From IMG/VR virus record IMGVR_UViG_3300032373_000001: a DNA stretch of 64,000 nt, one strand, 5' to 3'. Positions 1-64,000 of the stretch are shown here, piece by piece. Position 1 is the first letter of the stretch; every line of letters starts with the position of its first letter. The notes below the pieces were generated by a model. The model saw nothing but the letters and a program-made list of their open reading frames with translations, was not told the origin of the DNA and did not search any database. Source of the stretch: a virus. Its lineage: Duplodnaviria > Caudoviricetes. Both the position numbers and the translations under genes were made by a program.

Positions 1-76
1 AGCCCCTCGATGGTGCTCCGGTCAAAGGCGACCTCGGTTGAGGGACCTGGAGAATGCTGGCAAGGCGGGTTGGCAT
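1..76 (-). CDS. Partial CDS running off the left edge (MPTRLASILQ...)
   Basis: Not in the ORF track. ATG at 76 preceded by purine-rich AAAGGGGGA; frame is open to position 1. N-terminus resembles the RLAGIL/KLAKIL leader of neighbouring genes. Confidence 0.45.
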   Translation of the reverse strand, partial: MPTRLASILQVPQPRSPLTGAPSRG

Positions 77-94
77 TGGGGTCCCCCTTTCGGC

Positions 95-487
95 TCAACC
101 CACCAACTGGGCCAAATTGGAGAGCATGTCCACATCTTCGACGATGAAGCTCAAGTCGATCGACCCAGGCCGGACCTCCTTAGCTCCCACCCTCTCCCCT
201 TCGAGGGAAGTGATGCGGAACTCGGGCTCCACTCCGAGCCGCTCCCCGTACTCCCTCAAGACAGCGTTCTGCAGCCCCTGGAGGATGACGTTCTTGTACC
301 GCTTCAGGACCCACTCACTGAGGCCCTCGTGATGCAGGTCCGGAACCGGATCACGGACCTGCAAGAATCCGCGGACCCAGAACAAGGTCCCCCTACGGAA
401 AGGCGCGATCTCAGTGAGGGAGAAACGTGCTCCGGCAGTCCTCACCCCTTCTTGCCCCAAGATACCAGCCAGCCTCACATTGCCCAT
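95..487 (-). CDS. Hypothetical protein with leader family 1 (candidate head cargo)
   Basis: GGAGG RBS supports the start at 487 (MGNVRLAGILGQEGVRTAG) rather than 502. Confidence 0.75.
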   Translation of the reverse strand: MGNVRLAGILGQEGVRTAGARFSLTEIAPFRRGTLFWVRGFLQVRDPVPDLHHEGLSEWVLKRYKNVILQGLQNAVLREYGERLGVEPEFRITSLEGERVGAKEVRPGSIDLSFIVEDVDMLSNLAQLVG

Positions 488-520
488 AGGAACCTCCAAC
501 ACCCTTGAGGGAGAGGCTGC

Positions 521-760
521 CTATTTACGGCTCAGGGCCAGGTCCCGCTTCAGGTCCTTCAACGCCTGGGAGTAGCTCAACGCCTTCACCTGCCCCTCAT
601 CCCGGAAGAACGAGTCGCGAAGTTCCCGGCTCACGGAGCGAGGCATGTCCTCGAACAAGAATACCGCATAGTCCCCCCGCCACTCTGTTCGGAGGTACTT
701 GCAGCCGCACACCACCAAGAAGGCAGCGAAGTACAGGTTGCGGGTCTCGTACTCAGGCAT
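521..760 (-). CDS. Small DUF5659-like phage protein
   Basis: 79 aa with TRNLYFAAFL..G...Y.VFLF pattern typical of DUF5659-like proteins; GGAG RBS. Confidence 0.6.
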   Translation of the reverse strand: MPEYETRNLYFAAFLVVCGCKYLRTEWRGDYAVFLFEDMPRSVSRELRDSFFRDEGQVKALSYSQALKDLKRDLALSRK

Positions 761-785
761 GCTCCAGAGTACCCCCGCCTGCGTC

Positions 786-1175
786 TCAGGATCCGGAGTA
801 GTAGGTGTTGACTACACCCCGGTAGATCTCATAGGGCTTGTCGCCTGGGTCGTAAGCCTCCGGGTCATTCCGGAACGGGTCCAGGTACTGGAACACGGCC
901 ACAACTTCCGCCATGCCTCCCGGCCAGTAGTTCTTCTTGAAATTCGACACCAGTGCGTGAGCTTTCCGCAGCGCCTCTTGCTTCGAGGAGGCTTCGCCCG
1001 TGAGCCGAACGGCTCCGCTCGGGAACGGGACACTGATCCGCATCCGACGAAGGTCGTCGGAGGTGTAGATCTTGGGGTGTTGGCCCCAACTTGGAGGAGT
1101 CTCCTCCAAGGACCGCATCGGGACAGAGGCTTCCCGCAGTCCCTCTTGCTTCAGGATCTTCGCCAATTTGTTCAT
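786..1175 (-). CDS. Hypothetical protein with leader family 1 (candidate head cargo)
   Basis: Starts MNKLAKILKQEGLREAS; GGAG RBS. Confidence 0.75.
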   Translation of the reverse strand: MNKLAKILKQEGLREASVPMRSLEETPPSWGQHPKIYTSDDLRRMRISVPFPSGAVRLTGEASSKQEALRKAHALVSNFKKNYWPGGMAEVVAVFQYLDPFRNDPEAYDPGDKPYEIYRGVVNTYYSGS

Positions 1176-1243
1176 GATTCTGCTCCATGAAAAGGCCGGC
1201 AGTGTTTACCGCCGACCTTTGTAGAGGTCTGAGTACCTGGAGA

Positions 1244-1945
1244 TCAGGGGGCGAGGACGTTGCCGTCGGCGTCGTAGACGACCAGGGCCGCGCCAGCGGT
1301 GCCGCTGTAGGTCCAGGTCGCTGCAGCGTACTCGCTCAGGCGACCGGCACCGCAAGAGATCTGCAGCGCGCCCGTGGAGTACAGCTGACGGTACTCGGTG
1401 TCGTTGGTGAAGGAGCCGGCGACCGTCGGATCGAAGGTGCCGGTGGGGGTCTCGGTGACCGACCCAGCGGGGAGGGTGTACTCGCCACCGCTCATGATCT
1501 TCAGCAGCTCGTTCAGGTCGCCAGTGGAAGCCGAACCGCCAGCGCTGGTCAGCTCGGTGTCGGCGACGACGCCCGCGATAGCAGCGTTCACGGCGGTCAG
1601 GGTCAGCGCCCCCGAGGCGTCCAGGATGGCGATGAGGGCAGCGGCAGCGGCGTTCGCGTTGGCGTCACTGAGGGCCGAGGTACCAGCGGCCAGGCCGCCC
1701 TGCTCGACATGGTCCAGCAGGTAGGCAGCCACGCCCGTGTAGGCAGCCACAGTGACGTCATCACCACCCGAGGTGGTGGTCGCGACCGTGTCGTTGTCCA
1801 CCCGACCGAGCAGGTAGCCGCTCTGGCCGACCGGCTGGTAGATGAGGTTGCGCTGGCTGGTGTTCGGCATCAGGTCGAGCAGCTGGAGGGTTCCAGCCGG
1901 GACGTCGGTGCGCAGGCGGCAGATGTAAGCGCGGTTGGCAGGCAT
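1244..1945 (-). CDS. Probable virion structural protein
   Basis: 233 aa, Ala/Gly/Thr-rich, strongly biased codon use, AGGAGAAG RBS. Function inferred from composition only. Confidence 0.55.
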   Translation of the reverse strand: MPANRAYICRLRTDVPAGTLQLLDLMPNTSQRNLIYQPVGQSGYLLGRVDNDTVATTTSGGDDVTVAAYTGVAAYLLDHVEQGGLAAGTSALSDANANAAAAALIAILDASGALTLTAVNAAIAGVVADTELTSAGGSASTGDLNELLKIMSGGEYTLPAGSVTETPTGTFDPTVAGSFTNDTEYRQLYSTGALQISCGAGRLSEYAAATWTYSGTAGAALVVYDADGNVLAP

Positions 1946-2022
1946 TTGAGCTTCTCCTGATTGAGGTTGGGTAGACCCCTACACCTTAAAAGGTTCCTAT
2001 TTGAAGTCTACCGGGGATTCTG

Positions 2023-2712
2023 TCAGCCTTGGATGCCATTGACCAAGACAGCTGTGATCGAGAAGGTCGCAGCGGCCCCATCCCCACGGAAGCCGACCAG
2101 TGAAGTGCCAGCCTGCTTGAAGATCTTGGAGGTCCCACTGGCAACGGGGATCTCCTGGGTCCCCGGGCCCAAGCTGAAGAAGAGGTCGTTGGCTCCGTCG
2201 GTGTTGAACACCTCGACCTCGTCCGCATACTCGCTGAAATCGACCCACATGGCGGTCTGAGGCGGGAGGTTGCTTGCCAGCCCGCTCACGTTCGGGGCAG
2301 TACCGTTGAGGATCAGGCTCCTGCGCCCTGAGCTGAGGAACCCCGCTTTCGGAACGACCAAGATCGGACCGAAAGAAGAGACGCCCCCTGCTGTGTCGAT
2401 CCCCGCCACCCGAAGGAAGTGGGGTTGACCCTCACCAGGGACCGTCGCCGAAGCGTAGTCAACCGGGTCGAAAACCGCACGGGTCAGCCCCGCATTGCGT
2501 TCCAGGACCCGGTTGATGCCGGTCCGGCGAAGAGTCTTGGAACGGAAAGTAGACCCCACAGGACGGTCAAACAGTGTCACGGGGGTGGCGTAAGCTGCAT
2601 CCAGCGTGAGCGCATCCGCGAAGCGGAAGCTCACGTAGTTGGGGTTGTTTCTCACCGAGAGGGAAATGACTCCCTGGTGCCGCTCGATCAGGTTGGCCTT
2701 GAGGGTGGTCAA
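2023..2712 (-). CDS. Hypothetical (possibly structural, beta-rich) protein
   Basis: 229 aa ORF, TTG start with GGAGG RBS. Confidence 0.6.
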   Translation of the reverse strand: MTTLKANLIERHQGVISLSVRNNPNYVSFRFADALTLDAAYATPVTLFDRPVGSTFRSKTLRRTGINRVLERNAGLTRAVFDPVDYASATVPGEGQPHFLRVAGIDTAGGVSSFGPILVVPKAGFLSSGRRSLILNGTAPNVSGLASNLPPQTAMWVDFSEYADEVEVFNTDGANDLFFSLGPGTQEIPVASGTSKIFKQAGTSLVGFRGDGAAATFSITAVLVNGIQG

Positions 2713-2802
2713 GGAATCCTCCAGTACTAAGCCTGCGGAAGGATAGCCGGACTACCGCTTCAAGTCCGGGGAGGGGCGCTCCCCCGCCCCAAACTAAAGT
2801 GC

Positions 2803-3192
2803 CTATTTGTTGGACTTCTCTTTCCGGGCGAGCCTCTCATAGCCGGAGGTCTTCTTGCCCTGGTCCCGTGCGAGCTTCGCCGCATCGCTCCAGGACTCCG
2901 TCCGCTCCCCGCCCACGTTGGGGACCAGGCTCACGGAGGGGGCATCCCGCTTCATCTCGTTCTGCTTCTGAGTGAGCCTCTGGTTCTTCTTCCGCATCTG
3001 GGTGCGGATGCGGTTGTTCTTGGAAGCCCAGCCGTCCCCTTTGAAGATGGCCCCGGAAGGCAGCGAGACGAGCTTCTTCAGGTCGGCAGACCCGCACTCT
3101 TTGCAGGGGGGCGGGTCGTCCATCTCACTCATTTTGAGGCGGTGAGTGACTTCCCTTTGGCAGGACTGGCAGCGATATTCGTAGAAGGGCAT
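2803..3192 (-). CDS. FmdB-family zinc-ribbon protein
   Basis: MPFYEYRCQSC...PPCKECGS..LKKLVS...FKGDGW matches the CxxC_CxxC_SSSS/FmdB signature. Confidence 0.85.
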   Translation of the reverse strand: MPFYEYRCQSCQREVTHRLKMSEMDDPPPCKECGSADLKKLVSLPSGAIFKGDGWASKNNRIRTQMRKKNQRLTQKQNEMKRDAPSVSLVPNVGGERTESWSDAAKLARDQGKKTSGYERLARKEKSNK

Positions 3193-3201
3193 GGACGCAC
3201 T

Positions 3202-5865
3202 CTACCCCTGCTGGTGCATCGCCACCACGCGCAGAGCACTCAGGCGAGAAGCTGGGGGAGCCGTCCTCGTCTCGTGGACCCGGACTGGGGCGGAGGTCAA
3301 TTTGCGGTACTGGTCCACAAAGGCTTCCCCCCCACGTTTCCGATAAGCGCGGCCCTTTAGGACGTCCACTCCCAAGAGGGCACCCTTGATCTTGACTGGA
3401 CCAGGAACGAACTCTTCCGCATTAGTGTACTGGGGATGCTCAGAGCGCGTTGCCATCCCAAACTCAAAAGGCATCATCTTGTGGTGCTCGCGCAATTTGT
3501 TGGCGTCCAGCACCAAACGGACGGGACCATACCTGCGCAAGTCAAACCGGCGAGTCAGGCTCACTCCAGGAACGAGCCCCCGCTCTTTGAGGGCTTCTTG
3601 GAAGTTCTCGGTCGGAGAGATCACCCCGCTCTTGAGGATTCCCGCAGCCCCCTCCAGGGAAGTGAAGTGGTAGAGAGGGGCGCGGTTGGAAGCCTTCTTG
3701 CCCGGCTTATACGGAACCACGTTGTACGGACCCTTCACACGTCGGGTGAATTCCCTCAGGAACTCGTCCTCCCAGGCCAACCCGGCGCTCCAGGGGAAGC
3801 TGATCTCCGGGATCTCTGGCCGAGAGTCGATTACCCCCACCACCACGATCCGGTTCTTGCCGCTGAACCCGACAGGCTCCAGGGAACGGACATTGTGAAT
3901 GGCTCCATCACCGACGTCGGCCGTAGGCTTGAAGAACCGGCTGAATTGCTCGGTCGCGTCACGCAATTTTTGGAAGGTGCCCGTGAACATCGCAGGAGGG
4001 CCCAGCAAATCCCCCAGGGCCTCCTGCGCCTCTGGGGTCGGGGTCTCTCTCAGCATACCCACCGTGCGGGTGTAGTTCCGCCGCAAGCCCCCCTCAATCA
4101 AGTGGGCCAAGTAGGTCAGCAGCAGGTCTCGAGTGACCTGCAGAGCCTTCTGCTTCTGGCGGTCATAGCTCCGTCGAGCATTTGGCCAGCGCCCCAGGAA
4201 CTTGCGGAGGAACTTGTCCAGGAGAGGATCAAAGCTCATCCCCGACATATAGGCGGCAAGCTCCTTCAGCGTGTAGGGGTTGATAGGGTTGCGGGTGTCT
4301 TCTTGAAAGAAGCGGTCAGGGATAAAGGCTCCCCAGCGCTTTGGGATGCGACGGAAATTGCTCCCGGCCACCTCTTCCGCCACCTCAAGGATCGAGTCTT
4401 CATCTTGGATGATGTCCGGCGAGCGGGTCTCCAGGGTGGCCCCAACGATCACGGGCAAGCCTCCGCTGCGAGCAGCAGTCCGTGCAGCATCGTAGGCAAA
4501 GCGTTCCGAGAAGTAGGCCCCGCCGTAGGTCTGGAGGGAGCGCGAGCCGAGCCACTCTTCCTCCCCGTAGACCAAATCCACCCCCGACGGGAGCAGCCCT
4601 TGCTTCAGGATCCCCCGGATGTTCTTGGAGGAGGTTCCATGCCAGAAGAGCTTCCGAGCAGCCTCACGGTCGGAGGAGCCCTGCTTCTCCCTGCGGGACT
4701 GAGCCTGGAGAAGGCGACCCAGCACTGCAACCACATGCTTGCATGCCCCATGTCGGTGGTTCGGGTCCTTCTCGCGAGGGGAGGCTGCGGTCCCTCTGGG
4801 CTTCCCGTAGAGATAGCCGCCGCGCTTGGCCCAGTGCTCGGGACCCTGCCAACGCCAGAACTCGCAGGAGCAAGAGACCTTGATGGAATCTTCTCCCCGA
4901 AGGACCCGAATGCGGTGAGTACCCCCGTCAGAGGCTGCCGCCCTGTACTCCAAGACGCCCAGGCGAACTCCGATGCGAGTCAGCTTCACTTTGCGGGCAC
5001 GCTGGAAGAGGTCACGCGAGCACTTCTGGAGGATGTCTCGGAGGGTGGCCCGTTTGTTATCCGAAGCGGCCTTCGGATAAGTCAACTGCTGCCGTAGAGT
5101 GTTCTTCATGCTGTCGGGGATGACCTTGGCAGAACTGGCAGGCATGTTATTTTTATGGGTCGTGCTGTTCCCCGGCCCCCCAAGGCCGGTCGGCTCGTAG
5201 TGAGTGCCTGGGGTCGTGAAGTGGGAGGAGCCGGAAGGCTGGTAGTGCACTCCCTCTCCTGGCTGCTGCCGGCCAGGGTTCGGGTTCTCCTGCTTGTAGA
5301 GGATGATGTCCCCGGCTCGACGGTCTTCCCACAGCGCCAGCACCACTTCTGCAGCGCACCGCTCGATGGGAGTCTTCTTAGGGGTGAGGCCCTTCTTGCG
5401 CCAGTAGGCCGTGATCACCTTGGCCACGGGCCCAGCGATCTTGAACACCAAGAAGAGGTGCCGCCGGGGGTCAGCCCAGCGAATCAGCGTCCCTTTCTGA
5501 ATGGCCCGCTGGTGCTTCTTGCGCAGCTCGAAGTACAAGGGGCTCTCGTAGCGGGCCCAGAACTCTCGGAACGAGTCGCGAAGGTTTCCCAGAGTGATGC
5601 CGCGCAAGTCCATCCGAAATTGAGCGTGAGCGCTCAACCCGATGAGCTTCATCTCCGGGCCGATGCCCGCGAAGGTCCGATCCGAACGGTAGACGAGGTT
5701 GACTTCGTTCGGGGTGAGGTCCCCGGTAGCGTCCAAGCGGGCCAGCAGCGGTGCGGCATTCTTGGCGCTGAGATGCTTGTTGATGCGTTCTGCTACAGTA
5801 CAAGTCCCTCCAGGAACCCCCAGCGGAGGACGGAGGTCTTTGGCGTAAGACTCTCGGAGCATCAT
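3202..5865 (-). CDS. Polyvalent protein: DUF4258-like + SWIM zinc finger + two ADP-ribosyltransferase-like domains
   Basis: Motifs SAHAQFRMDLRGI; CSC...CKH; FWHGTS...GAYFS...DED; LYHFTS...VSLTR...AEE. Linkers KAAS, KQGS, KKAS. Confidence 0.7.
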   Translation of the reverse strand: MMLRESYAKDLRPPLGVPGGTCTVAERINKHLSAKNAAPLLARLDATGDLTPNEVNLVYRSDRTFAGIGPEMKLIGLSAHAQFRMDLRGITLGNLRDSFREFWARYESPLYFELRKKHQRAIQKGTLIRWADPRRHLFLVFKIAGPVAKVITAYWRKKGLTPKKTPIERCAAEVVLALWEDRRAGDIILYKQENPNPGRQQPGEGVHYQPSGSSHFTTPGTHYEPTGLGGPGNSTTHKNNMPASSAKVIPDSMKNTLRQQLTYPKAASDNKRATLRDILQKCSRDLFQRARKVKLTRIGVRLGVLEYRAAASDGGTHRIRVLRGEDSIKVSCSCEFWRWQGPEHWAKRGGYLYGKPRGTAASPREKDPNHRHGACKHVVAVLGRLLQAQSRREKQGSSDREAARKLFWHGTSSKNIRGILKQGLLPSGVDLVYGEEEWLGSRSLQTYGGAYFSERFAYDAARTAARSGGLPVIVGATLETRSPDIIQDEDSILEVAEEVAGSNFRRIPKRWGAFIPDRFFQEDTRNPINPYTLKELAAYMSGMSFDPLLDKFLRKFLGRWPNARRSYDRQKQKALQVTRDLLLTYLAHLIEGGLRRNYTRTVGMLRETPTPEAQEALGDLLGPPAMFTGTFQKLRDATEQFSRFFKPTADVGDGAIHNVRSLEPVGFSGKNRIVVVGVIDSRPEIPEISFPWSAGLAWEDEFLREFTRRVKGPYNVVPYKPGKKASNRAPLYHFTSLEGAAGILKSGVISPTENFQEALKERGLVPGVSLTRRFDLRRYGPVRLVLDANKLREHHKMMPFEFGMATRSEHPQYTNAEEFVPGPVKIKGALLGVDVLKGRAYRKRGGEAFVDQYRKLTSAPVRVHETRTAPPASRLSALRVVAMHQQG

Positions 5866-5894
5866 CGACCCTCGGAACAGGCGAACCTACCGAG

Positions 5895-6677
5895 TCATGC
5901 GAATAGGTCTTCCAGTGCAAAGGGCTTGGGCCACCCCACGCAGGCGAGGAATTCTTCTCGCTCGATGGTCCCCCCTGTGCGGATACGAGGAACCTTGCGG
6001 CGCTTGACCAGCTCCCAGTCCAAGCCGGGGAAGACTTCCGGTGCCCCTGAGCCGTAAGACACCAGCACCGGCACCCCACGGCTCCGGCAGCGATCGATCA
6101 GGCCCATAGTGGTTGCCGGGTCATAATCCTTCTCTCGAACGTAGCCGCCGACCGTTCCGATGTAGGGCGGGTCCAAGAAGTAGGCGTCTCCCGGCTGGGG
6201 GTCCCAGTCCTCAGCCGCTTTCTGAGTGACCTGCACCCTCCGGGCCAGAGGGAGGAGACGGATTGTCTGGAGGACTGGGAGATTGTGCTGCGGATAGTAG
6301 GTCCACGACCCCCACTGCCCCACATAGGCCCCGCAAGAGTTGAGCTTCAGGTACAAGAGTGGGCCTGGGTCCAGGCCCAAGGTCCTGATGTCGATCTTCT
6401 CTTCCTGTTGCTGGCTCCAATCCAACAGGTGGAGCAGATCCACCTCCGCCTGGGGGGAGCACAACCACTCCCAGAGGGTGATGACCTCCGCGCTCTGGTC
6501 GGAACCGCAGACCTGACCCTCGAAGCCCGCTAAGAGGGCCTGTATACTGAACGCCCCTGAGCCCAGGTAAGGCTCCACCAACCGGCGAGTCCCCGCCGGG
6601 GCCGGAAAGACTGCCCGCTCTCGGTAATTGGGGATCAGCCGGTTCTTGTTGCCTGAGTACCGAAACAGTGAGATCAA
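5895..6677 (-). CDS. Orphan DNA adenine methyltransferase (Dam/D12-like)
   Basis: FRYSGNK, LVEPYLGSGA (SAM-binding) and YFLDPPY (catalytic). TTG start at 6677 with AGAGGAG RBS. Confidence 0.85.
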   Translation of the reverse strand: MISLFRYSGNKNRLIPNYRERAVFPAPAGTRRLVEPYLGSGAFSIQALLAGFEGQVCGSDQSAEVITLWEWLCSPQAEVDLLHLLDWSQQQEEKIDIRTLGLDPGPLLYLKLNSCGAYVGQWGSWTYYPQHNLPVLQTIRLLPLARRVQVTQKAAEDWDPQPGDAYFLDPPYIGTVGGYVREKDYDPATTMGLIDRCRSRGVPVLVSYGSGAPEVFPGLDWELVKRRKVPRIRTGGTIEREEFLACVGWPKPFALEDLFA

Positions 6678-6824
6678 ACCGACTCCTCTTCTACCCTCTA
6701 TACCGGACCTGAAAAGTTCGGAAATACAACTCAAGGCGTCACGTAACTATACGCCTGCCGAGTGAAGAGCAGGAGCATGGGCGCGCTATTCCGGCCAGCC
6801 CGACAACAAGAAAGAGGTCTTACC

Positions 6825-9149
6825 ATGACGCAGCAGTACCTGCGCGGCGAGCGCAAGCTGTACCTCCTCGACCCCATCCCAAACCCCACCGAAGGCCCCA
6901 AGCCGTCCAAGAGCGTGAGCCACCACGTCCTGATCGTGGACCGGTCCGGTTCCATGTGGGGAGACATCAACGACCTGAAGGCGACCATCCTCCAGGCGCT
7001 GGCAGTGGACTCGGCCGTCAACGGCGACCCGCTGATCACGCTGGTGACCTTCAGCAACATGGTCCGCAAGGTCTTCTGCCGGGTGCCCCTGAGCCGGGTT
7101 CTCCAGCTGGGTTCCCAGGAACACCGCAGCATCCAGGCCATCTCCGCCGGGGGGCTGACCTGCATGAGCAAGGCCCTCTTCCTGGGGTTGGAGGAAGTCC
7201 GCGACGGAGAGACGACGGGCATGACCCTCTTCACCGACGGGTACGCCAACCACCCCAGCACCTACTCCGAGATCTCGAACATCGAGCGGTTCCTTGAAGA
7301 CGCCAAGCAGCGTCAGAACCTGTTCCTCAACACGGTCGGCTACCGAGACTGGTGCGACTGGACCCTGATGCGCCGCATGGCGAACACCCTCAGCGGACGG
7401 AGCGTTCGGGCTCGGAGCTTCCGGGACGTCCTGAGCATCATGCGCGACACCCAGAAGCTGTTGGCAGAAGGCAGCAGCAGGGGCGGGGCACTCTTCGAGG
7501 CACCGGGACGCAAGATCCTCGCCATCGACCAGAGCGCGGGCAACGAGCGAGTGCTCTTCGCAGAAGACAAGCTCGAAGTGCCCATCGTCGCGGACCCCTC
7601 CAAGCTCCACGTCTTCGGGGTCGTTGAGGTCGACGACCCGAAGGCCAGCGTCCACCGCGCTGCCCGCGCAATCAGCCGCGAGCAGTCCTGGATCAGCGGG
7701 GCCTTGGCGCTGGGCTACCTCCAGGCAGGAGACCTCCGCTCGGCGAAGGACATCGTGTTCAAGTCTGGCAACAAGTCCGTCTGGGCCGCTGCGAAGACCG
7801 CCCTCACCCAGACCCAGCTCCAGGCCCTGAGCGACCAACTGCACTCCTGGGCAACAGTCCCGGACGGATTGGGCACCTGGGGGTTCACCTGGGGCCGAAA
7901 CACCCACCCGCAGCACTCGATGGCCGACTTCATGTTCCGCCTCAACGCACTGCCAGATCGGAGCCTGGGGCTGGATGTCGACCGTTTCCTGAAGGACTAC
8001 AAACGTCGCACGGTCCGGCGAGTGCCCTCCGCCACGACCTCCACCAAGCTGCGGTCGCGGGACGGAGTCTACTACCTCAGGGGCATGAGCGCCAACAAGG
8101 ACGAGGCCACCCTCCAGCTCAACACCGTCACCGACGCCGAGCTCCTCAAGGACGGGGACGTCGTCAACACGGTCGAGCACGTCAGCCTGACCCAGCTCAA
8201 GGACTACCGCAGCTACACGGTGATGTCCAGCGGCGAGTACACGGTGGAGTCGCTCCCCCTGCGGGTCTACAACCAGCTGGGCTGGACGGCGGTTCAGGAG
8301 TTTATCGAGGCCAAGTACCGCTCAGGAGGCTTCGTTCCGGGCAAGCTGGTCCGCGTCAACCTCAAGCAGTTCCGGCTCGATGGGGATGCTTCTCCCGACA
8401 CCGGTGCCCTGGCTCAGACGGTCACCGAGATGCTCCAGGCTGAGGCAGAGCTTCGAGTCCTGCGGGCCGCTCAGCAGCCGGATGCGGCCAGCCCCTACAG
8501 CGCCGGTCAGGTTGCCGCGCTGCGCGCCCATGACCTCACTGCGAAGCTGTACTACAGCCCCAAGACGGGCTACAGCTACGACGACCGCGAGGACGCCATC
8601 AACAAGGGTGAGATCGACTGCTACACGCGGTACAAGATCGCCTTCGGAACGGTCGACATCCTCAGCCCCAAGAAGTACCGCTCGGGCAACGCCGCCTTCC
8701 AGCGCTTCTACCGGGTGGCGGTCGACGGCTCCGACGTCAAGAAGCCCAAACTGGCTGACTCCCTCCAGAACCGGACGGCCACCATCACCCGCAAGCCGAC
8801 GGCTTCGTCGAACAACGCCGACGCGAAGATGCTCAGCGCCTTGCGCGGGCTCGTCGGCGGCGGTCGGATGCTCCCGGCCCAGCTGGCCACCCTCCTGGAG
8901 CAGAAGGAAGAGGATGTCACCCGCCTGTACGCAGAGCACCTCCAGCCGTTGGTCTTCGAGATCGGCTGCACGGGGCTGCTCCCGGCTGAGCTGGAGCAGG
9001 ACTTCGAGCGCATGACGGCGGAGGACTTTGCCAAGTCCACCGGGGCCAAGCTCGCCAAGGCTGACCAGGAGACCATCTTCTTCCTGAACAAGGCTTCGGG
9101 CACGGTCATCTCAGTCAGCCCCACGGATGCGTGGTACTCAGTTAGCTGA
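6825..9149 (+). CDS. Large vWA-domain protein
   Basis: MIDAS residues VLIVDRSGSM, GGLT, LFTDG, followed by ~570 aa of unrecognised sequence. Start moved to MTQQY (AGAGG RBS). Confidence 0.8.
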   Translation: MTQQYLRGERKLYLLDPIPNPTEGPKPSKSVSHHVLIVDRSGSMWGDINDLKATILQALAVDSAVNGDPLITLVTFSNMVRKVFCRVPLSRVLQLGSQEHRSIQAISAGGLTCMSKALFLGLEEVRDGETTGMTLFTDGYANHPSTYSEISNIERFLEDAKQRQNLFLNTVGYRDWCDWTLMRRMANTLSGRSVRARSFRDVLSIMRDTQKLLAEGSSRGGALFEAPGRKILAIDQSAGNERVLFAEDKLEVPIVADPSKLHVFGVVEVDDPKASVHRAARAISREQSWISGALALGYLQAGDLRSAKDIVFKSGNKSVWAAAKTALTQTQLQALSDQLHSWATVPDGLGTWGFTWGRNTHPQHSMADFMFRLNALPDRSLGLDVDRFLKDYKRRTVRRVPSATTSTKLRSRDGVYYLRGMSANKDEATLQLNTVTDAELLKDGDVVNTVEHVSLTQLKDYRSYTVMSSGEYTVESLPLRVYNQLGWTAVQEFIEAKYRSGGFVPGKLVRVNLKQFRLDGDASPDTGALAQTVTEMLQAEAELRVLRAAQQPDAASPYSAGQVAALRAHDLTAKLYYSPKTGYSYDDREDAINKGEIDCYTRYKIAFGTVDILSPKKYRSGNAAFQRFYRVAVDGSDVKKPKLADSLQNRTATITRKPTASSNNADAKMLSALRGLVGGGRMLPAQLATLLEQKEEDVTRLYAEHLQPLVFEIGCTGLLPAELEQDFERMTAEDFAKSTGAKLAKADQETIFFLNKASGTVISVSPTDAWYSVS

Positions 9150-9167
9150 CCGTAGGCTACTGGGCAT

Positions 9168-9195
9168 GGCCTCTCCCGCCAGGGAGGGGCCTTTT
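9168..9195 (+). terminator. Putative intrinsic terminator
   Basis: GGCCTCTCCC-GCCA-GGGAGGGGCC stem (one G-U pair) followed by TTTT, just after the vWA gene. Confidence 0.65.
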
Positions 9196-9234
9196 CAATT
9201 GCGGGTGCACGTAAGCACCCCGCAAGAGGGAAAC

Positions 9235-9657
9235 ATGCCAAACTTCGACCGATGGACCCGCGAACAACTCATCGAGGCGGCCAAGAACAGGGCCAGCATG
9301 CCCGAGGGCTTGGAGGAGCTCTCCGACCGTCGCCTATTAGAGGTGATCGCAGTGAACCTGTTCCGGCGCAAGGAGACGGCCACCGCACTGGCTCAGGCGA
9401 CCCGATACTTCTGGGGAGTACTGGAAGAAAAAGGGCACATCAGCCTGCTCAAGGAATCAGTGATGAGGGTCCTTGCCCTTGATGTGCTTCGAGGGCTGGC
9501 TTCCGACGACTGGGACGACGAGTTCAACCTCAGTCGTCGGATCAGCCTCGACTACGCCGCATCAGTCGTCGGCATCGAAGACACCCCCGAGAACCGAACA
9601 CTCCTGCGCCGGCACCTGGAGGCCCTCCCCGAGTACATGGCGAGAAGGTTCCGCTGA
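9235..9657 (+). CDS. Hypothetical helical protein
   Basis: Start MPNFDRWTREQ with AAGAGGG RBS; 140 aa. Confidence 0.65.
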   Translation: MPNFDRWTREQLIEAAKNRASMPEGLEELSDRRLLEVIAVNLFRRKETATALAQATRYFWGVLEEKGHISLLKESVMRVLALDVLRGLASDDWDDEFNLSRRISLDYAASVVGIEDTPENRTLLRRHLEALPEYMARRFR

Positions 9658-9771
9658 ACTGTAGCGCCTACACCGTGGGGAACGAGGCAGACTACCCTGC
9701 GGAGGAACGCGGGCATTCTACAAAAGGGGGCTTGCTCTGAGGGTAAGGTAGACTGCTGCCGTGGAGGTCTT

Positions 9772-10758
9772 GTGAGCTACGATGTTGTCCTGGTCGACTG
9801 CATGAACCTGCTGCACCGAGCAGCGCATGCGTACCGTCACCTGTACGTCCAGACGCCCCAAGGGGGCATGATCGAGACGGGGCCTGCCTTCGGCTTCATC
9901 AACATGACCTTGGGCATCCACGAGAAGTTCTGCCGACCAGGCGGTCAGATGATCTTCTGCTGGGACGCAGGCTATCAGCACCGGCTGGAGATCCACCCCG
10001 GCTACAAGGCTTCTCGTCGAGAGAAGAAGGAGAAACCTCCCAAGGAGGATCGGGTCGCAATGGGTCCGCAGGTCCAAGCTGTTCGTAAGCTGATCGGACT
10101 GGCGGGATGGGCTCAGGCCAAGGCTTCAGGGTACGAGGCGGACGACGTGATGGCAGCACTCGCCGCACGACACCGCGACTCAAAGTCCGTTGCCATCTAC
10201 ACCGGGGATCAGGACCTCCACCAGAGCGTCCGCAACAACGTCCACGTCATCTCAGGCAAGTCCGGCAAGGAGACGGTGTGGACCCTGCGCGAGGTTCAAG
10301 AGAAGTGGGGGAACCCCCCGGAGCGGATCGCGGAGATGAAAGGGATCATCGGCGACCCCGGAGACGACATCCCTGGGTGCCCGAAGGTCGGGATGGTCAT
10401 GGCGAAGAAGCTGTTCGCCCAGTACGGCGGGGTCCGTAAGATTATCCAAGCCGCTCAGCAGGAAGGTGCGCTTCTCCAGGGGGAGTACAACGGGAAGTCC
10501 TGGAAGGCCAAGGCAGTGACTGCTAAGGTGGCGGCTCACGCCGAAGACATCCTCATGAGCTGGGAGCTGGCGAGGGTCATTGAGGACTGCGAAGTGCTGA
10601 TCCGTCAAGAAGACCCCAACCAGCCGGGACTGCGCAAATCCTTCAACTTCTTGGAGTTCAGCTCCCTGCTGATGCCTGACCGTTGGAACCAGATCCTTCA
10701 GGTGGCAGGCAAGGAGCCCCCCGCCCAGACAGGCCTGTTCGACCTGTTCCTGGCGTGA
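9772..10758 (+). CDS. 5'-3' exonuclease / flap endonuclease (Pol I 5' nuclease, T4 RNase H family)
   Basis: VLVDCMNLLHRA, YKASR, GYEADD, TGDQDL and H3TH motif GDPGDDIPGCPKVG; GGAGG RBS, GTG start. Confidence 0.92.
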   Translation: MSYDVVLVDCMNLLHRAAHAYRHLYVQTPQGGMIETGPAFGFINMTLGIHEKFCRPGGQMIFCWDAGYQHRLEIHPGYKASRREKKEKPPKEDRVAMGPQVQAVRKLIGLAGWAQAKASGYEADDVMAALAARHRDSKSVAIYTGDQDLHQSVRNNVHVISGKSGKETVWTLREVQEKWGNPPERIAEMKGIIGDPGDDIPGCPKVGMVMAKKLFAQYGGVRKIIQAAQQEGALLQGEYNGKSWKAKAVTAKVAAHAEDILMSWELARVIEDCEVLIRQEDPNQPGLRKSFNFLEFSSLLMPDRWNQILQVAGKEPPAQTGLFDLFLA

Positions 10759-11589
10759 TCAGCTGTCCAGCGTACTGATCTGAGTCACCGAATAGCTCAA
10801 CCGAAAGGCCGCTGTATTATCGGAGTTGGCAGTGCTCGTCTCCCCGAAGGTCATCAGCGCCAAGTAGACCGGGGAACCTTCCGGGAAGGGGGTGCCTTCG
10901 ATTCCGGAAGTGTCTGTCACGCCTTCGGACCGGACCTGAATTCGAGTCCCGTCAGGCTGGACGTTCTCAACCCCCGCGCACTTGACGGTCCGTTGCCGGG
11001 TGAAGTTGAAGTCGACATCACAATAGAAGGAAGCCGCCGAAGGGTCGTAGGAAGACCCTGATGTAGCTCCGACGCTCCTCGCAAAGGACCCATTGTTGAT
11101 CCGCTTGACAGAACAGCAAGGAAGGTTCCCCCCTGTGAGCTGAAACCCAAACCCGTAAGCAGTATCTCCGGAGACGACGGCCGAGTCGAAGATTCTGTGG
11201 GTAAGCATCGCCACCAACCCTTGGCGAGGATTGCCGTCATCCCCGAGGGAAGTGTAGCGGTCCACAAAGAGGCTGAGACGCACCTTGAAGTTGTCCCCCC
11301 AAGTGACCCCAGGAATCACCCAGTAATGGGTCCGGGCCACGGTCGGGTCCCGGCTGAACACCGCATCGTAGCTCACAGTGGAAAGCCCGGTCGATCCCGC
11401 AGTCTCCGAGTCGAGGTTGAACGCGGACGTCCCGGAGGTCGCAACGGAATCCCCGACCAACACGCGGGTCCACGAAGGGGCGGCAGCGGCTTCCCCCTCG
11501 GCCTCTTTCTCGTTGCCGTAGTCGACCGGGTTGAACCCGCCAGCGGGGTTGTTGCCTCGAAACTTGAGGTTGTAGAAGGGAACGCCCAT
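10759..11589 (-). CDS. Probable structural / beta-sandwich protein
   Basis: Ser/Thr/Gly-rich with aromatic beta-strand pattern. GGAG RBS favours MGVPFYNL at 11589. Its stop abuts the exonuclease stop (TGATCA). Confidence 0.55.
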   Translation of the reverse strand: MGVPFYNLKFRGNNPAGGFNPVDYGNEKEAEGEAAAAPSWTRVLVGDSVATSGTSAFNLDSETAGSTGLSTVSYDAVFSRDPTVARTHYWVIPGVTWGDNFKVRLSLFVDRYTSLGDDGNPRQGLVAMLTHRIFDSAVVSGDTAYGFGFQLTGGNLPCCSVKRINNGSFARSVGATSGSSYDPSAASFYCDVDFNFTRQRTVKCAGVENVQPDGTRIQVRSEGVTDTSGIEGTPFPEGSPVYLALMTFGETSTANSDNTAAFRLSYSVTQISTLDS

Positions 11590-11652
11590 GCCGTACTCCG
11601 GGAGAGTGGGGGTTGCTCTTGGTCCCCTACTCCCCATAGCCGGGCAACCGGC

Positions 11653-11811
11653 TCAGTCCCTATTGACGGACTCGCGCACAGTCTTGCAGGGAGTCTTCCC
11701 TGCAACTTCTCGGAGGGTCGTCTTGATGGCGTGGCGTTGGTCCGCCTGACGAGCAACGGCATCTTCTCCGGTGGCGTTGATCTTGATGGCGTGGTTGCGC
11801 TTCTCGTGCAT
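11653..11811 (-). CDS. Small 52-aa protein absent from the ORF track
   Basis: My translation: MHEKRNHAIKINATGEDAVARQADQRHAIKTTLREVAGKTPCKTVRESVNRD. GAGAGG RBS; fills the gap between co-oriented genes. Confidence 0.6.
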   Translation of the reverse strand: MHEKRNHAIKINATGEDAVARQADQRHAIKTTLREVAGKTPCKTVRESVNRD

Positions 11812-11820
11812 GGTATCCTC

Positions 11821-12300
11821 TCAGAGGCGGTTGTCGACAGAGTACCCGTTGAGGGCGGCTTCGTACCCATCCGCCTGTTCCGCCAGCAGGCTAACCCCAA
11901 CTTGGCGTTCTGTCGGGGGATTCGTCTCCCCCGACAGCTTGCGGAGCGCACCTACGAACTCCGGATAGTCGAATCTCCGCAAGAACTCTTCGGGGCTCAA
12001 CGGCTTCGCAGGCTCGTATGCCCCGGAGTATCCCTGGTGCTCCGAAGCGCACAAGAGGAGGGTGCCCAGCTGCCGCAGCGAAAGGCGGCTCGCAGCAAAG
12101 TCCAGCTCCGCTCCCATAGCCCCAAAAGAGTCCATGGAAAGGCTGAGGCGAGGACCCATCCCCGCATCGTACACCCGGAAGCTCACTCCCCCGTTACCGA
12201 CGTGGAAGTACCCCTCCTGAACCGTGCGACCCTGACCCGTGTTGCGTGCGACCTTGGCTACGCCCTCTTGCTCCAGGCTGTAGGCGAGCTTCTTTCTCAC
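11821..12300 (-). CDS. Hypothetical protein with leader family 1 (candidate head cargo)
   Basis: Starts MRKKLAYSLEQEGVAKVA; GTG start overlaps the upstream TGA. Confidence 0.7.
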   Translation of the reverse strand: MRKKLAYSLEQEGVAKVARNTGQGRTVQEGYFHVGNGGVSFRVYDAGMGPRLSLSMDSFGAMGAELDFAASRLSLRQLGTLLLCASEHQGYSGAYEPAKPLSPEEFLRRFDYPEFVGALRKLSGETNPPTERQVGVSLLAEQADGYEAALNGYSVDNRL

Positions 12301-12863
12301 TCGACGCCCCCGTCCTCGCTCATGTCACAGCTGATTGCCGGCAAGGTGAACAGGCCAGCCCCCGGCTCCTCGATCACAGAGATGATGTGAGGCTGGTATG
12401 CCTTCAGGCCCTCGATGAGCAGGGCTCCGACCTCGGCGACCTTCGGGTCCTCGGCGTCCTCTGCCAGCTTGCCCACCACGCTCAAGAGGGGGCTGATGCT
12501 CAGCTCCACGGCCAGGGGGATGTCCTTCCCCTCCAGTTCCTTCTCGCGGAAGGGCATGCAGGCGCTGACGTCAACGCCCACCGCCGGAATCTCGCAGACC
12601 CCGTCGCGGGCAGAGACCAAGGCAGCGCGAGAAATGTCCACCGAGGAAGAAGCGACCCCGCTGGAGACGCAGGCCACCCAGTCCTCCTGGGCGATCGCGA
12701 CTTCCTGGGCACCGACCGTTGCGGCCTTGAGGGTGGTCAGCTCCATGAGGATGGAGTTCCAGTCCTCGACGGTGCCGTCCCAGTTCTTGAGGGCCAGGAT
12801 GACTCCGACGACCGCCATCAGGGCGAGGGCCAGGGAAGGAAGATACTCGCGCAACTTTTCCAT
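12297..12863 (-). CDS. Membrane-anchored protein
   Basis: N-terminal hydrophobic helix LALALMAVVGVILAL, then an acidic domain with three Cys; AGGAG RBS. Confidence 0.7.
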   Translation of the reverse strand: MEKLREYLPSLALALMAVVGVILALKNWDGTVEDWNSILMELTTLKAATVGAQEVAIAQEDWVACVSSGVASSSVDISRAALVSARDGVCEIPAVGVDVSACMPFREKELEGKDIPLAVELSISPLLSVVGKLAEDAEDPKVAEVGALLIEGLKAYQPHIISVIEEPGAGLFTLPAISCDMSEDGGVE

Positions 12864-12904
12864 TTGGGGCTCCTGGTTTCAAGAACCCCGAGACCATAGC
12901 CAGT

Positions 12905-13369
12905 CTAATGCTGCTTGGTGTGCTCTTCCAAGTGCGGAGGAATCTGTGCATCCAAGATGCGGTAGTGGCGCGCGGCGTCCTCCGGGTCTACCAGGTCCGC
13001 TGCCTCCACCCACTCCTTGAGCCTCTCATCGAGGGGACTGAATCCCCGCTCACGGCGAAACAGGCCCTTGCCTACGCCGAGCAGCCGAGCCTGAGAACGA
13101 TGGGCGCGGTTCTGGGGGTCCCACCGCTGAAGCTCTGGGTCGTTGAGGATGCTGGGCATGCCCAGAGCCGCTGTGATGCCTGCCTCAGCATCCCCGGCGA
13201 CGTGGGACTCCACCCGGTTGCGGTAGAGAACCAGGGCCTCGGAGGCCACCTTCAGGACCCCCTCGACCAGCTGGGGGTTGCGCTCCAGGGTCTGACGAAG
13301 GTCGTCCAAGAAGTCGCGGTTCTTGCGGGCGGCAGCTAAGGTTCGGGCGTCCTGGTCGTCTTCGTACAT
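12905..13369 (-). CDS. Hypothetical protein
   Basis: 154 aa, AGGAGG RBS. Confidence 0.65.
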   Translation of the reverse strand: MYEDDQDARTLAAARKNRDFLDDLRQTLERNPQLVEGVLKVASEALVLYRNRVESHVAGDAEAGITAALGMPSILNDPELQRWDPQNRAHRSQARLLGVGKGLFRRERGFSPLDERLKEWVEAADLVDPEDAARHYRILDAQIPPHLEEHTKQH

Positions 13370-13440
13370 GGGTCGGGGCCTCCTGTTCGATGAGGCATTA
13401 CGGGTGACAGTAAACCCTCAAGCAAACCAGAGGAGGGTCT

Positions 13441-14229
13441 ATGAGAGCCAGGGAAGATCAAGTCCGAGAGCTGATCGAGGAGATCGAGCGCACCGTCAAA
13501 AGTATGGGGGCACCCTACATCTGGGGGACCTACTACCAGTACCAGACCCCCAAAAACAGGGTGCGCTACGGGCACGAAGACTGGGACAGGCAACGCATCG
13601 AGGCCGAAATCCAGAAGTACTGCGGGATACAACGGAGCTTCCTGCAGAGAACCCTCCGCATCCTGGAGGGCCCAGAAGTGGCTGCGTTCTTCGAGGCACA
13701 AGCTGAGGGGGCTGACGGGTTCCTGCGGAGCGCCCCGGACTTGGGAAAAGCCTTGGGAGCGACCCACCGCCTGTTGAATGGGGTACAGGTCGGCACCGTC
13801 GACCATGGCCGGTGGGGCAGGTATCCGACGATGCTGGACTTCAGCACGTTCCTCCATGGCATGGGGGACCTACTCAGCTACCTCAAGGGCTACAGACCCA
13901 GCGAGGGGCAGATCGAGAAGTACCACTGCCAGAAGTGCGGGAGGATGGGGGTCAAGCTGTGGCGGTACACCCACGACGGAAGCGAGGGCCTCTGCAGCTT
14001 CCACGCCACCGACCAGGCCGGGTTGAGGGACGAGATCGACGAGGTAGGGAAAATGGGCATGAAGATCCTCCCCGAGGACGAGTACGAGGAGCGGTCCGAC
14101 CAGATCTACAACCCTGAGCAGGGCTCCAACATGCTACCCTGGGTGCCGTGCCCGGTAGAAGGCACGTGGGGGTACTCCTCCGTCCCGCCAGAAGCCTGCC
14201 GATGGTGGAGGGAACTGCCCACCCGCTGA
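13441..14229 (+). CDS. Hypothetical protein with C-terminal Cys/His cluster
   Basis: GAGGAGG RBS; CQKCG...LCSFH and Trp-rich end WGYSSVPPEACRWW. Confidence 0.7.
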   Translation: MRAREDQVRELIEEIERTVKSMGAPYIWGTYYQYQTPKNRVRYGHEDWDRQRIEAEIQKYCGIQRSFLQRTLRILEGPEVAAFFEAQAEGADGFLRSAPDLGKALGATHRLLNGVQVGTVDHGRWGRYPTMLDFSTFLHGMGDLLSYLKGYRPSEGQIEKYHCQKCGRMGVKLWRYTHDGSEGLCSFHATDQAGLRDEIDEVGKMGMKILPEDEYEERSDQIYNPEQGSNMLPWVPCPVEGTWGYSSVPPEACRWWRELPTR

Positions 14230-14259
14230 GCCTACCTCCCCAGCAACGCATCGTACATG

Positions 14260-14598
14260 TCAGGGTGTACGAGGCATCGGGTCAGGGGAATGCCGCCGCC
14301 GCTCTTCGGGGGTGTCGTTCCCCCCGAACAGAGAAGCAACCTTCTCTTCCTGCTTCGAGCGCTTGACCCACCGCTCGAAGCAGCCATGCACACCAAGAAG
14401 AACGTCCAACTCCCGGACCTCGGCCGGTGTCAGGTGCCCGCGCTTCCTGTAGAGCTTGCCCAGCTGCCAACAGCGCTTGACTTCAGGGGTGGTCCCGTTC
14501 TTATGGAAGTCATGCCGCTCTTGGTCGGTCATGAATGGGGGCCAAGTGTCCTCGAAGGCCCCCATTCCAATACTCTCACGAAAGGTCCGGTTCGCCAT
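14260..14598 (-). CDS. Hypothetical protein
   Basis: 112 aa filling a gap with no better competing frame. Confidence 0.55.
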   Translation of the reverse strand: MANRTFRESIGMGAFEDTWPPFMTDQERHDFHKNGTTPEVKRCWQLGKLYRKRGHLTPAEVRELDVLLGVHGCFERWVKRSKQEEKVASLFGGNDTPEERRRHSPDPMPRTP

Positions 14599-14611
14599 AC
14601 ACAGGATTACC

Positions 14612-15136
14612 CTACTTCTTCTTCTTGCGGAGATTCTTGATACGCTTCCGCTCAGAGGCAGTCGCCCGCGTCAAGAGATGGATGTCCCCCGGCCGGTCGA
14701 TCGCCAGGTCCCAAGTACGCTGGCCTGCACCCCAAGAGGCCCGCACCGTGCAATGGTAGTCGCTGAGGGTGAGGATGGGACCTTCGGCCGCGCCGTCAAG
14801 CCAGCCATGCTCCGTGCGGGTCACCGAGACGACATCTCCGATGTTGAAGTCATCCGTGAACTTCCTCCGAGGAGTGCCGCCTGGGGGGTCAGGGAGCCTC
14901 GTGGGAATGCGACCCCCCAGCTCTGAAAAGCGGGCCGGGGGCTCTCCGACCACGTCCAGCCAGATCGAGTCCACCACCTTCCTGAGCACCTTGCGCTGCG
15001 GGCGACCGTCCGAAGTGCAAAACACTGCCACCGTCACCTGGGGGTGGTGGCCCTTCTTATCCTGCACCTCGAAGACCTTGGCGTACCAGCCCTTCTTCTG
15101 GGTATCCTTGACGATGTCTCCAACCTCGACCTTCAT
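14612..15136 (-). CDS. Hypothetical protein with two KOW/SH3-like units
   Basis: VEVGDIVKDT..GWY and FNIGDVVSVT..HGW; AGGAG RBS; basic C-terminus. Confidence 0.6.
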   Translation of the reverse strand: MKVEVGDIVKDTQKKGWYAKVFEVQDKKGHHPQVTVAVFCTSDGRPQRKVLRKVVDSIWLDVVGEPPARFSELGGRIPTRLPDPPGGTPRRKFTDDFNIGDVVSVTRTEHGWLDGAAEGPILTLSDYHCTVRASWGAGQRTWDLAIDRPGDIHLLTRATASERKRIKNLRKKKK

Positions 15137-15173
15137 CTTCCGCTCCTACGGGCGTCAGTCTGAGGTTACGGGA

Positions 15174-15815
15174 TCAGAACGTGATACGCCAAGTGATACG
15201 GAGACGAGCAGTCGCCGACTTGGTGATGACGCCGAAGGTCAGGTAGTTGCAAAGTATGTCCAGCGTGCTCAGGTCTACCGTGGTGTCCCGCGTGGGGTAG
15301 GTGTCGGGGTTCGGGTTGGTCACCAACGGGTTCGAAGAGATGGTAGCAAGGATGCCCATCTCATTCAGCGGGCCGACAGCCTCTGCCTCGTCGTAGGTGA
15401 CGGTCCAGTCCACGATGTTCGTGGGAATGGCCACCGCGTTGCCAGAGCTGTCCCGGAAGGTGTAGCTGCTGAACGCCTTCCGCTCGATCTCAGCGTTGAG
15501 CTTCCGCTGGTCCGGGTCGGGGGCGTCTGGGCTCAGGAGGGCTCCCGTTGCTCCAGTGCCCACCCCAAGCATGTTTGCCCCCAAACTGCGAGAGCTGGGG
15601 TCGGTGAACAGGATGGCCGCGAGGATGCTGGCATCGGCAGTGATGACGTTAGGGATGTGGCGAGACTCCAGGGTCTCGCCAGTCTTCCCATCGATGAGGT
15701 CAATGAAGACCTCACCCTTGGCCTTGCCGGTGAGGATCGAACCCAGCTCCGCGTAGGGCAGGGTCATCGCTACAGCGTGAGCATCACGCGCATGGGGAAA
15801 CTTGTCCTTGTGCAT
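15174..15815 (-). CDS. Baseplate / tail-fibre attachment protein (DUF3751-like)
   Basis: NVIT...LGVGTG...LNAEIERK...EAVGPLNEMGI...ITWRITF pattern typical of contractile-tail baseplate/fibre N-terminal domains. Confidence 0.7.
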   Translation of the reverse strand: MHKDKFPHARDAHAVAMTLPYAELGSILTGKAKGEVFIDLIDGKTGETLESRHIPNVITADASILAAILFTDPSSRSLGANMLGVGTGATGALLSPDAPDPDQRKLNAEIERKAFSSYTFRDSSGNAVAIPTNIVDWTVTYDEAEAVGPLNEMGILATISSNPLVTNPNPDTYPTRDTTVDLSTLDILCNYLTFGVITKSATARLRITWRITF

Positions 15816-15839
15816 ACAGGACCCTCAAGGATAGGGGAA

Positions 15840-16913
15840 TCAGCGGAGGTCGAGCGCGCTCAGGAACTTCTGGGCTTCCTTGACCACCGCCTTCGAGGTA
15901 TCTTCCCGGATGATGTAGCGGAGGTGCTGCGCCGACGTCGCGTGGTCTTGGACCGCCTTCTTTCGGGTAGCCCAGTGGCGGTCCATGTCCCAGGTGAACT
16001 TGGCATCGCGAATGGTCCGCGACACCGATTGAAAGCCCTCATCGGGGGAGGTGTCAACACGGACAGGAGACGCCTGGGCAACGGTGGCTGCCTGGGAATA
16101 GGCAGCATCGTACTTCCGCAGCAGGGCCTGGACCATCTTCTTCATGTCGGACTCCCGGTATCCGACGATGGACTCTTGGCCATCAACCCACCCTCGCAGG
16201 AACTGCGTCGAGTCCCGTGGCAGAGAGCGCTTCTCTTCCCGGTTGATGGAAGAGACCACCTGACCGTCATCCTCAGAACCCACGGTCGAGCTGCCCACCG
16301 ACACCGTGGCCTTGGGTTCCTCGAAGCGCTTGGTCTCCACTCGCTCGTAAACGCTGGTGACGGTGCCTCGCGGAGAGTTCAGTCGAGTGTTCTTGCCGAC
16401 CTCGACTGCCTCATGCTTGGCCGAGGTCTTCAGGCGACCGACCACCCGACCCTGGCCCGAGGCGGTGCCCTCCGTCTTGGAGACCTCCGCACCCGACGAA
16501 GCCATCTGATCCGACGTCTTGCCGGCGTCCTTGGCATAGCGAGTGGAGGGCACCCTCCCAGTGTTGGCCTTCCTCCGGATCGAGGAGATCGACCCTACCT
16601 CTCGGTTGTCGTCGTCCACCGTAGTGGTCTCGACCCGGCGGCGGGTTGGGGAATCACTCACGGCAGAGCGCATTTCCACCCCAGCAGCCTGCGCTTTGAA
16701 CAGGGGGGTCTTATCCCCAGTGTCCGGGACCAGCCAGGAGCCCTTGACCGCAGCTCGAAGCTGCGCCTTGGTCAAAGGTAGGGAGGCCCCGCCAGCGCGG
16801 GTGGCCTTCTCACCATTCCAGACGATGACCTCGCCCGGGTCGATGTATTCGAGGTTATCCCCGCCGATCGAAATGCGGTTCCCCAAGACCGACTTGTACC
16901 TTCCTGGATTCAC
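15840..16913 (-). CDS. Hypothetical protein (basic, low complexity core)
   Basis: 357 aa; GTG start overlaps the upstream stop. Confidence 0.7.
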   Translation of the reverse strand: MNPGRYKSVLGNRISIGGDNLEYIDPGEVIVWNGEKATRAGGASLPLTKAQLRAAVKGSWLVPDTGDKTPLFKAQAAGVEMRSAVSDSPTRRRVETTTVDDDNREVGSISSIRRKANTGRVPSTRYAKDAGKTSDQMASSGAEVSKTEGTASGQGRVVGRLKTSAKHEAVEVGKNTRLNSPRGTVTSVYERVETKRFEEPKATVSVGSSTVGSEDDGQVVSSINREEKRSLPRDSTQFLRGWVDGQESIVGYRESDMKKMVQALLRKYDAAYSQAATVAQASPVRVDTSPDEGFQSVSRTIRDAKFTWDMDRHWATRKKAVQDHATSAQHLRYIIREDTSKAVVKEAQKFLSALDLR

Positions 16914-17158
16914 TGACCATCCTCCGAATTCGTAGCGGCCGACAGCCCTCGACGGAGCTTGTCTTGCACCAGAGGCAAAAAGTCCGGTGCCACCCTCAGC
17001 CTACACACTACCCTTGCAACGGACTCTTCTCGCGAGAGCAAGCAGAAGTCCATCAGAAACTCAGACCCGTCCTGAATGATCCGCAGAGCATTGGCGTAGG
17101 TTCCTAAGATTTCCTCTTGAGGCACCTGGACCTCACAGGGGAGGTCTTCAAACTTCAT
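16910..17158 (-). CDS. DUF3467-like protein
   Basis: GTYANALRI...SEFLMDF signature. Confidence 0.7.
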   Translation of the reverse strand: MKFEDLPCEVQVPQEEILGTYANALRIIQDGSEFLMDFCLLSREESVARVVCRLRVAPDFLPLVQDKLRRGLSAATNSEDGQ

Positions 17159-17456
17159 CCCTGCCCTCCAGAGCGAGCGTCAACAGATCGCAGATGTAGC
17201 AGAAGGCTGCGGCCCCGAAGGCGAACACCACCGCTCCCGAAAGGGGGCAACCCCCAGCAGTCCAGCACACCACCCAACCTGCATGGAACCCCGTGCAGAA
17301 AGCGCACTCGAACATGCGCTCGAAGAGGTTCTTGCCTTCCTGAACCCGAACACGGAGACCGAACAGAAAACCGTTCAGGGCAGGCAATTTGCCCTGCATG
17401 AGGGCAAACGTGATGCCGTATGCTGCTAACAGCATCAGGAAATTCGATGTCGCCAT
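17148..17456 (-). CDS. Small membrane protein, DUF1360-like (holin candidate)
   Basis: Two to three hydrophobic segments around LFERMFECAFCTGFHAGW. Confidence 0.6.
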   Translation of the reverse strand: MATSNFLMLLAAYGITFALMQGKLPALNGFLFGLRVRVQEGKNLFERMFECAFCTGFHAGWVVCWTAGGCPLSGAVVFAFGAAAFCYICDLLTLALEGRDEV

Positions 17457-17483
17457 GGGGCCACCGTACCCGGCAGTACGCTC

Positions 17484-17975
17484 TCAGCGCGTCAAAGAGC
17501 GCACAATAACCGCCGCCGCCCCCAACACGACCCCGCTACTAACTCCGACTGCGACCCAAGACCGCGTCTTGTAGGTTTCGAGCTGAGACTCCAACGCCAA
17601 GCGACGGGTCCTTTCACTCTCCAGGGCTGCCGCCAGAACTGCGTCACCCTGTATCTGTTCGAGGCAGCGGTCCGCCAGCCCCAAGGTCTCATCGTACAGG
17701 TCCCAGTACTGAGCATCAAGCTCTTCGACCAACCCCTCGCAACGGCCCAGCCTCTGGGCCTTGAGGATGGCTGTGTCGTACATAGGTCCGGGGAGCAGGA
17801 AAGAGTTCTGACGGACCAACCGGGCCTCGTAGGTACCATCCCCCGCTTGGACCCACACCCAGCTCTGAGCCGGGAGCAGGAAGACTTCGTTTGGGACCGG
17901 GGGGCCCGGAGGCCCTCCGGAATCGGCCGGAGACTGAGCCAGGGCCAAGCTACCCAAAAAGATCATTGCCAGCAT
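17484..17975 (-). CDS. Secreted, C-terminally anchored coiled-coil protein (spanin-like candidate)
   Basis: Signal peptide ...SLALA/Q, coiled coil, C-terminal TM WVAVGVSSGVVLGAAAVIV. No lipobox Cys. Confidence 0.55.
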   Translation of the reverse strand: MLAMIFLGSLALAQSPADSGGPPGPPVPNEVFLLPAQSWVWVQAGDGTYEARLVRQNSFLLPGPMYDTAILKAQRLGRCEGLVEELDAQYWDLYDETLGLADRCLEQIQGDAVLAAALESERTRRLALESQLETYKTRSWVAVGVSSGVVLGAAAVIVRSLTR

Positions 17976-18273
17976 TGACCTTCTCCTGATCTGTCATGCC
18001 ACGAAGAATGTCGAGCTCTTCTCGACGGACCTGCTCTTCTTTCTTACGAGACTCCTCGACCCGTCTCCGGGTGATTTCAGCCGCAGCCTTGCTGGCCTCG
18101 ACCTCTCGAAGAGACTCGTCTCGCCTACGGGCGGCTTCTGCCAACATCGCCATCGAAACAGCCCCGGCTGCGGCCCCCTCCACCCCCTGCCCTTTATGAA
18201 ACAGGATAGCAGAGCCTGCTGCCAGGAGCAGAACAACAACAGCCACGAGGATCCATTTCTGAGTCGAAGTCAT
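17950..18273 (-). CDS. N-terminally anchored coiled-coil protein (i-spanin-like candidate)
   Basis: TM WILVAVVVLLLAAGSAILF then charged heptad region; overlaps the next gene by 26 nt. Confidence 0.55.
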   Translation of the reverse strand: MTSTQKWILVAVVVLLLAAGSAILFHKGQGVEGAAAGAVSMAMLAEAARRRDESLREVEASKAAAEITRRRVEESRKKEEQVRREELDILRGMTDQEKVNAGNDLFG

Positions 18274-18285
18274 CTCACCCTCCTC

Positions 18286-21200
18286 TCAGTTAGCTGCCTC
18301 GATCGTGCCAGTAGTGATGGTGATGCTCTTCGGAAGGACTGCGCCGCCTTCCGGGAAGAACTCTGTTCCATCCAACGGGGCACCGCCCCCGATCAGGGAT
18401 TGCGCGCTGAGGTCCACCACCCCTTGACCCCAAGGCCCCGGACGCGAGTAGGGGCTGGTGTCATCGACCAACTCGTAGGCCGCAGCACCATTGCCAGCCG
18501 TGCCGGGGGTCCCATCCGGGTTGGGGTCGGTATCCGGGTCTGCCGAAGAGGGGGGAACATTGTCCCCCATGAGGGACGACAAGAGGAAGTCGTCTTCCCT
18601 CGGGGTCACGTCCTCCAGGACGAACAGGGCCTCTTGATTGTACCCAAACCGAGGACCCGTCGGGGGTGCCTCCCACCCAGGACCGCGCGCATTGGGGTAC
18701 AAGACCGGCGTCGGCGAGGTGTTGTTCGTGAGGGCCTCGCCGCCTCCCGCAGTGGAGTTTCCTGCACCGTAGGTTCCGCCGCCAGGGATGAAGATGGAGG
18801 TCTGGTTGAACAGGACTGCAGAGCCCCGGATGACCGCCCCCTGACGAGCACCGATGCCTGCCGGCCCCCCTTCCACAGTGAACTCGTTGGCATACTGTGA
18901 GCCATCCAGCTCCAGCAGCGCCAGCTCGTCGCAAGCCAGAGAAAGGTGGACGGAATCCCCAGCTTCGTCCTCGCAGTACTCCACCCCCGCGTACAAGGAG
19001 TCCTCACCATCCTGGAACTCCACCACGTTGTAGGGGTCATTGAGGACCAGCTTCTCCGCATCCGACAAGGTAGTCGAAGGGTCATTGAGGGCGCTGCCGT
19101 TGACCAGGACCGTAGTGGTGTACTCGCCCCTGCTTTTGGGGACTGGGGGGGTCCCCTCGTTGAGAATCGTGACCGACCCTTCCAGCGGCTGGGAGCAGAG
19201 GTACTCCTTGGTCTCGGGCCGCTTCGGGGCGAAGGTTACGGTGATCGGATATCGGTTGCCGGGCAGGGCCGTGGAGAAGGAAATCTCCTGGGTAGGTTCC
19301 TCAAAGCTCCAGGCGCTGGAGCTGAGGACTGAGCCGTCCACCTGGACGTTGAAGATCCGGTCGCCCAAGACCGCCGAGTCGAACAGGTTGGCGGTCTTAC
19401 TGGTTCGAGAAGTAAACGTGCGGACCTCGGGGGTCACATCCCGAGTAAACTCGCCTGAGCGGAACGTGGTTGCCCGGTTGAGCACCATGCCTTGCGGGGC
19501 CAGGGCATACCCATCATAGTCACCCCGGAGCCTGTACCGGAGAGACTTCCAGCGGCTCTGGGAGATGGCTTCGGGGTCCACCGCACCGAATTCAACGCAG
19601 CCCCTACTGGTGGGGAGCACCGGGAGTTGGGAGTACTCCACCCAGCCCCAGGCAGCGTCCAAGTCTGTGGCCGGAGTCACCCGGCCGAGACCTGTCGCGG
19701 GGGATGGGAGGTCTGGGCGGTAGAGAGTGACTCCCCAGATCGGATCGAGCAGCAGGCGCACTTGCATGTAGGAGCGCCAATCCATCTCGACAGGTGCCGC
19801 ACTCAAGGACGAGTTGGGCTCAGTGCTGGAGTCCGAACGCGGGATCACCCAACCGTCAAGGGTAGACGCCGAACCGGAGCGCTTCCGAAGACCCAGCGTT
19901 CGACCCAAAGTGGAGCCGCTCAGGGCAACGGGCCGCAGAGGGATCAGGGAAGTGGACTCGACGCTCCAGGTCGCCGCCCCATCTCCGCGAGCCCCCAAAA
20001 TTGCTCGAGGAGACCCGGCTTGACTGGCGAAGCTGCTGAGCGCTTCCGATGCCAAGACCGCATCATCCACCACAACCACGACCGAGTCTGCGACTGGGTC
20101 CAAGCTCATTCGGTAGGTGTGGTATGCGCCATCGTCCCAAGCATAGGAGATCGAGGCGATCTCCGCCCCAGAGTTGTCCACCAAGATGAGGGCAGAGTCT
20201 TTCCACCCCAGGACCACTTCCCGCACCGTACCTGAAGAGACCTCGACCCGGCACCCGAACGTCGGACCCAGCCCGACCGAGCCGGCAGTGCCCGAAGAGA
20301 TGAGGAGCCGAGACTCACTGACTACGCCCTCGTATTCGGCAGTAGCCGGTGCCTCCAGCTCCTGACACCACTCGCCATTCTGGGCAGCGGTCTTGGTCAG
20401 GTCCAGGACCTGACCTCGAACACTCACTGTAGGAAGCGTTCCGGATCCGGCTTCCCAACCGTCGTTCAGCGGAGTAAGGAGCCCGCTCAAGGAAGCTGAG
20501 GGGAGATCCGCAACCAGCGCTCGACCAGTGGCCGAAGTTGTGTAGAGCAAGGTCGTCAGCTCTACCTCACGGCCAGTATCCGCCAGTCGGATACTGACAT
20601 CCCCAGCCCCCAAATAGCCGCTCTCAACACGGAAGTCCGCAGTGAGGTCCGTAATGACCTTGGGGTTGAGATAGGGCTCCGTGCGCTGGTAGCCGAAGCG
20701 TAGCGGGAGGGAGCCGCTCCCAGAAGTGCTCTTAAGGACCAGCTGACCCCCCGTCGAGTCGACCTCCGAATAGCCGAAGCCCCCTCGAATGTACCAAGAG
20801 TCCGTGGACTCTTGGTCGGGGAGGACATTCATCTCAGTCAGGACGTACAGGCCCCGAACCAGCCGCAGCAGGGCTTCGGGTCGTGCCCGATATTGAGTGA
20901 TGTCCCACAGGGAACTGCTGACGGCAGGACGGGAGATCGAGCCCCAGAAGGCGATGCCGTCTTTGTCCTCTGGAAGGAGCAAAGATGTCTGCGCTGGGTA
21001 GGGGGCTACCTCACTGATGGTCGCTATAGTCCCGCCGACTTCCCCGCTGAGGGTGAGTTCAATTGAGCCTTCCGGCCACTCCCCGAGTGCACTCAAGGTG
21101 ACCAGGTTCTCATCCCAAGGGACTTCGAAGAAGACCTCAAAGCCGGTGGCCCCTACCTGATCCAAGTCTGCGGGCAGCGAGGGCTCAAGGTCGATGACAA

Positions 21201-23667
21201 CCGTCACCCCATCTTCTTGAAGCTCGATGCCGCACTCAGAAATCGTGTAGATACCAGCCTGAGCCCCCTCAGCTACGCGAAGGCGACTACCCGCCCCCAC
21301 GCCCGACGGAAGAGAACTGAATGGGACGCTGACCTGAGAAGAAGCCAGGGCTGTTGCTGTCGCCTTTGGACCGATCTCCCAACTGGCTTCGAGCTGAGGA
21401 TTCTCCGCGTCTACCAGGACCCCGACATGACGGAACCCGTTGACGACCAAGGCCCCAGCCAAGAAGAGGTGATTGCCGTTGTAGAATCCGAAGGCAACGC
21501 CCGTGAACACCCCATCTGCAGTATAGCTTTCAACCTGGAACCGGGCGAACTGGTTGATCTGGGCCGGCAGAGCCAGATCAAACTCCCGCCCGTAGACCGC
21601 TGCGGTCCCTGTGGAGTAGGTGCCGGAAGAGGCATCGATGACCCGATAAGTGCCGTCCCCTACCGACCCCCCAGCATCAACACCGCTCAAGGTCCAAGGG
21701 GTAGCGGCTTCGGAAGGGGTCGCCTGACCGTCGAAACTGCCGGACTGCTCCTCGGCCTGCGCGAGAATACCACCCTCAGCATAAGCATGAGGGTTCTTGT
21801 TCAAGAGCAGGGTCGTCGGCTGATTGAGGAGCGCCGAGTACTCCTTCTGGAAGCCGATGTAGCGATGGGCGACCTTCTTCGGGGAGCTGCGAACAGCAGT
21901 CGGGCCCAAGATAGACCGCATCGGGAACCTGGCAGTACTGACTGCCCCTGGGCCTGGAGGAGAGGTCTTGTACTGAGTCCCGACCGGATTCGCCCAAGAG
22001 TTGAGGACCAGCCCCGGAGTGTTGAGCCCCGCCATCGCAAAGGTCGGATTCGGGAACCAGATGTAATCGACCTCAACCGAGAAGGTCCCCGGCGCGGCTC
22101 GCGGGATCGGAAGCGCCGGGTAGATCTCCCCGACGTAGGGGTTGACCGACGAGATCTCGATCGGAGACCCGTCCAGGCGAACCTCAACATCACCCTCCGT
22201 GGCCGGGGTAGCGTCCCCCCAACCACGGACCAACGGGCCCCGCTTGGTCCGAATGCGGTCTACTGCCAGGACGCTGCTGCCCGCAAAGCTGGAATTCAAG
22301 CCGTGGATGAAGTTCCAGGTACTGGTAAACAGGGTCGAAGAGGCACTGACGTCAACCGCGACCAACTTGAACAAGCTCACCGCATGAGCAGTACTCAAGA
22401 CCACTGCAGTGCCCGCACTGTAACTGGGCACGCCGGTAGCGGAAGCTACCGGGAAGGAGATCAGCGGAGTACCGTCCAGCAGAACGGCATAGATCCCAGC
22501 CTGTTGGTTCCTGACCAGACTCACGGTGACGGCTGCGGTGCTCCAAGAGGCGGGTGCCTGAGTCGAATAGGCACCCGAAGTGATGCCGAGGACCTTGATC
22601 CCCGCAACATCTTCCAGGCGTAGGTCTACTTGAATGGCCCCATCACTGACGCTCAAGGTGGCCAGCGTCGAGTTGAACACGGCCGGGGTGATCGCCGCAG
22701 ACGTCACGTCTACTTGGAAGTCGGCACGGTAGCTGCTGCCGGCAACGATGCGCCCAGTGTCATCCTCCAACGCCCAGCCGTAGGCGACGCCTGATGCCTT
22801 GCTCAAAATCAGGCCAGCAGGGTCCGCTACCGAAGTCCCCGTGCCGATTTCCACAGCGGTCAGGTTCGGGTCTGCCGAGGGAAGGACGCTGCCCGAATAC
22901 TGATAGACGTCGCTGGGGCCGACCGTGAGATTGTAGGTCGCGGACGTCATCGGGTGAAGGTCGAACTGCACCCTGCTGAGGACCGACGCATCCTGAGACG
23001 GACTGGACAGGGTCGGCGCGACCGGATAGGAAGTCGCGACTTCGTAGGAAGTTGTCGAGCCCACCCCGGGAGTGAACTGGGCTTCGGTCAGGAGGTCCTG
23101 AGGGTCACCGTTGGAGTCCTGGAAATCCAGTTGAACAGTACGCCCGTCGTCCGGGACGGGGAGTGAGACCTGAACCGCAGTGGTATCTCCCAGCGCGTAG
23201 AACAGCTCTGCGCCAGCGGAGAGGACATTCCCTGCGATGTCGGTCAGGTTCGAAGCGGTCAGGGAGTACTGACCGCCGAGGGTCGTGCCAGAATGGGTCA
23301 CGACTACCGAGGTGTAGCCCCCCTGAGTGCCCGCCGTGCCTCCAACAACCGAAGATGCCGTGACGGCAACGCCACTCAGCGCGACGAAGACGTAGTTAGT
23401 CCCCAAGAAGAGGGCGGCGTTGCCTGCCAACTCCTCGCTGAAGAAGACCTCGACCCGGAAACCGTCCAAGGGAACAACGGAACTGATCTCCGGAGGAATG
23501 ACATCCAGAGACCCATACGAGCCGGTCCCATACGGGCCGCCACCATAGCCGCCCGAGGCGAAAGTGGTGGGGCGTGGGAGTGCGCCGCTTCCGTAGGGGG
23601 AATATCCGTAGCTTGCACCCCCGTAACCGAGGCCCCCGAAGGTGAGCCCTGGAAGGAAGACGGGCAT
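18286..23667 (-). CDS. Large tail/baseplate structural protein with Ig-like and beta-sandwich domains
   Basis: 1793 aa, S/T/G/V-rich; Ig-like PPEISSVVPLDGFRVEVFFSEEL; lies between fibre genes and the DUF3751-like gene; AAGGAG RBS. Confidence 0.75.
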   Translation of the reverse strand: MPVFLPGLTFGGLGYGGASYGYSPYGSGALPRPTTFASGGYGGGPYGTGSYGSLDVIPPEISSVVPLDGFRVEVFFSEELAGNAALFLGTNYVFVALSGVAVTASSVVGGTAGTQGGYTSVVVTHSGTTLGGQYSLTASNLTDIAGNVLSAGAELFYALGDTTAVQVSLPVPDDGRTVQLDFQDSNGDPQDLLTEAQFTPGVGSTTSYEVATSYPVAPTLSSPSQDASVLSRVQFDLHPMTSATYNLTVGPSDVYQYSGSVLPSADPNLTAVEIGTGTSVADPAGLILSKASGVAYGWALEDDTGRIVAGSSYRADFQVDVTSAAITPAVFNSTLATLSVSDGAIQVDLRLEDVAGIKVLGITSGAYSTQAPASWSTAAVTVSLVRNQQAGIYAVLLDGTPLISFPVASATGVPSYSAGTAVVLSTAHAVSLFKLVAVDVSASSTLFTSTWNFIHGLNSSFAGSSVLAVDRIRTKRGPLVRGWGDATPATEGDVEVRLDGSPIEISSVNPYVGEIYPALPIPRAAPGTFSVEVDYIWFPNPTFAMAGLNTPGLVLNSWANPVGTQYKTSPPGPGAVSTARFPMRSILGPTAVRSSPKKVAHRYIGFQKEYSALLNQPTTLLLNKNPHAYAEGGILAQAEEQSGSFDGQATPSEAATPWTLSGVDAGGSVGDGTYRVIDASSGTYSTGTAAVYGREFDLALPAQINQFARFQVESYTADGVFTGVAFGFYNGNHLFLAGALVVNGFRHVGVLVDAENPQLEASWEIGPKATATALASSQVSVPFSSLPSGVGAGSRLRVAEGAQAGIYTISECGIELQEDGVTVVIDLEPSLPADLDQVGATGFEVFFEVPWDENLVTLSALGEWPEGSIELTLSGEVGGTIATISEVAPYPAQTSLLLPEDKDGIAFWGSISRPAVSSSLWDITQYRARPEALLRLVRGLYVLTEMNVLPDQESTDSWYIRGGFGYSEVDSTGGQLVLKSTSGSGSLPLRFGYQRTEPYLNPKVITDLTADFRVESGYLGAGDVSIRLADTGREVELTTLLYTTSATGRALVADLPSASLSGLLTPLNDGWEAGSGTLPTVSVRGQVLDLTKTAAQNGEWCQELEAPATAEYEGVVSESRLLISSGTAGSVGLGPTFGCRVEVSSGTVREVVLGWKDSALILVDNSGAEIASISYAWDDGAYHTYRMSLDPVADSVVVVVDDAVLASEALSSFASQAGSPRAILGARGDGAATWSVESTSLIPLRPVALSGSTLGRTLGLRKRSGSASTLDGWVIPRSDSSTEPNSSLSAAPVEMDWRSYMQVRLLLDPIWGVTLYRPDLPSPATGLGRVTPATDLDAAWGWVEYSQLPVLPTSRGCVEFGAVDPEAISQSRWKSLRYRLRGDYDGYALAPQGMVLNRATTFRSGEFTRDVTPEVRTFTSRTSKTANLFDSAVLGDRIFNVQVDGSVLSSSAWSFEEPTQEISFSTALPGNRYPITVTFAPKRPETKEYLCSQPLEGSVTILNEGTPPVPKSRGEYTTTVLVNGSALNDPSTTLSDAEKLVLNDPYNVVEFQDGEDSLYAGVEYCEDEAGDSVHLSLACDELALLELDGSQYANEFTVEGGPAGIGARQGAVIRGSAVLFNQTSIFIPGGGTYGAGNSTAGGGEALTNNTSPTPVLYPNARGPGWEAPPTGPRFGYNQEALFVLEDVTPREDDFLLSSLMGDNVPPSSADPDTDPNPDGTPGTAGNGAAAYELVDDTSPYSRPGPWGQGVVDLSAQSLIGGGAPLDGTEFFPEGGAVLPKSITITTGTIEAAN

Positions 23668-23693
23668 CGAAGCTCCTTAGCTTAATGAGCTGA

Positions 23694-23716
23694 CTGATAG
23701 GGGCTCTACCTATCAG
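23694..23716. promoter_or_regulatory. Perfect 8-bp inverted repeat CTGATAGG-N7-CCTATCAG
   Basis: Read directly, in the gap between two tail genes; no U-tract. Confidence 0.45.
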
Positions 23717-26625
23717 AGGGCCTCGAACACGAGGTCAAAGTAGATCCCTTCCCCGTTGAAGCTGACGCTGTCCGAAGTAAAAGCGATCGTCCAGCGCTCA
23801 CCATCCGCAAACTCCAAATCGCCGGAGACCCCTGTTAGGTCGACCGAAGTGACAGCGTCTGCGGTCAGGCTGTTCATGTCGTAGGGGGTGCTGAGGAGCA
23901 TGGTGTTCCCCGTCGCATTGTTGGTTAGGGCCATGGTGTAGTTGCCCGCCGTGTTCTTCGTGGCCATGTAGACCCGGAGCTTGGTTGCCCGGCAAGCCCC
24001 GAAGGCCCAACCCCTGTACTCCACAGTATCGTTGGCAACCTCGGGCACATCCCGGTGGTACGGGATGAGAAGACCACCGGAGGAAGAAACCACCTGGGAG
24101 GGGAGCGCATCGGACGCCCCCCTGTAGTAGAGGGCTCCTTGGGTCTCCCCGTTGGTACCATCCGAAACGTAGATGGCACCCTCCCCGGCAGCAGTCGCCG
24201 GGCGACCCGCCTCCGTGAAGATCATGCCGGTGGGGTCGATCAATCCTGGGACCGTCAGCTTGCCGGTGATGGCGTTGTAGATCAGCGGGTTGGCCCTGCT
24301 GGAGCCGATGGTGATCTCCCCATCCGCACTGACCTTCAGGTCAACCATGGAAGGCCACGTGCCAGCCACCATGCTCTGACCCGAGAAGGCGCCGAGGGCA
24401 GCATCCACCCCAGCTTCCGCATTCAAGAAGAACACCTCGGCGTTCGGACCCGAGGCAGTCGTCGTCAGTCGGAGCACTCCGCCGCCAGAGTCCGCTGCAG
24501 TGACTTCCCCTGTGGCATCGAACTTGGTGATCACGTCCCCGATGAGGTCGGCCGCATCTATCGAGATCTCGACAGCGCCCATCTCCGTAGCGAAGCGGAT
24601 AAGGCCCGTCACTCCCCCTACGAAGGCTCCAGCAGCCGTCAAGGTGGCAGCCGTTGCGTCCTCGACCCGAACAAGCTGGATGAGCCCTACGTTCCCGGCA
24701 GTGCTGCCTCCCGGGGCAACGTAGAGGCTCCCCCCATCGCCCCCGCCAGCATCAGTGCCGGTGCCGGCCTGCATGTAGACAGAAGAGGCCGTAACGGTGG
24801 GGTCCAGGGAATCCCCGCCCCGAAGAATGACGCGACCGACTTGCCCGCCCCCCGACGCCGAGCGAGTGCCGCCCCGCCAATTGTAGTTGTGTTGGGTGGG
24901 TGCTCCAGTGCTGTCAGCCAAGAACAGGGCAGAGCTCCCAAAGGCATTGTCGTTGGCCCAGATTTCCCGCCCCATCAAGAGAGAAGGCCCGTTCCCATAC
25001 GGGTTGGGATCCAAGGAGATCTCGGGCTTGTTGACGGCCCCCAGATAAAGGGAGGAGACCACCTCCAGCGACCCATTACCATTGGCTGCGGGGATCGGGT
25101 CGCTGGGGGAGGAAGCATCAACGATCTGAACGGGACCCGCCGATGCAACGATGGTCCGCCCAGAGCCCGTGATGCCAGGGTCCCCTCCGTTGTACGCATC
25201 GTCCAGCGTCAGCGTGGCGATGGCTGCCGTGTAGACCTCATCAAGTGCCTCTTGGACATCGGAGGAAGTGAGGCCGGAGGACGTGTTGTCGTAGAAGAGG
25301 GTCTTGCTTAGGACCTCGGACTCATAGGTCGCAGGAGCCCCCACCGGGAAGGTGACCGACGTGTAAACGCACGAACTCAGCTTGAGTTCATTGGTGCCCG
25401 TGCCAGTCGAATCGTAAGAGACAGTCCCCAGAGCGCTCCACCGAGCTTGAAGGATCTGATCCAAGGCAGCCGCGCTGGCTGAGGGGTTGACCGCAACGGT
25501 GCTGAGGGTTCCCCCGCTGAGTACTGCATGGTAAAGTTCAGCGGTGCCAGGGTCCACGCTCAGGGCATACTCGCCCGAAGAGGTGACCTCGCCTCCATAC
25601 ATGGTGAAGGAGCCGCTCGAGAGCAACATGCCCCGGAGCTCGATCCGGCAGTCCCTGAAGGTCGTGGTCGCCGACCCGCTCATCTGAACGCTGGTACTGG
25701 CTATCGAGGCTGCCGCGTTGCTCCGGAACGTACAGCGCCGTGCCTCGACCACTACGCTCCCGCTGACCGTCAGCGCAGGCCCTTGAGGGCTGGCAGCGCC
25801 TCCCGCCAAGACGTCGCAGTCTATCAGATAGAGGGAACCGCTGCCCGAGGCGTCGAGGACCCCACTGGCCGTGGCCGCCGTCTGCTCGAAGAAGATTCCC
25901 CGGACCAATAGGGAGTCCGCCAGGACTGGGACCGTCAGGAGGTGCGAAGAGACCGTATTGTTCCGGACCCGGACCAGACCCCCCTCCTCGTCCCCAGGCC
26001 AAGCCAAGAGGTGGACGTTGGGGAAGAACGTGAGGTCTTCCGTGTACAAGGCGGGGCGGGCCAGAACCACATACGGGTCCGAGGGCGTTGCCCCGGCAGC
26101 ATCCGCAGCGGCCATAGCAGACTGAAGGGTCTGGTAGTCCCCTTGCTCAGGGTCCACATACAGGACCTTGCCCGAAGCCTGGGCCGGACGAATCAGGCCC
26201 AGGATGCCCAGCAAGTTGCCATTCTGCTCGTCGGCCCAACCGGCCGCAGTGATGTCCACCGGCACGTTGACAGTATCGACACGCTCCCCTGCGGCGACCA
26301 GCTTCAGCGACCCGAGCTCCGTCAGCGCCCGGAGCCTCACGTACTGCTCCGTGGTGCCCGTGGCATCTGTAAACTCCAACCGAATGAGGTAGGAGCCCTC
26401 CTCGTCTACCGTGAAATCCCCTGGACTCTGGGCCGTGGAACTGCCGCTGAACGCAGCGGCGCTCCCTTCTGGCTTGTATGCGATGATCCAGGAGTACGCG
26501 GTGCCCACGTTGACCGAGGTGAGCTGGACCACATCGTTGACCTCAAGGTCATCCCGACTGGCATCCGTGACCGAAGCCTTCGGAACAGGAGCGGTGACCT
26601 CACTCTGGATAGAAGCGGTTGCCAT
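23713..26625 (-). CDS. Tail fibre/spike with PKD-like N-terminus and pectin-lyase-like beta-helix
   Basis: VLYVDPEQGDYQTLQSAM...PYVVLARPALYTEDL beta-helix cap. N-terminal ~140 aa paralogous to 26637..27377. Confidence 0.75.
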   Translation of the reverse strand: MATASIQSEVTAPVPKASVTDASRDDLEVNDVVQLTSVNVGTAYSWIIAYKPEGSAAAFSGSSTAQSPGDFTVDEEGSYLIRLEFTDATGTTEQYVRLRALTELGSLKLVAAGERVDTVNVPVDITAAGWADEQNGNLLGILGLIRPAQASGKVLYVDPEQGDYQTLQSAMAAADAAGATPSDPYVVLARPALYTEDLTFFPNVHLLAWPGDEEGGLVRVRNNTVSSHLLTVPVLADSLLVRGIFFEQTAATASGVLDASGSGSLYLIDCDVLAGGAASPQGPALTVSGSVVVEARRCTFRSNAAASIASTSVQMSGSATTTFRDCRIELRGMLLSSGSFTMYGGEVTSSGEYALSVDPGTAELYHAVLSGGTLSTVAVNPSASAAALDQILQARWSALGTVSYDSTGTGTNELKLSSCVYTSVTFPVGAPATYESEVLSKTLFYDNTSSGLTSSDVQEALDEVYTAAIATLTLDDAYNGGDPGITGSGRTIVASAGPVQIVDASSPSDPIPAANGNGSLEVVSSLYLGAVNKPEISLDPNPYGNGPSLLMGREIWANDNAFGSSALFLADSTGAPTQHNYNWRGGTRSASGGGQVGRVILRGGDSLDPTVTASSVYMQAGTGTDAGGGDGGSLYVAPGGSTAGNVGLIQLVRVEDATAATLTAAGAFVGGVTGLIRFATEMGAVEISIDAADLIGDVITKFDATGEVTAADSGGGVLRLTTTASGPNAEVFFLNAEAGVDAALGAFSGQSMVAGTWPSMVDLKVSADGEITIGSSRANPLIYNAITGKLTVPGLIDPTGMIFTEAGRPATAAGEGAIYVSDGTNGETQGALYYRGASDALPSQVVSSSGGLLIPYHRDVPEVANDTVEYRGWAFGACRATKLRVYMATKNTAGNYTMALTNNATGNTMLLSTPYDMNSLTADAVTSVDLTGVSGDLEFADGERWTIAFTSDSVSFNGEGIYFDLVFEAL

Positions 26626-26636
26626 CTATGATCTCC

Positions 26637-27377
26637 TCAAGGGGTCTGGGTTCCGATGTAGTTGCTGGACCCCAAGTGGATCAACCGGAACACGGTATAG
26701 GCCAACGCACCCGCCGCCGGACTGCCCGAACCGCCCGCCCAAGCGACGGACACAGGCCACGTGAGGCTATGACCACCGACCCCATCCTGCTGAAACACAA
26801 CACGCACTTCCGCCCCGTCCGGAGGGTCAGTGAAGGTGAAGGTGGTGTTGCCTGTGGCTTGGTAGGAATAGGTGAAGGCTGTGGCCCAGTTGATCGCTTT
26901 GGAGCCGGAGCCGGAGCCGGAGCCGGACGCCAAGAGTCCGTTGGCCCTGCGGGTCAAGGTCTCAAGGGTGAGCAAGTTGCCGTTCTGCTCATGAGCCCAG
27001 CCCACGGGATCGATGTCTACCGGGATGACACCTTCAGCGTCCCTTCGCTCACCGCCCGCAACCAGCTTCAGCCCTTCGTCCGTCAACGCGCGGAGGCGGA
27101 CATACTGAGTGGCCTCGGTGCCCAGGCCCGCATCGACCACGAGCCGGACCAGGTAGGAGCCGACCAGGTCCGCCACAAAGCTGCCAGGCGAGAGCGCGGT
27201 GGGGTCTCCGCTGAACGTGGCCGCACTGCCTTCCGGAACATAGACCAGGGTCCAGGCATAAGTGGTGGCGGAGTCCAAAGAAGAAACCGTGACGGTGTCC
27301 GTCGCGACCAAATCATCCCGGCTCTGCTCGTCGATGGGAGTAATGCCGTTGCGTAGACTTTGAATCCGAGCGGCCAT
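26637..27377 (-). CDS. Short tail fibre, paralogous anchor domain + different C-terminal domain
   Basis: Shares SRDDL, PEGSAA.FSG, QYVRLRALT, LKLVA.GER, GWA.EQNGNLL with 23713..26625; (GS)n linker; C-terminal INW...TFTFT...VFQQDGVGGHSLTWP..V.W typical of phage tail C-terminal domains. Confidence 0.75.
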   Translation of the reverse strand: MAARIQSLRNGITPIDEQSRDDLVATDTVTVSSLDSATTYAWTLVYVPEGSAATFSGDPTALSPGSFVADLVGSYLVRLVVDAGLGTEATQYVRLRALTDEGLKLVAGGERRDAEGVIPVDIDPVGWAHEQNGNLLTLETLTRRANGLLASGSGSGSGSKAINWATAFTYSYQATGNTTFTFTDPPDGAEVRVVFQQDGVGGHSLTWPVSVAWAGGSGSPAAGALAYTVFRLIHLGSSNYIGTQTP

Positions 27378-27454
27378 GGGGAAGAGTGCCTCCTGAAGTC
27401 AGGTCAAGAATAGCCCTTCGACCGGAGGGGTACTCTTCCTCGGAAGGGAGCCCC

Positions 27455-27850
27455 ATGAGTCTCGCATACGAAGTCTTGAGTGCCCAGCTGGAAGACCCTC
27501 GGAACCTGCTTGTTTTGATCCGGGAACTCCGCCGCCGCAAAGCCAATGACATGAAGTTCCTCATTGGACCCTTCAAGACCAAGTCCGGCCAGTGGGTGTA
27601 CCCGCTGCTTCGAGACTACATGGCTCAGACGCCCCCTTACAAAAGTGTCGAGGACATTTCCTTCACCTACTATATTCTCGACGACGGCGACGGGTTTTGG
27701 GTAATCAACTCCAGCGGGGAAGAGATGGGGCCGTTTGACGCGCCCCAGAAAGCCATGGAAGAGGTCAAGACGTTGGCTCGTTCGAACGGCTACACCATCG
27801 TGCAAGAAGCAGCATGGGACGGGGACGACATCAAGAACTTCCCCCTCTGA
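27455..27850 (+). CDS. Hypothetical protein
   Basis: Start moved to MSLAYEV with GGGAG RBS; divergent from the fibre genes. Confidence 0.65.
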   Translation: MSLAYEVLSAQLEDPRNLLVLIRELRRRKANDMKFLIGPFKTKSGQWVYPLLRDYMAQTPPYKSVEDISFTYYILDDGDGFWVINSSGEEMGPFDAPQKAMEEVKTLARSNGYTIVQEAAWDGDDIKNFPL

Positions 27851-27923
27851 CAGAGGACTTGGAGTTGAGCTTGGGGGCCGTAATGAGACCTGCACCCAAG
27901 CTCGACCAAAGGGAAGCCGCTAA

Positions 27924-29033
27924 ATGTCAGACCACACGATGTATGGAGCACAGCTCGACGCAGGCAAGACGTCGGAGACGCTGAGCCACCTGTTCCGCAA
28001 CAACCACGAGGCCCTGGAGAAGGGCCGGAAGGCGACCCCGGTGTGCATTTGGGGGACTCACGGCATCGGCAAGACCATGCTCGTCGAGGAGTACGCCAAG
28101 GAGCAGGGCTGGCAGTTTGCCTACGTCGCCCCCGCACAGTTCGAAGAGATGGGGGACTTGAACGGCCTGCCCGTCCTCGAAGAGAAAGAGGACGGCACCA
28201 AGACGACCAACTTCGCACCCCCGGACTGGGTCCCCACCGCCGAGGGGCCGGGCATCCTGCTGCTCGACGACGTGAACCGCGCCGACGACCGCATCCTCCG
28301 CGGCCTGATGCAGCTGCTCCAGAACGGGGAGCTGTTCAGCTGGGCGCTGCCCGACAAGTGGCAGATCGTCTGCACCGCCAACCCCGAAGGTGGCGACTAC
28401 TCCGTCACGCCGATGGACGACGCGATGCTGACCCGGATGCTGCACATCTCGATGGTGTTCGACGAGAAGCCCTGGGCCAAGTGGGCCAGCCGGAACGACG
28501 TCGACGAGCGGGGAATCGCCTTCGTGCTCACCTACCCGGAGTCGGTCACGGGACGGCGCACCACGCCCCGCTCCCTCACGCAGTTCTTCCAGCAGATCAG
28601 CAGCATCGAGAACCTGAAGGAGGAGGCCGACCTGGTGTACACGCTGGGGATGTCTTCGCTCGACGAGGTGACGGTCAGCACCTTCATGGCCTTCGTCAAC
28701 GACAACCTCCAGCAGCTCATCAACCCCGAGGACATCCTCAACGCCCCCGACTTCAGCGTCGTCGCGCGCCGCATCGAGGACCTGTCGGAGGGAGGTAAGC
28801 GGATGGACCACCTCTCGACCATCTGCACCCGGCTGCACTTGCACCTGACCCACCCCAGCTTCAAGCCCAAGGAGGCCCACCGGGAGAACCTGGTGTCGTT
28901 CCTGATGCACGAGTCCCTGCCGACCGACCTCCGCGTCAGCCTGCACCGGGACCTGGTGCGGGACGCCAGCGATGAGGTGCGGGTGATGATGCGGGACCGC
29001 CGCCTCGCAAAGCTGATGCTCGCGGGCATGTAG
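27924..29033 (+). CDS. MoxR-like AAA+ ATPase
   Basis: Walker A WGTHGIGKT, Walker B LLLDDVNRA, sensor CTANP, TTPRS. Confidence 0.88.
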   Translation: MSDHTMYGAQLDAGKTSETLSHLFRNNHEALEKGRKATPVCIWGTHGIGKTMLVEEYAKEQGWQFAYVAPAQFEEMGDLNGLPVLEEKEDGTKTTNFAPPDWVPTAEGPGILLLDDVNRADDRILRGLMQLLQNGELFSWALPDKWQIVCTANPEGGDYSVTPMDDAMLTRMLHISMVFDEKPWAKWASRNDVDERGIAFVLTYPESVTGRRTTPRSLTQFFQQISSIENLKEEADLVYTLGMSSLDEVTVSTFMAFVNDNLQQLINPEDILNAPDFSVVARRIEDLSEGGKRMDHLSTICTRLHLHLTHPSFKPKEAHRENLVSFLMHESLPTDLRVSLHRDLVRDASDEVRVMMRDRRLAKLMLAGM

Positions 29034-29042
29034 GAGAACAAA

Positions 29043-30314
29043 GTGCAAGACAACCGACGACACGCCTGGGAAGAACTGGCGCGCTGCATCAACCAGCTGA
29101 TCCTCAAGGAGCCGTTCTACGGCCACCTGCTGGGCAGCGTCATCCGGGACATCAACCCAGCCACGCCGACGATGGCGGTAGGGGCACGCGGAGCACAGAT
29201 CGTACTGCAAGTCAACCCTGACTTCCTGATGCAGCTCAAGTTCTCCCGCGACCCCGGCAAGTGCGAACGGACGGCTGTCATCAAGCATGAAGTGCTGCAC
29301 CTCATGTTCAAGCACGTCTTCCGGATGGGCAACCGGAACCACCGCCTGTTCAACTTGGCGGCAGACATCGTCGTCAACCAGTTCGTGAAGCCGTGGCGTC
29401 TGCCCGAGGGTGGGGTGACCCTGGACACCTTCCCGGACCTGAACCTCAAGCCCGACAAGAGCCTCGACTACTACTACAACAAGCTCGACGAGCTGCGCCA
29501 GAACCCCCAGTCCGCGCCCCAGAGCGCGGAGGCCCTGAGGCAGATGGGCGGCATGGGGGGCGAAGGGGAGGAGGACGCGCAAGGCGACCCCAGCGGGGAA
29601 GGCTGCGGGGGCCAAGGAGGGAAGGGTCGCGGGGACCACCGCCTGTGGGGCGAAGCCGAGGGCCTGGAACAGCAGGTCGCCGACTCGATCCTCGACCGCC
29701 TCATCGTCCAGGCCAAGGACCGCGCCGGACAGTCCGGTTGGGGGCCGCTGCCGAACCGGATCAAGGAGCTGATCCAGGCTGCCATCGAGCGGCGCAAACC
29801 CAAGCTCGACTGGCGCCGGGTGATACGGCTGTTCGCAGCGTCCAGCCGCAAGACCCGCGTGGTCAACACCATCCGGCGGCGCAGCAAGCGCTACGGCACC
29901 TACCCCGGCATCCGGGTTCAGCGCTTCCAGAAGATGGCCGTCGCCATCGACACCTCGGGGTCGGTCAACGACCGAGAGCTGGCAGACTTCTTCGGCGAAA
30001 TCCACGGCATCTGGAAGCAGGGGGCTGAGATCACCATCATCGAGTGCGATGCGGCAGTCCAACGTACCTACCAGTACACGGGGAAGCTGCCCGATGCCGT
30101 CGCGGGCCGGGGAGGCACTGCCTTCAACCCGGTGTTCGAGTACCTCAACGACAACCGCATGGTCCGCTACGACGGCTGCATCTACCTCACCGATGGCGGG
30201 GCTCCTGCCCCGACCATCAAGCCGCCGTGCCCTCTGCTGTGGGTCGTGACGTCAGACGGACATGCAGGGGAACACCTTCAGTTCGGTCGGGTCCTCCAGC
30301 TGCCTGCGGGTTGA
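29043..30314 (+). CDS. Metallopeptidase-vWA protein (DUF2201-like)
   Basis: HEVLH (HExxH), N.AADIVVN, C-terminal vWA AIDTSGSV ... GRGGTAFNPVF ... YLTDG; canonical partner of the adjacent AAA ATPase. Confidence 0.88.
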   Translation: MQDNRRHAWEELARCINQLILKEPFYGHLLGSVIRDINPATPTMAVGARGAQIVLQVNPDFLMQLKFSRDPGKCERTAVIKHEVLHLMFKHVFRMGNRNHRLFNLAADIVVNQFVKPWRLPEGGVTLDTFPDLNLKPDKSLDYYYNKLDELRQNPQSAPQSAEALRQMGGMGGEGEEDAQGDPSGEGCGGQGGKGRGDHRLWGEAEGLEQQVADSILDRLIVQAKDRAGQSGWGPLPNRIKELIQAAIERRKPKLDWRRVIRLFAASSRKTRVVNTIRRRSKRYGTYPGIRVQRFQKMAVAIDTSGSVNDRELADFFGEIHGIWKQGAEITIIECDAAVQRTYQYTGKLPDAVAGRGGTAFNPVFEYLNDNRMVRYDGCIYLTDGGAPAPTIKPPCPLLWVVTSDGHAGEHLQFGRVLQLPAG

Positions 30315-30410
30315 CCCTCTGGCAGCCCCAGGCTACCATGCACCGCCCGTCGCCTCGCTTCAGCCTACAATAGATGCTATGGCCTAAAGCCAACCTATCA
30401 GGAGCCTTGC

Positions 30411-30893
30411 TCAGTAGCCGTGCTCCGACAGCAAGCGGCGAAGCTCTTCCAGGACCTCGGCAAAGACCCTGCGCCACTGAGGGTCCGAAAAGCTCACGTC
30501 ACCGAACGAGCGGCCTGAGTAAGACTCCCAAAAAAGGGCGTTCTGGCGGGTGAGCCTCCCATACTTCCCGAAGGCGATATAGCCCGAGGCTTGATCCTCC
30601 AGCCCCACGCGACCCGGTTGGTCGAGGTAGAGGAACTTCCCGAAAGGGAGACTCAAGACGACACCGACGTAGCCGGAATTGAACGCCTTCACAGCCCCCT
30701 GGCCGGAGATCCCTGCGCCCTCGAGAACCTTCCGGAAGGCACTTGCAGCATCGAGGGTGCGGGGAGGGACCTGGAAAACTGCGGACCTGCTCGACAGACC
30801 GGCGAGGATTGCCCGGCGAGACTCATCGCCCTCGGGCAAGGAGCGGGCGAGCTTGATCAACGCGACCCGGTCTGCCCCTGAAAACTTTTGCAT
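30411..30893 (-). CDS. Hypothetical protein with leader family 2 (candidate head cargo)
   Basis: Starts MQKFSGADRVALIKLARSLPEGDESRRAILAGLSSRSA; AGGAGGAG RBS. Confidence 0.75.
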   Translation of the reverse strand: MQKFSGADRVALIKLARSLPEGDESRRAILAGLSSRSAVFQVPPRTLDAASAFRKVLEGAGISGQGAVKAFNSGYVGVVLSLPFGKFLYLDQPGRVGLEDQASGYIAFGKYGRLTRQNALFWESYSGRSFGDVSFSDPQWRRVFAEVLEELRRLLSEHGY

Positions 30894-30942
30894 TGCCTGG
30901 AACTCCTCCTACCCCGGAAGGGTGAGACCCAACCTATTGAGG

Positions 30943-31557
30943 TCAGCCCGCCTGAGTCTCCGGTCTCCTCTCCCACCCCCGTTCGGGGGTGTACTTGTAG
31001 GGTCCGACCTCCTTGTAGCCAGGACCCTGCACCAAGAAGACGCGCCGACCGAAGCTCTCGTAACCCCCGAGAGGCATCAGCAAGCTGACTGCCGAAGAAG
31101 AGGTAGAATACTGCGCCTGGACCTTCTTCAGCTTTTCTTGGTGTCGCCGCGCTCGTTCTCTGGCGGCAGCATCCGTGCGAGCTTTCTTCTGGGGGTTCTT
31201 AGGCAGACCTACCAGAGGGTCTTCCCGGAGGGGCTCCAAAAGGTCCACAAAGACGATGACACCCCGCCGGAAGCAGACCCGTGCAGACTGGCTCACCCCA
31301 CAGACCGGGCAGAACCATTCACCCCGCAGCTCGAAGTAGGGGATGGGAGGCAAGTCGGGAACCCGTTGCCCCACCAAGGTCTGCCGCCTTGAGGACTTGT
31401 AACCCTTCAGGTGCAGCCAGTAGGATATGGAAAGGAGCCCTCCCCAAGGAGGACTGGTCCATCCATCCTCCCCCCAGCTTTCAGGGACCCGGAGCCCGTC
31501 CATCTTACAGGACATGCACACATCTGCTGGGGTGTATACGAAGTCACCGACCGCCAT
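30943..31557 (-). CDS. Hypothetical protein with two CxxC motifs
   Basis: CMSC and WFCPVC motifs. Confidence 0.6.
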   Translation of the reverse strand: MAVGDFVYTPADVCMSCKMDGLRVPESWGEDGWTSPPWGGLLSISYWLHLKGYKSSRRQTLVGQRVPDLPPIPYFELRGEWFCPVCGVSQSARVCFRRGVIVFVDLLEPLREDPLVGLPKNPQKKARTDAAARERARRHQEKLKKVQAQYSTSSSAVSLLMPLGGYESFGRRVFLVQGPGYKEVGPYKYTPERGWERRPETQAG

Positions 31558-31573
31558 GAGAGCAAGTTACCCT

Positions 31574-31636
31574 AAAAGAAAAAGCCCTCGGCGCAGGGCC
31601 GAGGGCGGTTCCGAAGAGGGGCTTGCTCAGCCCCTC
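31574..31636 (-). terminator. Intrinsic terminator (tandem hairpins) after the major capsid gene
   Basis: 8-bp stem at 31616..31636 and 9-bp stem GCCCTCGGC/GCCGAGGGC at 31584..31606, followed on the minus strand by TTTTTCTTTT. Confidence 0.8.
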
Positions 31637-31641
31637 AGCGA

Positions 31642-32514
31642 TCAGCGGGTGATCGTCAGGCGGGTGAGGCCCTTCGGGTTGTAGGCACCAATACCGAGGT
31701 TCTCGAAGCACGAGAAGCCGATGGTGCGTGCCCTCGGGTCGTCGGCGCTGAGGACAGTCAGCTCGGTGCGGACCGGGATCCGGCCGAACATCTCAGGCTC
31801 GCAGCAGACGTAGACGGTGCCGACCGGAACCAGGCGGCTGACGATGATCTGAGCGCCCCAGAGGGTGCCCATCAGACCAGTCTTCAGCAGGTCGCGCTGG
31901 GACTCGATGTCGAGGATGTCACGGCCGAACTTGCGGAGGTCCGCGTAGTCGCGAGCGTTCATGAACACGCGGGCGACGCGGAGGTCGTGGCGCTCGATGA
32001 GGGCGAAGGCGTCGGCGAGGACAGCACCGCTGATCGGAGCGACGACCGGGATGTCGGGGTTCTCACCACCGGCGATCGAGTCGAAGCCTGAGGTCGCGAT
32101 CGCGTCGAGAACGGCGAACACACGCTCATCCTCAGCAGCCTGGATCTGAGCCTGGGCCAGGTCCTGGGCGCGCTCGATGAGATCGAAACGGCGCTCCTTG
32201 ATCTGGGTCAGGGGGATCTCAGGGTTCGATGCGATCTCGAACAGCGGGAAGATGACACGGCGGGGCTTGGTGATGGCGACGATGTTCTCGCCTTCCTCGC
32301 CGACCACGTAGGCCGTGACATCGGGGTCCTTGTCGTAGATCGGCAGAGCGCCGTCCGGCAGCTGCTCGACCAGGAAGGTCTTGCGGCCGACGGCCATGTA
32401 GTCGCGGCGCAGGCGCAGCGGCTGGGTCATGGAGGCGGCGAGCTTCGCGCGACCGGCTTGGGTGTTGAGGTGCGCCTTGATGAGGCGGGCCTTGACGTCG
32501 TTGGAAACGGGCAT
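31642..32514 (-). CDS. Major capsid protein (HK97 fold)
   Basis: 290 aa, very biased codons, follows protease-scaffold-decoration. IASNPEI ... AQAQIQAAEDERVF ... GTLWGAQIIVS pattern; from memory it resembles the mycobacteriophage Bxz1-type MCP (unverified). Confidence 0.9.
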   Translation of the reverse strand: MPVSNDVKARLIKAHLNTQAGRAKLAASMTQPLRLRRDYMAVGRKTFLVEQLPDGALPIYDKDPDVTAYVVGEEGENIVAITKPRRVIFPLFEIASNPEIPLTQIKERRFDLIERAQDLAQAQIQAAEDERVFAVLDAIATSGFDSIAGGENPDIPVVAPISGAVLADAFALIERHDLRVARVFMNARDYADLRKFGRDILDIESQRDLLKTGLMGTLWGAQIIVSRLVPVGTVYVCCEPEMFGRIPVRTELTVLSADDPRARTIGFSCFENLGIGAYNPKGLTRLTITR

Positions 32515-32527
32515 TTCTGATCCCTCC

Positions 32528-33199
32528 TCAGATGCGCTGATCGAAGACGATCTCGGACTGCGTGGAGTCCGAAGGCATCTTCAGAATGCCGATCGTGGTT
32601 GCCCCGCCCACCGCGGAGTTGGTAGCTTCCAGGAAGAAAGCAGAGGTCGTGGAGATGTCAGCACCGGCACTGTCGACCCGGGGGGCGAGGTAGCCGTTGT
32701 CCGAGGCAGCGAGGGCCATTCCAGCGGTGTAGGTCAGGGCAGCACCCTGAGCGTAGGCACCGGCGGCTGCGAGCGCTGCGGTCTCGAAGAGCTGCGAGGC
32801 GTAGGTGCCTTGCGAGGACATGTACGGACCCTTGCCAGAGGCGGGACCGGGGGTGTTCTCGTAGGCGTTGCCCACAGCGGTGTTGATGAAGCAGCCCAGC
32901 GGACGGATCAGCGTGGCCTGCAGGGCGGTGATGCCACCAGCAGCGACGGTGTTCGGACCGCCGATGTAGTTGGCTCCGACGTCCGGGCGGGTGAAGGCGA
33001 CCGAGCCACTCAGGACACCAAGCGTCGCAGTGTCGACGTTGTCCGAGATGGTGGAAGCGGTGGTGACGATCGGGGGGTTGGTCTGCGTAAAGGCGTCATC
33101 CGTCAGGATGCCAACCGTGTTCCGCACGCCGACGTGCAGAAGACGCAGGGCCGAGGAGCTCTCGGTCCAACCACCACTCGCCTGTCCAAGCAGAGACAT
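32528..33199 (-). CDS. Probable capsid decoration/cement protein
   Basis: 223 aa, Ala/Thr/Gly-rich, immediately upstream of MCP, biased codons. Confidence 0.65.
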   Translation of the reverse strand: MSLLGQASGGWTESSSALRLLHVGVRNTVGILTDDAFTQTNPPIVTTASTISDNVDTATLGVLSGSVAFTRPDVGANYIGGPNTVAAGGITALQATLIRPLGCFINTAVGNAYENTPGPASGKGPYMSSQGTYASQLFETAALAAAGAYAQGAALTYTAGMALAASDNGYLAPRVDSAGADISTTSAFFLEATNSAVGGATTIGILKMPSDSTQSEIVFDQRI

Positions 33200-33313
33200 T
33201 CGATTCTCCTACTCTTTGTTCACAGGTTGGGTGAGACGACTGGTGGACAACCCCCCAGTCTTGACAGCAAAAGAGCCGTCTACAGAAGAGGGAGGCTTAT
33301 TGGCACACTATTC

Positions 33314-33352
33314 AAAGAAAAGACCTCCTCTTGTGAGAAAAGAGGAGGTCTT
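33314..33352 (-). terminator. Intrinsic terminator between scaffold and decoration/MCP genes
   Basis: Perfect 13-bp stem AAGACCTCCTCTT/AAGAGGAGGTCTT (33320..33352), 7-nt loop, followed by TTCTTT on the minus strand. Confidence 0.75.
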
Positions 33353-33386
33353 ATTTATGCGACGGGGCTTGACGCCCCTTGCAAGA

Positions 33387-34583
33387 TCACTGGAAGTGGC
33401 TGGTCACGTCCGGAGCCGACTGCCAGAGCTGGCTGAGGTCCATGTCACCCTCGGCCGAAGCCTCCTTGGTGACAGTGCCCAGCGTGGACGGGCCGGTCGA
33501 AGCCTTCTTGGGCTGCGGCTTGAGGTCGAGCTCGGAGGCTTCCTTGGCCTGCTCGTCGGCGAGACGGGAGACCTCATCGCCCTGGAGCTGGGCCAGGAGC
33601 GAGCGCTCCTCCTCATCGAGTGCCATGATGTTCATGGGGTCCATGTCCATCTCGACCTCCTCTTCCTCGTAGAAGGAAGAGGGCTCGTTCTGGTCCATGC
33701 CGACATCTTCCACGGCCTCGGGCTCCATCATGCCCTCTTCGCGCATCATCTCCATGTACATGGCTTCGTAGTCGTCGCCTCCCATGGGCTCACCGCAGGC
33801 TGCCTGAGAGGCCATGCCCTCTTCGTCGCAGGCCTTCTTCTTGGCCTCCTCGTCGACCTCGACCTCGACCTCCTCCTCATCGCTGTCGTCATCGCTGTCG
33901 TCATCGCTGTCGTCATCGCTGTCGTCGTCATCATCCTCATCGCCCTCATCGTCATCCTCGGCGAGGCGCATGAGGATGCGCTCCAGGCGGGCGACGCGGG
34001 ACTCGGTGTCGTCTTCGGCAGCGAAGCGGGTCAGGACGCGCTCCAGCGTCGCGATGCGGCCTTCCAGGGAAGCCTGCTTCTCTGACTCCTCCACCCCCTC
34101 AGCCTTGTGCTCGACCTCCTCCTGGATGGTCTCAGCGGCCTCAGCCTCAGCCTTCTCTTCCTTCTCGGTGCCCGCGGCCTTGTCCTCGGCCTGCTTGTTG
34201 AGGTTCTCGAGGCTGGTGAAGATGTGGGACTCGGGCAGGTCCATGAACAGGCTGGCTTGCCTCTCGACCTTCATCACGTCGGCGTCGGTGGAGGGCTCGC
34301 CCAACATCGCCGTGGCGAGGCGCAGGCAGAGGTTGGCCTTCTCGATGGCAGCCATCTTGGAAGCCGGGTGGTCGTGGCCCTCATTCGGGACAGCGGGTGC
34401 AGGTCCGTTCGGGTACGGGCCGGGGTGCGGGTCCTCAGCCCAGGAGCTGGGGTCGCCGTTCTCGTACTTGTCAGCCTCGGGGTCGGGCTGAGAGTGAGCG
34501 GGCGATGCCGGTCCTTCGTTGGGCACGGCGGGAGCCGCCGAGCTCTTCTTGTTGTTCCAGGTCAGTCGTTGACGAGCCATCAC
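33387..34583 (-). CDS. Capsid scaffolding protein
   Basis: Very acidic, coiled-coil and low complexity; lies between protease and capsid genes. Confidence 0.8.
   Translation of the reverse strand: MMARQRLTWNNKKSSAAPAVPNEGPASPAHSQPDPEADKYENGDPSSWAEDPHPGPYPNGPAPAVPNEGHDHPASKMAAIEKANLCLRLATAMLGEPSTDADVMKVERQASLFMDLPESHIFTSLENLNKQAEDKAAGTEKEEKAEAEAAETIQEEVEHKAEGVEESEKQASLEGRIATLERVLTRFAAEDDTESRVARLERILMRLAEDDDEGDEDDDDDSDDDSDDDSDDDSDEEEVEVEVDEEAKKKACDEEGMASQAACGEPMGGDDYEAMYMEMMREEGMMEPEAVEDVGMDQNEPSSFYEEEEVEMDMDPMNIMALDEEERSLLAQLQGDEVSRLADEQAKEASELDLKPQPKKASTGPSTLGTVTKEASAEGDMDLSQLWQSAPDVTSHFQ
33877..33924. repeat. Coding tandem repeat (TCATCGCTGTCG)x4 encoding (DDSD)4
   Basis: Four exact 12-bp copies read from the sequence. 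Confidence 0.9.
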
Positions 34584-34592
34584 GAACTCCTC

Positions 34593-36047
34593 TTAGAGGG
34601 TTTGCGGGTTGTTGTTGCGCTCCCACTTGGAGAGCAAGGAGCCGACCCGGACAACAACCCGGAGTTCGGCAGAGGAAAGCTCCCTCCCCGCCGCGCGCAG
34701 GATGGCGCGCTTGTAGTCTTGCGGGGAAGTGTAGCGAACCGGGGAACCGACCTTCAGCGCCACCCGGTAGGGTGCGGGGTCGGTCGGGATGCCGTAGGCT
34801 TGGTTCAGGGTGGCGACCCCTTCCACCAAAGCCACTTGGGAAGAGGCGGTGCGGGTCAGCAGGTCCATGCTGACATGGTACGCCTTGCGAGCAAGTCGGG
34901 CACCAGCCTCTCGCTGAATCGAATCGTTGGGCTGGAATGTGACCTCCGAGTCTGCCTCGGACGCCTCATCTTCCCTCAAGTCCTCATCGATGCGGTCGTG
35001 GACCTTGTCCTTGACCTTCTCGTAGACCTTCTCGGTGAGGTCTTCGAAAGGCTTCTTCGGCTCTTCGCCCTTCGGCGCATCGCCCCCTTCCTCGTCGTCG
35101 TCCTCGAAGTCGAACGCCTTGCAGAACTTGGGGAGGGTGAGGTTGGCAGCCTTGCTCATGGCGGTGTCGGACCAGCCGGTGGGGGCCTGGGCCAGAACAT
35201 CCCGCAGAGCCTTCTTGACCTGAGCGGGAGGGAGGTCACCTGCATCGATCAGGTTGCGCATGACCGCCCCAGGGAAAGCCGGGACCTTGACCCAGCTGGC
35301 CTCGATGAAGTTCACGCCGCCCGGAGCGTCAGGGTTGTCCTTGTAGTCGATGTGGCCGCAGAGCTCTGCAACGACGCGCTTCTGTTGGCGCTCGTCCAAG
35401 AAGCTATTGAGCTTGCTGATCTTGATGTGGTCGCAGAGGTCCGTCTCATCGACCGCGACATGGCCGCACTGAGAGCAGATGGTGAAGTCTGTGGTACAGC
35501 CCATGCTGAGGGTGCCCATGACCCCAGCCCTGATGTCGCGGACCAGGGTCTCGTGCTTCCGGTCGGTGGCGACCAGAATGTCGATGTAGACCGAATCCCC
35601 GATGTCGCGGGCGACCGCATCCAGGATGCGACCCTTACTCTGGGCCTCGATCTGGACGTGCTCTTGGAAGTTGTGGCCCGCGATGAAGGTGGGGTAGCTC
35701 GCCGTCAGGACCGGACGGCTCCAGCAGTCGCCGTTGTTGTTGACGAACTGAGCCGACTTGTCGGTGATGTAGAAGTCGCCCCAACGACGGTCGATGGTCC
35801 GGGACCCGACCCGGACCCGACCCAGCTTGGCGTTGGGGGCCTGCTCAGTATCCACCGAAGCCACGATGGTGCAGTGAGTGAACAGGTACTTGTCGGGGTC
35901 CAGGCTGCCGCCCAAAATCTCCCTCGCCTGATCTGTCAAGTTGCGGTTGCTCGCACCCGAGGTTGCAGCGGTGCGCGTTCGGCTCCACTGGCGACGACTC
36001 ACGTAGGGGTGAACCACCATGGCATTGGCTTTCTTCGAGTGAGCCAT
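34593..36047 (-). CDS. Prohead maturation protease (herpesvirus/HK97-type serine protease fold) with Zn-ribbon insert
   Basis: NNNGD.W, EH..IE..SKGRILD, LSMGC..DFTICSQC...CDH, FIEASWV..PAFPGA; position upstream of scaffold and MCP. Confidence 0.82.
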   Translation of the reverse strand: MAHSKKANAMVVHPYVSRRQWSRTRTAATSGASNRNLTDQAREILGGSLDPDKYLFTHCTIVASVDTEQAPNAKLGRVRVGSRTIDRRWGDFYITDKSAQFVNNNGDCWSRPVLTASYPTFIAGHNFQEHVQIEAQSKGRILDAVARDIGDSVYIDILVATDRKHETLVRDIRAGVMGTLSMGCTTDFTICSQCGHVAVDETDLCDHIKISKLNSFLDERQQKRVVAELCGHIDYKDNPDAPGGVNFIEASWVKVPAFPGAVMRNLIDAGDLPPAQVKKALRDVLAQAPTGWSDTAMSKAANLTLPKFCKAFDFEDDDEEGGDAPKGEEPKKPFEDLTEKVYEKVKDKVHDRIDEDLREDEASEADSEVTFQPNDSIQREAGARLARKAYHVSMDLLTRTASSQVALVEGVATLNQAYGIPTDPAPYRVALKVGSPVRYTSPQDYKRAILRAAGRELSSAELRVVVRVGSLLSKWERNNNPQTL

Positions 36048-36604
36048 CAGAGCCCTCCTTCGTCCACGCAGTCCGGGTCGAGCGCCGGGGCGTTGTGGGG
36101 GTGGTTCACGATGTCGTCAGTCTTGACGAGAAACATGCAGTTCGGGCAACCCATGAGGCGAGTGCTCTTGCCGTCCCGCCTCTTGTAGATGGCCTTCTTG
36201 AGGGGGGAATTCGGACCACAACGAGGACAACAGGGGCGACCGTCCGACAACTCGTTCTTCGTCATCCGGTAGCGGCGGTCGCATTCCACCCAGTACATCG
36301 CGCGAACACCTCGACCGGACCCTCCTGCGGGGACACGAACGGTCGGGGTTCCGCCTGGTGTTGAGTTGATTCGGGTGGGGATCACGTTGCCATTCTCATC
36401 GAAGTGCTGAAGGTCCTCCGCAGGAAAGCGGCGGTTGCCCGAGCCAGGGAACTCTACGTCCACCATGCCGATGGCAGGATAAACTGCAGTGACGGTGCCA
36501 GTCATGCTTTGAACGAAGCCGAACGGAGCCGCACGGTCCCCGACCGAGAACTCACGCCCTCGCTCTTGGTAGTCGACGTAATCCGCTGCGGCTTGCCGGG
36601 TCAT
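36047..36604 (-). CDS. SH3-like + zinc-ribbon head-cluster protein
   Basis: FSVGD...GTVTAVYPAIGMVDVEF; CCPRC and GCPNC. GAGGAG RBS favours MTRQAAA at 36604. Confidence 0.7.
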   Translation of the reverse strand: MTRQAAADYVDYQERGREFSVGDRAAPFGFVQSMTGTVTAVYPAIGMVDVEFPGSGNRRFPAEDLQHFDENGNVIPTRINSTPGGTPTVRVPAGGSGRGVRAMYWVECDRRYRMTKNELSDGRPCCPRCGPNSPLKKAIYKRRDGKSTRLMGCPNCMFLVKTDDIVNHPHNAPALDPDCVDEGGL

Positions 36605-36609
36605 GAAGG

Positions 36610-37008
36610 TCACTCCTCGAAGAGGTTGAGTCCCAGGGCGGCGAACTTGGAGCCGAGGTCTTCGAGGGTGTTGCCCTCAACACGCTCCAACAGCTCCCCG
36701 CTCTCCTCGCCGTCGAAGGTGGCCATGTACGGCTCGTCGGCATCGTGCTCCAGCGGGGGCTGAACCTCAGCGATCTGGTTGGGGTCCCAACCACCGTTGG
36801 AAGCAGAGGCATCCTTGGTCTCGATCGGGAAGTTGCGGGCCGCAACCTTCTCGACGTGATCGCTGAGCAGATCCAGGCGCGTCTGCATGTCGCGTGCAAC
36901 CTTGGTGTCGATCTCCAAGACCTCGCTGGCCTCCTGGAGGAGGTCAGCGACCCGGTCGAAGAGGGCAGTGACATTGAGGGCACCCTTGCGGGTCAGCTTG
37001 TTGGCCAT
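36610..37008 (-). CDS. Hypothetical head-cluster protein
   Basis: 132 aa, AGGAGG RBS, biased codons, KVAA/KDAS sites. Confidence 0.75.
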   Translation of the reverse strand: MANKLTRKGALNVTALFDRVADLLQEASEVLEIDTKVARDMQTRLDLLSDHVEKVAARNFPIETKDASASNGGWDPNQIAEVQPPLEHDADEPYMATFDGEESGELLERVEGNTLEDLGSKFAALGLNLFEE

Positions 37009-37038
37009 CAGGGCCTCCTGCAGATTAAGATGCTACAC

Positions 37039-37060
37039 CAGGACACAAATAAGTGTCCTG
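37039..37060. promoter_or_regulatory. 8-bp inverted repeat CAGGACAC-AAATAA-GTGTCCTG
   Basis: Read directly, in an AT-rich gap upstream of the head assembly genes. Confidence 0.4.
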
Positions 37061-37088
37061 TATTGACAATCCACCGGGAGTAAAACGA

Positions 37089-40000
37089 TCAATTCCGGTG
37101 CAAATCGGACGCTTGCTTGCCGGTGGCAGTGATGAGGTTCTTCAGGTACTCCTGAACCCAATCGAGGAAGGCACGCTTAGACCGCAACTCTGTCATCTTG
37201 CGTTTAGGGGCAGCTTTGGCCCGCGCTTTCTTGGCAGCCCTCTTGTGGTCAGCGACCACTGCTTCGCGGCCGACCTCTTTGGTCACCGCCGGGTCCAAGA
37301 ACGCGGTCTCAGCCTGCATCAAGTCGATGAGGTGCTGCCGGATCTCATTGCGGTCCTCGTCGCTGAGGTAGCCTGAGCGGTCGGGGTCGGTGAGGAACTG
37401 AACCAGGGAGGCACCCGGATGGTCTTCCGGCAAGAGATCTTCCAAGTCTTGGTCCGTCAGATCCTCGTAGATGCTGCGCATCATGCGCTGGTCTGCCAGA
37501 CCCGAGCCACCGTACATGGAGAGGCCAGCCAACTTGTCCAGGGACCCAGCTTTATCTGCTGCCTGAACCAAGCGTGCCATAGAGCTGGCAACGCCCGTAG
37601 CCTTGTCCCCGTCTTGGATGGCGCTGGCCATCCCGATCCCACGCTGGATCGCCTCAAGGTGGTCCCGTTGGGCACTGTCCTCGGGAAGACCCTCAATCTT
37701 CTCTTCGACCCTTTCCCAGTGTCGCTGACGGGTATCCGCATCCAGCTTCTTGTAGGAAGAGACCGCGCTCAAGGCACGCTCCGCAGCAGCCTTCTTGCTC
37801 TCCTCGGAAGAAGCCTCACCCTTCGGAGGAAGCGGGTCTTCCAAGTCTACTGCGGGGTTGTCCAGCACGTTTTCGTAGTAGGCCATAAGCGCCAGGTTCT
37901 CCGCCAAGGTGGTGGGGTCCTTCACCGAACCTTTCTGGACCTGATCCGTCATATCCTTCAGGGCTTCCAGCAGCCGAGAACTGTCGGGGATGGCCTCTCG
38001 AACCAGCGAGGAGGACGCAGTACTGAACTGCTCCTTGAACTCCTCATACTGATCCGCCCCGAAAGAGTCCAAGACCTCGCGAGTCTTGTCGCGGGAGTCC
38101 TCGGGAACCCCCCTCAGTGCCCTGGTGGTGTACTTCTTCCGCTCCGTAAAATAGCGGTCCAGGGAGACCTCCGAGCTCTCATCCTCTTTCGGCTTGTCCG
38201 CCGAGGGAGCCTCTTTCTCGGGAGCCGCCTCATTCTGCTGGCGGAGCTTCTCTTGCTGAGACTCAGGCAGGGAACCGAACTCGACCTTGTTCCCGGTCTC
38301 TTCGGAGGTGTACTCCTTGCCCTCTGCCCAGTCAGGAACCTTCGCTGCCATACGAGCTACCCTGGCAGCGCTGGGCATGCGAGGGTAGCTTCGATCAAAA
38401 GGGTCGGGGGTCGGGACCCCCGAGGCCCGCTGTTCGCACTGACGCGACCGGATGCGGGTCTCATGTAGACCCGCATCCTTGTAGTTCTGGGAGCGGTCTT
38501 TCTTGTCCTGCTTCTCGTCGGGATCCTGATCTCCGTCGGTGTCGACCTTGCGGTTCCGGAGGTCCATGCGAGGAGGCTTCTTCTTGGGGGACTGCTGTAC
38601 CAGTTTCTCAGCTTCCCGGTCGTCCTTCTCCCCCTCGCTGAGAGTCGACTGCTTGAACCAGACTGCGGAGAGCTGACCCGACAAGGATGCCTTGACCTTC
38701 TTGCCCTTGTTCCGCTTCTCGTTGACCCACCGCCAGAACTGACCGATGGGCATGGTGGAGATCTCACCCTCCTTGAAGTATCCGGGCTTAGAGTACTGGT
38801 TCTTGTAGGCCCCGATGGCCTCCTCGACCGAGTTGAACCCCAGCATCACCTTGTCTTCATCGTACTTCCCGTCCCAAGGGTTGTGCTGATGAACCACGAC
38901 CACCAGAGAGCTGTCGTGGTTATCGCCCACATACACGTCGAGCTTGTCGCCGTCCGTACCCTCGGTGCCCCGGATCTCCCCGTAGTGGCAGATCATCTTG
39001 ACGGACCAGGGCTCCCCGTCAGGGTCCGTGCCGGAGCGGGTGCTGCCCTTCTTGTTCTCCACGTCGATCTTGACGCCCTGGAAGTCGATGAAGCCTTCGA
39101 AAGGATACTCTTTCCGCTTGGCCTTGGGGGGGAGGACCTTGACCGGGTGGAAGTTATGGGGAGACTCGACCAACTTCTGGTTGGTCGAGGCGAACTTCAC
39201 CGTATAGCCAGCAATCTGACGGGTCAGGTCCCCCACGCGATAGCTGAGGAGCTGAGCCTCTTCGTTGTCCCAGAGGTCCCGCACGTCTTCAGCAAGGTCA
39301 TCGATGCGGCGGAACAAGCGGATAAACCCGAGACCCGGCAGGGCGGGTCGCTTGCCGCTGCGGGGCTTGATGTAGCCCTCTACGACCTCCCGGAACTGTC
39401 GGTGGAGGTCGTAGAGCTTCCGGGATGCCCGGTGTGCCCCTTCTACGGCAGCCTCTGCGGCCAGCGCCTTGGTAACCGTGCTCAGATCTTCAACCTGCTG
39501 ATGGAAGGGCGACCGGATCTTGAGCGGGAACACGTCTGCAAGTTTGAGGGTCGCGAACCTCCAAGCACGCGGTCGGGCCGACCCCTTGCGCACGGACTCC
39601 ACGTGACGCATGAACTTCAGAAACTTAAAGCTCAGCGACTGAAGCTCCCAACTCGGCCAAAGCTCCGACGCCTCGTAGAGTGCCTCATCAGCCTCTTTCA
39701 TCTTCCCCAAGAAGTAGTCCCACTTGGGTTCCACGAGCGGGTTCTTGCGGGACTGCTTCATAGAGGGCTCGATGCCATCGATGAACGCGGAAGACATCTT
39801 TGCGTAGGCCCGGCCCAGCAGGGCTTCAGCGGCCTGAGCTCCAGGGTCATCCCTGAACTTGGTGCGCGACCCATGGCTGAATGCAGCGATGCGCGCCATG
39901 AGGTTGTAGGATTCCTTGTAGAGCGGGAAATACCGCCACGCCGGGTCAGCGTATCGGGGGCGCTCCTGGCCCGCATCCATGAGCTGGAGGTTGTCGTAGA

Positions 40001-41507
40001 CCCCCGAAAGCCCGGTCGCCTCCTTGGCGAGGCGGAGTTGGCAGCGGTTGTTCACGTCTACGATACGAGGGTTCTTGAGCTTGGTCGCATCGAACCACGC
40101 GGTGCTCTCGATCATCCAGCCCTCGACGAACGGGGCACCGCGCGCCGTGACGTGAACTCCGTCGTAGAAACCGGCGACCTCCGCCCAGTCGATGCGGATA
40201 TCGGAACCCTCTTCTTCGTAGTCATCCTGCTCAAAGGTCACTGGATCGAGGTAGGCGAACGGGTACACCAGCCCGAAGAGATAGTCCCTCTGAGAGTCGA
40301 TCACCAAGAGGTTCGCTGAAGGGGCCGGGTCCAGCAAGACCGCCTTCTCTCCGACCCACTCCGGCATCTCACCCTTACACCAGTCCAACCACGGAGAGAT
40401 GTTGCCCTTCAAGGTGCTGGTCCAGAACGCCTCGCGGGGCTTGAACCGGGCTACCTTCGGACTGAACATCTTCCGGAGGGTCTGGTACTGAAACTTCTGT
40501 CCGGGGCGGAGCAGGAAGACCTGAGTCCCGAGAGCCTTGGCTTGACGCTCCGAGGCGAACCGCTTCAGGAGCTCCCGGACCACCTGCTGACGGTATGCGG
40601 GCTCGGTGAGACCAGACTCCTTGACCTGCTGAGCCCAGACCCCAGCATCCTGCTCCAGCTTCGCCTGGGCATACTCCGAAAACCTGGCATAGCGCGTAGT
40701 CATAGAGGCTTCCTTGTCGAGCTTGTCCAACACCGTACCGTCCTGAAGGAAGCGGTCTACCATCCCAGGGACCAGGTACTGGCTTTTGAGCGTGCTGGCC
40801 TCATGGCCCACAGCTGCTGCCGCAATCTCCAGGGCATCGGCGAGCTCTTGCTTCAGGATAGGGTCCCGCTCTTTCCGGGGCGTGGGAAGCTCAGGACCAT
40901 CGCTGCGGATCTTCTTCAGGGCTGCACGCACCTCTTCGTTTGCGTGAAGACCCCGGAGGTCCTTGGCGGTGACCCCAAACTCCTTGAGGTAGTCGTTGAC
41001 CTCGGAGGCAGTGATGGAGCAATCCGCACCCTCGCAGAGCACCTTGTCGTCTGAGCCTTTGCCGTCGAGCGCCTTCTTCAGCGCCCCTACCAGGGCACCG
41101 TCTTCGACGGTTTTGTCGTGCTTGACGCCACTCTTCCCCACGTACTTGAAGGTGGCCTTGTTGCCCTCCACCGTGACGTGCTTCTTCAACCAGCCAGTGA
41201 CCCCGAAGTGCCCATCCTTGGCCGACTCCGGATTGCCCACCCTCTCGTAGGTGTTGTCGATGAGGGCCACAGCCAAGGCCGTAAGGCGCTTCTGAGGGTC
41301 AGAAGCGGAGAGGTCCTTCTTGTACTTCGACCGGAGCTTGCCGATGCTCTTGCGGAGCTTTTCGACGCGCTTGGCCTTGGCCTTGTTCCGATTGGACTGC
41401 TGGATGGGGCCGTACTCGTACACGGTCGTCTTCCCCGAGCCGTCTACCTTGTCGACCTCTTTCTTGTTCTTGTACTTGGCCAGGACCCGGCTCGGATCAA
41501 GTTTCAC
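37089..41507 (-). CDS. Polyvalent protein: topoisomerase IB + unknown (ART-like?) domain + inorganic pyrophosphatase-like domain + acidic helical region
   Basis: Topo IB pentad (ERVGN, GKSG, KDLR, GH-x8-Y); FQGVKIDVENKKGS.RSG.D..G...YGEI.GT.G.DGDKLDVYVG...DEDKVMLGF. GTG start at 41507 overlaps the upstream TGA, with GGAG RBS. Confidence 0.8.
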   Translation of the reverse strand: MKLDPSRVLAKYKNKKEVDKVDGSGKTTVYEYGPIQQSNRNKAKAKRVEKLRKSIGKLRSKYKKDLSASDPQKRLTALAVALIDNTYERVGNPESAKDGHFGVTGWLKKHVTVEGNKATFKYVGKSGVKHDKTVEDGALVGALKKALDGKGSDDKVLCEGADCSITASEVNDYLKEFGVTAKDLRGLHANEEVRAALKKIRSDGPELPTPRKERDPILKQELADALEIAAAAVGHEASTLKSQYLVPGMVDRFLQDGTVLDKLDKEASMTTRYARFSEYAQAKLEQDAGVWAQQVKESGLTEPAYRQQVVRELLKRFASERQAKALGTQVFLLRPGQKFQYQTLRKMFSPKVARFKPREAFWTSTLKGNISPWLDWCKGEMPEWVGEKAVLLDPAPSANLLVIDSQRDYLFGLVYPFAYLDPVTFEQDDYEEEGSDIRIDWAEVAGFYDGVHVTARGAPFVEGWMIESTAWFDATKLKNPRIVDVNNRCQLRLAKEATGLSGVYDNLQLMDAGQERPRYADPAWRYFPLYKESYNLMARIAAFSHGSRTKFRDDPGAQAAEALLGRAYAKMSSAFIDGIEPSMKQSRKNPLVEPKWDYFLGKMKEADEALYEASELWPSWELQSLSFKFLKFMRHVESVRKGSARPRAWRFATLKLADVFPLKIRSPFHQQVEDLSTVTKALAAEAAVEGAHRASRKLYDLHRQFREVVEGYIKPRSGKRPALPGLGFIRLFRRIDDLAEDVRDLWDNEEAQLLSYRVGDLTRQIAGYTVKFASTNQKLVESPHNFHPVKVLPPKAKRKEYPFEGFIDFQGVKIDVENKKGSTRSGTDPDGEPWSVKMICHYGEIRGTEGTDGDKLDVYVGDNHDSSLVVVVHQHNPWDGKYDEDKVMLGFNSVEEAIGAYKNQYSKPGYFKEGEISTMPIGQFWRWVNEKRNKGKKVKASLSGQLSAVWFKQSTLSEGEKDDREAEKLVQQSPKKKPPRMDLRNRKVDTDGDQDPDEKQDKKDRSQNYKDAGLHETRIRSRQCEQRASGVPTPDPFDRSYPRMPSAARVARMAAKVPDWAEGKEYTSEETGNKVEFGSLPESQQEKLRQQNEAAPEKEAPSADKPKEDESSEVSLDRYFTERKKYTTRALRGVPEDSRDKTREVLDSFGADQYEEFKEQFSTASSSLVREAIPDSSRLLEALKDMTDQVQKGSVKDPTTLAENLALMAYYENVLDNPAVDLEDPLPPKGEASSEESKKAAAERALSAVSSYKKLDADTRQRHWERVEEKIEGLPEDSAQRDHLEAIQRGIGMASAIQDGDKATGVASSMARLVQAADKAGSLDKLAGLSMYGGSGLADQRMMRSIYEDLTDQDLEDLLPEDHPGASLVQFLTDPDRSGYLSDEDRNEIRQHLIDLMQAETAFLDPAVTKEVGREAVVADHKRAAKKARAKAAPKRKMTELRSKRAFLDWVQEYLKNLITATGKQASDLHRN

Positions 41508-44500
41508 AGCTGACTCCAACGGAGGGACAACTCTCGCATTGCCTGAATGCTGGCGAGACGCCCGGCATCTTGAAGGGGGGTATTCGGGGGCAAGTACCCA
41601 GGACTCGAACCGAGCGGGATGTTCTCTGGGGCACCCATGCCCCAGATCTGGACGCTGTTGAAGTCCCAGGAGCCCCGGGGAGCCTCCAACCTCACTTCCT
41701 CACCTACAGGCACGTAGGCGATCGTGACGTGGGGATTCCAGCGGGGGAACGAATCCTTGACCTCGAACCCCGCCTCTTCGAGCCGTGCGCGGAGCCCATC
41801 TCTGGCCCGATTGAGGTCGCGACTGAACCGGACCCTGCTGAAGATGACCTTTTGCTCAGGGCTCAAGAAGCGGTCCAGCCCTCTCAGGGCAGCCCGGACC
41901 GGGCCGCGGACCTCACTGAACGCCTGGGTGCAGACAACCTTGAAATCTTCCTCTCGCCCCTCGGGGACCTGACCCACGTACAGGAGGGTGATGTGGGCCG
42001 GGGATGGGTCCTCACTCTTGGTCGGGTACTGAGCCGCCAACCCCTCCGGGAGGGGAATGAACAGGCCCACAGAAGTGCCCGTGGGAGGGACCACCGCAGC
42101 AGCCTGGGCGGAAGCCGTTCGGCTCTGAGGGGCGGAGGCTCGCCGGGACATAAAAGTGTGACCCCTTTCCCGGCCCGTCTCGACGAACCCGCGACGCTTC
42201 AGCATGCGAATCGCGTGAGGGTTGACTGCATCCAGGCAGAAATCCAAATCCTCGAAGGCTTCAGAGATTGCATCGTACTCGTCGATGGCATAGTCCATGA
42301 GCTTGGCCCCGAGGCCCTGCTTTTGCCTGTCGGGGCGGACTGCGATGTCGAAGGAGTAGCAGTCGTTGCTAACCTCGTCGAACAGTACCGCGACCAGCTC
42401 CCCGCCGACCATGAGCCCTGCCTTGAAGTCCTTGCCGCTGAAGATGTTGATGCCCGCTTGCTTGGCGATCTCCCAAGGGTCCGGGCCATCCCACGGAACC
42501 TCGAAGACCCACTCGACCCGATTGCTGAGCTTCAGGGCCTTTTCCTCGCCGCCTGCTGCCAAGATAAGGACACCGTCCTCTTCTTTGAGCACATCACCCT
42601 CGAACCGGGCTCCCTGAGCCGTGGTCCAAGCGACCTTGGTCTGCTGGGTCCACTTCTCCCCATCGGTATCTCGTCCAGCCTCCAGCGCGCCGAGATAGAA
42701 CCAGTGCTCTTCGATGCTGGCACGATCTGCGCCGCGAGGCAGGGCAGCCGTAGACGCCCCGTAGTCGGGTTCGGTGACCAGCTCCCAGGTGTTGGAGTAG
42801 AGGACCGGGACGCCCGCAGCGTCTTCTTTCGACTGGCCGATCGTCGGGTGGATGCTCGCAGTACGACTCATGCCCGCCCCCTTGGGCTGAGGAGAACCAT
42901 TCGCATACAACCGGGAACCCCGAACATAGCGCACCAGGTCCTGTTCTCCCAGCTGATAGGGGGTGTTGCTCAAGAGACTCATGGCCTGGGCCTTGGTCAT
43001 CAGCTTCGGACCCTTCAGGACGACGTCCTGATTCCAGGTGACCTCTTCCGAATAGGAGGGCTTGGGCATGGTGTCGGTCCGGAACCGGATTGCAACGACC
43101 GGACCCTCATCCTTGTCGATGTGGGTAGTCTGGGTCCCCGGGACGTAGTCTCCCCACACCAACGAGATGGCATACACGGCATAGCCGCCGAACTTCTTGA
43201 TTCCGGGCGGGTCAAGCAAGAGCTTCTTGGAGCGGAGAATAGAGGCAGCACGCTTGGCGGTGGTGAAGTGGACGAACTCATCCGACGCCAAGTTCATCTC
43301 ATAGACGCGGCCTTCCATGAAGGTGGTCTCGCTCGTGGGCGTCGGACCCGCAGAGCCCACCTTAACCTTCATGGTATCTCCAGTCCACTCCCCACCCTTT
43401 TCCTTGTACCACTTGGCAGCCCACCCTTGATGGAATCGGACAGGCATCTTGGGGTGCTTATCTTGGGCCGACCTCAGCGCCTCGGCCCAGAGGGCTGCAT
43501 TCTCGGGCTTGCCGAAGTCCCCCTCAAAGAACTCCCTTGAACCCTTGAACCAAGCCGCCCGAAGCTGGCGAGACGCAGCGCTGGAGAACAGGCCCGCCAC
43601 AGCCTTGTAGGCTTCCCCGATCGCCTTCCTGTACTTGCCCTGAGCAGAGGCTCCGGCCCGCTTCAGGTCATAGAAGAACGCAAGCGGATAGGTCCGGGTG
43701 TCGTGCCGGCGCTGGCCCACCATGATGCGGAAAGCTGCTGCCCGTTCCTCTATCGGGAGGGCTTCCAACCCCTCCCGCATACGCTCAATAGCGTCCGGCA
43801 ACTTGGTGTAGAACTCCCGGTCGTCCAGCGAATGCTGCGATCGGTTTTGGCCCTGCTGGCGGATGTCCGGGGTGCGGATCTTCTTGCCGGGGAGGCCCGC
43901 CTGGATCTTGTCGGAGGCGAATCCCGCCAGAGTGCTCAGGAGGTTCTGGGCATAGTGGCGCATCTCGTGCTGAAGGGCCTGCTGGATCCACTTGGCGTTG
44001 ACCTTCGGGCTAACCTCGACCTCTATGACGGCGGTGCGCGGGTCGAACTCGGCCGAGCGACGACCTCTGGTGTCGCTGAGTATCAGATTCACCCCAGGCT
44101 TCTTGGCACTCCGAAGGATGTCACGCTTCATATTCTCGATGTAGGCGAGCATGTAGTCCGGGATCGGACCTTCCGGGGGCTGGAGCTTCTTCAGGAGGTC
44201 AGCGTTTTCCTTCTCGATCAGCTCCTCAAGGCGGTCCCCGTACTTCCAACCCTTGAGGTCTGCTTCGAACCTCTTCTGAACCGGCCCGCTCAACACCACG
44301 GCTTCTGGGTGGAGCTTGCTGAGCCGTTCCCACTCCTCCCATGCAGAGTTGTCGGAGCCCATGCCTTGGGCCACGCCCTTGTCCATACGGGTTTTAGCCC
44401 AAGAAGCGACGGCCCAGCGATACATCTCGTCCAACATCGCCGGAGGAGCTTCGAGCAGACCTGCCTGCTTCGATGCAACGAAACGGTCAGGGATACCCAC

Positions 44501-46897
44501 GGGCCGGGTAGCAGCGGCGCACTTTTCAGAAGAGATCCTGACCGTCGGGAGAACCTGCCGCAACATCCCCAGGATCATATCCGGAACAGCCTTGGGGCCG
44601 AAGGCAACAAGTTTCCCCAACGCTTCACAGAAGGACTCCTCGGGGTTCTTGTTGGCGTACCCGCTGATAGGTAGCCCCGGAACGCGGACCACGGGGGGCC
44701 CGCCCCCTTCCAGATAGTCCCGGATGTCCTCTGCTGAGTCGAGGCCCTGACTCGACGCGGGGCCGTACTCCAAGGCAGAGAGTTGGAGGTGTAGGATAGG
44801 GTCCGCCTTCTTCAAGGCACTATCGATGACCCAAGAGGCACCCACAGATTCCATCTTCCGAAGAGCCCGGCGGAGGTCCAAGTCCTTGGAGGTCCCCCGA
44901 ATGAGTCCCCCCCAAGTCTTCCGGGCATCTCCGGAGAGCACCGTCTGGTAAAGGTGATGGCCCATCTCATGGGCCATCACCCAGACAAACCTGCGGATGT
45001 CCGAGCCGAGCTCCCAAGGGGTGACGTGGATCATCCCCCTCTCATAGTAGGCCCCTGCGCTGCTGGGGACCCCCGCCTCAAAATTCCACTGAATGTGGAC
45101 CGGGACCATACGTTGGAGAATGATGGGGGCGGTTTGTTGGGAACGCTCCCGAAAGAGGGCCAAGCCCTGCCGAACGATCGGGAGTTTGTCTTGGTACGGG
45201 GAGTCTTCGAAGCCTCGGAACACCACGCGGAACCCCGAGAGGCTCACGACCTCTTCCTCCGGGACCAGAAAGGGGATCGGCTCCTGACCGCCGCGCAGAC
45301 TCGCAGACCACTCTGCCAAATCCCCAAGCACCGACCACGACTTGCGCGCCTTTGCCCGGATGCGGTTGGCCCACTTTCGGGCTTCGTCTTTCCACTTGCC
45401 CAGAGCTTCCACTTCGGCTTCCTGCCGGGACCAGAGCGGACGGCGCGTCAAGTAGGACCGAGTCTGAGCCTCTGCGTCCTCTCGAGAGGACGCATATCCC
45501 CGGTCCAAGTAGAACCGGACGAGCTCTTCAAACAGTTCCTCTGGGGGTCGCCAAGGGTTCCCCGAGGAATCCTTCACCGGAATTTGAGAAGAGGGGACCC
45601 TGCCCACCTCATAGGCGAACTCCCACATCGGCTTGAGTGCTCGATCCAAGAAGGCGCGGGCATCTTGAACATTCGCAGGGGAAGTCCTCCCAGGATACTG
45701 GGAGGAGCGGATGCGGCCTTCCAAGTCCTGGCGGACAGTAGCCGTGAAGGAATCGAAGTGCTCCCGCCAACGGTTGACGGCAGCAGATACCTCCTGGGCC
45801 TGAGAGATGCTTTGAACGCGGTCAGCGGCCTTGGCCAGGGCCAAGATGTCTTTCCGAAACCTCTGGATAAGGTTCTCGTCCAGCACTTCCTTGCGGGCAG
45901 TCTTCCCCGGCCCCTTCTTGTCAGCGGCTTCCATCTGCTGGAGGATCTTCTTGACCCAAGCGAGCCCAGGGTCACCGCCCCACAGGAGCCAAGAGACGTA
46001 CCCCTTGTCGTTCCAGGGCTCGCCCTTGTGCTCTTCGGAAATGCCCTTGTTCTTCTGGTGCCGACTGAAGAAGCCGTGCATCTGCTTGATGGTGTCGGGG
46101 GCGATGTTGTCGCGGTTCTTCAGGTTGACAGCGCGCTGAACGCCGGACCCGATGCCCTCTTTGCCAGCTTCCTCGGAAGTCAGACCGCCCTTGTTCGAAG
46201 GGGACGCCTTCTGACGATACTCCAAACCCTTCTCCGCAGCTTTCGCGACCGACTCCGGAGGCTGGAAGTTGATGCCCTTGTATTTCTCCGGCACAGCCGA
46301 CCGAAAGCTAAGGGCCTGCTTGAACCTGCGTGGACTCAAAAGGGAGGCTGCGCGGGGGAAAGCAAACCGCACCGGATCCTGACTGACTCGAACAGGGAGG
46401 TCAAGACCAACATCCCTCAAGAGGGTGGAGGCCCTCGAGACCCCGCCAGCCGAAGGGACCAGGAGCCCCATCATTGCCCCGCTAACCTTGACCGGGGCAT
46501 ATTCCCGCTTGGAGACCCACTCCCCCTCATCCTTTTTCCAGAGGAAGGAGTCGAGCATCGCCTGCCCCTGAGCCTCCTCGACGCACTCTTCATCCTCCTC
46601 GCCCCACTCCTCGTCGTAGCAGCCATCAGGGATTTGGAACTGCTCATACCAACCCTCCCCCGCGATGTAGTCTGCGTGAACGGGGTGCTCCTCGGCCCAA
46701 CGCTCTGTGTATTCCACGGGAATTAGCTGGCTCCGGAGCTTAGAGGCATCCAGCACCAAGCACACATCCCGATGACTGATGTCACCGCTGAACAGAGGCT
46801 TCACCGAGAAGCTCAAGAAGGGTGCGGGACTCTTCATGACCCCCGAACGAAGAATCTTGAGCGCGTTGGACCAAGAAGTGGTGTGGTAGAGATTCAA
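41504..46897 (-). CDS. Polyvalent protein: two ART-like domains, two zincins, GNAT, 2H phosphoesterase and several small conserved phage domains
   Basis: LYHTT..LSFS..EGE; WLLWGGDPG..W; HEMGH; HEMRH; GWAAKWYK.KGG.W; VHFTT; AVRPDRQKQGLGAKL; HITL...PHVTI. TTG start. Confidence 0.78.
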   Translation of the reverse strand: MNLYHTTSWSNALKILRSGVMKSPAPFLSFSVKPLFSGDISHRDVCLVLDASKLRSQLIPVEYTERWAEEHPVHADYIAGEGWYEQFQIPDGCYDEEWGEEDEECVEEAQGQAMLDSFLWKKDEGEWVSKREYAPVKVSGAMMGLLVPSAGGVSRASTLLRDVGLDLPVRVSQDPVRFAFPRAASLLSPRRFKQALSFRSAVPEKYKGINFQPPESVAKAAEKGLEYRQKASPSNKGGLTSEEAGKEGIGSGVQRAVNLKNRDNIAPDTIKQMHGFFSRHQKNKGISEEHKGEPWNDKGYVSWLLWGGDPGLAWVKKILQQMEAADKKGPGKTARKEVLDENLIQRFRKDILALAKAADRVQSISQAQEVSAAVNRWREHFDSFTATVRQDLEGRIRSSQYPGRTSPANVQDARAFLDRALKPMWEFAYEVGRVPSSQIPVKDSSGNPWRPPEELFEELVRFYLDRGYASSREDAEAQTRSYLTRRPLWSRQEAEVEALGKWKDEARKWANRIRAKARKSWSVLGDLAEWSASLRGGQEPIPFLVPEEEVVSLSGFRVVFRGFEDSPYQDKLPIVRQGLALFRERSQQTAPIILQRMVPVHIQWNFEAGVPSSAGAYYERGMIHVTPWELGSDIRRFVWVMAHEMGHHLYQTVLSGDARKTWGGLIRGTSKDLDLRRALRKMESVGASWVIDSALKKADPILHLQLSALEYGPASSQGLDSAEDIRDYLEGGGPPVVRVPGLPISGYANKNPEESFCEALGKLVAFGPKAVPDMILGMLRQVLPTVRISSEKCAAATRPVGIPDRFVASKQAGLLEAPPAMLDEMYRWAVASWAKTRMDKGVAQGMGSDNSAWEEWERLSKLHPEAVVLSGPVQKRFEADLKGWKYGDRLEELIEKENADLLKKLQPPEGPIPDYMLAYIENMKRDILRSAKKPGVNLILSDTRGRRSAEFDPRTAVIEVEVSPKVNAKWIQQALQHEMRHYAQNLLSTLAGFASDKIQAGLPGKKIRTPDIRQQGQNRSQHSLDDREFYTKLPDAIERMREGLEALPIEERAAAFRIMVGQRRHDTRTYPLAFFYDLKRAGASAQGKYRKAIGEAYKAVAGLFSSAASRQLRAAWFKGSREFFEGDFGKPENAALWAEALRSAQDKHPKMPVRFHQGWAAKWYKEKGGEWTGDTMKVKVGSAGPTPTSETTFMEGRVYEMNLASDEFVHFTTAKRAASILRSKKLLLDPPGIKKFGGYAVYAISLVWGDYVPGTQTTHIDKDEGPVVAIRFRTDTMPKPSYSEEVTWNQDVVLKGPKLMTKAQAMSLLSNTPYQLGEQDLVRYVRGSRLYANGSPQPKGAGMSRTASIHPTIGQSKEDAAGVPVLYSNTWELVTEPDYGASTAALPRGADRASIEEHWFYLGALEAGRDTDGEKWTQQTKVAWTTAQGARFEGDVLKEEDGVLILAAGGEEKALKLSNRVEWVFEVPWDGPDPWEIAKQAGINIFSGKDFKAGLMVGGELVAVLFDEVSNDCYSFDIAVRPDRQKQGLGAKLMDYAIDEYDAISEAFEDLDFCLDAVNPHAIRMLKRRGFVETGRERGHTFMSRRASAPQSRTASAQAAAVVPPTGTSVGLFIPLPEGLAAQYPTKSEDPSPAHITLLYVGQVPEGREEDFKVVCTQAFSEVRGPVRAALRGLDRFLSPEQKVIFSRVRFSRDLNRARDGLRARLEEAGFEVKDSFPRWNPHVTIAYVPVGEEVRLEAPRGSWDFNSVQIWGMGAPENIPLGSSPGYLPPNTPLQDAGRLASIQAMRELSLRWSQL

Positions 46898-46905
46898 AGC
46901 GCCCC

Positions 46906-49323
46906 CTATACGTCGAGCTTCCAGCCACCGAAGAGGACCTCCGCCAACTTCTCCGCGGAGACCTCTTCGTCGATGAAGTCTTCCATATGAGAGGCGGTCA
47001 GGTCAAACTCCGTGGGGTCGTAGTTGTTGGCCTGGAACAGAGCAGCAGTGCGCTCCTCGTCCGGCGCGTTGGCCATCTTGATGTTGGCCTGTTTCTGAGC
47101 CTTGACGGCGACGGAGCTGGTGTCGCGGGTGAAGAGCTTGTTGTAGAGAGAGCACCGGTCCTCCCCGCTGGCCATCCGCCGCGAATGCGCGCACGTCCCG
47201 CAGCGCTCCATCTCCACCACCTTCGGGATGGAGTTTGCCCGGTGCTTCAAGGCTCCTCTCTCGCACCCAGTCACCCCGTGAGGTGAGGCATAGGCAGCTG
47301 CGTCCACGTACAAAAAGCCACTGCCTCCCTCGTGCTCCTCGCGGAGGGAGGCAATCCGGGGGGCTGCCGCCGAGAGAAGCCTCTCAGAGTAACGGTGCTC
47401 CAGGTAGTCGGTCAGGTCCTTGCCGGCCAAACCCTCTGCCATCGCCTGGCGTGCCCCCTTCAGGGCACTGAGGATCTGCCCCTCTGCGACACCCGCCTCC
47501 TTCTTCTCGGAAGCGGCGCGGGTGAACGTCGGCTGGTCGTACTGCTTGGCCTTCTGGGACTGATCAGCCAGGGCGGAGGTCTTCTTGAGCAGCGGGGCCA
47601 ACATCTTGATAGCGGCGGGGCGCTCGGACGCATCCAGCAAGTTGGAGATGAACCGTCGCAAGGTCTCCCCCCGAACGCCACGGTGCACCTCTTGTTCGAC
47701 GCGGGTGACCTTCTTCTTGAGGGTGGCCAGCTTGTTCGCTTCGCGTGCCTCAGCAGCCCTCTTCAGACTGTCTTCTTCTCGCTGGCGGGACCCAGAAGCC
47801 TTCTGGAGCGCCCACTCATCCATGTTCTGACCTGCGCCAGTCCCCTCGAACAACCGGGACCGGGACCGGGCGGCCAGCTTCGCAGCGACCTCCAGCTTGC
47901 GGCTGGGGAGGGCCGGGGAGTCCAGGATCCTCTGGGACACCGAATCCGAGAGGAACCCAGAGTCCCGCCAGCTGAGGATCTTACGCCGCGCTTCCTCTGC
48001 TTGAGCTTGCTTGTCCGCTGCCTTGCGGTTCTCTCGAATACCTTGAGCGCGGGCTTCCTGATCCCGCTCCCGTTCGGCACGCTGAGCAAGGCGGAGCATG
48101 CTCAAGGCCCGTTGCCCCTCAAGGCCCTCGGATGAGGTGCCAGAGTAGTTGCCAGAGGTGACCCTGTTCATGAGGATCTGCGCCGAACGGTAGATGTCAC
48201 CCGGCTGAGCCGAACCTTCCAGGATCCGGCGTGCGTCCTGCTCCGAGACGTGGCCCAGACGCACCAACTTGCGGAGGTGTTCCTGGGCGTCAGCTGCTGC
48301 CACTGCCTTGCGGTCTTCGCGTCGGTCGTAGACCTTGCGCTGCGGGGGCTGGTAGTTCCGCAAGACCTCTTGGGCCTCCCGAAGGCCGACACGCTGATCT
48401 GGGGTCAGGTTCCGAACGAATGCCGTCTGAGGGGCTTCCTTGTGGGGGCCACTCAAGAAGGCTGCTCGGAGCACCTCCTTGGGGTGACCCGAGGCCAGCC
48501 GGTGGCCGGCAGCCCTCAGCCGAGGGACGTAGTGAGCCAACGCCTTCTGCCAAGGTACACGGGAGACAGCTTTCTTGCCTGTGAGCTGGCAGCGCCCATC
48601 GTGGATCCAGGCGGCGTTTCGGAGCTGGTCTTCCGTCACGATCACGTAGAGGGCCTGCTTGGCGTAGCGCTTGACGTGACCGACGCTCCCCCGGTTGTGC
48701 CAGTCCGGGAAAGCCGAAGCACGGACATACACGTTCCCGTGCAGACCGTGCTCGGCCCGGATCCGGTCCAGCGAGGCGTCGAGCTTGTGAGCTTCCAGCC
48801 CCACTGCCTCGCGCGCTTGGCGAACGATCGTATCGATGTCGTGTCCGGCGATGCTACGGCGCATCGCATGGGCGAGAATCTTGCGGGCGACCCTTGCCGT
48901 GAGCTGCGCCTTCTGCTCCTGCACGTCATCTTCGAAGCGGGCGCGCTTGATGTCACGCTCCCAAGTCCGGACGCCGTCGGTGCTGCCGCCCCAAGCCTCC
49001 TCCAGCTCCGGGATGATCTGAGGAGTTTCCGGCAGCCGCTCGGGATCTTGAAGTTGGGTGGGGTCCAGCCAACTCAAGTCAGCCAACCCGTCCTCGTCCA
49101 AGAAGTCGAGGTTGAGGTTGGCGGACCCTGCGCGAGCAAGACCGTCTGGCAGGGCCGGGGCAGGGTGATGCTCCGGATCCAGCACGCCCCCCAAGACCCC
49201 CGCGCCATAATCCAAGGTGGGAAAGCCGTCCAGACCATAGTTGCTGCCCAGCGTGGGGGTCAGCAGGTCTTCGGGGATGTGGCTCTCGCCCAGGAGGTCC
49301 AGATCCGCGTTCTTGTCAGACAT
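46906..49323 (-). CDS. Large head-cluster hypothetical protein with internal repeats and C-terminal Cys cluster
   Basis: 805 aa; two G[HF].S.....RIL repeats; C...CGTC...C near the C-terminus. Confidence 0.75.
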   Translation of the reverse strand: MSDKNADLDLLGESHIPEDLLTPTLGSNYGLDGFPTLDYGAGVLGGVLDPEHHPAPALPDGLARAGSANLNLDFLDEDGLADLSWLDPTQLQDPERLPETPQIIPELEEAWGGSTDGVRTWERDIKRARFEDDVQEQKAQLTARVARKILAHAMRRSIAGHDIDTIVRQAREAVGLEAHKLDASLDRIRAEHGLHGNVYVRASAFPDWHNRGSVGHVKRYAKQALYVIVTEDQLRNAAWIHDGRCQLTGKKAVSRVPWQKALAHYVPRLRAAGHRLASGHPKEVLRAAFLSGPHKEAPQTAFVRNLTPDQRVGLREAQEVLRNYQPPQRKVYDRREDRKAVAAADAQEHLRKLVRLGHVSEQDARRILEGSAQPGDIYRSAQILMNRVTSGNYSGTSSEGLEGQRALSMLRLAQRAERERDQEARAQGIRENRKAADKQAQAEEARRKILSWRDSGFLSDSVSQRILDSPALPSRKLEVAAKLAARSRSRLFEGTGAGQNMDEWALQKASGSRQREEDSLKRAAEAREANKLATLKKKVTRVEQEVHRGVRGETLRRFISNLLDASERPAAIKMLAPLLKKTSALADQSQKAKQYDQPTFTRAASEKKEAGVAEGQILSALKGARQAMAEGLAGKDLTDYLEHRYSERLLSAAAPRIASLREEHEGGSGFLYVDAAAYASPHGVTGCERGALKHRANSIPKVVEMERCGTCAHSRRMASGEDRCSLYNKLFTRDTSSVAVKAQKQANIKMANAPDEERTAALFQANNYDPTEFDLTASHMEDFIDEEVSAEKLAEVLFGGWKLDV

Positions 49324-50038
49324 CGTAGTTCTCCAGGACCTCTTGAGTCAGTGCAGTGAACTGTCGCAGCTCTTGGAGCATCACCCCTTGCTCTGCGGAG
49401 GCCACTCGGATGTTGGGGCTCAACAAGACTGCCAGGGCCTCGCTGCTGGATTGAAGGCGGGCCATCAACACTCCACGGGCAGAGGCTTTCTTGCCGCGAG
49501 CGTTTTCGGCGTCTTCTTCCGCCTCCTCTTCCCGAGCCCACCCTTCGGGGTCTTCCTTGATGTCCTCAGCATCCTCGACGATCTCCTTGACCTCCTCTCG
49601 GTCGCGAGCGTCGAGTTTGTCTTCGGCCGGGTCCCAGTGCGGAGCCTTCAGCTCATCGTAGATGGTATCGCTCAAGGCACTCAGGACTTCGACGCAGTTC
49701 ATCAACTGGCGGCGCATGTCTGGGATCTTCTGGATGTAGCCCTTGCCCCCCAGAGCGCCGTCCGGAGAGATGTCCCGGGACTTGATCTTGACCATCCGCG
49801 CATGCGCGGAAGTTGCATGGCCCAGGGCCATCAAGGTCGACCGCATCACCACCGCCAAAGGCTTGAGGTACTTGGCGTTGAAGATGAAATCGTCATCGAT
49901 ATAACGCTCGCTGGGTCCGGTGGTGTTCCAAGCCCACTCGGACTTGTCCCCGGCACGGTCCTTGACGAACCGGACCTCACCAGCGGACTTGGTAAACCCC
50001 GCTCGGGCTACCACGCGCAGGGGGCTAACTCGGGGCAT
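49316..50038 (-). CDS. Head-cluster hypothetical protein with RVVAR tag
   Basis: Starts MPRVSPLRVVARAGFTKSAG; contains KKAS and RVAS; GAGGAG RBS. Confidence 0.75.
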   Translation of the reverse strand: MPRVSPLRVVARAGFTKSAGEVRFVKDRAGDKSEWAWNTTGPSERYIDDDFIFNAKYLKPLAVVMRSTLMALGHATSAHARMVKIKSRDISPDGALGGKGYIQKIPDMRRQLMNCVEVLSALSDTIYDELKAPHWDPAEDKLDARDREEVKEIVEDAEDIKEDPEGWAREEEAEEDAENARGKKASARGVLMARLQSSSEALAVLLSPNIRVASAEQGVMLQELRQFTALTQEVLENYDV

Positions 50039-50098
50039 AATCTTCTCCTCAAAGCAGGAGGAAGATAAACCCTCTACCGCTGGGAGACCCCGTCGGGA

Positions 50099-50716
50099 CT
50101 AAGCCTTCAGCGGCTCGCCCGTCTCATCGAACAAGCGGGTCAGCAGCAGGTTCCCATCTGCGTCCTTCTGGAAGTTCCAGAGGTCCCGATCCGCCTTGTG
50201 GATCAGGGTGTTGCCATCGCGGGCTGCCTTCACGAAGAAGTCGGTCAGGTCCCCCAACGAAGCCACACGGAAGCTCGAGACCGAAGATGCGATGCGGCCC
50301 CGCGGGTCCGCAGGCACTCCCACAGGTGCGGAAGCCTTCTTGCCTTGACCCGGGCGCAAGTACAGGGCACTCACCGTCCGGAGTTGGCCATCGTCCCACT
50401 GGACGAAGACGCGACCCTCATGGGAAGTGATGTCGCCCCCCGCACTGCGAACAGAGACCACTTCCCCGCCCATGCCGTTCCCAGGAGGGTTGTCCATGGA
50501 GAGGTAGGCTCCGAGGCTTCCGGCGAAAGTCACGCGGGTCCCTGCGGGGACGGGCAGCGACAAGGCGTGGGCCTCCCGGTGTTGGTCGGTCAGCTGGCGG
50601 ACCGACTCGAAGTCCTCTCCGAGGGCCTTGCCGCCAGCACCCTTGAGGAAGGAGTCCATCTCGGATTCCTCGCTCTGGTAGCCTGCGGCCATATCGCGCC
50701 AAAACTGATCGGACAT
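50099..50716 (-). CDS. Head-cluster hypothetical protein (SH3-like + C-terminal LIHK..DLW domain)
   Basis: GAGGAGG RBS; KKAS, RIAS, RVAS sites separate the two parts. Confidence 0.75.
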   Translation of the reverse strand: MSDQFWRDMAAGYQSEESEMDSFLKGAGGKALGEDFESVRQLTDQHREAHALSLPVPAGTRVTFAGSLGAYLSMDNPPGNGMGGEVVSVRSAGGDITSHEGRVFVQWDDGQLRTVSALYLRPGQGKKASAPVGVPADPRGRIASSVSSFRVASLGDLTDFFVKAARDGNTLIHKADRDLWNFQKDADGNLLLTRLFDETGEPLKA

Positions 50717-50750
50717 CGGAACCTCCTCTCAGCGGTGAGAGATAGTCCCT

Positions 50751-51983
50751 CTACCGGATCATCTCGTAAGAGGAGGAGCGGTCGGTGAAGTAGGGGTCCT
50801 GGATTCCCACCAACCCAAGCTGAGATACCGCCCGAAGACCGCCGAACTGGGGGTACTGCGCCAACTGCTCCTCGGAGAGGGCTGCTGCCACCTGGTCTTC
50901 CTTCACAGTATGAGGATAGACCCGGTGGATAGTGCGACCCAACGGGAGACGGAGAGACCAATCTGTGTAGACTGAGGCAGAGATGCTCCCCGTGTAGAAG
51001 TACTCTTGGGTGTTGTCGTGGTAGATCTCCTCGCCCTCACCCCCAAGACTGACGGATTCGATCTCCATGCCCTCGAAGCTGAGGCGGTCCCGCAACTTGG
51101 CCTGAATGTAGAAGAAGGTCTCGTCGGTGATATCGCTGGCAGCGTTGACGTCGCGGGCGGCGACGTCAATGTCCAGACTCATCTCGAACCTCCCCCCATA
51201 CTCCTTCGCACAGACCTCTCGGTACTTGCTGACCACGACCGCCATCTGATCGCCCTCTTGTGCCCTTCGCCCGAAGGCGAGAACGACTCCGGGGATGGCA
51301 GAATTGTTCGCCCCGTTTTCTTCCACGGCGAAGGGGCCAGTACGTGCCCCCGTGTAGTAGTAATCCACGCTGAGAGTAGTCCCCGAAGGGAGAGGCCCAG
51401 TCAGCACGATTTGGCCGGTGTCGGAATCCGCGGAGTAGTTGATGCCCTCGTACAAGGGGAGGTTGCTCGGCAGTTCAAACACATTCAAAGAACCCGGATG
51501 GAACCCTGCTTGGAGGACCTGATAGGTCCGAGGGTCCAGCTGAAGGGGGGACTCGTCGAGGGATTCGAGCAGCGGGTCCACATAGAACACCAAATACTCG
51601 CGGATGGCCCCCTGGTATTCGAACGGCTCCTCAACCACCGAAATGTAGTAGATCCCAGGGGCCGAGGGGAAGTCCCCGCCCGCCTTCTGAATGGCGCGCA
51701 CGTCTTCGCGGACCCACTCGATGCTCGTCCCAGGTCGGTTGTAGATCTGGGTCAGGGAACAATGAGAACTGACCCAGCCCTGAAAGTTGTCCGCACTGAA
51801 CTTCACAGGGTTCGCCGAACCCGCCTTGACGACGATGCCCTCTTGAGGGCGGGCCTCAAAGGAGTACTTGCCTTGGATATTGTCGACCAGGGAATCCCGA
51901 TACTTCGGGTGCTTGGCCCAGAACTCTCGGAGTTCCAAGATGAACCGACGCTTCAGGGCTGTAGTGAGGTCGAAGTGAGCCAA
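50751..51983 (-). CDS. Probable neck / tail-completion protein
   Basis: 410 aa, TTG start with GGAGG RBS, position downstream of portal, C-terminal alpha/beta pattern like tail terminators. Assignment is inference. Confidence 0.5.
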   Translation of the reverse strand: MAHFDLTTALKRRFILELREFWAKHPKYRDSLVDNIQGKYSFEARPQEGIVVKAGSANPVKFSADNFQGWVSSHCSLTQIYNRPGTSIEWVREDVRAIQKAGGDFPSAPGIYYISVVEEPFEYQGAIREYLVFYVDPLLESLDESPLQLDPRTYQVLQAGFHPGSLNVFELPSNLPLYEGINYSADSDTGQIVLTGPLPSGTTLSVDYYYTGARTGPFAVEENGANNSAIPGVVLAFGRRAQEGDQMAVVVSKYREVCAKEYGGRFEMSLDIDVAARDVNAASDITDETFFYIQAKLRDRLSFEGMEIESVSLGGEGEEIYHDNTQEYFYTGSISASVYTDWSLRLPLGRTIHRVYPHTVKEDQVAAALSEEQLAQYPQFGGLRAVSQLGLVGIQDPYFTDRSSSYEMIR

Positions 51984-52006
51984 GGGTTACCTCCTGTGGT
52001 GGAGGC

Positions 52007-52588
52007 TCAGTCGTAGATCGGGCCGCGATCGCGACGACGCTTCGGGGCACGACCGCGACGCTTGGCTCCATGCTTGTCGAGGTACTCGATGATGTCGTCG
52101 GCGGTGAGCCCCCGCTTCTCCCACTCGCGCCTGCTGAGACCCGCACCCATGTGGGGGTGCGTCAGGTCAATCTTGGCAGGCTGGCCCTTGCTCATGCGGA
52201 CTTGGTAAACCAGCCGCCCTTCCTCAGACTTGATGTCATCGGGCAACAGGCGGTCCCAGGTCAGCGCCCAACCCAAGAGCTTGGCCACCTTCTTCTCCGT
52301 GGCCGAGAGCTTGTTGAACACCGCATCCTGCTGCGCCTTGTAGATGTTGTAGGCTTCCCGCTCAACCTGGCGGAACAGGGTGCCTGTATCATACTGGCGA
52401 ATCCAGTATCCGTACCAGTCCGCCGCATCCGCGAAAGTGCGGGCGAACCCCATGGAACCCCTGCTCACGAGGTACTCGGCGAGACCCTTCGCATCCCCCG
52501 CCTGAAGGAACGCTTCGACCTTCGGGTCTCGCTCCTCAGACTGCTTGGAGAGGCCCTCTTCCCTCAAAATATCAGCCAGCTTCTTCAT
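52007..52588 (-). CDS. Hypothetical protein with leader family 1 (candidate head cargo)
   Basis: Starts MKKLADILREEGLSKQS at 52588 with GAGGGG RBS. Confidence 0.75.
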   Translation of the reverse strand: MKKLADILREEGLSKQSEERDPKVEAFLQAGDAKGLAEYLVSRGSMGFARTFADAADWYGYWIRQYDTGTLFRQVEREAYNIYKAQQDAVFNKLSATEKKVAKLLGWALTWDRLLPDDIKSEEGRLVYQVRMSKGQPAKIDLTHPHMGAGLSRREWEKRGLTADDIIEYLDKHGAKRRGRAPKRRRDRGPIYD

Positions 52589-52596
52589 GGTTCCCC

Positions 52597-54147
52597 TCAC
52601 AGGTTCTCGATGATGTACACGCCAACAGTGGCAGTGATGGCCCCCGAAGCATCGACGTCGAAGCCCGACCCAGCCTTGCTGCCTACCCCCAGAGTAGCCG
52701 TGGTTACGGGGCTCTCCAGGAGAACCGCATAATCTGCGCTGGGCTTAGGGATGTCGAAGACATACGACTCATTGGTCGAAGCCGCAAAGGCCAGGGTCGC
52801 ACGAAGGGTGCTTTCCCGTAGGGTAGGGGTGCCACCCCCATCGGTAGCAGCGCCTCGCGTACACTGCTCCAGGACCGCAGCCACGGTATCGCTCAGGGTC
52901 AAATCCCCCAGGGAGCTCCGCACGGCACTGAGCACCTGGGTGCCGCCCTGGGTCACGTCCCCGGCTTCAGGGCAGTTCTTCACGGCATAACTGCCGACGT
53001 TATTCAGGTTGACAGTCGAATCTCCCGCACGGAGGACCCCCAGGACCTCGTAGGTCGAGGTCGCCGTCGCGGGCTGGTCGTTGCCGTCGTCGTAGCTCAA
53101 CTGAAGGTTGTTGACCCACTCGATGTTGGCCAACCGGAACACCGCACAGTTGGTGATGTTGGCTTCCGAGGTGGAAGAGCTGCCCCTCCAGGAGCCTCCC
53201 CGGAAGGTCATCTCGTTGGAAGTGTCTGCCCGGACTTGGTAGCCCGTGTTGCCCGTAGCTACCAGCTCCAAGCCTTCTCCGAGGAGCCCTTCGACCAGGA
53301 CGTTCGAGCCTGCAGCCCCGCCGCCGGTGAGGGTTCCACCGCTCAGAGTGATGTCGGCGGTGGAAGTAGCCAGAGTGATGGCATTGCCGCCCGACCCCGC
53401 AGTGACTGCCGTTAGGGTGATGATGGCCCCTGCTACAGTCGCCTCCACCGTAGCGGCAAAAGAGTTCGCCACGTCGTTGATCGCCGCAGCAATCTCAGCA
53501 GCCACTGCATCTGGAGTGCCGCCAGAGACCGAAAAGTCATCGGCCCCCGAAGTGCGGGTGCTGAGTACTCCTGTGAGCACATTGCCGCTGAGGGTGAGGG
53601 TATCCCCCACGCTGAGAGGGGCAGCAGTCACCGTCGCGGTGCCCGTAGCGAAGGTGTCGGCTCCGATCACGCGAATGCACGCCTGAGCATCCTGGTCATT
53701 CTCGATCCGCAGGTTCCGCAGCTCTACCTTCTGAGGCGTAGTCGAGATGGCCGCCGAGATTTCCAGGGTGTCGCTCGCACCTGAGTTCTGAAGGGTCACC
53801 CCACCCGGTGAAGCCATCACCACCCCATCTTTCTGGAGCGTCAGGTTCTCCTGATACACTCCCGGCTGAATCCAGATGAGACTGGGAGCCGAAGAAGAGG
53901 AAGAACTGGGGACCGCATCGAGCGCGTCTTGGATTGAGGTGTATTCGGCCCCGCCCCCAGCCCGGCCGACGAGGAACACGCCCGTGACGTTCCGCAACCC
54001 CACCAGATCCTTCAAGGATGCAGTGACGTTGGGGTCACTGAAGCGGAGCCCGCCATCCGCGGTATCCCGATCGATCAACCGGGTGCCGAAGGTGGTGGTG
54101 CCAGGTTCGACCTGAACCTGGTCAGTCAAGAGCGGGGACTGAGGCAT
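52597..54147 (-). CDS. Fibre/appendage protein with pectin-lyase-like beta-helix
   Basis: GGGAEYTSIQDALDA...IWIQPGVYQENLTL beta-helix cap; Ala/Thr/Gly-rich insert. Confidence 0.7.
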   Translation of the reverse strand: MPQSPLLTDQVQVEPGTTTFGTRLIDRDTADGGLRFSDPNVTASLKDLVGLRNVTGVFLVGRAGGGAEYTSIQDALDAVPSSSSSSAPSLIWIQPGVYQENLTLQKDGVVMASPGGVTLQNSGASDTLEISAAISTTPQKVELRNLRIENDQDAQACIRVIGADTFATGTATVTAAPLSVGDTLTLSGNVLTGVLSTRTSGADDFSVSGGTPDAVAAEIAAAINDVANSFAATVEATVAGAIITLTAVTAGSGGNAITLATSTADITLSGGTLTGGGAAGSNVLVEGLLGEGLELVATGNTGYQVRADTSNEMTFRGGSWRGSSSTSEANITNCAVFRLANIEWVNNLQLSYDDGNDQPATATSTYEVLGVLRAGDSTVNLNNVGSYAVKNCPEAGDVTQGGTQVLSAVRSSLGDLTLSDTVAAVLEQCTRGAATDGGGTPTLRESTLRATLAFAASTNESYVFDIPKPSADYAVLLESPVTTATLGVGSKAGSGFDVDASGAITATVGVYIIENL

Positions 54148-54151
54148 CTAC

Positions 54152-54490
54152 TCAGCCCTTCCCGTGCTCGTCCGAGGCCCCACGGACCGGCCACCGACCG
54201 CTTGCGCGGGACTCCGTCTCAGCGCTGAGGATCTTGTCCTCATTGATCTCCTCCAGAGCCTCCAGCTCCTCGACGAACCCCTTGATCAGGGACTGAGCTT
54301 CGGGGCTCGCGGGGTCCGTGTGGGGGAAGGCACCTTCGAGGGACTTGGTCACTGCCCGAACGACCCCGCGAGAGTAGAGCGCGACCTTGTCCAAGCTGGT
54401 CAGGATCGCCCTGCGGGTCTCGTCACCCTTCGGGAGAGAGCGAGCCAGCCGCACCAGAGCCTGTCGCTCCTGCTTCGAAATCCTTTTCAT
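54152..54490 (-). CDS. Hypothetical protein with leader family 2 (candidate head cargo)
   Basis: Starts MKRISKQERQALVRLARSLPKGDETRRAILTSLDKVA; AGGAGG RBS. Confidence 0.75.
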   Translation of the reverse strand: MKRISKQERQALVRLARSLPKGDETRRAILTSLDKVALYSRGVVRAVTKSLEGAFPHTDPASPEAQSLIKGFVEELEALEEINEDKILSAETESRASGRWPVRGASDEHGKG

Positions 54491-56333
54491 CGGAGGTCCT
54501 CCTATCCAGAGTTGCCGATAAGGAAAGGATTGCTCTGGCGAGGGCCTCTATCGAGACAGTGTCGCCCGAAGCGGTCTTGAGGCTGGCGAAACGCCCTTGG
54601 CTCTCCTTGGGTTTGGCGTAGGTCAACCCCAAACCCTTCGCGAGCTGGGACACGACGTCGGAGTTCTCGACCAGCTGCCGTCCCGTGTCGCTATAGATGC
54701 CTCGCATCATCTCGTTGTATGTCGGATCGTTGACGGTCAGCCGGTCCCGCTCGACCTTCTCCCGCACAGCCACCGGATCGAGGTTCAGGAGCTCCAGGAT
54801 GGTGTCGATGTCCAGCGAGCCCTTCTGGTACAGGTTGTAGAGCGCGTCGAAGGTGTCCCGGTTGTCCCGCAGGGCAAGGCGGGTGAAGCTCAGGGAGGGG
54901 ACCAAGACAATCTTATCCCCGTCCTCGTCTTCCTCCACAAAGCCCATACGAGCACACATAGGACGCAAGAGGATTTCTTCCACCAGTTTCTGGAGCTGCT
55001 CTCGCAAGAGCATGTAGCGGGTGTTGATGGCCTCCAGGTTCACCCGGTCCCCGGAATAAGAGCCCTCTCCTGTCAGGAGGCTCTCCGTGATGCCCAGGCC
55101 CGCATACAACTGACGGTTGGTCAGCTCATACTCGCCGTCCAGGTTCAAGAGGCGCTGGTCTGCCCCCATTTCTTCCCAGCGGACCTCGAAGTTGGAGACG
55201 ATGGAATAATCCGGGTCCATCAGGGCCATATCGACCTGCTCCCGGAGGTCCTCCACGTCACCCAGGCTAAGATCTTCCCCGTACACAATGCGGATAGGGG
55301 TCATGTGCCGCGAGGCGATGGAGGTCTGAGCCTGACGGAGCTTGTCCCGATAGACCAGGGCTCGCATGCAGCACTGGAGGATCGAAGTCCCACGGGCCTC
55401 GTAGTCCGACTTCTTGTTGTAGAGGCAGTACACGAAGCTGCCAGCATACGGGTCCGTACCCAAGACCACGTTCCCACCCTTCCGGACCGCGTCGATCAGG
55501 TGGGGAGGCATGTCATCCACGACCTCCTTTGCCACCGGGTCTCCCGCTGCCGCCTGCTCGATGACCTTCTTGGTCTCGGAGTCCGGGAGCATCTCCACGA
55601 TCTTCTTGTCGGTGAAGTTAAACGTGCGGACCCTAATGTTCTCGGGGGGGAGGCAGACCAACTTGGTCCAGCCCTTGTAGTTCTTCTTCAGCCACTTGGC
55701 AGCGCGCTTGTCGGCGTCCTCGTACTTGATCCTCTTCTCTACAGCCTCACCATCTTCCGTCAAAACCCGCTGCGTGTAGTGAGTGATATCTTCCGGCATC
55801 TCCGGGTTCTTGTCCTCGCACCAGAGATACACCTCGCCGATGAGGTTGCGCTCACGGGTGATCGCCAAGAGCCGGTCCGTCAGGTCGATGCGCCGGACCC
55901 ATTTCTCACAGAAGCGCATCGCCGCCTCCGCCATCTTCCGATTCTTGGCGCGAGGGATTGCCAACCGTACCTTGCTGATCGGCAGGATGGAATGTAGGGA
56001 AATCGCCTGGCTGACGTAGGGTTCGTTCTTATCGAAGAAGCGGTAGTAGGCCCACTGCTCATGGAGGCTCTGGGGCAGCTCCAAGAAGTCCGTGGAGAGC
56101 TCCGGGGAGTAGAAGTTGCCTCCGGCTCCCATCACCGACCCGCCGTTGCCGAAGCCGCCTCCACCGTAGGATGCGGTCCGAGACTTCATCTGGCTGGAAA
56201 CCACCCGCCGAGGCGGGCCAGCCTTGGCCTTCTTCTTGCCGTCTCCGTTGGAGACCTTGTTGACCACCTGAGCATCATCTTCTTGCTGCTTGCCCAGCCG
56301 CTGGCCGAACCCCTTACGACGACCCATCTGCAA
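54423..56333 (-). CDS. Portal protein
   Basis: 636 aa two genes downstream of terL; FYSPE...YYRFFD..EPYV.QAI.LH, RGTSIL, helical C-terminal half. Confidence 0.8.
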   Translation of the reverse strand: MQMGRRKGFGQRLGKQQEDDAQVVNKVSNGDGKKKAKAGPPRRVVSSQMKSRTASYGGGGFGNGGSVMGAGGNFYSPELSTDFLELPQSLHEQWAYYRFFDKNEPYVSQAISLHSILPISKVRLAIPRAKNRKMAEAAMRFCEKWVRRIDLTDRLLAITRERNLIGEVYLWCEDKNPEMPEDITHYTQRVLTEDGEAVEKRIKYEDADKRAAKWLKKNYKGWTKLVCLPPENIRVRTFNFTDKKIVEMLPDSETKKVIEQAAAGDPVAKEVVDDMPPHLIDAVRKGGNVVLGTDPYAGSFVYCLYNKKSDYEARGTSILQCCMRALVYRDKLRQAQTSIASRHMTPIRIVYGEDLSLGDVEDLREQVDMALMDPDYSIVSNFEVRWEEMGADQRLLNLDGEYELTNRQLYAGLGITESLLTGEGSYSGDRVNLEAINTRYMLLREQLQKLVEEILLRPMCARMGFVEEDEDGDKIVLVPSLSFTRLALRDNRDTFDALYNLYQKGSLDIDTILELLNLDPVAVREKVERDRLTVNDPTYNEMMRGIYSDTGRQLVENSDVVSQLAKGLGLTYAKPKESQGRFASLKTASGDTVSIEALARAILSLSATLDRRTSDEKDFEAGATGSGAAGSLSPEG

Positions 56334-56667
56334 TCTCCTCCGCCGCCTGCTGCTCAGCCGCCCTCAAGAGGGCTTCTTCTCGCTCCTGTCGGACCCGTTC
56401 TCGGAGCTGTTGCGCCAGCTCATCCTCGGTCATCTCGTCGGTTTCTCGAGGGCCATTGCTGTAGGGGCTCACCATGCTGGGAACGTCCTGGATCATCTCC
56501 AGGAGCCCCCGGAGGTGCCGCAGGGTCCTTCGCTTCCGCTGAGGAGGTACGCCTACGGCTTCTGAGGCAGAGCGGAGTGCAGCACGGACCTCGGACTCCG
56601 CTCGACGAAGGCGGATCAGGACCTCACGGTCTTCCGCGCTACTCTGGCGGATCCGGAAACGAGTCAT
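56314..56667 (-). CDS. Hypothetical protein between terL and portal
   Basis: 117 aa, ATGA overlap with terL stop. Confidence 0.7.
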   Translation of the reverse strand: MTRFRIRQSSAEDREVLIRLRRAESEVRAALRSASEAVGVPPQRKRRTLRHLRGLLEMIQDVPSMVSPYSNGPRETDEMTEDELAQQLRERVRQEREEALLRAAEQQAAEEIADGSS

Positions 56668-58580
56668 CGACGGCGGCCTCGGGGAATGGTGCGACTACTG
56701 TGGGACCCTACCCCAGTGCGGCGCGCGGACCTTCGGGAATTCCCGAAGGGGGTCTTGCCTGCTGAAGGCAGGCCCCGGCGACCGGACGCCCCCAGCGTTG
56801 CATGCTGGTAGGTCTTGTTCTGGGTAGCGCAGAACACCATGCGAACCAAAGCGTCACTGTAGTCGTCGTGTTTCCCTTCCATCTGGGGGGCCTCGACGTT
56901 GACGATGTACTTGGACTTGTACTCCGCCTGAAGCTCCAACAGCTCTTGGATGTAGTCACACCACTCCTCGTCGTCCGCCAACGGCCAGTTGTAGAGCCGC
57001 ATCTTATGGTCCATCATGAGGTGCATGAAATTGGTGTAGACCTGGGAGTTGAAGCTGGGGTTGAACAGCTTCGACTTGATGTTCTTCAGGCCACGGCGGT
57101 TCAGCGCCTGCTCGAAAGGGATGCCAGCCCACTGGTCGAACATCCCCTCCACGATGTAGAAGCGCTTGCTCAGGTCGTAGACCCAGTCCGCGACGTGATC
57201 GAACTCCAACCGCTCGTAGTCTGCGTAGTCGCCCTCGCCAGCGCGGATGCGCTCGATGTAGTCCAAGACTACGTTGCCATCCGGGTCGTTGTGGCCAACG
57301 GCGACTGCAGAATAGTCGCCGACGAGGGCGATGTCGACGCCCATGAAGTGGGGGGCGCGAGGCTGTGCCCGGAGCTTGGGGCGCATGTCGGGGACCACGC
57401 AATCGTGCAGGTCCTTGGGGGTCTGGATCCAGCCACGAGTCTGATCGCTGAAGATCGCACCGAACTCAGTGTCGAAGACGTTGGGGTCCTTTAGGTAAGA
57501 ACCGACGAACGTCTCAGCAGGAACTGTGGGGTTGACCTCCCACGTAGGGGCCTGGATGCAGAGGAGGTTGTCTGCGGCTGCGTTGTCGCCAAAACCCAAC
57601 CGGAACTGCTTATAGAAAAGGCCCTGCTTGCCCAGCGGCGAGGAGATCATGATGATCCGACCCTCGTTCTCTCCGACAGGCTTGGTCTTGTCGTTGGGGT
57701 CCTTCTTGCTGAAGGTACGGGTAGAAGGCTCGACCGCCTGATAGACCTCGTCGGCCGACGCCTGCCCCTTGTCTCCGAAGTGAGCGACCTCATCCAGGGC
57801 AACCAGCAGGTTGGCTCCACCACGAAGGCCCTTAGCCACACAAGACCGGAAGGTCACGTTGATGCTGAACCGGGCCTTGGGGTTGTCCGCGTAGGACCCG
57901 TACTGCTCGATGTCATAGGGGGTCTGGAAGGTGGCATAGCTCTGCGTGGCGTTCGCAGCATAGGGTCGGAAGAAGTCACACTTGGTGAAGTGCCCCGAGG
58001 CCTCCCTGTAGAGCAAGGACGCCTGGTCCTTGTCGGTAGCGACCGAGATCAGCTGGATGACGTTCGATTGAGAAGAGCCGTAGTATGCCTGGGGGTTGCC
58101 CTTCAGGAGGAGCTTGTACGCCTCATAGGCGACGATGCAAGACGTGATCAGCGTCTTCCCAGAACGGCGACCAACACTGAGTACCATCTCGCGGCGCTGC
58201 CTGCCAGGGACGACCGCATCGATGTTGCAGCGGCCCTCACTGTGGAGGTACTTGATGTAGCTGGCCTCGGTGTGGTACTGAGGGTTCTGCCGCCGGAAGT
58301 CTGTGATGACCACCCGATAGACGTAGAAACCATCCGTGTCAACGAGGTCTTCGTCGTAGGCTGGGTGGTTAGTCGGGATCGGCACATCCAGCGGGAACCC
58401 GAGGGGGTTGTCGTCCAGCCCCATACCATAGTGGGCCTTGAGGATGATACGCTGAACCGGGAACAGCTTGAGGCCCAGCCCCCACTCACTCTCCACGAAC
58501 GTAATGATGTCAACCGCCGCATCGTCCGTAGAGTTAGACGAGCGGCGACCGACGCCAGCTACCAGGTTCCCCAGGCTCAT
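56664..58580 (-). CDS. terL: Terminase large subunit
   Basis: Walker A GRRSGKT, Walker B LVALDEVAH, coupling motif ISSP, nuclease FMGVDIA and HDDYSDA. Confidence 0.93.
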   Translation of the reverse strand: MSLGNLVAGVGRRSSNSTDDAAVDIITFVESEWGLGLKLFPVQRIILKAHYGMGLDDNPLGFPLDVPIPTNHPAYDEDLVDTDGFYVYRVVITDFRRQNPQYHTEASYIKYLHSEGRCNIDAVVPGRQRREMVLSVGRRSGKTLITSCIVAYEAYKLLLKGNPQAYYGSSQSNVIQLISVATDKDQASLLYREASGHFTKCDFFRPYAANATQSYATFQTPYDIEQYGSYADNPKARFSINVTFRSCVAKGLRGGANLLVALDEVAHFGDKGQASADEVYQAVEPSTRTFSKKDPNDKTKPVGENEGRIIMISSPLGKQGLFYKQFRLGFGDNAAADNLLCIQAPTWEVNPTVPAETFVGSYLKDPNVFDTEFGAIFSDQTRGWIQTPKDLHDCVVPDMRPKLRAQPRAPHFMGVDIALVGDYSAVAVGHNDPDGNVVLDYIERIRAGEGDYADYERLEFDHVADWVYDLSKRFYIVEGMFDQWAGIPFEQALNRRGLKNIKSKLFNPSFNSQVYTNFMHLMMDHKMRLYNWPLADDEEWCDYIQELLELQAEYKSKYIVNVEAPQMEGKHDDYSDALVRMVFCATQNKTYQHATLGASGRRGLPSAGKTPFGNSRRSARRTGVGSHSSRTIPRGRRR

Positions 58581-59275
58581 GCGATCTTATCCTTCATCTT
58601 GCGCTTGGCGTCTTCCTTCCAGACATCAGCGTCCACCGACTTCACGAGATTGGTAAACGTGGTCTCGATCAGCTCCTCGCGGCAACCTGCCTGAGCCATG
58701 GCATCCTTGAAAGTCTCCAGGATGAACACGAACAGCGCTTCAAAGGCCGGGGAGTCCAGGTCGACCATGTTGGCCGAGGCGATCTTCTTCCTGTTGATCC
58801 AGAGGTCCGCCATGGACTTCAAGACCCGAGCGCGCTGCGCAGCGTACTTTGGGATGTCTTCAGGGCGACCTTGACGTTGAAGCTCCAGGCGCTCGAACTT
58901 GATCATCGCCGCTTCTTCGCTGAGCGCCTTCATCATCTGGGTGAAGGCGTCATCCCCCTCAGCGTCATTTCGGAGAGACTGAACCACCCGGTCGCCTGAG
59001 ACCAAGTCCTCCCGCGCCTCTTCGATCTCTTGGACCTGGGGGTTCGCAACCGGAAGGTGCGACTTAACCTTGTTCCGGCCCGGCTTGGACCGCATGACGA
59101 TGGGGGCCTTGGGGTTTCCCTTCAAGGTCAGGATCGCGTGGTCCTGAAGGTCCACCGCATCGGGGCGAACATAGCGCTCGTTGCCATTGGCGTCCAGGAC
59201 CTTGACACGCTGAGTCCCCGCAGGCAAGTTCGCCAAGATGTCTTTGCGGTCTTGGGGGGTCTGTTTCGTTGTCAC
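58577..59275 (-). CDS. Probable terminase small subunit
   Basis: Immediately upstream of and overlapping terL; helical C-terminal half. Positional inference only. Confidence 0.5.
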   Translation of the reverse strand: MTTKQTPQDRKDILANLPAGTQRVKVLDANGNERYVRPDAVDLQDHAILTLKGNPKAPIVMRSKPGRNKVKSHLPVANPQVQEIEEAREDLVSGDRVVQSLRNDAEGDDAFTQMMKALSEEAAMIKFERLELQRQGRPEDIPKYAAQRARVLKSMADLWINRKKIASANMVDLDSPAFEALFVFILETFKDAMAQAGCREELIETTFTNLVKSVDADVWKEDAKRKMKDKIA

Positions 59276-59297
59276 AGGGAGCCTCCGACAGGTGGGA

Positions 59298-60188
59298 TCA
59301 GCGGATCAAGACCGGACCGATCGAGGGTTCCCCGCTGCCCAGGACCCGGCGGTCGGGGCTGAAGGTGAAGTTCTGAGGAGAAGCTCCACCGCCATAGAAG
59401 GAAGTCCTGTTCCCGGTCGGCCCTGCGGGACCCGTCACAGTAACAGTCGGGCCCACAACACTGGCAGTGTACCCTGGAAGGGCATCGATCGCCGCCTCCA
59501 AGCGGGAAGCGACCGCATCTACATCAACGACAGCTGTGTAGTCGATCGTGATGGTGGTGGCAGCGTCCGGGGGAAGACCCGTCGTGTCGAGGGTGATGGC
59601 CCCTGTCGTGTAGTTGATTGAAGAGCCGCCAGGGTTGCCATCGCCAGTGAACCCTCCGACCCCATCACCCACCTGGGACCGGCCCACTGCCCCCGAGGTC
59701 CAATTTAGGGTGACAGAGCCCGCTTCGACCGGAATGTTGGCGGGAACATTGATCAGGTTGGGGCCTGCGGTGCTGAATACAGCAAGGGCTCCGTTGGGGG
59801 CAGTGTCGGTGATGTCCTCACCGGCGTAAGCTACGCCAGACTCGACGTCGAAGTCGACCCCAGACTCCAGGACATACTCCCCCAACCGGATCGTCGTAGG
59901 CCCCGCAAAACTGGTCGCAGCGACCGCGATAGTTCCAGTGGCCCGGACTGGGACCGGGGAGGTGGTGTAGTCCACGTGCCCCACCCGCGTATGAACCCCA
60001 GGCGAGTTGCCCTGCTGGTTCTCGGTGCCCTGCTCGTTGCCGGGGATCTCCGGGAAGTGCTGGATCGTGAACTCGGAACGCACCTTCACCGGGTTGCCGC
60101 TGGCACCCTTCGACGGGTCGCTGCTCCCCCGAAGGTTGGCGACCAAGATCTTGAACGGTTTCTGACCGGAGATGAGCTTGCGGGACAT
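59298..60188 (-). CDS. Probable virion structural protein
   Basis: G/T/A-rich, with modules resembling those in 52597..54147 and 50751..51983; AGGAGG RBS. Confidence 0.65.
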   Translation of the reverse strand: MSRKLISGQKPFKILVANLRGSSDPSKGASGNPVKVRSEFTIQHFPEIPGNEQGTENQQGNSPGVHTRVGHVDYTTSPVPVRATGTIAVAATSFAGPTTIRLGEYVLESGVDFDVESGVAYAGEDITDTAPNGALAVFSTAGPNLINVPANIPVEAGSVTLNWTSGAVGRSQVGDGVGGFTGDGNPGGSSINYTTGAITLDTTGLPPDAATTITIDYTAVVDVDAVASRLEAAIDALPGYTASVVGPTVTVTGPAGPTGNRTSFYGGGASPQNFTFSPDRRVLGSGEPSIGPVLIR

Positions 60189-60243
60189 AGGCCCTCCTGA
60201 AACAGGAGAACCATAGGCGAGTTACCGCAAGAAGCCCCGACGA

Positions 60244-61236
60244 TCAGGAGCTGGCGTATCCGTAGAAGAGCCAGCCGCCCGGCACAGGAACCGCGAAAGC
60301 GGGTCCCCACTTGTCGTTATTGTCCCCATCCTCGTACGCGAAATTCCGAGCTTCCCTCAGCGTTCGCGGCTTCCGGTCCCGGACCTTGAATCCGTGCTTC
60401 TCTGCGATAGTCCCAGAGTAGCCCTCATAATCTTCCCCTTCCTCTTCGGCCTCGAACCGCGCTTCGCTCTCTGCCGAAGCGCGAAGGTCCTCGAAGACCT
60501 TCTTGGGGTCTGACCCCCGGCCCCAGACAGAGAAGAAGTCTGCGCCAGCAGACTTCCCCCGTGCGGCCATGTACCGGGACAGGACGCGGAGCGGGTCGAG
60601 GGAAGCAGGTCTGCCTGCACTGAGGTTTTCCCGCCTCAGACGGTCCATCGTAGGCGGCCGGCATCCAGCCATGACTTGTCTCCCTTCGGGAGTGATCTCT
60701 CTCTCGATCGCGCAGGCAACCCTGCGTACCAGATAAGAGGGCCATTTCTCCGACCACTTGCTGTAGAAGAAGTCCTCGCCGCACACGCGGACGAGCTTCT
60801 CGGGGTTGGGCATGTTGGAGTCTGCTACCCAAACACACCTGCCCGTCAGGTCCCCGTAGCCTGCACAGTAGGGGGGCAATCCCCCTTCCGGCAACCCGTC
60901 GGTCACATCGAAGACCACCGAAGCGTGGGACCAGTCTCGACCTTCGGGATTCCAGGAGATCATGACAGGGGCACCTTTGTCGGTCCACTCCCGGAGTTGG
61001 GTGACTGTGGAAGGCGTCGTCAGGGTAGCCCGACAGCCGTAGTGCTGAGCTGTGGCCAGCGCCTGCTCCCACGCAGCCCCCCGCGTCGGGGTAGCCCCCA
61101 TGACCTGATTGACCTCATCCTCATCGCACTGATGCCCCAGAGCCTGGAGCGCCATACACATCGAGGTGGCCATACAGCTAAACTGAGTTCGCTGCCGGAC
61201 AGGTTTGATCATCGCCTTTGCGAAGAAATTCCTCAC
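60244..61236 (-). CDS. C39-like papain-fold peptidase fused to a second small domain
   Basis: QRTQFSC (Q..C) and WSHASVVFD (H, D). GTG start at 61236 overlaps the kinase stop, with AGGAGG RBS. Second domain GYSGTIAEK...DKWGPA...WLFYGYASS. Confidence 0.72.
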   Translation of the reverse strand: MRNFFAKAMIKPVRQRTQFSCMATSMCMALQALGHQCDEDEVNQVMGATPTRGAAWEQALATAQHYGCRATLTTPSTVTQLREWTDKGAPVMISWNPEGRDWSHASVVFDVTDGLPEGGLPPYCAGYGDLTGRCVWVADSNMPNPEKLVRVCGEDFFYSKWSEKWPSYLVRRVACAIEREITPEGRQVMAGCRPPTMDRLRRENLSAGRPASLDPLRVLSRYMAARGKSAGADFFSVWGRGSDPKKVFEDLRASAESEARFEAEEEGEDYEGYSGTIAEKHGFKVRDRKPRTLREARNFAYEDGDNNDKWGPAFAVPVPGGWLFYGYASS

Positions 61237-63221
61237 GACTCCTCCTGTACGGGTGCCGCTGGCAAGCGGACCCAAAAAGTGCAACCCCGGCCGTGGCCAT
61301 CGCTTTCGACCCCCGCAGCACCCCCATGACGCTCGGCGATGCTTCTACAGAGCGCCAAGCCCACCCCCGTACCTTCAGACAGGTCAGGTCGGATGCGGGC
61401 ATAGAGACCCCAGATCTTGCCCTGCTCGGAGGGAGACAGACCCACCCCGTTGTCTTTCAGATACACAGTCAAAAACCCAGCGTCGATCTCTGACCAGACC
61501 GCCAAAGTCGGTTGCGGAGAAGTGTTGTACTTCGAGGCATTGCGGACGATGTTGTAGAACATTTCCCGGATCAGCCTGGAAGACCCCAAGACAGTGCAGT
61601 CCGGTGACGGTGCCATAGTGACACCCAAACCAGCCCGGCCTGCTTCTCGGACCAAAGACTCGAACAGAAAGTGCAAAGATACCGGCTCCAGCTCGTCAGG
61701 ATCCAGGTGGCGTGCCTCACTAAACCGATAGAGGCCACCGACCAAGTCCACGATCTTGCGGCCCTCCTCCGCAATCATGAGGAGCATTTCCCGGTGCTCC
61801 TCTGGGAGCTCGGGGGACTCCCAGAGGATCTCCTCGGCCAACCCCACGATACTACGCGGACCGCTCTTGAGCTGGTGTACGCTGGCAGAAGCAACGCGCT
61901 CCAAGTCCGCGTTGCTTCTGCGAAGAACTGCCAGGGCTTGGTGGGTGTCGTGAACGTCGGACCCCACAAAATAAATCTTGCCGGGGTCCGCCGAGACGGC
62001 GGACCAAGACACCCAGCGATACTCGCCGGTCTTGTGCCGCCACCGATTGCGGTACGAGGAAGAGGCACACCCGCTCAAGAGCTGGCCTTGAGCCTCGCGG
62101 GTCGTCGCCAAGTCTTCGGGGTGGATGAAGGACTCTACACCCTTAGCACAGAGCTCCCCCTCCGAAGAGGAGCCTGACCAACTCAGCAGAGCCTTGTTTG
62201 CCCAGAGGACCTTCTTGCCCTCTTGAATCCGAATAAAAGACAAAGACAGGTCGATCAACTCCTTGGCCTCTTCGCGCTCCTTGATGCGGGCGATCTCCCC
62301 CGTAACGTCTCGCCCGACCCCGTACATGTACTCCCCGATCAGGGACCCTCGCCACTCGATCGTGCGGTAAGGCCCCTTCTGGGCAGCGAGGGAGCCGGGC
62401 TTCGTCCGGTATCGGTTCCTGTATCCTTGAAGAGGAACCCCGGACTCTGACTCTTCTTTGACATGATCAGTGCCGGGGAGGTCCTCTGGGTGCATCAAGT
62501 CTTGGAAGCGGGTGGACTCGATCTCTTCGGGGGTCCACCCGAGAACGTCAGTCCAAGCCTTGTTCACACTGGTGTAGTAGTCCGAACCAGCCTTCATCAG
62601 GCCATACATCTCTGCGGCCTCGTCATAGATCGCCGAGGACAGAAACAGCCTCCGCTCGAACTCGACTTCTTGAGTGACATCGCGGGCCACCGCATAGATG
62701 TTCTTGCCGTCTAAGACAGCCCCACACCACTGAAGCCAGCGATATTCGCCCTTCTCCGCTGCGGGCGTCCCGGGCTTCGTCCGGTATCGGTTCTTGAACC
62801 GATACACGCGGGACCCGCCCTCAACATCACCCTTCTCTTCTACGGTTCGGAGGACGTCTTCGGGATGTACGAGCTCCTCCAAGAAGTTCATCGACTCAAC
62901 CTCTTCTGGAGTCCAACCCAAAACCGTTTCCCAGGCATCGTTTGGGTTCTTGAAAGAAGTGCCGCCCACCGGCATCAGGGCGTAAAGCTCATTTCCTCCC
63001 TCCAAGAGGCGTTGCATTAACAGGAGGCGCCGACCCCGCTTCTCCCCAGACTTAAACAGCTGACGCAGGACTACCAGAGAGACCAGCAGCAAGAGGGAAA
63101 CCCACCCCTGGTACACCCAAGAAGGGAAGTCCAAGAAGGGCTGCGAGATGGCCGAAAACCCCAAGACGCACACCAGCAGGTAGACCCAACCCTTGACGTT
63201 CGCGCGCAGCTCACTAATCAT
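61233..63221 (-). CDS. Membrane-bound sensor histidine kinase with three PAS/PAC domains
   Basis: Two N-terminal TM helices; three HPED...RW..W...RDV PAS units; H-box VHQLK; N-box NIVRNASKY; G1 DNGVG; G2 GTGVGLA. Confidence 0.92.
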   Translation of the reverse strand: MISELRANVKGWVYLLVCVLGFSAISQPFLDFPSWVYQGWVSLLLLVSLVVLRQLFKSGEKRGRRLLLMQRLLEGGNELYALMPVGGTSFKNPNDAWETVLGWTPEEVESMNFLEELVHPEDVLRTVEEKGDVEGGSRVYRFKNRYRTKPGTPAAEKGEYRWLQWCGAVLDGKNIYAVARDVTQEVEFERRLFLSSAIYDEAAEMYGLMKAGSDYYTSVNKAWTDVLGWTPEEIESTRFQDLMHPEDLPGTDHVKEESESGVPLQGYRNRYRTKPGSLAAQKGPYRTIEWRGSLIGEYMYGVGRDVTGEIARIKEREEAKELIDLSLSFIRIQEGKKVLWANKALLSWSGSSSEGELCAKGVESFIHPEDLATTREAQGQLLSGCASSSYRNRWRHKTGEYRWVSWSAVSADPGKIYFVGSDVHDTHQALAVLRRSNADLERVASASVHQLKSGPRSIVGLAEEILWESPELPEEHREMLLMIAEEGRKIVDLVGGLYRFSEARHLDPDELEPVSLHFLFESLVREAGRAGLGVTMAPSPDCTVLGSSRLIREMFYNIVRNASKYNTSPQPTLAVWSEIDAGFLTVYLKDNGVGLSPSEQGKIWGLYARIRPDLSEGTGVGLALCRSIAERHGGAAGVESDGHGRGCTFWVRLPAAPVQEES
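62395..62793. repeat. Exact 24-bp direct repeat CCGGGCTTCGTCCGGTATCGGTTC (62395..62418 and 62770..62793) in PAS1/PAS2
   Basis: Read directly; encodes NRYRTKPG in both PAS domains. Confidence 0.85.
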
Positions 63222-63640
63222 CGAAATTCCGGGAGCTCCGCAAGGTCCAGCCAGAAGTCCGATACTACCTGCACCAAGCTGTCCAAGTCTTGGCGGCCGA
63301 CCGGCTTCTTGAGGTAGCTGTTGGCACCTTGCTCGTACGCACGGACGATGTCCGACGGGGAGGGGGATGTCGTCAGGACCAAGACTGGGATCTTCCTCAA
63401 CAACGCATCCGTCTTTCGGAAGGCCAAGAACTCATGCCCATCCATGACAGGCATGATCAGGTCCAGCAAGATCAGCTGGGGGCGGAGACCCAGCTCAACC
63501 ATAGAGATCGCGTCTCGCCCGTGCACCGCCACCTTGACTTCCACATTCTTGGGGCCATGGCGCTCCAAAGCCTTCCGCATGAGAAAAGCGTCTGCGGGTC
63601 GATCGTCCACGACCAGCAGGACTGGGATTTGGCGAGGCAT
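63218..63640 (-). CDS. Single-domain response regulator receiver (Rcp1/CheY-like)
   Basis: LLVVDD, LILLDLIMP (phospho-Asp), VLTTS, GANSYLKKP. Start moved to MPRQIP at 63640; its stop overlaps the kinase ATG. Confidence 0.92.
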   Translation of the reverse strand: MPRQIPVLLVVDDRPADAFLMRKALERHGPKNVEVKVAVHGRDAISMVELGLRPQLILLDLIMPVMDGHEFLAFRKTDALLRKIPVLVLTTSPSPSDIVRAYEQGANSYLKKPVGRQDLDSLVQVVSDFWLDLAELPEFR

Positions 63641-63641
63641 C

Positions 63642-64000
63642 TCAGCCCCCCGCCATCTGCAAGAAGCCATAGGCTGCTGCGCCACCTACGCCGACCAACC
63701 CCGCCGCCCAGAGGAGGTACTTCCCGAAGCCTTCCCACAGCACGGAAGCTGCCTCGCGGAGTTGCCTGTTCGCCTCATCTTCCCTTCGCCGGGCTGCCTC
63801 CACTTCTCGGTCAGAGAGCTGATGCGCCCGTTCGGCGGAACGCTCCTCCCGGTCCCCAGAGTGCTGGAGCACTCTCTCGATCAGGGACTTCTGATCGGCC
63901 ATCTGGTCCTGACGCTCTTTGCGTTCTTGCGCCAAGAGCTCGTCCATCTTGCCCACAAAGCCGCTGATGGTAGAGAGCAAGGTCTCAGTGGTGACGGTCT
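63642..64000 (-). CDS. Partial coiled-coil protein with C-terminal TM helix (holin-like candidate)
   Basis: Frame is open to the window edge; charged coiled coil then YLLWAAGLVGVGGAAAYGFL. Confidence 0.6.
   Translation of the reverse strand, partial: TVTTETLLSTISGFVGKMDELLAQERKERQDQMADQKSLIERVLQHSGDREERSAERAHQLSDREVEAARRREDEANRQLREAASVLWEGFGKYLLWAAGLVGVGGAAAYGFLQMAGG

Follow-up and report, generated by a model that had tools for sequence, protein, structure and literature searches.

A PAS kinase–receiver pair with an atypical H-box in an accessory cassette next to the packaging genes of a huge phage

What is a complete kinase–receiver pair doing beside the packaging genes of a huge phage? 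The window analysed here is a 64,000-nucleotide stretch from a phage of microbial mats with a genome of at least 411 kb, roughly 0.4 megabase. An initial annotation had described, at one end of the window, a two-component system wired into the virion and packaging operon. A complete pair of kinase and Rcp1-like receiver is indeed present in a genuine phage genome, where it shares the orientation of the packaging and head genes and is translationally coupled to them, and the gene order, strand and junctions first described were all reproduced from the coordinates and the sequence. The minus-strand run reads coiled-coil gene, receiver, kinase, C39-like peptidase, 296-aa ORF, 232-aa ORF, TerL, 117-aa ORF and portal. 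The stop codon of the coiled-coil gene (TGA, at 63642) is followed by a single G and the ATG of the receiver (TGA-G-ATG), the receiver and kinase genes share an ATGA overlap, and the kinase and peptidase genes a GTGA overlap in which the peptidase GTG start lies on the kinase stop. These junctions come with Shine–Dalgarno motifs, that of the peptidase, AGGAGGAG, being placed within the 3' end of the kinase gene. Between positions 50000 and 64000 no promoter-like or terminator-like site exceeded the shuffle expectation. The run had been described as having no evident terminator; this holds inside that interval, but past the window end, ∼0.6 kb ahead of the coiled-coil gene, there is a strong hairpin resembling a terminator.

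Among the contigs bearing the kinase gene are ones 138 kb and 411 kb long; no RNA run was found to contain the locus. TerL, portal, a prohead protease and polyvalent giant proteins mark this DNA as that of a phage, and none of the genes that accompany them is a cellular housekeeping gene. A kinase and receiver from a bacterial chromosome, wrongly fused to phage DNA, might show a slightly lower G+C content (here 0.59 as opposed to about 0.62) and unusual codon usage. The kinase is a mild outlier in the latter (0.97, where fragments of other genes matched for length give 0.62 ± 0.16); this would suit a foreign origin and has no bearing on use. However, both junctions of the kinase gene, with the peptidase and with the receiver gene, are spanned by contigs from two further samples that show 0 differences there, and two ENA assemblies have the identical gene order. 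Conserved phage genes of the relatives are present on either side of the insert, and the start/stop overlap ties the kinase to a conserved phage peptidase gene. With junctions free of differences in contigs from three separate samples, misassembly is ruled out; the contig integrity on which the initial annotation depended is thus borne out, and a phage–host artefact, which we consider extremely improbable, is refuted to the extent that assemblies allow.

The genes downstream of the pair are recognisably those of a huge phage. The large terminase subunit TerL (638 aa; 56664..58580, minus strand; phrog_2, E 3.3e-23) is 69–71% identical to those of three huge-phage contigs in IMG/VR and shares 46% identity with two further, more distant contigs, and the portal (636 aa; 54423..56333, minus strand; phrog_16240, E 3.1e-24) is 67–68% identical to those of the relatives. 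These relatives are IMG/VR viral contigs, with CheckV estimates implying genomes of about 440–480 kb. The C39-like cysteine peptidase (330 aa; 60244..61236, minus strand; PF13529, E 1.1e-6), which has a GTG start, shows 55–66% identity to its orthologues in two of them (L002 and L003) from residue 1 onwards. The two genes between peptidase and TerL had been labelled as a structural gene and terS, assignments that are backed by position and conservation and find no confirming family or Atlas match. The former, a conserved phage protein of 296 aa (59298..60188, minus strand), is 36–43% identical to its counterparts in relatives, matches phrog_6128 weakly and has viral hypothetical proteins as Atlas neighbours. 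The latter, a conserved protein of 232 aa (58577..59275, minus strand), overlaps the TerL start and is 48–49% identical to relatives' proteins in the same position; it had no family match in Pfam or PHROG, and its Atlas neighbours are viral hypotheticals, with the T5 small terminase at only 0.76. By its position it is a candidate small terminase.

Upstream of this conserved block the picture changes. Two relatives (TerL ∼70% identical) share the order giant gene, C39 peptidase, 296-aa ORF, 232-aa ORF, TerL and portal, with other genes filling the slot between the giant gene and the peptidase, including a Ros/MucR regulator in one (L003). No kinase or receiver was found in the records of the three relatives with about 70% TerL identity. 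This variable slot is bordered on one side by a conserved giant protein of 1,729 aa and a hairpin, and on the other, downstream, by the block of C39 peptidase, TerL, portal and head genes, where conservation resumes with the peptidase. The giant protein has weak, sub-threshold matches to tail families, and its C-terminus is 61% identical to the L002 counterpart right to the last residue. A terminator-like hairpin follows it in all three phages (z-scores −6.1, −3.1 and −7.1), with a weak U tract in the source phage. Since the flanking genes are conserved in order in the relatives and the cassette genes are absent from them, the cassette, placed at the boundary of a module, is an accessory and dispensable insertion that does not belong to morphogenesis. 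The synteny that would be expected of a pair wired into morphogenesis is therefore missing at ∼70% TerL identity, and that description was overstated.

The accessory cassette, seen in one phage population only, comprises four genes, encoding an HD-family hydrolase, a tail-anchored coiled-coil protein, the receiver and the PAS kinase. The hydrolase gene lies just outside the window. The coiled-coil gene (P0243; minus strand), the first cassette gene within it, has its 3' two-thirds at 63642..64000 and a TTG start about 200 nt past the window end, and the full protein was recovered. Its 186-aa product had been called a transmembrane protein; it does have one membrane anchor, at the C-terminus, but it is not polytopic and has a long coiled coil. 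It is absent from the relatives, has no homologue among 5.8 billion proteins and gave no Pfam, PHROG or PDB match.

The receiver (140 aa; 63218..63640, minus strand) is a single-domain response regulator of the Rcp1 type. As the initial annotation had it, there is no output domain: PF00072 (E 2.7e-19) is the only domain found, and the best PDB matches are DrRR (6xvu, E 3.5e-24), Rcp1, RcpA and RcpB. The alignment shows D12, D13, D60, T90, Y109, K112 and W130 in invariant columns, with the phospho-acceptor D60 encoded at 63461-63463. Its best database relatives are 42–47% identical.

The adjoining gene (61233..63221, minus strand) encodes a sensor histidine-kinase-like protein of 662 aa. Its earlier description as a kinase with two transmembrane segments and three PAS domains stands for the three PAS_3 domains and HATPase_c recognised by Pfam, whilst the two N-terminal helices are predicted at low confidence. 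By residue, the architecture is N-terminal helices 2–55, PAS1 79–181, PAS2 207–305, PAS3 329–422, DHp 424–504 and CA 512–656. The AlphaFold2 model has a mean pLDDT of 86.9, exceeding 90 in the PAS cores; Foldseek matches it to WalK, NifL, LOV-HK, YF1, HK853 and ZraS, and sequence searches of the PDB to 8f71 and the bacteriophytochromes 8sgk and 8avv. The nearest homologue is only 30% identical, and no orthologue above that level was found in 5.8 billion proteins, IMG/VR or the JGI metagenomes. The catalytic ATP-binding domain (61254..61688, minus strand; HATPase_c, E 1.8e-16) has intact N, G1 and G2 boxes, with N557, N561, D590, G592, G594, G617, G619 and G621 in invariant or nearly invariant columns.

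The H-box, in contrast, is atypical. It reads VHQLKSGP (residues 448–455; 61857..61880, minus strand), keeping His449 and having Gln450 at H+1, Ser at H+4, Gly at H+5 and Pro at H+6. Among 43 homologues, the His column is invariant (43/43), H+1 is Glu or Asp in 42, and H+5 is Pro and H+6 Leu in 38 each. Pfam made no HisKA call on this protein because of the atypical H-box. The Gln450 codon (CAG, 61872-61874) is covered without differences by the contigs of the two other samples. SHQTKTP is the natural reading of two unrelated kinases in IMG/VR, which means that at least one other HisKA subfamily accommodates Gln at H+1.

What such a change does to activity is known from several bacterial kinases. 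The H+1 Glu-to-Gln substitution makes CrdS (E372Q) kinase-negative and phosphatase-positive in vitro (PMC3510030), and NtrB E140Q is cited in the same paper as having the matching phenotype. Glu-to-Ala at H+1 acts likewise in HK853 (E261A), HK4262 and HK1190 (PMC3510030), and D529H abolishes the kinase activity of Agp1 (PMC8292422). With Gln in place of the family-wide Glu or Asp beside the histidine, the phage protein is therefore expected to autophosphorylate weakly or not at all and to keep its phosphatase activity. This bias is predicted by analogy with kinases that have Thr, Asn or Glu at H+4, where the phage protein has Ser. CrdS, NtrB and HK853 were moreover laboratory mutants of otherwise canonical kinases, whereas the phage change is natural. 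The H-box of the phage protein is altered at H-1, H+5 and H+6 as well, and these differences might just as well signal a loss of DHp function.

Judged by their sequences, the two proteins form a matched pair of the class that joins a phytochrome-type kinase to an Rcp1-type single-domain receiver, a kinase adjoining an Rcp1-like receiver being a common arrangement in bacteria. Both point to a Deinococcus bacteriophytochrome and its regulator: DrRR is the best PDB match of the receiver, and DrBphP (8avv) is among the best of the kinase, whose second and third core matches are of this type (E 3e-17 to 6e-17). DrRR is likewise a stand-alone domain with the same Trp-containing C-terminal tail, and DrBphP, which also lacks the acidic H+1 residue, works as a phosphatase gated by its signal and binds its regulator tightly (PMC8292422). 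The two kinases differ at H+1 (Gln in the phage, His in DrBphP), at H+4 (Ser and Glu) and in their input, three PAS_3 domains behind a predicted membrane hairpin as opposed to a bilin-binding PAS-GAF-PHY module; DrBphP/DrRR is also cellular, the present pair phage-encoded and known from sequence alone. The receiver belongs to the same family as cyanobacterial Rcp1, RcpA and RcpB (1i3c, 1k68 and 1k66; E about 5e-19) and has the motifs LTTS...ANSYL.KP...W, although its alpha2–beta3 loop is about 10 residues shorter. As in the Cph1/Rcp1, CphA/RcpA and CphB/RcpB pairs, it adjoins a HisKA-type kinase, but the phage order is receiver then kinase, and the phage kinase has an atypical H-box and no chromophore module.

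Similar pairs occur in other viruses. Rcp1-like receivers were found at 24 IMG/VR viral loci (L013–L036), at least 20 of which have an adjoining HisKA kinase on the same strand; seven of nine sampled kinases have a PAS domain, and several pairs come with an additional regulator that has an output region. Many of the sampled contexts consist of orphan genes or are clearly phage-like, with for example S74 tail-fibre genes or an HNH endonuclease. About half of 22 aligned adjoining kinases have an H-box of the SHDL(Q/R)EPLR type, and nearly all the others also have an acidic H+1. Two records (L017 and L018) have a TerL 46% identical to that of the window and belong to the same TerL lineage, yet their pairs are not orthologous to the present one, the identities (25–27% for kinase cores, 35–36% for receivers) falling below those of the best bacterial matches. 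These other pairs, unlike the one described here, are distant from the terminase. We found no published description of kinase–receiver pairs at these viral loci, and such pairs, which the initial annotation had called no standard part of phage morphogenesis modules, have no described place in them.

What, then, might the pair do? A conventional switch owned by the phage, in which host state triggers autophosphorylation of the PAS kinase and the receiver, once phosphorylated by it, binds a phage protein and so times packaging or lysis, would be consistent with His449, the ATP-binding motifs and the receiver active-site residues all being there, with the tight coupling to packaging genes and no terminator in between, and with the orphan membrane-anchored coiled-coil gene that accompanies the pair; the natural Gln at H+1 in another subfamily also speaks for it. 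Candidate partners would be the coiled-coil membrane protein, the terminase, or a lysis or assembly factor. We regard this as rather unlikely, however, as the acidic residue that autophosphorylation requires in the subfamily of this kinase has given way to Gln450 (PMC3510030; PMC8292422), and simple sense-then-phosphorylate signalling is accordingly doubtful by comparison with those kinases. Packaging and assembly also proceed in close relatives without the cassette, and in other phages with such a pair, the pair and the terminase are about 45 kb (G009, G010), about 47 kb (G012) or >100 kb (G011) apart.

The same cassette-free relatives, the singleton status of the cassette, its four altered conserved H-box positions and the mild codon outlier could instead reflect a bacterial pair captured at a recombination-prone module boundary, with no phage role and an H-box under relaxed constraint. 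This too is unlikely: none of the three ORFs is broken by a frameshift or stop, and preservation extends to the CA motifs, the PAS cores and the active site of the receiver. The start/stop overlaps and the internal Shine–Dalgarno motif for a conserved peptidase indicate a settled junction rather than a fresh one, 30% identity to any cellular kinase suggests a long independent history without decay, and other large phages, including the same-lineage branch with non-orthologous copies, have repeatedly captured this class of pair. It is distinctly improbable that the receiver absorbs phosphoryl groups of a Detocs-like host defence while a phosphatase-like kinase keeps it empty and the effector blocked. 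Detocs (DtcA kinase, DtcB buffer receiver, DtcC receiver-effector) does combine a kinase with a stand-alone receiver proposed as a phosphate buffer (bioRxiv 10.1101/2023.01.24.525353), and a kinase-negative, phosphatase-positive H-box would suit a sink. However, Detocs is a host system whereas the cassette is phage-borne; the cassette has no receiver-effector gene, none of its proteins matches a PADLOC model at E <=0.01, the receiver is of the Rcp1 type, a different family, and a late-operon position suits the countering of an early sensor poorly.

Because Gln450 is the very change that has this effect in CrdS and NtrB, we favour, at a probability of roughly 40%, a PAS-gated phosphatase whose partner receiver takes up phosphate as a sink or works as an adaptor, the target being host phosphorelays and not virion assembly. 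The cassette would be transcribed by read-through with the packaging and head genes, and a short hairpin without an outside loop would anchor the kinase-like protein in the inner membrane, while its three cytoplasmic PAS domains would sense an intracellular cue such as a ligand, redox or energy state. With His449 and the ATP-binding domain intact and Gln at H+1, it would show little or no autophosphorylation and retain phosphatase activity, as do CrdS E372Q, NtrB E140Q and DrBphP. The receiver would then obtain its phosphate from host kinases or acetyl phosphate and lose it through the action of the phage protein. Of the roles initially proposed, the rewiring of host phosphorelays thus suits the Gln at H+1 and the cassette-free relatives better than the timing of packaging or lysis. 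The pair would damp or redirect a host phosphorelay late in infection, rather than serve as a switch that controls assembly genes of the phage itself.

Over its last 10 kb the window carries consecutive minus-strand genes whose third codon positions are rich in G+C. The gene order and junctions put forward in the initial annotation, from a TM protein through receiver, kinase and peptidase to TerL and the portal, are borne out by the open reading frames, domain matches and overlaps. Reading along the minus strand, translation gives the 3′ part of the coiled-coil gene with one C-terminal membrane anchor (64000..63642, extending past the window), a 140-aa receiver domain (63640..63218; PF00072, E 2.7e-19), a 662-aa protein with matches to three PAS_3 domains and an HATPase_c domain (63221..61233), a C39-like peptidase (61236..60244; domain match), open reading frames of 296 aa (60188..59298) and 232 aa (59275..58577), TerL (58580..56664; phrog_2, E 3e-23), a 117-aa open reading frame (56667..56314) and the portal (56333..54423; phrog_16240, E 3e-24). 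The gene junctions read TGA-G-ATG, ATGA and GTGA, and the ribosome-binding site of the peptidase, AGGAGGAG, sits within the 3′ end of the kinase gene. Between 50000 and 64000, promoter-like and terminator-like sites do not exceed the number expected from shuffled sequence. The labels 'structural gene' for the 296-aa product and 'terS' for the 232-aa product found no confirming family or Atlas match. The complete coiled-coil protein is 186 aa long, of which ∼155 residues form coiled coil ahead of the single C-terminal anchor. It has no match in PHROG, Pfam or the PDB; a holin label found no supporting family match, and the topology is that of a protein with one membrane anchor.

The DNA of the window is phage DNA. 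The polyvalent giant proteins and the prohead protease lie farther downstream of the portal, the remainder encodes mainly orphan genes together with a flap endonuclease, a Dam methylase, a MoxR/VWA pair and a PARP-like protein, and within the window no cellular housekeeping genes were seen and a tRNA search returned none. Some of these genes merit comment in their own right. The polyvalent proteins are encoded by two overlapping giant genes (37089-41519 and 41504-46897), one product combining a eukaryotic-type topoisomerase IB with an inorganic pyrophosphatase and the other a GNAT acetyltransferase with a 2H/LigT phosphoesterase; their position between portal and prohead protease makes them candidate capsid-packaged effectors. 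The PARP/ADP-ribosyltransferase catalytic-domain match is weak (E 3e-7) and falls in an 887-aa protein at 3202-5865. The MoxR-like AAA ATPase and the DUF2201 metallopeptidase/VWA protein (27924-30314) are on the plus strand, in surroundings that are otherwise minus-strand.

Misassembly, or a junction with a host chromosome, had been raised as a possible source of the unusual arrangement, and the assemblies argue against both. Microbial-mat metagenomes of several samples contain the locus, the kinase is present both on a 138-kb and on a 411-kb contig, and the gene order is the same in two ENA assemblies; a search for RNA runs with the locus gave none. Two further samples yielded short contigs that span the peptidase/kinase junction (59842-61387 and 61141-61919), and likewise the kinase/receiver/coiled-coil junctions (62819-64000 and 63175-63598), in each case with 0 differences. 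The chance that the kinase-receiver locus is an artefact is therefore negligible. On a 138-kb Logan contig, a gene ∼10 kb upstream of the coiled-coil gene and in the same orientation encodes 200 aa that weakly match sigma-70 region 4; the product may be a phage sigma factor encoded close to the late genes.

The description of the receiver as Rcp1-like and devoid of an output domain is upheld by its length, its PF00072 match and its best PDB relatives, which are DrRR, Rcp1, RcpA and RcpB. In an alignment of 15 family members the active-site residues D12, D13, D60, T90, Y109 and K112 occupy invariant or near-invariant columns, and W130 and P137, in the C-terminal Trp/Pro extension, are invariant. 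With its acidic pocket, phospho-acceptor, switch residues and Trp/Pro tail, the protein is an Rcp1-type single-domain response regulator. The closest database relatives are 42-47% identical, and the receiver tree has long branches among which the window's receiver takes no supported place. Neither the receiver nor the kinase has close relatives in IMG/VR or the JGI metagenomes.

The AlphaFold2 model of the kinase (mean pLDDT 86.9) begins with two weak N-terminal helices, followed by PAS domains at residues 79-181, 207-305 and 329-422, a DHp hairpin at 424-504 (helices 424-468 and 474-504) and a CA domain at 512-656. The nearest PDB entries to the core are 8f71 and bacteriophytochrome kinases, and a Foldseek search with the model returned WalK, NifL, LOV kinases, HK853 and ZraS. 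The first two PAS domains share 45% protein identity, indicating an old internal duplication, which is also marked by a 76-nt direct repeat in the gene (62346-62421 and 62721-62796, 74% identical, spacing 375 nt). Among 5.8 billion proteins, the nearest homologue of the whole kinase is 30% identical over 54% of its length. The only PDB sequence match to the PAS domains is an uncharacterised diguanylate-cyclase PAS domain, and inspection by eye found no LOV-type Cys motif in them. Among the NCBIfam models, the generic PAS 'sensory_box' domain alone passed its cut-off, and no equivalog did. In bacteria, PAS kinases of this type commonly have an Rcp1-like receiver next to them. Interface prediction for the phage kinase core (425-662) with the receiver gave a score of 0.24, which speaks neither for nor against binding.

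An unexpected feature of the protein is its H-box. His449 aligns with a histidine that is invariant in 43 of 43 homologues, and with that of PDB kinase 8f71, but the motif reads H-Q-L-K-S-G-P rather than the canonical H-E/D-x-x-T/N-P-L, with P-L replaced by G-P. Position by position, Val448 (H-1) stands where 40/43 homologues have Ser or Ala, Gln450 (H+1) where 42/43 have Glu or Asp, Ser453 (H+4) where 35/43 have Thr, Asn or Glu, Gly454 (H+5) where 38/43 have Pro, and Pro455 (H+6) where 38/43 have Leu. These atypical columns account for the failure of the Pfam HisKA model to match the kinase. Contigs from two other samples cover the Gln450 codon with 0 differences. The GHKL domain is intact (HATPase_c E 1.8e-16), with N557, N561, D590, G592, G594, G617, G619 and G621 conserved, and the F box is changed conservatively (W604, Y607). 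By homology the protein thus belongs to the HisKA fold and family, but it is possibly not a working kinase.

The acidic residue at H+1 is the general base for autophosphorylation. In CrdS, kinase activity is lost on substitution E372Q and phosphatase activity persists; E140Q in NtrB gives a matching phenotype, and Ala at H+1 in HK853 and two further kinases has the same outcome (PMC3510030). Agp1 D529H likewise has no kinase activity, and DrBphP, in which the H+1 acid is naturally missing, works as a phosphatase under the control of light and holds its regulator tightly (PMC8292422). Among solved structures, DrBphP and DrRR rank with the nearest relatives of the phage pair, DrRR being the closest for the receiver. 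Taken together, Gln450, the H+1 mutants and the analogy with DrBphP favour a PAS-gated phosphatase as a more likely activity of the phage protein than a kinase, and yield a sharp prediction, namely that of a natural kinase-off, phosphatase-on enzyme. Against this, H+4 is Ser here and Thr, Asn or Glu in the systems tested at H+1, and the remaining H-box changes could equally reflect a general loss of DHp function. In addition, two unrelated viral kinases carry SHQTKTP, which shows that a different subfamily accepts Gln at H+1.

Three IMG/VR contigs carry a TerL 69-71% identical to that of the window, and their CheckV estimates imply genomes of ∼440 kb. A survey of these relatives for the same synteny, as the initial annotation had proposed, found the flanks syntenic and no HATPase_c or receiver domains in any of the three records; the coiled-coil protein is absent from all three, and the HD hydrolase described below is absent from the relatives. 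In both relatives that cover the upstream side (loci L002 and L003), the order C39 peptidase, 296, 232, TerL, 117, portal is kept. Between the peptidase gene and that of a ∼1,720-aa giant protein lies a variable slot, which holds a single 182-aa orphan gene in L002 and a Ros/MucR regulator with two small open reading frames in L003. For the window's phage, the DNA past the window end was taken from L041, an ENA contig, where the giant protein and its L002 counterpart share 61% identity at the C-terminus, through the last residue. A strong G+C-rich hairpin lies directly 3′ of the giant gene stop (L041:1047-1076, z = -6.1), ∼0.6 kb upstream of the coiled-coil gene start and past the window end. 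Counterparts occur at the equivalent place in L002 (∼5953-5990, z = -3.1) and L003 (∼4709-4745, z = -7.1), with a U tract following in L003 only. The hairpin looks like a conserved transcription-unit boundary.

Behind this hairpin each of the three related phages carries different accessory genes. In the window's phage the first is a 190-aa HD-family phosphohydrolase (L041:1078-1650; PDB 2gz4, Atu1052-like, E 2e-4), followed by the coiled-coil gene, receiver and kinase, giving a cassette of four genes and ∼3.7 kb. Since the cassette is missing from the slot in both relatives covering it, whilst the flanking order is conserved, it is accessory cargo, carried in a slot of variable content on the conserved boundary between modules, and the suggestion that it forms a core component of the morphogenesis and packaging module falls. 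The Ros/MucR zinc-finger domain in the same slot of L003 (E 5e-14) belongs to a 503-aa protein (L003:4751-6262); it suggests that the slot gathers regulatory genes and may point, weakly, to an alphaproteobacterial host.

Kinase-receiver pairs are not confined to this phage. When IMG/VR was searched with an alignment of Rcp1-like receivers, 24 viral loci emerged, in at least 20 of which a HisKA kinase adjoins the receiver on the same strand; seven of nine kinases sampled have a PAS domain. Several of the contigs are 100-350 kb long, and the neighbourhoods sampled either hold many orphan genes or are plainly phage-like. Three contigs that CheckV rates 100% complete (L014, L021 and L024), one with terminal repeats, share a trio of kinase, receiver and second regulator, and at locus L020 the pair is placed between two S74 tail-fibre genes. 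The L020 contig (260 kb, 33% G+C) also encodes a ribosomal protein S2 homologue a few kb from the pair (L020:79-921, E 1.6e-50). In G009, a distant relative with a kinase-receiver pair, TerL matches in two pieces inside one 1,121-aa open frame (contig 30560-33742), which suggests an intein or other in-frame insertion. In two pair-bearing records TerL shares 46% identity with that of the window, and a regulator-kinase-receiver trio lies ∼45 kb from the terminase. Their kinases and receivers are only 25-27% and 35-36% identical to those of the window, below the best bacterial matches, so the pairs look like separate captures. At least 20 pairs, including these non-orthologous copies from a sister branch of the window's own lineage, point to repeated capture.

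Searches of GenBank phages with the locus by megablast returned nothing. None of 87 GenBank phage records matched by tblastn was counted as precedent, and both of those inspected were bacterial-looking DNA filed as phage. We found no paper on phage-encoded two-component systems in the literature searched, and two-component terms are absent from a 2020 huge-phage survey, a 2025 soil huge-phage study and a 2026 jumbo-phage review. The pair is an ordinary member of the phytochrome-type kinase/Rcp1-type receiver class with an unusual H-box; it is the context that is unusual.

Established features of the locus are its gene structure and coupling, the intact receiver, the intact ATP-binding domain, the atypical H-box and its accessory status. 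Of the original proposal of a phage two-component system, the complete kinase/receiver pair coupled to packaging genes stands, whereas a core role in packaging does not. In the mechanism we favour, the cassette would be transcribed together with the late genes, and the membrane-anchored kinase-like protein would use its PAS domains to read a cue from inside the cell. The receiver would take its phosphate from host kinases or from acetyl phosphate and the phage protein would remove it again, the pair thus acting on a host phosphorelay as a regulated sink for phosphate or as an adaptor. We give this mechanism as a whole a probability of roughly 0.4.

A conventional switch, in which the kinase phosphorylates the receiver to act on phage late functions, fits the coupled pair and the intact ATP-binding domain and sits poorly with Gln450; we think it somewhat unlikely. 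That the pair is an unused or decaying passenger is also unlikely in our estimation: it agrees with the accessory status and with a general loss of DHp function, and less well with the intact receiver. A sink directed against kinase-based immunity would, as in the mechanism we favour, involve discharge of phosphate, and is highly improbable; PADLOC models had no match to six locus proteins at E 0.01 or better. Membership of Detocs, a defensive two-component system, was rejected, there being no PADLOC match and no receiver-effector gene in the locus.

Returning to the phosphate sink, a broader and more doubtful proposal is that huge and large phages repeatedly take up PAS-kinase/Rcp1-type receiver pairs as sensory organs of their own. 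Here this would be a PAS-gated phosphatase with a phosphate-sink receiver, co-expressed with late genes and draining or redirecting a host phosphorelay (stress, cell-cycle or kinase-based defence) according to the internal state of the cell, for example the day/night redox swings of a mat.

Bacterial sensing relies mainly on two-component systems. The locus provides a clean, assembly-verified and complete pair within the late gene block of a huge phage of ∼0.4 Mb, and a strain-specific one. If such pairs are unused, it is a mere example of accessory cargo at a module boundary. If the proposal is true, the pair would be a two-component module that a virus encodes and that acts on host signalling, of which no example has yet been described; and if the pairs are used, phages would carry intracellular sensors of their own, beyond listening to host quorum signals.
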